30,015 nucleotides of DNA from Candidatus Korobacteraceae bacterium (GCA_052147365.1 JBKQKT010000028.1:1-30015); one strand, 5' to 3'; counted from the first letter of the stretch, positions 1 through 30,015 are shown. A program made the numbers and translations. Notes: generated by a model from the letters alone, not told the origin.

Positions 1-1
1 C

Positions 2-1450
2 CACGCCCATCTTGGAGCCAAAATCGGGGAGTCGTGAGGCGTGGTCCAGCGAATCCACCGGGCCGAGCGTGAACTGGATGTCGCGTTCGGGATCGATATT
101 GTTCAACACCTTCAGCGTGACGTCCGCGAGATCCTGCACGTTGACGTCCTCGTCTACCACCAGGATGCATTTGGTGGACATCGCCTGACCCAGCGCCCAG
201 ATGCCGTTCATCACCTTGCGCGCCTGGCCGGGATACGATTTCCTGATGGAGACGATCATCAGGTTGTGAAAGATACCCTCGATCGGCAGGTTCACGTCCA
301 CGATTTCGGGGATGGTGAGCCGCATCAGCGGCAGGAAGATTCGCTCCACGGCTTTGCCCATCCATGCGTCTTCCATCGGGGGCTTGCCGACGATGGTCGT
401 CGAGTAAATCGGATCCTTGCGGTGCGTGATGCAGGTAACGTGGAAGACAGGATAGAGGTCCTGCGGCGTGTAAAAACCGGTGTGGTCGCCGAAGGGGCCT
501 TCCATTCGTAACTCGTCGAGCTGCACGTAGCCTTCGAGGACGATCTCGGAGGTCGCGGGAACTTCGAGGTCAACCGTCTCGCACTTCACGAGCTCCACCG
601 GCTTCTGCCGCAGGAAGCCGGCGATCATGAACTCCTCGATATCGGGCGGCGCTGGCACGATAGACGAGAACATCACGGCCGGCTCAGTGCCGATGGCAAC
701 CGCGACTTCCATTCTTCCCGCAACCTGCTTCCCTTCGGCGACGCGCGAGCCGCCGCTGGAGCGCGCCATCATGTCGAGGGCCGCGGTAACGGGATGGGGT
801 TCTCCCGCCGCCGCAGCTTTGCGCATCTGTTCGCGATAATGCTCGGCGCCGTGCTTCTGTCGCTGCCAGTGCATCCCTGCGCTGGTGCTGTCGTAGATTT
901 GCATACGATAGACGCCGACATTGCGCTTGCCCGTCTTAGGGTCTTTCGTGATGACCGAAGGCAGCGTGATGAAGCGCCCGCCGTCGAGGGGCCAGCATTG
1001 CAATATCGGAAAATCGAGTAGCGAGAACTTGTCACGCTTTATGACTTCTTTGCACGGCCCGGTGGCGACTTCTTTGGGGAAGAACTTGCCCATCTCGGCC
1101 AGCATGGGCAGCATCTTGATTTTGTCGAGGAAACCCTGTGGCGATTTCACGTCCATGAAGTACTTGATACGGTCGGCAATTTCGTCCAACGAATCGACAT
1201 CGAGCGCCAGCTTCATGCGGCGTTCTGAACCAAACTGGTTAATCAGCAGCTTCGCGCCCGCATAGCCCTTGATGTTTTCAAACAGCAGCGCAGGCCCTCC
1301 AGGGCCATGCTTGCCACGTGGTCCCCACTTGGAGACGCGGTCGGTAATCTCGGCGATCTCCAGCACAGGATCAGCTCCCGCCTTGATACGTATCAGTTCT
1401 CCCGCCTTGTCCAGCGCGGAAATCCATTCCCTCAGGTCGTAGTAGGCCAA
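2..1450 (-). CDS. ubiD: UbiD-family (prFMN-dependent) decarboxylase, possibly the menaquinone/futalosine-pathway type; C-terminus runs off the window
   Basis: Not in the ORF track. Manual minus-strand translation from TTG at 1450 gives MAYYDLREWISALDKAGELIRIKAGADPVLEIAEITDRVSK...GPGGPALLFENIKG, a typical UbiD N-terminus. Later motifs include EGPFGDHTGFY and, at the window edge, DHASRLPDFGSKMGV in the same frame. Confidence 0.9.
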   Translation of the reverse strand, partial: MAYYDLREWISALDKAGELIRIKAGADPVLEIAEITDRVSKWGPRGKHGPGGPALLFENIKGYAGAKLLINQFGSERRMKLALDVDSLDEIADRIKYFMDVKSPQGFLDKIKMLPMLAEMGKFFPKEVATGPCKEVIKRDKFSLLDFPILQCWPLDGGRFITLPSVITKDPKTGKRNVGVYRMQIYDSTSAGMHWQRQKHGAEHYREQMRKAAAAGEPHPVTAALDMMARSSGGSRVAEGKQVAGRMEVAVAIGTEPAVMFSSIVPAPPDIEEFMIAGFLRQKPVELVKCETVDLEVPATSEIVLEGYVQLDELRMEGPFGDHTGFYTPQDLYPVFHVTCITHRKDPIYSTTIVGKPPMEDAWMGKAVERIFLPLMRLTIPEIVDVNLPIEGIFHNLMIVSIRKSYPGQARKVMNGIWALGQAMSTKCILVVDEDVNVQDLADVTLKVLNNIDPERDIQFTLGPVDSLDHASRLPDFGSKMGV

Positions 1451-1608
1451 CTCAGCCTCGCTTTAGTGGCAGACAACGCCGCAGCCGATTTCAGGTTCAA
1501 ACGTCCCCAAGGATTATAGAGGTGCCAGCGAAAGGCAGTGAGCGAAGAGTGACCTGCTGGCATGTGAACCGGGGGCCCATGGTGGATTCCAGACTGCAAA
1601 TATATTGC

Positions 1609-1698
1609 CAACAATTCACCCAAAGTGCCTTGCACTTACACCCGAATGGTTTAGAATGACCCAATTCAGTATGTGGGGAGAGTCGTGGTGAATTGTTG
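1609..1698. repeat. Perfect 12-bp inverted repeat flanking the putative promoter
   Basis: CAACAATTCACC (1609-1620) and GGTGAATTGTTG (1687-1698) are exact reverse complements. An inner palindrome AAGTGC-ctt-GCACTT lies at 1623-1637. Confidence 0.8.
1630..1657 (+). promoter_or_regulatory. Putative sigma70 promoter for the 1890-9107 operon
   Basis: TTGCAC (1630-1635), 16 nt spacer, TAGAAT (1652-1657); implies a leader of about 225 nt. Motif match only. Confidence 0.4.
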
Positions 1699-1889
1699 TC
1701 CTCCCGCGACGATGTTTTCAATAGACGCAACTTTATTGCAAAGATTGATTTTGCCGTGAGAGTTTTCACCCGTTTCGGCCGTCTCTGCAAAATTCACGCC
1801 CTCGGTTCGCCCTCGCTGTTCGCACACGCACGGAATACAATTGAAAACAGGCCACTGGGAGATCTATTCAACTTCTATAGGAGATCGCT

Positions 1890-3722
1890 ATGCCCGTGAC
1901 TCAGATCGATTTTCCGCTAGATAGACTGACACAACCGCAAACCGAAGAAGAGATACAGCGCAAGCTGGCGCAAGAGCGCGCCCGGCTGGCCAGCATGATG
2001 GGCCTTGACAGCGGCCCGGTTCGCCACTTCAAGCGCCCCGCGGAACGTCCTTTCGGTGCGGAAGAGCGCGGGAAGGTAACCATCCTCTTCGGCGGCCTGA
2101 CCTGGAAGCATGAACGGGTCATCCAGGCCGTCTTCCAAGGCTGCGGCTATCGCTGCGAGATCCTGCCGGTTCCCAATGTCTCGGCATTCCAGTTGGGCAA
2201 GGAATACGGCAATAACGGGCAGTGCAATCCGACGTATTTCACCGTTGGCAATCTGGTGCAGTATCTCCAGAGTCTTGAAGCCCGCGGGATGAGCAAGCAG
2301 GAGATCATTGATAATCACGTTTTCTTCACCGCCGGGTCCTGCGGACCGTGCCGCTTCGGCATGTATGAGTCCGAGTATCGCCTGGCTCTGCAGAACGCCG
2401 GTTTTGACGGTTTCCGGGTGCTGCTCTTCCAACAGAACGACGGCGTGAAGGCGGCTTCAGGCGAGTCCGGTCTTAAGTTCACTGTGGACTTCGGGATGGG
2501 CATGTTCAACGCCCTTAATCTCGGCGACATCATGAACGAGATGATCTACCGCATCCGGCCATACGAGGCGGAGAAGGGGACAACCGATCGCGTCTTCCAG
2601 GAGTCAATGGACACGTTGTGCACCATGCTGCGGGAGCGCAAGCCCTTCGAAGATCATGAAGACCTGCCGGAGTGGATGGCGAAGAAAATCCGCGCCAACA
2701 AAGGCAAAAAGTGGGAGGTCTGGGTCAACTCTCTGGCGAAAGTCCGCGAACAACTTTATGGCGATCCTTATAAGGAGGCGCTGGCTGCGGTCCGCCAGCA
2801 AATGGCAACCATCGAGGTGGATCGTTTGCGAGTGAAGCCAGTGGTCAAGATCATAGGCGAGTTCTGGGCACAGATCACCGAGGGCGACGGCAATTTCCAC
2901 ATGTTCGAGTTCCTCGAGCGGGAGGGTGCCCAAGTATTGGTCGAACCGATTGGCACCTGGATCATGTACATGATGTACCAGGTCAAGGCGCGTGCCGCGG
3001 CTCGCCGCTCGCTCGATGCTCCGTACAAGAAGGTGCAGTGGTATGAGCTGCACAAGATGGCGGTGAACGAGCTGAAATTCCGCCAGAAGCAGTGGTTGCT
3101 TGGCATCGGCGAGCACTTTTATGCGCGACAGTACCATCGCATCGTGGATGGACTGGGCAGCATAGCCCACCATTTGGTGGACCAGAAAGAAATGGCCGCG
3201 ATGGCCAACCCGTTCTACAACGAATTCGCCCGTGGCGGCGAAGGCCACCTGGAGGTGGGGAAGAACGTCTACTACACCAAGAACCAGCTCTGTCACATGG
3301 TGCTGGCCCTGAAGCCATTCGGGTGCATGCCTTCATCGCAGTCGGACGGCGTGCAGTCGGCGGTGGCAAACCACTTCAAGGAGATGATCTTCCTGCCCAT
3401 CGAAACTTCGGGAGAAGGCGAGATCAACGCCCACAGCCGCGTCCAGATGGCGCTAGGCGAGGCGAAAGTCAAAGCCCGCATGGAGTTCGATCAAGCGTTA
3501 AAGTCCACCGGCAAGCGCCTGGAGGACATCAAAGAGTACGTGGCCGAACATCCGGAGCTGCGCAACCTGTTCTATCCGGTGCCACACGTGCATGGATATG
3601 CGGGCATAGCAGCGAATTTTGTGCTGCACGTCAGCGATCTGATGAACGGCAAGAAGCGTCTCGCACGAGTGCCGGTGAAGGCCCCGAAGCAGCTGGAGGT
3701 AGCCACAGCCTTCGGCGACTAG
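1890..3722 (+). CDS. 2-hydroxyacyl-CoA dehydratase/reductase-like Fe-S protein (COG3581-like; PlsR-like)
   Basis: 610 aa with RBS TATAGGAG. Family motifs CNPTYFTVGNL, TAGSCGPCRFGMY, IIGEFW and LKPFGCMPS resemble the reductase partner of CoA-activase (PlsA) systems. Confidence 0.8.
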   Translation: MPVTQIDFPLDRLTQPQTEEEIQRKLAQERARLASMMGLDSGPVRHFKRPAERPFGAEERGKVTILFGGLTWKHERVIQAVFQGCGYRCEILPVPNVSAFQLGKEYGNNGQCNPTYFTVGNLVQYLQSLEARGMSKQEIIDNHVFFTAGSCGPCRFGMYESEYRLALQNAGFDGFRVLLFQQNDGVKAASGESGLKFTVDFGMGMFNALNLGDIMNEMIYRIRPYEAEKGTTDRVFQESMDTLCTMLRERKPFEDHEDLPEWMAKKIRANKGKKWEVWVNSLAKVREQLYGDPYKEALAAVRQQMATIEVDRLRVKPVVKIIGEFWAQITEGDGNFHMFEFLEREGAQVLVEPIGTWIMYMMYQVKARAAARRSLDAPYKKVQWYELHKMAVNELKFRQKQWLLGIGEHFYARQYHRIVDGLGSIAHHLVDQKEMAAMANPFYNEFARGGEGHLEVGKNVYYTKNQLCHMVLALKPFGCMPSSQSDGVQSAVANHFKEMIFLPIETSGEGEINAHSRVQMALGEAKVKARMEFDQALKSTGKRLEDIKEYVAEHPELRNLFYPVPHVHGYAGIAANFVLHVSDLMNGKKRLARVPVKAPKQLEVATAFGD

Positions 3723-3777
3723 TAGGCGGTTCTTTCATCAGGGTAAACATTCTTAGGAAAGAAAGGTCATTCACCCC

Positions 3778-5091
3778 ATGCCTGAAGTGGAGATACCGAA
3801 GGGTCCTGAAACACCCCCGTCGTATCGCCTTGATGTTCAACTACACGAGCTGCTGATGAAGCCGCCGGAACAGCCCCGGCTGCTGCCTGCTCCGCCCAAT
3901 GGCAAGGAGCAGAAGCTGCCGACGCCGGTATTTCCGCAGCATCCCGAGCTGATGACCGCGCGGGATGAGGACTACTTCCCCAAGAAAACCCATAACGGAC
4001 ACCGCACGCACAGCGCCAAGCACATCTACCGCGCGGCCAAGGGATGGGCGTTCCCGTTCTTCCGCTCGCGGATTATGCCCGGCGAATTTCACCCCATAAT
4101 CGCCTACCTGTTCAATGAGTGGAAATGCAACCTCGATTGCCACTATTGCTGGGCGTTCGATAACAGTGTTCGCGGCATGACCGAGGACGTGGCCAAGCGA
4201 TCCATCGACTGGCTGCACGACACCGGATGCCGGGTGCTGGCACTGATGGGCGGCGAGCCGCTGCTCCGACCCGACTTCGCCCACAAGATCTGCTACTACG
4301 CGGCGAAGAATGACTTTTGGATCTACTTGCCGACCAACGCCCGCCTGATGCGTCCGGAGGTGATCGACAAGTTGGCGGACGCCGGCGTTGCCACCTTCAA
4401 CATCGCGGTTGATGCATGGGACGTCAAACCCGGCCTGCCGAAGGCCATGGTGCCCATCCGCTCTTACTTCGATTACCTGATCAAGAAGCAGTACAAGTAC
4501 GGCTACTCGGTGTTCCTCAACATCAACATTTGCCACAACAATATGGACGATGTGCGGCAGTTGACGGAGTTGGCGCACGACAGCGGCATCGCCACCGACT
4601 ATCACATCTGCGAGTCGCCGATGACCGAGCAGCCTCACTTCAAGCATCTGTACTCGAACCCGACCTTCATCCGGGAGGAAGACCACCCGCTGGTGGCCGA
4701 GCTGGTGGACTGGCTGATCGCAAAGCAGAAGTCGGGCTACCACATGGTGAACTCGGTGGAGCGCCTGGCGCAGATGAAGGAATTCGTCCAGGGCGAACTT
4801 GATGACTGGAACTGCCGCGCGGGACACAACTCGCTGATTGTTCGCGTGGACGGCACGCTGGCGCCCTGCTTCCCCATGTATTCGGCAGGATATGACTGGG
4901 GAACGATTGAGAATCACAAGTTTGAAAATACGCAGTTGAAGGAAATGAAGAAAGAGTGCCAGAAGAATTGCTTCTCGACGCTGAACCACATCCTCGCGTT
5001 CTGCTACAACGATCGGCGGGTAATTACCTGGCTGTTGCGACAGGCCAGGCATGGGTTCCGGCACGTGGACGGCAACTTCGGCGATTCTTAG
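3778..5091 (+). CDS. Radical SAM protein with a C-terminal SPASM/twitch-like auxiliary cluster region
   Basis: CxxxCxxC motif CNLDCHYC (4126-4149), GGEPLL motif, and C-terminal CRAGHNSLIVRVDGTLAPC...CQKNC. The Pro-rich N-terminal extension makes the start uncertain. Confidence 0.92.
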   Translation: MPEVEIPKGPETPPSYRLDVQLHELLMKPPEQPRLLPAPPNGKEQKLPTPVFPQHPELMTARDEDYFPKKTHNGHRTHSAKHIYRAAKGWAFPFFRSRIMPGEFHPIIAYLFNEWKCNLDCHYCWAFDNSVRGMTEDVAKRSIDWLHDTGCRVLALMGGEPLLRPDFAHKICYYAAKNDFWIYLPTNARLMRPEVIDKLADAGVATFNIAVDAWDVKPGLPKAMVPIRSYFDYLIKKQYKYGYSVFLNINICHNNMDDVRQLTELAHDSGIATDYHICESPMTEQPHFKHLYSNPTFIREEDHPLVAELVDWLIAKQKSGYHMVNSVERLAQMKEFVQGELDDWNCRAGHNSLIVRVDGTLAPCFPMYSAGYDWGTIENHKFENTQLKEMKKECQKNCFSTLNHILAFCYNDRRVITWLLRQARHGFRHVDGNFGDS

Positions 5092-5115
5092 CCGTTTGGA
5101 TTTATAGGAGACACG

Positions 5116-8100
5116 GTGGCTTCACATTCTCACCAACACGGTTCCTGTAGCACGGGGGAGCAGAAAGTTGATGTTCAACTGGATGCTCTACTGAATTCGG
5201 CGCCCGTTGAAGAGTCGCTGCCGGCGCGGGTGATGGCCCGCTCCCGCGAAGTGAGCGCACAGTCCGGGCACAAGGCCGTCTATACCGTCGGCATGGATGT
5301 CGGGTCGACGACGGTCAAGGCTGTGGTGGTCAGTACTGAGGATGACCAGATCATCTGGCAGGACTACCAGCGCCACGAGACCAAACAGCCGGAGAAGCTG
5401 CTGGAGTTCCTCAAACGCATGCAGGAGGAAGTCGGCATTGCTCCGCACAATTGCCGCATCTTTATCACCGGCTCGGGCGGAGGCGCGCTGGCTAATCTGG
5501 TCGGCGCCAAGTTTGTACAGGAAGTCACCGCAGTCTCGCTCGCCGTCGAAAAGCTGCATCCCGAAGTGAATTCGGTGATCGAGCTGGGCGGTCAGGACGC
5601 AAAGATCATCGTCTTCAAAGAGGACGAGAACACCGGTCGCAAGAAGAAAATCCCTTCGATGAACGACAAATGCGCGGGCGGCACTGGCGCGGTGATCGAC
5701 AAGATCAATGCCAAGCTGAAAATTCCCGCCCAGGAACTCTGCGACCAGGGCTACATAGGAATCAAGTTGCATCCCGTGGCCGGCAAGTGCGGCGTCTTCG
5801 CCGAAACCGACATAAACGGCCTCCAGAAGCAGGGCATCCCACCCGATCAACTGATGGCGTCATTGTTCGACGCCATCGTTCTCCAGAACCTCACTGTATT
5901 AACTCGCGGCCACACTCTGCGCCCACACGTCCTGCTTCTTGGAGGCCCCAACAGTTTCATTCGCGGCATGAAAGAGGCCTGGCAGCAAAACATCCCGCGC
6001 ACCTGGGAGGAACGCAAAGTCCAGCTTCCCGAGGGATGCAAGCCGGAAGATCTGATCAAGGTCCCGGATAACGCCCAGTATTTTGCAGCCCTGGGCGCGG
6101 TTGAGTTTGGTAAGGACGAGGATACTGAAGTCGGTATTTACATGGGCACCGAGTGCCTTGAGGACTACATCTCTGTCGGCCGGCAGGTCGAAAAGGCGAA
6201 ATCCGGCAGTGCGGGTCTGAGCACCTCGGACGAAGAGCTGGCTGGATTTAAGCAGCAATACACGATTCCCAAGTTCATTGGCGCGAAGTTCGGCGTGGGC
6301 GAAACGGTGCGTGGATTTGTCGGCTTGGACGGTGGCTCGACATCGACCAAAGCGGTCCTGCTCTCGGAACAGGGCGACGTGCTGTGCAAGGCATATCAAC
6401 TGTCGGGTGGTAACCCGATCCAGGACACCATTGACATGTTTGTGGCGCTCCGCCAGCAGGTGGAGTCGCAGGGAGCGACGCTGGAGGTACTGGGGATCGG
6501 CACCACCGGATACGCCAAGGACGTTCTAAAGGACGTGCTCAAGGCCGATGTCGGGCTGGTCGAAACCGTAGCCCACACTGAATCGGCCATGAAGTTCTAC
6601 AAGAACCCGCACGTTATCGTGGATGTTGGTGGTCAGGACATCAAGCTGATCGTCCTCAAGGACGGGCGCGTCAAGGACTTCAAGCTGAACACGCAGTGCT
6701 CGGCAGGCAACGGGTACTTCCTGCAAGGTACAGCGGAGTCGCTCGGCTACAAAGTGGACGAATACGCCGACATCGCGTTTTCGGCCCAGACCATGCCGAT
6801 CTTCGGCTATGGCTGCGCGGTGTTTATGCAGTCCGACATTGTCAACTTCCAGCGGCAGGGCTGGCGTGGCGAAGAAATTCTCGCGGGTCTCGCAAATGTT
6901 CTGCCGAAGAACATCTTCCTTTATGTCGCGGGGATCCCGAACCTGGCCAAGCTGGGCTCGCGCTTCATCCTGCAGGGCGGGACGCAGAAGAACCTGGCGG
7001 CGGTTAAGTCGGAAGTGGATTTCATCCGCTCGCACTTCCATGGCGTGGAGCATGATCCAGAAGTCATCGTGCACGAACATTGCGGCGAATCGGGGGCCAT
7101 TGGCGCGGCCGTCGAAGCCGGCCGACTCTACAAGAACGGCCTTCGCACAACCTTCATCGGCCTCGATGCGGTCCAGAAGATCGGTTACCGCACCACGCGC
7201 AACGAAGACACGCGCTGCTACTTCTGCAAGAACAACTGCTTGCGTACCTTTATTGATGTGAATGTTGGCGACCAGCAAGAGCCCGCCTCGCCTCTGCCGG
7301 TGTTCAAGTCGAAGGTCCCACTGCAGACGGGCGAACGGCGGTTGATCATTTCGACCTGCGAAAAAGGACAGGTCGAGGATGTCGCCCAGATGCGTGGCAT
7401 CAAGGCCGGCTTAGACGCAATAAAAAATGCCAATCCTAACTTCGTCGACATTGCCGCTCGCGAAGTGTGGCGCTCACGAAATCCGCAGAAAGTTGCCGAC
7501 CCGATTCCTACGCGGCGTACCTGGAGCTCATCCGTCAAGCAGCGCATCGCGCTGATGAGCAAGCGCTCCACCCTGCGCGTAGGCATGCCGCGCGTTCTCA
7601 ATATGTATCTGTACGCGCCGTTGTTCAGCGCCTACCTCGAGAGCCTGGGCGTGGAGCCGGAGAACCTTGTCTATTCGGAGTTCACCGGCCAGGAGATGTA
7701 CCGCGCGGGCGCGGGCCGCGGGGCTATCGATCCCTGCTTCCCGTCGAAGATTGGTATCCCGCACGTTTATAACCTGATCTTCCAAAAGCACCAGAAGAAG
7801 CCGCTGGATGTCATCTTCTTCCCCATGATTGACACGATGCACCAGCCGCTGAAGAACTGCAGCGGCAGCAACGCTTGCCCCACCGTGACAGCTACGCCGA
7901 ATGCGGTGAAGGCGGCGTTCATCAAGGAGAGCGACGTCTTCAAGGAGAATGGGATTCAGTATCTCGACCCTATCCTGAACATCCACGACCCGAAGATGCT
8001 GGGCTTGCAGATGTTCCAGACCTGGGGGCCGATCCTCGGGCTGTCGGAGGAAGAAAACCAGCGCGCCCTGGAAGCAGGGCAGAAGGCCTTCGAGGACTTC

Positions 8101-8793
8101 GACCGCAGCATGCGCCAGCGTTCACGCGAAGTGCTGGACACGCTGGAGCGCGAGAACCGACTGGGCATCGTGATGCTGGGACGCGTTTATCACCATGATC
8201 CTGGCTTGAACCACGAGATCATGGAGGAGTTCCAGAAGCTCGGCTATCCCGTCTTCTCGCAGAGCTTCCTGCCCAATGACGATGACCTGCTTGACCGCCT
8301 GTTTGGCGAAGAAGTGCGCTCCGGTGGGGTCACCCATGCTCTCGACATCAAGGACGTTTGGAAAAACGCCTACTCCGGCAGCACGAATATCAAGATCTGG
8401 GCGGCGAAGTTCACCGCGCGGCACCCGAACCTGGTGGCGTTGGAAGTGAGCAATTTCAAATGCGGGCACGACGCGCCCATCTACAGCGTGATTGAAGACA
8501 TCATCGAGAATTCGGGCACGCCGTACTTTGCCTTCAAGGACCTGGACGAGAACAAGCCAACCGGCTCCATCAAGATCCGCGTCGAGACCATCGACTACTT
8601 CCTGAAACGCTACGGCGAAGACCTCCTGAAGAAGGCCGACGCCGCGAAGGAGTTGGAGCGTCAACTCGCCGAATACGAGCGCTCGCTGCGCATGCAGTTG
8701 ACGCACAAGTCCCTCCGGCAGGATGATAGGGTCATTCCGTTCCCGCAGACTGAGAACGAACCGCAAGCAACGACTGCTTCGGGAGACGACTAA
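5116..8793 (+). CDS. CoA-substrate enzyme activase: two BadF/BadG/BcrA/BcrD (ASKHA) ATPase domains plus a DUF2229-type reductase domain (PlsA/Ger-like)
   Basis: 1225 aa, GTG start after TATAGGAG. Domain 1: GMDVGSTTVK, ELGGQDAK, NDKCAGGTG, CGVFAETD. Domain 2: GLDGGSTSTK, DVGGQDIK, NTQCSAGNG, CAVFMQSD. Then a CYFCKNNC linker and a C-terminal region with VGMPRVLN, PCFPSK, CPTV and KCGHD. Confidence 0.92.
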   Translation: MASHSHQHGSCSTGEQKVDVQLDALLNSAPVEESLPARVMARSREVSAQSGHKAVYTVGMDVGSTTVKAVVVSTEDDQIIWQDYQRHETKQPEKLLEFLKRMQEEVGIAPHNCRIFITGSGGGALANLVGAKFVQEVTAVSLAVEKLHPEVNSVIELGGQDAKIIVFKEDENTGRKKKIPSMNDKCAGGTGAVIDKINAKLKIPAQELCDQGYIGIKLHPVAGKCGVFAETDINGLQKQGIPPDQLMASLFDAIVLQNLTVLTRGHTLRPHVLLLGGPNSFIRGMKEAWQQNIPRTWEERKVQLPEGCKPEDLIKVPDNAQYFAALGAVEFGKDEDTEVGIYMGTECLEDYISVGRQVEKAKSGSAGLSTSDEELAGFKQQYTIPKFIGAKFGVGETVRGFVGLDGGSTSTKAVLLSEQGDVLCKAYQLSGGNPIQDTIDMFVALRQQVESQGATLEVLGIGTTGYAKDVLKDVLKADVGLVETVAHTESAMKFYKNPHVIVDVGGQDIKLIVLKDGRVKDFKLNTQCSAGNGYFLQGTAESLGYKVDEYADIAFSAQTMPIFGYGCAVFMQSDIVNFQRQGWRGEEILAGLANVLPKNIFLYVAGIPNLAKLGSRFILQGGTQKNLAAVKSEVDFIRSHFHGVEHDPEVIVHEHCGESGAIGAAVEAGRLYKNGLRTTFIGLDAVQKIGYRTTRNEDTRCYFCKNNCLRTFIDVNVGDQQEPASPLPVFKSKVPLQTGERRLIISTCEKGQVEDVAQMRGIKAGLDAIKNANPNFVDIAAREVWRSRNPQKVADPIPTRRTWSSSVKQRIALMSKRSTLRVGMPRVLNMYLYAPLFSAYLESLGVEPENLVYSEFTGQEMYRAGAGRGAIDPCFPSKIGIPHVYNLIFQKHQKKPLDVIFFPMIDTMHQPLKNCSGSNACPTVTATPNAVKAAFIKESDVFKENGIQYLDPILNIHDPKMLGLQMFQTWGPILGLSEEENQRALEAGQKAFEDFDRSMRQRSREVLDTLERENRLGIVMLGRVYHHDPGLNHEIMEEFQKLGYPVFSQSFLPNDDDLLDRLFGEEVRSGGVTHALDIKDVWKNAYSGSTNIKIWAAKFTARHPNLVALEVSNFKCGHDAPIYSVIEDIIENSGTPYFAFKDLDENKPTGSIKIRVETIDYFLKRYGEDLLKKADAAKELERQLAEYERSLRMQLTHKSLRQDDRVIPFPQTENEPQATTASGDD

Positions 8794-8822
8794 TCCTGAA
8801 TAGTTGAATTGGGACCGAGCCC

Positions 8823-9107
8823 ATGCCCCTGACCAGTGATACCAAGAAGGTGATGTTCGAAATCTACCGCGAAAACAGCTTCGGCGGCCGCTACAGGGTG
8901 GTGTACTTCACCGAACTGGGTGAGCACGATAAAGAAACCGAAATCGCCGACGCCATGCGCGGCGAGCGAGTCTTCGATGGCTTTCTGTTACACCGCGAGC
9001 GCAACCAGGCCAAGCAGGTTGTAGATGAGATTCTCGACCGGCTGAACAGAGGTGAGCTAGTTGACGAAACCTTGATCGAGCAGAAGCTGCAGCCCTATCT
9101 GGCTTGA
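8823..9107 (+). CDS. Hypothetical protein (94 aa), probable last gene of the operon
   Basis: Co-oriented, 29 bp after the activase stop, with normal globular composition and no overlap with neighbours. No recognised motif. Confidence 0.75.
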   Translation: MPLTSDTKKVMFEIYRENSFGGRYRVVYFTELGEHDKETEIADAMRGERVFDGFLLHRERNQAKQVVDEILDRLNRGELVDETLIEQKLQPYLA

Positions 9108-9161
9108 GCCAGGGCTACCGAATCGTTCTATGAGCCCAATCTAGATGTAATCCTCTGTCGC

Positions 9162-10832
9162 TTACCTTTTGCCGCGTTTCTTCGCGGCTGCCTTCTTAGC
9201 CGGCGCCTTCTTCGCCGCAGCTTTCCCGGCCGTGGGCTTCCTGGTAGTTGACTTCTTCTTCGGAGCAGCTTTGCTTGCTGCCGGCTTGGCTTTCTTCGCT
9301 GGTTTGGCGGGAGGCGTTTTCCTGGCTGCAGCCTTGGCAACGGGAGCTTGGCTCTCCTTCTTCTCCTTTGCCGGCGCAGCAGCTTTCGTCGCGCCAAGTA
9401 CGGGCTTCAATTCCTCAGCCGTCACGGCGGGGGGCGGTGTTGCCGCACCGGCTGTGGCCTTGCGTCCGCGCTTGGCAGGTGCCGCTCCCGCCGTCCCAGA
9501 AGCAACCGCTGCTGCTTTACCTCGACCGCGCTTGACCGGCGGCGGTGGAGGCGGAGGCGGAGGCTCGTACGGCTTCAGGAAATGCATAATTTCCGTATGC
9601 GAGCGCAGCTTGCCATCCAGTAATAGCAGGAACGCTTCATCCAGGATCGTCTGGTATTCCGGAAGTTGAGGCGTGATGCGCAGTTCGGCCATCTCCGGAA
9701 ACGGCAACTTTTCTTTCATCTGCCGCCACTTGCCGAAGAAGTTCTTCAGCTTCGAATCCACCGCCTGCTGCCTGACCGTCAAGCTTAGAAACAACATATC
9801 TTCTGGTGAAGCCTTGGTAAGTATCTTCCACGCTCCCGAAGTTGTGCCGGCCTCCTTACTCGTCAACTTCTTCGCCAAGTCGCGGGCCCCGTGCTCCAGA
9901 TGCCTCCATTTGTTGACGAAGTCGCGTCGTGGAATCATGCGCTGTATCTCAGAGATGTCCTTGTCGCCCATGCGCCGCGTGAGGAAGTACATCACGATCG
10001 GGCCAGTCTCGACCGAATAACCCAGATCGTTCATCGTCTGACGCGTCTTTACAAACTGCCCCAGTTCCCCGGAGTCAATCTTGGCCATGCTCCAGTGGGG
10101 ATGCAGCACCTTGAGCCAGCCTTCCTTGTCGAGGGCACGCATGATGTGTAGCGGATCGTCTTCGTGGGCCGCCTGCTCCAACTCGTAGCCGACGGCGGGT
10201 TTGCCGATGTACTCGATGTAATTGTTTTCTTTGGCGGCGTCGTAACGCGCCTGCGTGCGCTCCTCGAGTGGCCAATGGAAACGCGCACTTAGGCGTGTCG
10301 CCCGGATCAAGCGAACCGGTTCCTCCAGGAAAGCGTAGTTGTGCAGTACGCGAAGCACCTTGGCTTCGATGTCGGCAATGCCGTTGAAGGGGTCCAGCAG
10401 CAGTCCGCGCGACCCTGGATTCAGTGACAGCGCCATGGCGTTCACAGTGAAGTCGCGGCGGCGGAGGTCTTCGTTGATGGTGGCTGGAGCAATGGAGGGC
10501 GGCTTGCCGGGCTTGTCGTGACTCTCGGCGCGGGTCATGTTCAACTCCGCGCGAACGTTCGCTGGCATGAGCAGGTGGAGTGTCCTGAGTTCTTCGTCAA
10601 CACCCTGTACCGATATATCCGCCTTCTCCAATTCCTTCTGGAGTTTGAGCGGATTACCTTGAATACTCAGGTCAACGTCACGGATCGGAAATCCAGTGAC
10701 TAGATCGCGGATGGTACCGCCGGTGAGGTAGAGGTTCAAGCCCGTATGCCGGGCAATCTCTTCCACCAGGTTCACGCCACGTTGTTGATCCGGGGTGAGC
10801 CGGGTTTCCATGCTATAGATGTAATCGGCCAT
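9162..10832 (-). CDS. Class II tRNA nucleotidyltransferase (CCA/A-adding) / poly(A) polymerase family, with a Pro/Lys/Ala-rich C-terminal tail
   Basis: Motif A GGTIRDL...DVD, motif B EDLRRRDFTVNAMA, DPFNGIADI, and motif D variant EEPVRLIRATR. The last ~130 aa are low-complexity K/A/P. Confidence 0.9.
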   Translation of the reverse strand: MADYIYSMETRLTPDQQRGVNLVEEIARHTGLNLYLTGGTIRDLVTGFPIRDVDLSIQGNPLKLQKELEKADISVQGVDEELRTLHLLMPANVRAELNMTRAESHDKPGKPPSIAPATINEDLRRRDFTVNAMALSLNPGSRGLLLDPFNGIADIEAKVLRVLHNYAFLEEPVRLIRATRLSARFHWPLEERTQARYDAAKENNYIEYIGKPAVGYELEQAAHEDDPLHIMRALDKEGWLKVLHPHWSMAKIDSGELGQFVKTRQTMNDLGYSVETGPIVMYFLTRRMGDKDISEIQRMIPRRDFVNKWRHLEHGARDLAKKLTSKEAGTTSGAWKILTKASPEDMLFLSLTVRQQAVDSKLKNFFGKWRQMKEKLPFPEMAELRITPQLPEYQTILDEAFLLLLDGKLRSHTEIMHFLKPYEPPPPPPPPPVKRGRGKAAAVASGTAGAAPAKRGRKATAGAATPPPAVTAEELKPVLGATKAAAPAKEKKESQAPVAKAAARKTPPAKPAKKAKPAASKAAPKKKSTTRKPTAGKAAAKKAPAKKAAAKKRGKR

Positions 10833-11138
10833 CTAATTATCTGACTCTAATAGCGATATCCTGAAATGTGCGAATCAAGCAGCATGGCCCTTAAAGGCCG
10901 GGATCGGTGGATCGAAACTCTCATATTCCGCCGTCTGATATGGCCCAAAAGCGCCATCCCCGCGAGCCATAAACATGCAACTAACTCACTCGAATGAACT
11001 TAGAGGCTCTCAATAGTCCCACTTGCCGCTCAGCGAACAATAACACAAGGTTGACAGTTTGGCTACACAGGAGCTTAGGGGTGGGCATCTTCCGCGCAAA
11101 AGTGCGACAATCGGGCTGACGGGGCTCGCTTAGCACCC

Positions 11139-11615
11139 ATGGCAACAACGCACAAGAAGATCATCGTCCGTAAGATGGATCGCGACACCGTAAACGGTTA
11201 CGTCAGCGCAGCTTTCATTTCAGAGGGAAAGATCGAGCTGTTGAACACCGCCGGCAACGTGGTTTCAATTGATCTGCGCGAGGTCAAGGGTGTGTACTTT
11301 GTACGCGAATTCGGCGAGCCCGAGTCGCTGACTCGAAAGACGTTCACTTCCCGGCCACGCAGTGAGGGATTGTGGGTGCGGTTACGCTTTAGGGACAACG
11401 AGACGATTGAAGGCATGATGCCGAACTCCCTGCTGCAAGAGGGGGTTGAAGGCTTCTCCATTATCCCGCCTGACACCCGCTCCAACACACAGCGCATCTT
11501 TGTGCCGCGTTCGGCGCTCGCCGAACTGACGGTGCTCGCTGTGATTGGCGACAAAAAGTCGCGACCCCGGGGCCAGCGTCCCGAGGACACACGTCAAGTG
11601 CCAATGTTCACCTGA
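11139..11615 (+). CDS. Conserved hypothetical protein (158 aa; resembles acidobacterial DUF6982-type proteins from memory)
   Basis: Clean ORF co-oriented with lpxD and 33 bp upstream of it; beta-rich sequence. The family label is unverified recall. Confidence 0.7.
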   Translation: MATTHKKIIVRKMDRDTVNGYVSAAFISEGKIELLNTAGNVVSIDLREVKGVYFVREFGEPESLTRKTFTSRPRSEGLWVRLRFRDNETIEGMMPNSLLQEGVEGFSIIPPDTRSNTQRIFVPRSALAELTVLAVIGDKKSRPRGQRPEDTRQVPMFT

Positions 11616-11648
11616 GCCCTTTCCGCGGTTGTAATTTTTGCGGTCGAA

Positions 11649-12692
11649 ATGCCGAATATGAAACTGGCTGAACTCGCATCGGTGCTGGGCGCCACGCTGG
11701 AGAACGGAGATCCTGACGCCGAGATCAGCGGAGTTGCCGGAATCGAAGAGGCGACCGCGGGATGCATCTCTTTCGTCGCCAATCCGAAATACGCCGCCGC
11801 GGCAAAGACCACCTCGGCCTCGGCGGTGATTGTCTCCGAGGACTTCCCTGCCATCACCGCCGGGATGCTGCGCAGTAAGAATCCTTATCTTGCCTTTGCC
11901 CGAGCAATCGATCTCTTCTATAAGGCCCCGACGTATGGCGCGGGTGTCCACCCCACTGCGGTGATTGCGCCAACGGCAACGGTGGGGAAGAATGCTCACA
12001 TCGGGGCATATGTCGTGATCGGCGATGACGTCCAGATCGGAAGCAACGCGGTGCTATTGCCCCACGTTGTCATCTACCGTGGCGCCCGGATTGGTGAAAA
12101 TTTTTTTGCCCATGCGCATGCCGTGGTTCGCGAACATTGCACGCTGGGCAACAACGTCGTTCTGCAGAACGGGGCAGTGGTCGGCTGCGACGGTTTTGGA
12201 TTCGCCCGCGATGATGACCACTGGGAGAAAATCACGCAATCCGGTCCCACCGTGCTGGAAAGTGATGTCGAAGTACAGGCGAACGCCTGCGTCGACCGGG
12301 CGAGTATCGGCGAAACCCGCATTGGCCGTGGCGTCAAGATCGACAATTTGGCGCAAGTGGGGCACGGCTCCGCGGTCGGGGCGCATTCGCTGCTTTGCTC
12401 GCAGGTTGGCCTCGCCGGGTCGACCGTGGTCGGCAAGAACGTCATTCTCGCCGGTCAGGTGGGTGTGGCCGGACACTGCAACATCGGCGACGGAGTCATA
12501 GTGACCGCCCAGAGCGGCACTCACGGTGATATTCCACCCGGCGCGATGGTGAGTGGTTCTCCCGCCTTCGATCACAAACAATGGTTGCGAGCCGTTGGTA
12601 TCTTCAATAAACTGCCAGAGCTTGCAAAAACGGTTCGGGGTCTTATGGCTGGCCGCCAAAACGGTACCGATCCTCCAAAGAACGGACCGTAA
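11649..12692 (+). CDS. lpxD: UDP-3-O-(3-hydroxyacyl)glucosamine N-acyltransferase
   Basis: N-terminal ISFVANPKY domain, hexapeptide repeats, VVGCDGFGF, KIDNLAQVGH, LAGQVGVAGH. Alternative start at 11658. Confidence 0.96.
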   Translation: MPNMKLAELASVLGATLENGDPDAEISGVAGIEEATAGCISFVANPKYAAAAKTTSASAVIVSEDFPAITAGMLRSKNPYLAFARAIDLFYKAPTYGAGVHPTAVIAPTATVGKNAHIGAYVVIGDDVQIGSNAVLLPHVVIYRGARIGENFFAHAHAVVREHCTLGNNVVLQNGAVVGCDGFGFARDDDHWEKITQSGPTVLESDVEVQANACVDRASIGETRIGRGVKIDNLAQVGHGSAVGAHSLLCSQVGLAGSTVVGKNVILAGQVGVAGHCNIGDGVIVTAQSGTHGDIPPGAMVSGSPAFDHKQWLRAVGIFNKLPELAKTVRGLMAGRQNGTDPPKNGP

Positions 12693-12784
12693 CGCCTGCG
12701 TTTCTGCGCAAAGTTGTCTGAGACTCTCGGTTACCCCGGACGTAAGCTATCGGCCAGCACTGGGCGGCATCCAACTGCGTAACG

Positions 12785-13591
12785 ATGAGCGAAGATACCT
12801 TCAAGCCAGCCCCTCCCCAAGCTAAGGGACCACAGTTGGTGCCGGCCGCGCCGATTCGCGTCCTATTGCTCGATGACCGCGAAGAGAACCTCGTTCTGCG
12901 CTCGGCTATCCTGCGCCAGAAGGGGTATGAGGTAGTCGCTACCAGTTCCATCGAGGAAGCCAAAGCCAAGCTCAACGTTATTGATATTGCCGTTCTGGAC
13001 TACCATCTCGGCGCAGGCAAGTTCGGAACTGATGTGGCCGAAACCCTGCGCCGCAAGCGTCCGCAAGTCCCCATCATCATTCTGTCAGCTACTTTGGAAC
13101 GCAAGTTCGGCGGTATCGCCGACATGCACCTGTTAAAGGGCTACAGCTCAGTGGACGACCTGGTGGCAGCGCTGCGCTCCTTCGAGGGCAAGAAGCGCGG
13201 GCGCCCGGTGGTGGTAGATGCGCGCGACTTTTACTATTCGCGTATTTCAATGGCGATGGGGGACGATATTGTGGTCGAGATTCTCGATCGCGACGGCAAC
13301 TGGCAATATGTCAACGACTACTTCGCTGCCATGAATGAACACCCACGCGCATGGTTCGCCGGCAAGAACCTATTCGACCAGTTTCCGGACTTGGGGGACG
13401 AGTGGCGCGAAATCGTGCGCACCGTCGCCGATACGCGCGAAACCTACATTGATCGCCGCGCGCTACACGGCACGTCGCATCTCCCCGCCAAGAGTCCACA
13501 CTGGAATTGGAACGTTCTCATTTTCCCTATCAAGCTGCACGATGACCGCGATGGCGCTTTACTTACGGCGCGGCTGATCGAAAAAAAATAA
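12785..13591 (+). CDS. Response regulator receiver domain plus a C-terminal PAS-like domain, no output domain
   Basis: Receiver motifs VLLLDD, AVLDYHL, IIILSA and LLKG. The C-terminal half has PAS-like features (ILDRDGNWQYVND...GKNLFDQFP). Confidence 0.85.
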   Translation: MSEDTFKPAPPQAKGPQLVPAAPIRVLLLDDREENLVLRSAILRQKGYEVVATSSIEEAKAKLNVIDIAVLDYHLGAGKFGTDVAETLRRKRPQVPIIILSATLERKFGGIADMHLLKGYSSVDDLVAALRSFEGKKRGRPVVVDARDFYYSRISMAMGDDIVVEILDRDGNWQYVNDYFAAMNEHPRAWFAGKNLFDQFPDLGDEWREIVRTVADTRETYIDRRALHGTSHLPAKSPHWNWNVLIFPIKLHDDRDGALLTARLIEKK

Positions 13592-13598
13592 TGCCGAA

Positions 13599-14348
13599 TT
13601 AATACACCTCGTATCCTGGTGGAGGCGAGCGGAAATCCGGCTTGCGGGCGATCAGCAATAAAGCTCCGATGCGCTTGAATTCCCGCAACTCCTCGGCGTT
13701 CTTGAACCACTTCCCGCTGTATTCCTGGGGCGTCGGTGTCAGGTCAGGAATGCGCACGGCACGCACATTTTCAAAGGTGTGCGCCTTGAGCAGGTCAAGA
13801 TATTCCTGCTCGGAACGTGCCTGCACCGGGACCTTCAGTTCATTCATCCAGCGCAGCGAATACGGATTATCTTTGTAGAGATTGATCAGGATAAACAGCT
13901 CGCCCCTCGGCGCCATTACGCGAAACAGTTCAGCCAATGCACGCTCCTGGTCGGCATAGTAGTAAAAGGATTCGACCGACAGCACTTTATCGAAGAAATT
14001 CTCCTCCCATGGAATTCGCTCCGCCGAGCCGACTACAAACATCACGTTGTCGTAACCGGCAGAGTTGGCGCGTGCACGGCGTATCATCTCATCGGAAACG
14101 TCGAGGCCGATTGCCTGTCCCGGCCGCTCGCCGGCGCCAACGACTCGCGCCACGAGCCGCGTCGCCCATCCCGCGCCGCACCCCAGGTCGAGCACCCGCT
14201 GGCCTGACTGGAGGTCCATCACTGCCAGCGTCTGCTCAGTAATACTGATGTGATGGTTTTCCATCTCTTCCCCGCGGCCTTGCTCGGCCCACTGGTCGAA
14301 CTCCTTGCGCAAGCGCTCGTCTGCATTGATGGTCATGTTCTCGGTCAT
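13599..14348 (-). CDS. Class I SAM-dependent methyltransferase
   Basis: Motif I VLDLGCGAGW, GLDVSDEMI, GSAERIPW, FDKVLSVESFYY. Start could be 14336. Confidence 0.92.
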   Translation of the reverse strand: MTENMTINADERLRKEFDQWAEQGRGEEMENHHISITEQTLAVMDLQSGQRVLDLGCGAGWATRLVARVVGAGERPGQAIGLDVSDEMIRRARANSAGYDNVMFVVGSAERIPWEENFFDKVLSVESFYYYADQERALAELFRVMAPRGELFILINLYKDNPYSLRWMNELKVPVQARSEQEYLDLLKAHTFENVRAVRIPDLTPTPQEYSGKWFKNAEELREFKRIGALLLIARKPDFRSPPPGYEVY

Positions 14349-14394
14349 CGCTCCTCGCGGATTTCGAAGGTCTATGCTACAGTCTCCGGAACTG

Positions 14395-14565
14395 ATGGCT
14401 CAACTTCCTCCAACCCCCTCGAACGGCCACGACCGCTCAGAGTTCTACTGCCCCAACTGTGCGCGCGAAGTGGATGACCCGCTAACCTGCGGCGACTGCT
14501 CGGCCATTATCTGCCGTGTGTGCGGGACGCCGCTGGAGGTGCCCGAGGATCTAGGCATCGGCTGA
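14395..14565 (+). CDS. Small Cys-rich (putative zinc-binding) protein, 56 aa
   Basis: Three CxxC pairs (CPNC, CGDC, CRVC). Start reassigned to the ATG at 14395 because the tracked 14305 start overlaps the methyltransferase. The stop is 3 bp before the permease. Confidence 0.7.
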   Translation: MAQLPPTPSNGHDRSEFYCPNCAREVDDPLTCGDCSAIICRVCGTPLEVPEDLGIG

Positions 14566-14568
14566 TCC

Positions 14569-15996
14569 ATGGCGCATGGGGCAACATCGCAGGCAACACC
14601 GGCGAAGCAGCAAGAACCTTCGCTTGTCCGTGGGCTATCACTCATGGATGCGGTGATGCTGCTCGTCGGCGGCATCATCGGCTCGGGAATCTTTCTCACG
14701 GCCGCGCCAATCGCTTCGGCGGTGCATACTCCTTTGTTCTTCCTCGGAATCTGGCTGATCGGCGGCGTCATCACTCTGCTCGCGTGCTTCGCCTTCGCGG
14801 AGATGGCTGCAATGTTCCCTGAGGCAGGCGGACAATACGTTTTTCTCCGCGAGGCTTACGGCGAGTTTCCGGCATTTCTGTACGGATGGATGATCTTCGC
14901 GGTCGGCCAGAGCGGAACCATTGCCGCCCTCGCCGTCGGTTTTGCGGAATACTTTGGTGCGGTGGTGCCCTTCGTCTCGGCCCGCGCACCGATCATGACG
15001 ATCCTGGGGTGGACATTCACACGCGGGCACATCGTTTCCATCTGCGCCGTTGTTTTGTTGACAACCATCAACGTCCTCGGCCTGAAGCGCGGTTCCGCGT
15101 TGATCAACATTGCGACCTGGGCCAAGTTTGCCGCCATCGGTACATTCATTCTGCTCGGCCTTGCGATTGGTCATGGTCACTGGTCGAACTATGCAGTCAG
15201 CATGCCGGCCGATCAGCCGGTTACTCTTGGTCATGTGCTTTCCGGGTTCGGCGTTGCGTTGATCGGCGTCTTCTGGGCCTTTGATGGCTGGGTCTACATC
15301 ACCTGGGTGGGGGGAGAAATCAAAAACCCACAGCGCGTGCTGCCGAGCGCCATGATGATGGGTGTGCTGCTGGTCGGCGTCATCTATCTGGCCATCAACG
15401 CCGTGTATCTTTATGCCCTGCCCATCACGCGGGTCGCGCAGGAAGAAACCATCGCGCACGCGGCCGCGGTCACGCTCTTCTCCTCGAACGCCGCCCGCTG
15501 GCTGAGCGCGGTGATTGCGCTCTCCTGCTTTGGGGCCATGTCGAGCGCCATCCTGTGTAGCGCCCGTGTCTCCTTCGCCATGGCTCGTGATGGCGCGTTC
15601 TTTCATGCCATGGGCCGCGTGCATCCACGCTATCGCACGCCGGCGTTCAGTTTGATCGCGCTCAGCTCGTGGGCGGTCGTGTTGGCGCTCAGCGGCAGCT
15701 TCGACCAGCTCTATACCTACGTAATGTTCATGATGGTGCTGTCGTACGCAGCAGCGGTAGTGGGTCTGTTCGTGCTGCGGCGCAAACGGCCCGACGTGCC
15801 TCGTCCGTACCGCTGCACGGGATACCCGTACTTACCGGCGCTGTACGTCTTCATGGCAGGAGCATGGGCCCTGAACTCCGTCGTTACCCGTCCGAAGGAG
15901 ACACTGATCGGCATGGTGATTGTCTTCCTCGGCGCACCGTTCTACGTCTTTTGGAGATGGCAATTAAAGCGGCAGGGCCGTGGTACGCCCGAGTGA
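14569..15996 (+). CDS. APC-family amino acid permease
   Basis: About 12 hydrophobic segments; GGIIGSGIF, PEAGGQYVFLREAYG, WAFDGW, HPRYRTP, RPYRCTGYP. Confidence 0.93.
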   Translation: MAHGATSQATPAKQQEPSLVRGLSLMDAVMLLVGGIIGSGIFLTAAPIASAVHTPLFFLGIWLIGGVITLLACFAFAEMAAMFPEAGGQYVFLREAYGEFPAFLYGWMIFAVGQSGTIAALAVGFAEYFGAVVPFVSARAPIMTILGWTFTRGHIVSICAVVLLTTINVLGLKRGSALINIATWAKFAAIGTFILLGLAIGHGHWSNYAVSMPADQPVTLGHVLSGFGVALIGVFWAFDGWVYITWVGGEIKNPQRVLPSAMMMGVLLVGVIYLAINAVYLYALPITRVAQEETIAHAAAVTLFSSNAARWLSAVIALSCFGAMSSAILCSARVSFAMARDGAFFHAMGRVHPRYRTPAFSLIALSSWAVVLALSGSFDQLYTYVMFMMVLSYAAAVVGLFVLRRKRPDVPRPYRCTGYPYLPALYVFMAGAWALNSVVTRPKETLIGMVIVFLGAPFYVFWRWQLKRQGRGTPE

Positions 15997-16102
15997 AACA
16001 AATAAGACCTCCCTTGATCCCCATGGCTGAAACAAATCGTCTGCGATGGAGTTTGTTAATTTGGCATCGAGCAATGCAAGCTCAGTGTGAGAGAATTCGA
16101 CT

Positions 16103-17572
16103 GTGAAAAGGACCCTGATGATTCGCAAAACCGGGCTCTTATTTGTAGTGGCCGCACTTTTGTGGATTGCTGGCTGCGGTTCCAGCAGCAACCCAACCAC
16201 GGTTACGGGCGTGATTGCGAGCTGTTTTCCGCAAGCTATCCAATCCAACCAGTTGATCCAATGCAGCGCCATGGTATATGGAACCGGCGCCTTTACCACC
16301 ATGGTCAACTGGACGGCCACGGCGGGAACCATTACAACGGCTGGAGTCTACACGGCGCCCGTCGTGTCGGCGCCTGCGACGGTGACCGTTACGGCGACCT
16401 CGCAGGAAACCTCAAGTCAGAAGGGCACAGCAAGTGTGACAATCTTCCCGGTGAATCTTCAGCCCCTCACGGTGGACGCAGGTCCGCAACCCCAAACCTT
16501 TACCGCCGTGAATGAGGCTTTTACCAGCGTTACGGTTTGTGTTCCCGGCACCAATACCTGTCAGACCATCGATCACGTGCTGGTAGATACTGGTTCTTCC
16601 GGCTTGCGCTTGTTGTCCTCCGTGCTGGCGCTCCCGCTTCCCTCGCAAAATGACTCCAGTGGCAATCCTCTGGACGAATGTCAGCTGATTCTGCGCGGGT
16701 ACGCCTGGGGACCGGTCGCTTTGGCCGACGTTTTGCTGGCGGGCGAGAAAGCCTCTTCTGCTCCGGTGCAGGTAATGATCCCCGACAGCGGCTCTCCACC
16801 GGTACCCACCACTTGTTCCAGCCAAACCACGGGATCGAACCAGGGCAACAGCGTAAGCGACCTGAGGGCCAACGGAGTCCTCGGCGCTGGCTTGTTCCAA
16901 AAAGATTGCGGAACTGCATGCACCACTTCGAATGGCAGCGCTCCACCGGTGTATTACGACTGTCCCGCGTCGGGCTGCAGTCCCACGTATGTCACCCTGG
17001 CCCAGCAGGTACCAAATCCGGTGACGATGCTCTCGTACGATAACAACGGCGTCACGGTCTATCTGCCGTCCGTACCGTCGGGAGGCGTGACCACGGTGAA
17101 TGGGTCCTTGATCTTCGGCGTGGGGACGCAGGCGAACAATGCTCTGCAGAACGCCACGGTTTATACCGTGCCCGACAGCGGCGCCAACGCTGGGCAGATC
17201 ATGACTACGTTCAGCGGGGTCAGCTATCCCTCGACCATCGACAGCGGCTCGCCCGCCATTTTGTTTCTCGACAGCGCCACCACGAACATACCAACCTGTA
17301 CCGTTCAGGGTTTAACGTGGTATTGCCCGACGACTCCGGATAGTCTCTCGGCGACCAACCAGGGAGCAAATGGCAATCAGGGGGTGGTCAACTTCAGCAT
17401 CGAGAATGCCAACACGCTACTCAATTCGGGCAACACGGCGTTCAGCACCCTTGGCGGTCCGCAAACCGGCTCCTTCGATTTTGGACTGTCATTCTTCTTC
17501 GGTAGAAATGTATTCACGGCAATCGAGAACATGAACACACCCGCAGGGCCGGGGCCATATTTCGCGTATTGA
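16103..17572 (+). CDS. DUF3443-like secreted lipoprotein with a predicted pepsin-like aspartic protease fold and an N-terminal Ig-like segment
   Basis: Signal peptide with lipobox LWIAGC, then a T/S/V-rich Ig-like stretch. VTVCVPGTNTCQTIDHVLVDTGSSGLRL matches DUF3443 as I recall it, and there is a second IDSGS motif. Alternative start at 16118. Confidence 0.8.
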   Translation: MKRTLMIRKTGLLFVVAALLWIAGCGSSSNPTTVTGVIASCFPQAIQSNQLIQCSAMVYGTGAFTTMVNWTATAGTITTAGVYTAPVVSAPATVTVTATSQETSSQKGTASVTIFPVNLQPLTVDAGPQPQTFTAVNEAFTSVTVCVPGTNTCQTIDHVLVDTGSSGLRLLSSVLALPLPSQNDSSGNPLDECQLILRGYAWGPVALADVLLAGEKASSAPVQVMIPDSGSPPVPTTCSSQTTGSNQGNSVSDLRANGVLGAGLFQKDCGTACTTSNGSAPPVYYDCPASGCSPTYVTLAQQVPNPVTMLSYDNNGVTVYLPSVPSGGVTTVNGSLIFGVGTQANNALQNATVYTVPDSGANAGQIMTTFSGVSYPSTIDSGSPAILFLDSATTNIPTCTVQGLTWYCPTTPDSLSATNQGANGNQGVVNFSIENANTLLNSGNTAFSTLGGPQTGSFDFGLSFFFGRNVFTAIENMNTPAGPGPYFAY

Positions 17573-17646
17573 GCGAAAAGTTGGTGAGCAGTTCAAGTGC
17601 CAGGCGTCGCTAGGCTAACACCCTCGGGGCCAAGCTTGCGGACTCT

Positions 17647-20229
17647 CTACTTCACCGCGATATTCACCAGCCTGCCCTTCACCACCAGCACCTTCACGAT
17701 CTCCTTGCCTTCGATTGCGGCTGCAATCTTCGGGTCGGCGATGGCGAGTTCGCGCACCTGATCCTCTGCTGCGTCTGCAGGCACAACGATACGGCTCCGG
17801 ACCTTGCCGTTGATCTGAACCGCGATCTCGATTTCTACTTCCTTGGCCAGCGCGGGATCGTACTTCGGCCACGGCGCGCGCAACAGATCGGAGGTCTCGC
17901 CCAGCATCTCCCACAATTCGTGCGCTAGATAGGGCGCGAAGGGCGCCAGCATCAGCACCAGGTCGCGCTGCACATCGGCCACCAGCCACGCGGAAGCGGC
18001 TCCCCCGCCGCGCTGCACGCTGTCTTCGTAGGCATATAGCTGGTTCACCAACTCCATGATGGCTGCAATCGAAGTGTTGAAATGCCATCGGCCACCGAAG
18101 TCTTCGGTCACGCGCCGGATGGTCTGGTGTAACTTGCGCTGCATCTGCCGCGCCTGCGGCGAAAGCTGCGTTCCATCGCTGCTAGTCCTAGTCTTCTCGT
18201 TGGGCCGGGCATTGCGCACGACGAAGCGATACACGCGCGACAAGAACCGGCTGATGCCCTCTACACCCAGGTCCTGCCAGTCGAGGTCGCGGTCGGGCGG
18301 CGATGCAAACAGCGTGTACATGCGCGTCGCGTCCGCGCCGTAATGCGCCACCATGTCGTCGGGCGAGACCACATTGCCCAAGCTCTTCGACATCTTGGCG
18401 CCGCCCTTGATCACCATGCCCTGGGTGAAAAGCCTCGCGACAGGCTCGTCATTCTTGACGATTCCCATGTCGCGCATAACTTTCGTCCAGAAGCGCGAGT
18501 AGATGAGGTGCAGAATCGCGTGCTCCACGCCGCCGATGTATTGGTCGATGGGGAACCAGTAAGCAACCGTGTCGGTGTCGAGAGGTTTGGTGTCGAGCGT
18601 TGGGTCGGTGTAGCGATAGAAGTACCAGGACGAATCGACGAAGGTGTCCATGGTATCGGTCTCGCGGCGAGCCGGGCCGCCGCACTTCGGGCAGGTCACG
18701 TTGACAAACTCCGGTACGTTGCCGAGCGGCGAACCGCCGGCCAGCGTGATCTCAACGTTCTCCGGCAACAGCACCGGCAGGTCCTTCTCCGGCACCGGCA
18801 CGATGCCGCACGTTGGGCAGTAGATCACTGGAATTGGCGTGCCCCAGTAGCGCTGGCGACTGATCCCCCAATCCTTCAAACGATACGTTACGGTCGCCTT
18901 GCCAAAGCCGTGTTCTTCGGCGTATTTCGACATCTTCTCGATGGCTTCCTGGCTCGGCAGTCCGTTGAACTCGCCGGAGTTCATTACCAAGCTGTTGCTT
19001 TCGGTGAACGGCAACACCGGCTCATCGGGCTCACGACGCTCGTCTCCGTCGCGGCGCGGCAGGATCACGATGCGAATGTCGAGGCCGTACTTCTTGGCGA
19101 ATTCGTAGTCGCGCTCATCGTGCGCCGGAACCGACATGATGGCCCCGGTACCATAGTCGAGCAGAACGTAGTTCGCCACCCAGATGGGCACTTGCTCGTT
19201 GTTGAACGGATTGATGGCGTAACGCTCGGTGAACACGCCATGCTTCTCGATGGCGCCAAGGTCGCCCTCTTCCTTCGCCTTGCGCTGCTCGCTCTTCAGG
19301 TCTTCGGCCTTGGCCGCCAACTCAGGATTGCTCGCGATCAAGTCAGCCACGACAGGATGTTCCGGCGCAAGCTGCAACGACGTCGCGCCGAAGATGGTGT
19401 CCACGCGAGTGGTGAAGACGGTGATCTTGTTGCCTGCCGGCCCAGCCGGGCCGTCAAGCTTGAAGTCCACCAGCGTGCCTTCGCTGCGCCCGATCCAGTT
19501 GCGCTGCATGGTGCGGACTTTTTCCGGCCATTCCGGCAGCTTGTCCAGGCCCTGCAACAGCTCGTCGGCGTAGTCGGTGATGCGCAGGAACCATTGCTCC
19601 AGGTCGCGCTGCTCCACCAGGGTGGTCTCGTGCCGCCAGCAGCATCCGTTGGGCAGCACCTGCTCGTTGGCCAGCACGGTGGCACACTGCGGGCACCAGT
19701 TCACCCGGCTCTTCTTGCGATAGGCCAGCCCCCGCTCCAGGAACTTGAGGAAGAACCACTGGTTCCAGCGGTAGTAGTCCGGCAGGCAGGTGGTGACCTC
19801 GGTTGACCAGTCGTAGGCGAAGCCGAGGCGCTTCATCTGCGCCTTCATTTTGGCGATGTTGCCCAGGGTCCACTCGCGCGGCGGAGTCTGGTTCTGAATC
19901 GCGGCATTCTCCGCGGGAAGCCCGAATGAGTCCCAGCCCATGGGATGGAGCACGTTGTGGCCCTGCATCCACATGTAGCGCGCCAGCGCGTCCCCAATGG
20001 AGTAGTTGCGCACGTGCCCCATGTGCAGCGCGCCCGAAGGATAGGGCAGCATCTCTAGGACGTAGTACTTCTTGCGCGTGCTGGTGGGCGGCTCGGCTTT
20101 GTACAGGTCGGGATTCTGCGCCCAGCGCGCCGACCACTTCTGCGCAATCGCCTGGGGATCGTAGCGGTCGGAACGGGTGGCAACTTCGGTCTGCTCCGCC
20201 TTCGGCGGTTGGGTTTTGAACTCGGCCAT
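17647..20229 (-). CDS. leuS: Leucine--tRNA ligase
   Basis: [21 protein letters not shown]1 editing domain ([22 protein letters not shown]), [16 protein letters not shown]-terminal VQINGKVR. Confidence 0.98.
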
Positions 20230-20356
20230 AAATGTTCGTCGGTGAGCTTGGGATAAACTTTGATTTTACAACGTGGGAAGGAAGCCGTTAGAACTGGTAG
20301 ATCGTGGGCAGTGAGCTACCAAATCGGTCGGATCAAAGAAAACCTGGGAGGTGCTG

Positions 20357-20632
20357 GTGACTTATATGCTGTGCCGCAATCGCGTCGCGGATTATTCGCG
20401 GTGGAAAGTTGTATTTGCTTCTCACGCCGCAGTCCATCGGGATGCGGGATTGCATCTGCTTAGGATATGGCGCGCTCTTGTTGATCCCAACAACGTTTTC
20501 TTCCTGTTCGAGGTCACCAGCATAGAGAAGGCCAAGGAATTCATCAGTAATCCTGAAGCCGCCAAAGCTGGAGAATCCTCAGGCGTTCTGGATGGCGAGT
20601 ACCATTTCCTGGAAGACGCTGGGGAATACTGA
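20357..20632 (+). CDS. Small hypothetical protein, probable dimeric alpha+beta barrel (ABM/cyclase-like)
   Basis: RBS GGGAGG 5 nt before the GTG at 20357. The pattern V-x-DYxxWKxVF...DPNNVFFLFE...EKAKEF resembles that family. Confidence 0.7.
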   Translation: MTYMLCRNRVADYSRWKVVFASHAAVHRDAGLHLLRIWRALVDPNNVFFLFEVTSIEKAKEFISNPEAAKAGESSGVLDGEYHFLEDAGEY

Positions 20633-20656
20633 GGTTCAGAATGGAGTGCCCGAATC

Positions 20657-20965
20657 ATGAGGACCTCGAAGGCCAAATCCAGCAGCGACACCAATACTCT
20701 GACCGCCGCACAATTTCGCGCCATCACTAAGGCCCTTTCCGATCCCCAGCGCTATGACATCCTGCAGCACATTGCCCGGCGGCGGTCCTGTACATGCGTC
20801 GAACTTCGCGAGCGCTGCCCGATCACGCCTGCAACCCTTTCGCACCACCTGAAGGAGCTCCGATCCGCCGGATTGATTATCATCGCCCGCAAAGGTAAGT
20901 TCGCCCTCCCATCCTTCCGCCGCGAGGTGTGGAAATCTTACCTTGCCCAGCTTTCTGAACTCTGA
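20657..20965 (+). CDS. ArsR/SmtB-family transcriptional regulator
   Basis: KALSDPQRYDIL...CTCVEL...ITPATLSHHLKELRSAGLI helix-turn-helix signature. Confidence 0.9.
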   Translation: MRTSKAKSSSDTNTLTAAQFRAITKALSDPQRYDILQHIARRRSCTCVELRERCPITPATLSHHLKELRSAGLIIIARKGKFALPSFRREVWKSYLAQLSEL

Positions 20966-20984
20966 AACTTTCGTCTACCTCGCA

Positions 20985-21012
20985 CATCAATTAGACATTC
21001 ATCGAATTGATG
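20985..21012. promoter_or_regulatory. Imperfect 12-4-12 inverted repeat, candidate ArsR operator
   Basis: CATCAATTAGAC-attc-ATCGAATTGATG: the outer 8 bp are perfect and 10 of 12 match. It lies between the ArsR and SDR genes. Confidence 0.6.
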
Positions 21013-21033
21013 GAAATGTTGCAGGAGGAAAAA

Positions 21034-21783
21034 ATGGGCAAGTTAACGGGTAAGACTGCTGTCATTACGGGTGCTTCTAAGGGCATCGGCGCCGGTATCG
21101 CGCTGGCCTTTGCCAAAGAGGGAGCCAACGTCGTCGTCAACTACGCGCGCGGCAAGGACGACGCCGAAAAAGTTGCCGCTAACATCAAGGACGCCGGGGG
21201 AAAGGCCATCACGGTTCAGGCCGATGTCTCGAAGAAAGCCGACGTGGACAAGCTGTTCAATGAAAGCAAGAAAGCGTTCGGGAATCTCGACATCCTGGTC
21301 AACAACGCGGGCGCATACGAGTTCGCGCCTCTGGACCAAATCACGGAAGATAGCTACCGCCGTCTATTCGACCTCAACGTCCTCGGGACCTTGCTGAGCA
21401 CCCAGGCTGCCGTCAAGTCGATGACCAACGGTGGGTCCATCATCAACTTGAGTTCCGTCGTTTCCATCACGCCTCCGCCCACCGCAGCCGTGTACAGTGC
21501 CACCAAAGGCGCCGTTGATGTCATCACTCGCACGTTGGCGCAGGAGCTCGGTCCGCAACAGATTCGGGTCAATTCGCTCGCTCCCGGACTGGTCGAGACC
21601 GAAGGTACACGTGCCTCCGGTAACGCGGAAGGTGAATTCAGGAAGTACGCGGTCTCGCGCACTCCTTTGGGACGCGTGGGCGAGCCGCAAGATATTGCCA
21701 AGGTAGCCGTCTTTCTGGCGTCCGATGACTCGGCGTGGATCACCGGCGAGGTATTACCGGTCGGCGGCGGAGCAAGGTTGTAA
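21034..21783 (+). CDS. Short-chain dehydrogenase/reductase (classical SDR)
   Basis: TGASKGIG, NNAG, YSATK (YxxxK) and VNSLAPG. Start reassigned to 21034, which follows AGGAGG. Confidence 0.95.
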   Translation: MGKLTGKTAVITGASKGIGAGIALAFAKEGANVVVNYARGKDDAEKVAANIKDAGGKAITVQADVSKKADVDKLFNESKKAFGNLDILVNNAGAYEFAPLDQITEDSYRRLFDLNVLGTLLSTQAAVKSMTNGGSIINLSSVVSITPPPTAAVYSATKGAVDVITRTLAQELGPQQIRVNSLAPGLVETEGTRASGNAEGEFRKYAVSRTPLGRVGEPQDIAKVAVFLASDDSAWITGEVLPVGGGARL

Positions 21784-21801
21784 TAATTTCTGAATCAAGG
21801 C

Positions 21802-21830
21802 GGGCCGGCGGATCCGGCCCCTTTCCTTTC
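21802..21830 (+). terminator. Putative intrinsic terminator between the convergent SDR and nfo genes
   Basis: GGGCCGG-cggat-CCGGCCC, a 7-bp GC stem followed by CTTTCCTTTC. Confidence 0.6.
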
Positions 21831-21839
21831 ACGACTCGC

Positions 21840-22766
21840 TCACTTCCTTATCAGCCGTTTCAGCGCGTTCACGTTCGTGAGGTCGTCGAGCGGCTCATCG
21901 ATTGGCGTTTCGGCGATAAAGGCCACGTGCGCGAGGCGTGGGTCGTTCAGCAGGCGTCGAAATGGCCTCAGGCCAATACTTCCCTTCCCGATGTGCTGAT
22001 GGCGGTCGAGCTTCGACCCGCGCGCAGCCTTGGCGTCGTTGCAGTGCCACACGTAAACATTCTTCAGCCCAACCGTGCGATCGAGTTGGTCGAGCGTGTC
22101 GGTGAATCCTCCCTCGCTCACGATATCGTAGCCGGCAACATGCGTGTGGCAGGTATCAATGCACGCGCCTGAGGGGACGAAGCCGCCCAGCAGATACAGC
22201 AACTCCGCAACCTGCTCGAAATTGCTGCCGAGCGAAAACTCCGATCCGGCGGTGTTTTCGATGAGAATGCGCAGCTTGTCCGCCTTCAAGTCGAGCCCAT
22301 CCACGGCCTGCTCTATAGCCACCGCGACCCGCTGTAGGCCTTCTTCGCGGCTGCTGCCGCGAAACGAGCCGGGATGGAGCACAAGGAACTCCGCGCAAAG
22401 CGAGAGCGCACGCTCGACCTCGCGGCGAAAGGCCGCGATGGATTTGGCGTGGAACCCAGGATTACCACCCGCCAGGTTCACCAGATAGTTGGCGTGGACC
22501 ACCAGCGGTGTCAGTCCGTAGCGCTCGCGCAAGCGCGTCATCTCGTCGCATTGCGCGCGCGAGAGCTGGTAGGGCTTCCACTGCCGCGGGCTGGAGGAGA
22601 AAATCTGAAAGGTGTTGCAGCCCAGGCGATAAGCGCGCTCGGCGGCGAGTTCCACTCCGCCTGCGGTTGAAGTGTGGATGCCGATGCGCCGTGAAGTCAG
22701 TTTCGGCGGTCGCTTCGGCGGGGGCAGTAGCTTCAGGATGTCCTTTTCCGGCTTGATGGAGTTTAC
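21840..22766 (-). CDS. nfo: Endonuclease IV (deoxyribonuclease IV); true start uncertain
   Basis: RIGIHTSTAGG upstream of the tracked start, then FQIFSSSPRQW, HANYLVNL, VLHPGS, IENTAG, CIDTCH, HCND, DRHQHIGKG and AETP. The frame is open up to a TAG at 22787-22785. Confidence 0.92.
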   Translation of the reverse strand, partial: VNSIKPEKDILKLLPPPKRPPKLTSRRIGIHTSTAGGVELAAERAYRLGCNTFQIFSSSPRQWKPYQLSRAQCDEMTRLRERYGLTPLVVHANYLVNLAGGNPGFHAKSIAAFRREVERALSLCAEFLVLHPGSFRGSSREEGLQRVAVAIEQAVDGLDLKADKLRILIENTAGSEFSLGSNFEQVAELLYLLGGFVPSGACIDTCHTHVAGYDIVSEGGFTDTLDQLDRTVGLKNVYVWHCNDAKAARGSKLDRHQHIGKGSIGLRPFRRLLNDPRLAHVAFIAETPIDEPLDDLTNVNALKRLIRK

Positions 22767-22833
22767 GGCCCTCAGGATGTGATTCTAAATGGCCTTCCGC
22801 GATACACTAGGATGCGCACCAAGGGGTCCTCCG

Positions 22834-23928
22834 ATGCTTATTGTTATGAAGGCGCACGCCACCGAAGAGCAGGTGCGGAGCGTCTGCCAGAAGATCGAGT
22901 CGCTGGGTCTGCGCGCCCATTCCATTCCTGGAACACAACGCACCGCCATTGGCATTACCGGCAACGAGACGGAACTCGATCCCGGCACGTTCGATGAAAT
23001 GGGAGGGGTGCAGGAAGTCATCCGCGTCAGCAAGCCGTACAAGCTGGTGAGCCGTGACGTAAAGGAGGAGGACACTGTCATCCGCTTTCCCGGGACCGAT
23101 GCGAGTTTCGGCGGTGAAGAAGTTGCCATCATCGCTGGCCCCTGCGCGATTGAATCGCGCGAGCAGGCGTTGACCACCGCAGGGCACGTCGCTCGCGCCG
23201 GAGCAAAATTCTTTCGCGGTGGCGCCTACAAGCCCCGCACCTCACCATACTCGTTTCAAGGGCTGGCGGAAGATGGTCTGAAAATTCTGGCTGAGGTCCG
23301 CGACCGCTTTGGCCTGCTGATCGTCACGGAAGCCATCGACAACGAATCCCTGGACCTGGTGGAAAAGTATGCCGACGTGATCCAGATTGGCGCCCGCAAC
23401 ATGCAGAACTTTTCGCTGCTTAAGCGCGCTGGAAGAGCCCACAAGCCTGTGCTGCTGAAGCGTGGCATGTCAGCCACGGTGGAAGAATTCCTGATGGCTG
23501 CCGAATACATCATGAGCGAGGGCAACTACGACGTTATCCTGTGCGAGCGCGGCGTGCGTACCTTCGCCGACCACACGCGGAACACACTCGATCTCAGCGT
23601 GGTGCCTGCGGTACAGCGACTGAGCCACCTGCCAATCATCGCCGATCCCAGCCATGGCACCGGTAAGCGCAACAAGGTGACGCCGCTATCGCGCGCTGCA
23701 GTGGCCGTGGGAGCAGATGGTCTCATCATCGAGGTCCATCCCGATCCCGATCGCGCACTTAGCGATGGGAAACAATCGCTCTTCCCGGAGCAATTCGACG
23801 CCCTTATGGCCGAGGTGCGCGAAATTGCCAAGGTTTTGAAACGTACGGTCGCCGATCCCGTCGCTAATCCCGGAGCGCGTCCGTCCAGCCCGGTCCTCGC
23901 GAGCGCCGGATCGGCCGCCGCTCGCTAA
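22834..23928 (+). CDS. aroF: 3-deoxy-7-phosphoheptulonate (DAHP) synthase, type I-beta with an N-terminal regulatory domain
   Basis: Starts MLIVMK (start reassigned to 22834); [50 protein letters not shown]. Confidence 0.96.
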
Positions 23929-25079
23929 TGCGTGAAACAGTTCGCTGGAAATTTGCCGCGCTGTTGTTGTCGCTGTTTGCGCTGACGGCCTGCCATCAGC
24001 GCAAGACAGTTCCTCCTGGCTACCACGAATACGCCTACGTTACCAACGGCAAGAGTAATTCCGTCAGCGTTCTCGATCTGCTGCAGCTTAAGAATGTGCA
24101 AACGATCGCCGTGGGCGCCAGCCCGACTGGCATCGCCGCCAATCCCGCGCGCAACGAGATTTACGTCGCCAATGCCGAGTCTAACAACATCAGCATCATC
24201 GACGCAGAGCGCAATGAAGTTGTCGGCACCATTGGCGTTCATCGCGGGCCGTATTTTGTTTCGGTGTCGTCGGATGGCAAGCGGGCGTACGTTGCCAACT
24301 CAGGCTCGGCGAATGTTTCAGTGCTTGATCTTACCAAGCGTGCCGTGATTGCGACTGTTCGGGTCGGGGGCGCTCCTGGCCTGGCGAGGGTTTCGCCCGA
24401 TCGCAAGCTTGCGGTGGTGAGCAATCGCGCTGACAATACTATCTCGATCATTGACACCGACAAGCTCGCGGTGCGCAGCACGGTGCCGGTGTGCCAGCAG
24501 CCTCAGGACCTCGCAATTTTGCCCGACTCCAGCAAGGTGTTTGTGGCTTGTCCGGGATCGAACCAGCTCGCCTCTATTGATCTCAAATCTGGTCGCCTGC
24601 TGACACTTCTTGACGTTGGCAAGTTGCCGATTCAGCTCGCACTCAAGCCTGACGGCGGCGAGCTGTTCATCAGTAACTTCGATGGGAACAGTTTCTCCAT
24701 CATCGAGACGGGAAACAATGAGGTCGGAGGCAGCTATCTGATCGGCAATAACCCGGTGCGCGGCGTCGTTACATCCGACAACAGCTTGCTATACGTCAGC
24801 AACTTCGGGTCGGACAACGTCAGCGTTTATGCAATTGACGAGGGGCGGGTGATCGGAACGGTGCAGGTAGGCAGCCACCCCGATGCGCTGGCGCTAGCAC
24901 CCGACGAGACGCACTTGCTGGTGGTGAACTCCCGCTCTGGGGACGTCGCGGTTGTGCGCACAGTGAAGACCCGCGACAACTCGAAACTTAGCGCCGATCG
25001 CGCCCTGGTTACGCTGATTCCTGTGGGCAATCAGCCGAATGACATTGTGATCAAGGCGTTTCAGGTAGACGCAAAGTAA
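23928..25079 (+). CDS. YVTN/YncE-type beta-propeller lipoprotein
   Basis: Lipobox LTAC; repeated AYVTN, IYVAN, AYVAN and LYVSN units with VG-x-x-P motifs. The start overlaps the aroF stop (TAATG). Confidence 0.9.
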   Translation: MRETVRWKFAALLLSLFALTACHQRKTVPPGYHEYAYVTNGKSNSVSVLDLLQLKNVQTIAVGASPTGIAANPARNEIYVANAESNNISIIDAERNEVVGTIGVHRGPYFVSVSSDGKRAYVANSGSANVSVLDLTKRAVIATVRVGGAPGLARVSPDRKLAVVSNRADNTISIIDTDKLAVRSTVPVCQQPQDLAILPDSSKVFVACPGSNQLASIDLKSGRLLTLLDVGKLPIQLALKPDGGELFISNFDGNSFSIIETGNNEVGGSYLIGNNPVRGVVTSDNSLLYVSNFGSDNVSVYAIDEGRVIGTVQVGSHPDALALAPDETHLLVVNSRSGDVAVVRTVKTRDNSKLSADRALVTLIPVGNQPNDIVIKAFQVDAK

Positions 25080-25092
25080 CGATAGAAATGCG

Positions 25093-26142
25093 ATGCTGAT
25101 CCGCGAACAGGTTTCTCTGGCTCCGCTGACAACGCTGGGCGTCGGAGGGCCCGCACGCTACTTTGTCGAGGCGCGTAGCGAAGCTGAAATCTTCGAAACG
25201 GTGGAGTTCGCCCATTCGCGGCAATTGCCGTTGTTCGTCCTGGGCGGCGGAAGCAACCTGGTCGTGGCTGATGCGGGATTCGAAGGAGTGGTACTGAAGG
25301 TCGGAATCACCGGCTTATCCCGGTCGACTCCTTCCCAACGGATTGTGATCTTTACTGCCGGCGCCGGCATGGATTGGGATGAGTTGGTAGCGCAGGCTGT
25401 AGAAGCGAACTGCGCTGGCCTGGAGTGCCTGAGCGGAATTCCTGGCACGGTAGGCGGTACGCCGATGCAGAACGTCGGGGCCTACGGCCAGGAAGTTTCT
25501 GAAACCATTCGTGAAGTACGAGCGCTGGACGTGCGCTCAATGAGAACGGAGACACTTTCCAATGCGGACTGCCGGTTCCAATACCGCAGCAGCATTTTCA
25601 ACACGACCGAGCGGGATCGCTACGTAATCCTGCGAGTAACGTTCGCGCTGCGCGAGGGCGCAAGGCCGAGCATCAGCTATCCCGACCTGCAGAAATTCTT
25701 TGCCGGGCATGCTAGCGAGCCAGCTATGGCTGAGGTACGGGCGGCAGTGCGGGAGATCCGCCACCGCAAGGCCATGCTGATCGTGCCAGGTGACGATGAC
25801 GCCCGCAGCGCAGGTTCGTTCTTCAAGAATCCGGTCGTGCCGGAGTCCTTTTATGAAGAGATCTCGACACGTCTGACGTCGCGCGGGCTGCAGCTGCCTG
25901 GCTATCCTGCTGCCGATGGCTTCCGCAAAATTCCGGCGGCGTGGCTGGTCGAGCACGCCGGCTTTGCGAAGGGATATACGAAGGGTGCGGCCGGCATTTC
26001 GCGCAAGCACGCGCTCGCTATCATCAATTGTGGTGGCGCAACAGCAGCCGAGATCCTTGCACTGAAAGACGAGATTCAATCGCGGGTGATGGATATGTTC
26101 GGAATTCATCTCGTGCCCGAGCCGGCGTTTGTGGGGTTTTAG
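25093..26142 (+). CDS. murB: UDP-N-acetylenolpyruvoylglucosamine reductase
   Basis: TTLGVGGPA, LGGGSNLVV, LSGIPGTVGG, QNVGAYG, CRFQYRSSIF, SAGSFFKNP, KHALAIIN, EPAFVG. Confidence 0.96.
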   Translation: MLIREQVSLAPLTTLGVGGPARYFVEARSEAEIFETVEFAHSRQLPLFVLGGGSNLVVADAGFEGVVLKVGITGLSRSTPSQRIVIFTAGAGMDWDELVAQAVEANCAGLECLSGIPGTVGGTPMQNVGAYGQEVSETIREVRALDVRSMRTETLSNADCRFQYRSSIFNTTERDRYVILRVTFALREGARPSISYPDLQKFFAGHASEPAMAEVRAAVREIRHRKAMLIVPGDDDARSAGSFFKNPVVPESFYEEISTRLTSRGLQLPGYPAADGFRKIPAAWLVEHAGFAKGYTKGAAGISRKHALAIINCGGATAAEILALKDEIQSRVMDMFGIHLVPEPAFVGF

Positions 26143-26172
26143 CTCTTAGCTGTTCGCTCTGTGCTCTTCGCT
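26138..26172. repeat. Five degenerate tandem heptamers ending in GCT
   Basis: TTTAGCT CTTAGCT GTTCGCT CTGTGCT CTTCGCT; the first unit contains the murB stop. Confidence 0.55.
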
Positions 26173-26226
26173 TCATCACCCCGAACGCGGAGGTCGCCCT
26201 GGCGACCGACGAGCCGAAGGATCCTA
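26173..26226. repeat. REP-like palindromic element
   Basis: TCATC...GGTCGCC-ct-GGCGACC...CGAGCCGAAGGATCC with a perfect 7-bp internal palindrome (26192-26207). Its 3' end matches the reverse complement of the element at 29013-29050 at 12 of 15 positions. Confidence 0.55.
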
Positions 26227-27585
26227 CGTTGGACGCATCAGTGCCATTAAATCGGGGCCTTGCTTGTGCCATTCGGTTACTTGTTCGAATGCAAGAGCGA
26301 GTTGCAGAACCGCAGCATCTGCTCCCGGCTTGCCGGATATCTGCATGCCTGCCGGAAAGCCCTCGCGCGTAAATCCACACGGCACTGAAACGCTGGGCCA
26401 ATCGAGCACGCTGAAAGGCTGTGTGTTGCGCAGCAGGTAAGTCACCTCGAACCGCCGCAGCTCGTTCGCATCTAGCAATTCAAGCTCTGAGGTTCGCGGC
26501 GCGGCCACCGCAACCGTCGGCGTAACGACCACGTCCACTTGTTCGAATAACTGCAACGCTCGCGCCCGCTCGGCTGCCAGGCCCCGCCATGCACGGATGT
26601 AATCTGTCGCACTGATGCCGGCGCACTGCAGGATTCGTGAAAGCGTTCGCAGATCATACAGCTCAGGGTGGGTCTCCACCATCTCTTCGTGATACTCGTA
26701 GATCTCGGCGTTGAAGATAGTGCGATGCCCGCTTACGTCGAGTCCTACATCGCGAACTTCCGCAGCCAGCCCCCTGATGACCGCAAGCGCTTCTTCAATG
26801 CAGGACTGGACGTCCGGCTGCAGACCCTCGAAGAAACCTTTTCGCGGTACACCAACCTTCAGTGCGGAGACGCTCTCGCCCGGTAATGCCCTTGATGCCG
26901 AACCGCTGAGAACCTGCAACAGAACGGCAGCATCGCGCACGGTGCGAGTCATCGGCCCAGCGGTATCGAACGAACGCGACAGTGGGATAACCCCTTTGGC
27001 ACTCAGCAATCCTGCACTCGGGCGATGCCCGACAATGCCGCACAATGCCGCCGGACAACGGACCGAACCCGCGGTGTCCGTTCCGATCGCAGCGACGCAC
27101 ATTCCGGCAGCGACGGCCGCGGCCGAGCCTGAAGAAGACCCCCCGGTGATCCTGTCCGTATTCCAAGGATTCTTCGCCGCACCGAACGCGCTCACAATTC
27201 CACTTACCCCGAACGCGAATTCGTGAAGATTCAGTTTGCCGACGATCACCGCTCCAGCGCGCTTGAGTTGCCCGACCAACTCAGCGTCTTCGCCCGGTAC
27301 TCGCTCGCGAAACTGATTGCTGGCCGCCGTGGTTCGTACCCCAGCAGTGTCGAGGAGGTCCTTCAGTCCAATCGGAATACCGTGCAACGGGCCACGGTAC
27401 CTTCCCGCCAGAATCTCGGCTTCGGCCTGACCTGCCCCTTCAAGCGCAAGATCGGCTGTGACGGTAATGAACGCATTCAACACAGGATTGAGCCGCTCGA
27501 TGCAGGTCAGGCACTCGCGTGTAAGTTCAACCGGAGAAAGTCGCCGGGTGCAAATCTGATCCGCGGCTTCAGTAAGGCTGAGCAT
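26224..27585 (-). CDS. Amidase signature family protein (GatA-like amidase)
   Basis: GIPIGLKDL, GKLNLHEFA, GGSSSGSAAAV and IGTDTAGSVRCPA (Ser-cisSer-Lys triad). ATG at 27585 is preferred over TTG at 27588. Confidence 0.94.
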   Translation of the reverse strand: MLSLTEAADQICTRRLSPVELTRECLTCIERLNPVLNAFITVTADLALEGAGQAEAEILAGRYRGPLHGIPIGLKDLLDTAGVRTTAASNQFRERVPGEDAELVGQLKRAGAVIVGKLNLHEFAFGVSGIVSAFGAAKNPWNTDRITGGSSSGSAAAVAAGMCVAAIGTDTAGSVRCPAALCGIVGHRPSAGLLSAKGVIPLSRSFDTAGPMTRTVRDAAVLLQVLSGSASRALPGESVSALKVGVPRKGFFEGLQPDVQSCIEEALAVIRGLAAEVRDVGLDVSGHRTIFNAEIYEYHEEMVETHPELYDLRTLSRILQCAGISATDYIRAWRGLAAERARALQLFEQVDVVVTPTVAVAAPRTSELELLDANELRRFEVTYLLRNTQPFSVLDWPSVSVPCGFTREGFPAGMQISGKPGADAAVLQLALAFEQVTEWHKQGPDLMALMRPT

Positions 27586-27600
27586 CAAGGGAGCAGGTGG

Positions 27601-28098
27601 TTACAACGGCGGACGCTTTTGTTTCTTCTGGCACTTTTCGCAGATGCCATAGATCTGAAAGGTGTGCCGCGTTGGCAGGTACTTGTTCTTGCGCCCGATT
27701 TCCTGCTCAATACGTTCGATCCCGCGAGCAAAAAACTCTACGGAAGCCCCACATTCAGTGCACACCATGTGGTGATGAGTGCGGCGCTGGTACTGCTGCT
27801 CGTAACGCGACACACCGTCGTCAAACGCCACCTCGCTGGCCAGGCCGCACTCAGCCAGCAGCTTCAGCGTGCGATACACGGTGGTAAAGCCGATGCGCTC
27901 GTCCTTTTTCTTGACCAGGCGGTACAGCTCGTCAGTGGAGAGATGGTCTCGCGTGTCAAGGAAGGCGCGCAGGATGGTGTCCCGCTGTCCGGTGTGCTTG
28001 AGGCCAACGCGTTTGAGGTGGCCATGAAATATGCCCTCGGCCTCGCGCAGCATCGCGCGTGAGATGGCCGGCTGATCATCAACACGTTTCTGCAGCAT
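27601..28098 (-). CDS. Fur-family transcriptional regulator
   Basis: TGQRDTIL, HLSTDELY, IGFTTVYRTLKLL, HHHMVCTECG, IYGICEKC. Start reassigned to the ATG at 28098. Confidence 0.93.
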   Translation of the reverse strand: MLQKRVDDQPAISRAMLREAEGIFHGHLKRVGLKHTGQRDTILRAFLDTRDHLSTDELYRLVKKKDERIGFTTVYRTLKLLAECGLASEVAFDDGVSRYEQQYQRRTHHHMVCTECGASVEFFARGIERIEQEIGRKNKYLPTRHTFQIYGICEKCQKKQKRPPL

Positions 28099-28185
28099 GG
28101 GGACCCACGTTTCGATATCAGCATAGCACCGGGTGCCTTGCGGCAGACACGATCTGCGCACGAGTTGGTTACAATCAAAGCTCCC

Positions 28186-30015
28186 ATGGAAGCCATCGCG
28201 ATTTCTCCACCCGCACGGACGTCCAGCCGCAAATTGATCTTTCGCGCGGTAGTGGCGGTCTTGCTGTTGTTGCTAATCGCCTTCGTCGCCTTCGATGTCT
28301 GGTTTTATCGCGCCGTGCGCGCCGCGCTGCCGCAGGTGGATGGCACCATTCATCTCGCAGGACTCACCGGGCCAGTCAGTGTGACCTACGATTCCCTCTG
28401 TGTCCCGCACATTGCCACCGCGAATTTGCCTGATCTCTTGTTCGCCCAAGGCTACATCACTGCGCAAGACCGGCTCTGGCAGATGGACATGACCCGCCGC
28501 TACGCCGCAGGCGAGCTGTCTGCCGTATTGGGGCCGGAGTACATCAAGATCGATCGCGAACAGCGCATCCTCGGCCTGCGGCAAGTAGCGGAGCGGGCCG
28601 TCGCCAACATGACCCCGGCGCAGAAGGCGCAGTTCGAAGCCTATGCCGCCGGCGTGAACGCCTACATCGCGCAGCATCAGAAAACACTTCCTATGGAATT
28701 CCGCTTTCTGACCTATTTTCCTCACGTGTGGACGGCGGAAGACTCGACGCTGGTCGGGTTGTCGATGGTCGAATTTCTCAACCATTATCTCTACAAGCAG
28801 AAGCTCTTCAAGGAAAAGGTCCTGGCCAGGCTTGGACCAGAGCTGACTGCCGATCTGTACGTGAACTCTTCCTGGCGCGACCATCCCCCAGGAGCAGAGG
28901 GTGCTTCGATTGAGAATGAAATTCCGACGCAGACAACTCCAGACGAAGGAGAAGACCCGGGGCTGCGTCGCGGAAAGAAAATCAGCCGTCTCACATCAAA
29001 AGAAATCAAAACGCAGATCCCTCGACTCGCTGCGCTCGCTGGAGATGAGAAACACGGTGAACAGCCTGGCGTTGCGGTATTCAACAAACTAAAGGCAGCC
29101 TCTGAAGGTTTGTCTCTTCAACCTGAATCTGCCGATGATCACCTTCAGCCCGGGTCCAACAACTGGGTGGTCTCGGGTGCGCACACCGTTTCAGGCAAGC
29201 CCCTGCTGTCCAACGATATGCACCTTGACCTGCAAATACCGAACGTGTGGTACGAGGCCCATCTTACGGCCGGGGATTTTGACGTTGCCGGCGTCACGCT
29301 GCCGGGCGTGCCATTTGTCATCGTCGGGCACAATCGCCGCATCGCCTGGGGCTTCACCAACCTCGGCCTCAACGTCGAAGACGTGTATATCGAAAAGTTC
29401 AACGACAAAGGCGAATATCTGACGCCGCAAGGCTGGGTGAAACCCGAGCATCGCAAGGAGATCATCGAGGTCAAAGGCAAACCTGAGGTCAATCTGGATG
29501 TTGTGATCACGCGGCATGGCCCGATCATCACCGACATTGTCCCCGGGGAACAGCGTCCACTGGCCCTGAAGTGGGTCATCTACGATCCCAGCGTGGGGAG
29601 CCTGGTTTTCTTTGATGTTGATTCGGCCAGGAATTGGCAGGAGTTCCGCGCAGCTTTTTCGCGCTTCGGCGCCCCTGGGCAAAATGTTGTCTATGCCGAT
29701 GTCGAGGGACACATTGGCTACCTGGCTACGGGGGCCATCCCGATCAGAGCCGACGGCGATGGCTCTCTGCCCGTCGCCGGCGATGATGATTCGCACGAAT
29801 GGACCGGATACGTGCCCTCCGAGCAATTACCGAATGTGTACGACCCGCCGTCGGGCATTATCGCCACCGCAAACGGCCGTATCACGCCAGACGGCTACCC
29901 CTATCTCCTAAGCATTGAGTGGATGGCTCCCTATCGCACAGAACGTATTTACAAGCTCCTAAATGCCCGGAAGAAGTTCACGCCGCCGGACATGCTGGCC
30001 ATCCAAGTGGACATC
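28186..30015 (+). CDS. Penicillin acylase / acyl-homoserine-lactone acylase family Ntn hydrolase (S45-type), truncated by the window end
   Basis: Not in the ORF track. Manual translation gives an N-terminal membrane anchor (RKLIFRAVVAVLLLLLIAFVAF), VPHI, FAQGYITAQDRLWQMD, the nucleophile motif GSNNWVVSG (Ser codon 29155-29157, same frame), LLSNDMHL and NVVYADVEGHIGY. Confidence 0.94.
   Translation, partial: MEAIAISPPARTSSRKLIFRAVVAVLLLLLIAFVAFDVWFYRAVRAALPQVDGTIHLAGLTGPVSVTYDSLCVPHIATANLPDLLFAQGYITAQDRLWQMDMTRRYAAGELSAVLGPEYIKIDREQRILGLRQVAERAVANMTPAQKAQFEAYAAGVNAYIAQHQKTLPMEFRFLTYFPHVWTAEDSTLVGLSMVEFLNHYLYKQKLFKEKVLARLGPELTADLYVNSSWRDHPPGAEGASIENEIPTQTTPDEGEDPGLRRGKKISRLTSKEIKTQIPRLAALAGDEKHGEQPGVAVFNKLKAASEGLSLQPESADDHLQPGSNNWVVSGAHTVSGKPLLSNDMHLDLQIPNVWYEAHLTAGDFDVAGVTLPGVPFVIVGHNRRIAWGFTNLGLNVEDVYIEKFNDKGEYLTPQGWVKPEHRKEIIEVKGKPEVNLDVVITRHGPIITDIVPGEQRPLALKWVIYDPSVGSLVFFDVDSARNWQEFRAAFSRFGAPGQNVVYADVEGHIGYLATGAIPIRADGDGSLPVAGDDDSHEWTGYVPSEQLPNVYDPPSGIIATANGRITPDGYPYLLSIEWMAPYRTERIYKLLNARKKFTPPDMLAIQVDI
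29013..29050. repeat. REP-like half-element read in frame within the acylase linker
   Basis: The reverse complement TCTCATCTCCAGCGAGCGCAGCGAGTCGAGGGATCTGC shares TCATC and the CGAG-CGA-GGATC end with 26173-26224. It translates as QIPRLAALAGDE. Confidence 0.5.

Follow-up and report, generated by a model that had tools for sequence, protein, structure and literature searches.

A PlsA/PlsR-like reductase pair with a co-inherited radical SAM gene in a four-gene operon of a peat-soil acidobacterium

A four-gene operon of the peat-soil acidobacterium Candidatus Korobacteraceae bacterium was found to combine the two halves of a reductase of the PlsA/PlsR type with a radical SAM gene, which is a conserved partner of the reductase pair and not a chance neighbor, strongly tied to it in related genomes but not universal. 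We give an even chance to the reading that this operon encodes a lipid ester-to-ether reductase of the PlsA/PlsR-Ger branch together with an accessory radical SAM enzyme of the same pathway. The architecture and homology of the pair, its cofactor cysteines and predicted fold, and the co-inheritance and adjacency of the genes were observed directly; the lipid substrate, the ether product, the dependence on oxygen and any role of the radical SAM enzyme are inferred.

Organization of the locus

The window analyzed, a stretch of 30,015 nucleotides, contains the four co-oriented genes on its + strand at positions 1890-9107:

1877-1885, +: SD-like TATAGGAGA 5' of gene 1, 4 nt to the ATG, read directly from the sequence
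1890-3722, +: gene 1, PlsR-like second reductase module (Red2), 610 aa, assigned by homology, cysteines and predicted fold
3778-5091, +: gene 2, radical SAM enzyme of a SPASM/twitch-like type that fits no assigned family, 437 aa, assigned by PF04055, cysteines and fold
5103-5111, +: SD-like TATAGGAGA 5' of gene 3, the same nonamer as that of gene 1, 4 nt to the GTG, read directly from the sequence
5116-8793, +: gene 3, PlsA-like protein with a GTG start and the architecture BBD, 1225 aa, assigned by PF01869 (two stretches) and PF09989
8823-9107, +: gene 4, Cys-free protein, 94 aa, conserved companion of the gene 1/gene 3 pair

The gaps between genes 1 and 2, 2 and 3, and 3 and 4 are 55, 24 and 29 bp, respectively. 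A preliminary description of this DNA had reported the same four co-oriented genes and gaps, with which the ORF coordinates agree, and a common ribosome-binding site ahead of genes 1 and 3, which is borne out by the identical nonamers. The four genes are one operon. Contigs from wetland metatranscriptomes matched all of them, which is a weak indication, as contigs from RNA libraries are no proof of transcription.

The split reductase encoded by genes 1 and 3

Gene 3 contains two PF01869 (BcrAD_BadFG) stretches (E 1.6e-66 in Pfam), and TIGR00241 likewise matched it in two stretches (208 bits in NCBIfam). When PDB sequences were searched, its residues 58-254 and 402-632 matched HgdC (1hux), HadI, MbdQ and DCCP-R. 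PF09989 (DUF2229) follows at residues 821-1050 (E 1.4e-46; 159 bits vs. a cut-off of 29.4). Ten invariant cysteines (C186/C225, C528/C567, C701/C704/C708 and C874/C921/C1116) are common to gene 3 and the other acidobacterial PlsA-like proteins, with which it shares 24-30% identity. One cysteine pair per ATPase domain, C186/C225 and C528/C567, is invariant in 21 sequences that include distant PlsA-like proteins; judged by position rather than by residue-by-residue alignment, these pairs may be the equivalents of the HgdC cluster ligands. The duplicated PF01869, the DUF2229 region and the invariant cysteines thus agree with the original view of gene 3 as two activase ATPase domains with Fe-S cysteines plus a reductase region.

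Gene 1 had no match in Pfam, NCBIfam or the PDB sequences, and its description as a stand-alone reductase-type protein could therefore not have been read from a family search. That description is nevertheless sustained by homology to the C-terminal part of PlsA-like proteins, by three invariant cysteines and by the predicted fold. In BLASTP, gene 3 aligned with the first 1015 residues of BBD proteins, both fused and split, and gene 1 with the C-terminal part (~1010-1400) of the fused ~1400-aa BBD proteins and with separate 420-490-aa genes located downstream of ~1030-aa BBD genes. The matches of gene 1 to these PlsR-equivalent modules had E values of 1e-28 to 1e-7 at 19-26% identity. Its three invariant cysteines, C112, C154 and C479, are probably the ligands of a [4Fe-4S] cluster. 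The AF2 model of gene 1 (pLDDT 84) found its best Foldseek matches in HadBC (3o3m), DCCP (6eno), MbdON (9gai) and BzdNO (8s02), and VIA-align gave Z scores of 10.9 to DCCP 7yyl_A and 9.1 to HadC 3o3n_B; overall, the likeness to HadBC, BzdNO, MbdON and DCCP (6eno/7yyl) amounted to Z 8-11 over 210-280 aligned residues. The modeled fold of gene 1 is that of the HAD, BCR and double-cubane catalytic subunits.

Hgd and Bcr enzymes consist of separate small activators and HGD-D subunits, and their substrates are CoA thioesters or small molecules. The pair described here resembles the 2-hydroxyacyl-CoA dehydratases, benzoyl-CoA reductases and DCCP in its three-Cys cluster sites and in electron activation by HgdC-like ATPases driven by ATP. 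It differs from the Hgd and Bcr enzymes in that its two activase domains stand one after the other in the same chain as a reductase module, in that it has no CoA context, and in that PF06050 (HGD-D) was detected neither in gene 1, even at E ≤ 10, nor in gene 3, at E ≤ 0.01 for the whole protein and E ≤ 10 for its last 225 aa.

The architecture is instead that of PlsA and PlsR of C. perfringens, which are CPE1195 with 1004 aa and CPE1194 with 420 aa (Jackson et al., 2021, as cited in PMC12838417 and PMC10087280). In both systems, one protein carries two activase domains and the first reductase module and the other is the second reductase module, the Fe-S cysteines are conserved, and the pair is self-contained, without CoA-handling partners. 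Gene 1 is ~190 aa longer than PlsR and gene 3 ~220 aa longer than PlsA, and the operon described here, unlike plsA/plsR, also includes genes for a radical SAM enzyme and a 94-aa protein. A closer counterpart in size is the pair Acid_0921 (589 aa) and Acid_0922 (1188 aa) of Ca. Solibacter usitatus, which Halamka et al. (2023; PMC10087280) proposed as PlsR and PlsA homologues that form the ether bonds of brGDGTs, on the same idea of ester-to-ether reduction, and which match C. perfringens PlsA with 30.2% identity, 96% coverage and an E value of 1.5e-126, and PlsR with 20.9% identity and an E value of 2.3e-14 (PMC10087280, Table S6). Their likeness to our pair is one of matching size and order, with the PlsR-like gene first and the PlsA-like gene second; unlike our operon, no radical SAM partner is mentioned for them (PMC10087280).

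The second relevant relative is the glycerol ester reductase Ger, or "modified PlsA," of Thermotoga maritima (Tmari_0479) and Desulfatibacillum alkenivorans, which was proposed to make saturated alkyl ethers, the kind found in Acidobacteria; E. aggregans and H. foetida, both of which produce ether lipids, were reported to have homologues of it (PMC13159169). Compared by architecture, our pair shares with Ger the BBD core of two PF01869 and one PF09989, which alone is conserved among ether producers (PMC13159169). Ger is, however, a fused BBDHDDH protein with extra D and HGD-D segments, whereas our reductase is split and has no detectable PF06050. Given this divergence (24-30% identity, no HGD-D Pfam segments and greater length of both proteins), the assignment stops short of Ger proper. 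The match to the PlsA/PlsR/Ger architecture suggested beforehand is thus upheld at the level of two halves, a BBD protein and an adjacent second module, within the BCR/HAD superfamily. The further suggestion of an undescribed variant holds in part: we found no published description of a radical SAM gene in this operon, but pairs of the same size and order have already been proposed as PlsAR/Ger homologues in S. usitatus and E. aggregans (PMC10087280, PMC13159169), and the radical chemistry on the lipid chain that was envisaged is conjectural.

These relationships bear on an alternative that we consider unlikely although it deserves serious weight, namely that the pair is a radical reductase or dehydratase of the BCR/HAD type for a non-lipid substrate, such as a soluble carbonyl, an aromatic compound or another small molecule, with the radical SAM enzyme catalyzing another step there. 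The subfamily is divergent and uncharacterized, and the modeled fold of gene 1 is equally near to the double-cubane oxidoreductase, HadC, MbdO and BzdO. Consistent with a soluble substrate, moreover, no transmembrane segment was predicted in any of the four proteins, and the sole lipid gene of the window is LpxD, 2.5 kb away. However, across more than 30 loci no CoA-transferase, CoA-ligase or acyl-CoA dehydrogenase partner recurred in the surroundings of the pair, the only instance being a single acetyl-CoA hydrolase/transferase gene in one genome (G397). The architecture of BBD plus R is also that of PlsA/PlsR and not that of Hgd or Bcr, the published best matches of the like pair in S. usitatus are PlsA and PlsR (PMC10087280), and another acidobacterial PlsAR-like pair (in genome G210) lies directly behind a true Tes gene, so that a PlsAR-type reductase is coupled to a lipid radical SAM enzyme there as well. 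Two further loci hint at lipids independently: an FtsX/MacB-like permease was identified by Pfam 3' of gene 3 (G373), and an ORF that resembles it by size only occupies the same place (G453).

The radical SAM gene and its tie to the pair

Gene 2 matched the radical SAM family PF04055 (E 1.9e-19), and SPASM (PF13186) at 16.8 bits, which is under its cut-off of 21.5. Its best 25 NCBIfam families all scored ≤ 60 bits, far under their cut-offs, with PapB at the top (60 of 340 bits), and it passed no curated family cut-off. The core motif CX3CX2C is formed by the invariant C117, C121 and C124, and four more invariant cysteines are found toward the C-terminus (C346, C364, C394 and C398), compared to seven in the SPASM set; at the N-terminus there is a ~100-aa Pro-rich extension with the conserved motif LPxPVFPQxPE. 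The AF2 model (pLDDT 78) has its nearest folds in CteB, BlsE, anSME, SkfB, SuiB and viperin, SPASM and twitch enzymes being structural neighbors with E values of 1e-9 to 1e-11. Like CteB (5why), anSME (4k36), BlsE (7vob) and SkfB (6efn), gene 2 has a CX3CX2C motif and a putative C-terminal auxiliary-cluster domain, and it is best described as a twitch-like radical SAM enzyme with probably one auxiliary cluster.

Two known families were rejected. Tes (NF045702, cut-off of 450 bits) is missing from the best 25 NCBIfam matches of gene 2, which shares just 23% identity over 107 aa with a true Tes of 565 bits. HpnH (TIGR03470) scored 40.3 bits against a cut-off of 225, with PF11946 (DUF3463) absent. 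HpnH turned up for gene 2 solely as a language-model neighbor. A relative of gene 2 with 41% identity overlaps an Lgt gene, which is another independent hint of a lipid role.

The order of the four genes was kept in 69 of 80 species-level relatives. Genes 1 and 3 were adjacent in all 19 of the other phylum-sample genomes with gene 1 (the window's own genome left out), and the gene 1 and gene 3 trees agree. The radical SAM gene was carried by 46 of 201 Terriglobales genomes, and 45 of these also had gene 1. The two genes adjoined each other in 31 of these 45 genomes, where the order was radical SAM gene-gene 1-gene 3 in 10, gene 1-radical SAM gene-gene 3 in 8 and gene 1-gene 3-radical SAM gene in 13, and all the linked radical SAM genes fell into one clade (support 96/89, and 100/98 once more rows were added). 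Of the 60 Terriglobales genomes with gene 1, 15 had no detected copy of the radical SAM gene, nor was one found in 155 of the 201 overall. Of its 27 phylum-sample carriers, 17 had it without gene 1, and these 17 belong to other acidobacterial classes. In G279, the nearest sampled relative with a pair of the S. usitatus type, its orthologue lies 2.3 Mb away. Because each occurs without the other in some genomes, neither the radical SAM gene nor the pair strictly needs the other. The triplet with the radical SAM gene between the subunits, on which the preliminary description had placed weight, is therefore the rule in the close relatives and confined to some lineages beyond them, the gene being elsewhere before or after the pair, unlinked or absent. 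The arrangement is also present in complete genomes, probably of cultured isolates.

Gene 4 had no match in Pfam. It lies 3' of gene 3 in 71 of 80 close relatives and in the genomes G010, G075, G239, G004 and G147, of which G010 and G004 have no radical SAM gene, and it is divergent and upstream of gene 1 in L057-L060.

The near-absence of the radical SAM gene without gene 1 in Terriglobales, combined with the occurrence of the converse, is the pattern of an accessory factor. It is consistent with the idea that the radical SAM enzyme matures the reductase, by installing or remodeling a metal cluster or a protein modification, and does not modify a lipid. The nearest folds of gene 2 include the protein- and peptide-modifying SPASM enzymes CteB, anSME, SuiB and SkfB, and PapB and a tungsten-cofactor oxidoreductase maturase are among its nearest NCBIfam models. 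We regard this role as improbable, given the 17 genomes of other classes with the radical SAM gene and no gene 1, the 15 Terriglobales genomes with gene 1 and no radical SAM gene, and a gene 2 model in which no RRE-like domain is evident.

That gene 2 is an acidobacterial membrane-spanning lipid synthase, analogous to Mss/Tes, in an operon making ether-bound iso-diabolic acid lipids (the brGDGT core) as one unit would fit its nature as a radical enzyme with Fe-S and auxiliary clusters, the true Tes directly upstream of a PlsA-like gene in the G210 lineage and the reported absence of mss homologues from cultured Acidobacteria at e ≤ 1e-50 and identity ≥ 30% (PMC13159169), but it is very improbable, as gene 2 is not homologous to Tes, carries a single auxiliary cluster and was not found in most of the Terriglobales genomes, although iso-diabolic acid has been reported from almost every culture of subdivisions 1 and 3 (PMC13159169). 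GDGT-MAS was also absent from the PDB sequence matches of gene 2. A ~700-aa Tes-like paralogue, on the other hand, was found in all 201 Terriglobales genomes (including G000), and this paralogue is thus likelier than gene 2 to couple lipid tails.

Proposed pathway and significance

In the lipid ester-to-ether reading, to which we return, genes 3 and 1 would form a split, ATP-driven, low-potential [4Fe-4S] reductase of the benzoyl-CoA reductase/2-hydroxyacyl-CoA dehydratase superfamily. If it works like PlsAR and Ger, its activase domains would hydrolyze ATP to push an electron into the reductase clusters, and these may, when O2 is limited, reduce a membrane glycerolipid at its sn-1 acyl ester, giving an alk(en)yl ether via a ketyl-type intermediate. 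The radical SAM enzyme, with its radical SAM cluster and a single auxiliary cluster, would have been recruited beside the pair in Terriglobales and most likely works on the same lipid or its ether product, with the gene 4 product as a putative small accessory protein of the pair. A more specific and rather doubtful extension is that the radical SAM enzyme adds a step beyond an sn-1-specific PlsAR-type reductase, so that ester-bound iso-diabolic acid lipids would end up as brGDGT-type lipids with ether bonds throughout. Formation of the sn-2 ether could be such a step, as could conversion of a vinyl-ether or hemiacetal intermediate into a saturated ether; the pair, the radical SAM enzyme and Tes or the Tes-like protein might then be the core acidobacterial tetraether toolkit.

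Few terrestrial proxies of palaeotemperature and pH are used as widely as the brGDGTs. To our knowledge, Acidobacteria are their sole cultured producers, and we know of no established bacterial genes for their ether bonds and membrane-spanning chains, above all in Acidobacteria. The pair itself has already been proposed in print, and the association with the radical SAM gene is what is added here; should its substrate turn out not to be a lipid, the assignment of the pair published for S. usitatus would need revision. The three to four genes are a compact, clonable set for lipidomics, and the analysis separates gene 2 from the Tes-like paralogue, which was present in every genome sampled and is the likelier tail coupler. 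The near-constant co-inheritance of one radical SAM family with the pair in Terriglobales, adjacent to it through three gene orders, sharpens the ether-lipid lead, as does the presence of the arrangement in complete genomes of probable isolates, and the 94-aa protein that travels with the pair sharpens it further.

Layout of the operon and its possible transcription

The window comprises all of contig C28, which belongs to a MAG of 5.66 Mb in 820 contigs with a completeness of 91.6%. The preliminary description had reported four same-strand genes near its start, separated by short gaps and with a shared sequence before genes 1 and 3, which was confirmed by reading of ORFs and sequence: the gaps between genes 1-2, 2-3 and 3-4 are 55, 24 and 29 bp, respectively, and the nonamer TATAGGAGA is found 5' of gene 1 and 5' of gene 3.

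Genes of the operon and its upstream neighbors (window coordinates)
2-1450, - strand: UbiD-family menaquinone decarboxylase (futalosine-route, SCO4490-type; Pfam/NCBIfam), upstream of the operon
1497-1790, - strand: 97-aa ORF without any family, between the decarboxylase gene and gene 1
1890-3722, + strand: gene 1, ORF of 610 aa
3778-5091, + strand: gene 2 (radical SAM), ORF of 437 aa
5116-8793, + strand: gene 3, ORF of 1225 aa
8823-9107, + strand: gene 4, ORF of 94 aa

Downstream of the operon, a CCA/poly(A)-polymerase-like gene lies on the opposite strand. Given that both flanking genes are oppositely oriented, genes 1-4 form one unit. The UbiD-family decarboxylase gene is also found upstream in relative L056 (85%). 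Positions 11649-26142 of the window are occupied by housekeeping genes, including those for LpxD, a response regulator with PAS, a methyltransferase, an amino acid permease, LeuRS, an SDR, DAHP synthase, a beta-propeller lactonase-like protein and MurB. Wetland metatranscriptome contigs (run X9) match all four operon genes with 95-100% identity (window 1500-9400) and span the junctions of genes 1/2 and 3/4, which is no proof of transcription, as DNA carry-over is possible. No sigma-54 promoter was found 5' of gene 1 on the + strand of the window, the matches obtained being at chance level, and scans for sigma-70 promoters and terminators also gave chance-level matches only.

Genes 1 and 3 as a probable split reductase

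Gene 3 encodes two BcrAD_BadFG ATPase domains followed by DUF2229 (Pfam), and its matches among PDB sequences are the activators HgdC, HadI, MbdQ and DCCP-R. Ten cysteines of this protein are invariant, even when distant acidobacterial PlsA-like proteins are included: two per ATPase domain (C186 with C225, C528 with C567), three that form a CxxCxxxC motif (C701/C704/C708), and C874, C921 and C1116 in the reductase module. Gene 1 had no match in Pfam, NCBIfam or PDB sequences. By BLASTP, it aligned to the C-terminal portion (~1010-1400) of fused ~1400-aa proteins of other Acidobacteriota with the same two ATPase domains and DUF2229 (BBD proteins), as well as to separate genes of 420-490 aa downstream of ~1030-aa BBD genes in other Acidobacteriota (E-values from 1e-28 to 1e-7); residues 1-1015 of those BBD proteins are the region to which gene 3 aligns. 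The invariant cysteines of gene 1 are C112, C154 and C479, and its AF2 model (pLDDT of 84) is nearest to the catalytic subunits of 2-hydroxyisocaproyl-CoA dehydratase, the double-cubane cluster protein and the Bzd/Mbd benzoyl-CoA reductases (Foldseek probability of 1.0; VIA-align Z of 8-11 over 210-280 residues). Based on the gene 3 domains and on the alignments, cysteines and fold of gene 1, gene 3 is the counterpart of PlsA (Act1-Act2-Red1), and gene 1 that of PlsR (Red2), in the Clostridium perfringens plasmalogen synthase; the likeness to PlsA and PlsR proposed in the preliminary description is thus borne out. The predicted interaction between the two proteins rests on the fused homologues. 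HGD-D segments were not found in the pair, which distinguishes it from the glycerol ester reductase Ger, and identity to other acidobacterial PlsA-like proteins is only 24-30% for gene 3 and 19-26% for gene 1.

The pair has already been proposed as an ether-lipid candidate. In S. usitatus, Acid_0922 (1188 aa) is similar to the 1004-aa PlsA of C. perfringens (30.2% identity, 96% coverage, 1.5e-126) and Acid_0921 (589 aa) to the 420-aa PlsR (20.9% identity, 2.3e-14; Halamka et al., 2023, PMC10087280 Table S6), and the proposed role of both is ester-to-ether conversion in brGDGT synthesis (PMC10087280). Genes 1 and 3 resemble Acid_0921 and Acid_0922 in size and order. For E. aggregans and H. foetida, Ger homologues have been reported (Sahonero-Canavesi et al., 2022, PMC13159169), and among alkyl-ether producers conservation is limited to the BBD core (PMC13159169). 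No paper was found that describes the radical SAM gene as a conserved partner of the pair, the three orders in which it occurs, or gene 4.

In a sample of 301 genomes from across Acidobacteriota, gene 1 orthologues occur in 20 genomes and adjoin a gene 3 orthologue in all 19 carriers other than the window's own genome, and the gene 1 and gene 3 trees agree. A non-lipid substrate would suit the fold neighbors of gene 1. In the neighborhoods examined in other genomes, however, no recurrent partner of the pair, be it a CoA-transferase, a CoA-ligase or other, was found, and this absence of CoA-handling partners resembles plsAR and differs from the Hgd, Fld and Bcr systems. We therefore regard action on a non-lipid substrate as rather unlikely.

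Linkage of the radical SAM gene to the pair

Among 80 species-level genomes of close relatives (gene 1 identity of at least 74%), all of which are peat, bog or soil MAGs, the order of genes 1-2-3-4 is kept in 69 and gene 2 is lost in three; the remaining loci show either truncation or a change in gene 4, which was undetected in three and, in one, is located upstream on the other strand. The triplet is retained in relatives whose flanks differ. In the close species-level relatives L074, L088 and L085, gene 1 is followed directly by gene 3, and the radical SAM gene is gone from an otherwise intact operon.

Across 201 Terriglobales genomes, the radical SAM gene is found in 46 and gene 1 in 60; gene 1 is present in 45 of the 46. 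Arrangements in these 45 genomes were taken from match coordinates, and six of them were verified.

Arrangement of the radical SAM (rSAM) gene in 45 Terriglobales genomes
rSAM-gene 1-gene 3: 10 genomes
gene 1-rSAM-gene 3: 8 genomes
gene 1-gene 3-rSAM: 13 genomes
rSAM gene unlinked to the pair: 11 genomes
not readable (fragmented assemblies): 3 genomes

A single clade of the gene 1 tree holds all three linked orders and also lineages in which the radical SAM gene was lost, and every linked radical SAM gene belongs to a single clade (support of 96/89, and of 100/98 once more rows were added). Because adjacency persists through repeated reshuffling, comparison of gene orders provides good evidence that the radical SAM enzyme and the pair are coupled functionally. 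Synteny of the triplet, raised in the preliminary description, thus held in most of the close relatives and, as linkage, in 31 of the 45 Terriglobales genomes, but the order is not fixed, the gene is unlinked in 11 genomes and, in 15 further genomes of the order, gene 1 occurs in its absence. In other classes, gene 1 is absent from 17 of the 27 phylum-sample genomes that have the radical SAM gene, which there adjoins unrelated genes. Genomes with one of the two alone count against a strict mutual dependence. No recurrent partner of unlinked radical SAM orthologues was found in the neighborhoods examined; their neighbors included ABC-F ATPases, Ser/Thr kinases, TonB receptors, permeases, and DUF2238 and HXXEE membrane proteins.

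In the complete genomes G373, G360 and G453, the radical SAM gene, gene 1 and gene 3 are followed by an ORF of 370-430 aa, and an ORF of ~695 aa lies divergently upstream.

Features of locus L141 (G373:C1:1413000-1432000)
4920-7007, - strand: GAF-GAF-sigma-54 activator, divergent upstream of the radical SAM gene
~7143-7158: near-consensus -24/-12 promoter (aGGCAC-N5-TTGCT), 5' of the radical SAM gene
7302-15386, + strand: operon of radical SAM gene, gene 1, gene 3 and FtsX/MacB-like permease gene

Gene order in G360 and G453 is as in G373, with flanking ORFs of similar size. The FtsX/MacB-like assignment of the downstream ORF (Pfam) holds for G373 only; the corresponding 430-aa ORF of G360 had no Pfam match.

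The radical SAM enzyme, gene 4 and ether lipids

Gene 2 contains a CX3CX2C motif and four more invariant cysteines, and scores far under every curated NCBIfam cut-off. Scores and domains exclude it as a tetraether synthase (Tes), HpnH or a B12 class B enzyme; its identity to a true Tes is 23% over 107 aa. With only 144 clusters at E-values of 1e-30 or below among 1.8 billion representatives, its family is compact. No BBD genes were found beside distant relatives from this library (28-47% identity), which are stand-alone or in sugar-nucleotide contexts. In L150, the locus of the relative P0165 (41% identity), ORFs 1308-2162 and 2116-3216 show P0165 overlapping the 3' end of the gene for Lgt (prolipoprotein diacylglyceryl transferase), a single hint at a glycerolipid role for the family.

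True Tes was detected by the Tes model scan in 25 of the 201 Terriglobales genomes, and 18 of these carry the radical SAM gene as well as the pair. In another Acidobacteriota genome, G210, a true Tes is found beside a different reductase pair.

Features of locus L046 (G210:C22:39000-48500)
878-2506: true Tes (NF045702, 565 bits, cut-off of 450)
ending at 5967: PlsA-like BBD gene, different from that of the window, directly downstream of Tes
5772-7229: PlsR-like gene, after the BBD gene

Linkage of a PlsAR-type reductase with a lipid radical SAM enzyme is thus seen more than once. All 201 Terriglobales genomes contain a Tes-like radical SAM paralogue of ~700 aa that scores ~320 bits against NF045702, under the cut-off (in the window's own genome at C308:5206-6765, - strand; Tes model scan). 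Since gene 2 was not found in 155 of the 201, the paralogue is a much better match to the broad distribution of iso-diabolic acid and is a candidate for its widespread synthesis; gene 2 as the general iso-diabolic acid synthase is excluded by this distribution.

Gene 4 lies downstream of gene 3 in several lineages and elsewhere divergently upstream of gene 1, and its range extends to genomes devoid of the radical SAM gene. In L057-L060 (74% gene 1 identity), its homologue is at 8086-8370 (- strand), divergent upstream of gene 1 instead of after gene 3, which indicates that gene 4 stays with the locus despite changed order. Being free of cysteine and found with the pair even when the radical SAM gene is missing, gene 4 is ruled out as the RiPP precursor on which that enzyme would act.

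The gene 2 model resembles the SPASM/twitch enzymes CteB, BlsE, anSME, SkfB and SuiB, and linkage to an Fe-S reductase could also be expected of a maturase, a role that we consider improbable. That the enzyme is itself a membrane-spanning lipid synthase, as the Tes-PlsAR neighborhood of L046 might suggest, is very improbable given its distance from Tes. The most likely reading of the locus, held with about as much confidence as doubt, is a split, ATP-driven Fe-S reductase of the PlsA/PlsR type that would make ether glycerolipids at low O2, aided by a radical SAM enzyme that co-evolved with it and by a small protein, both in accessory roles.
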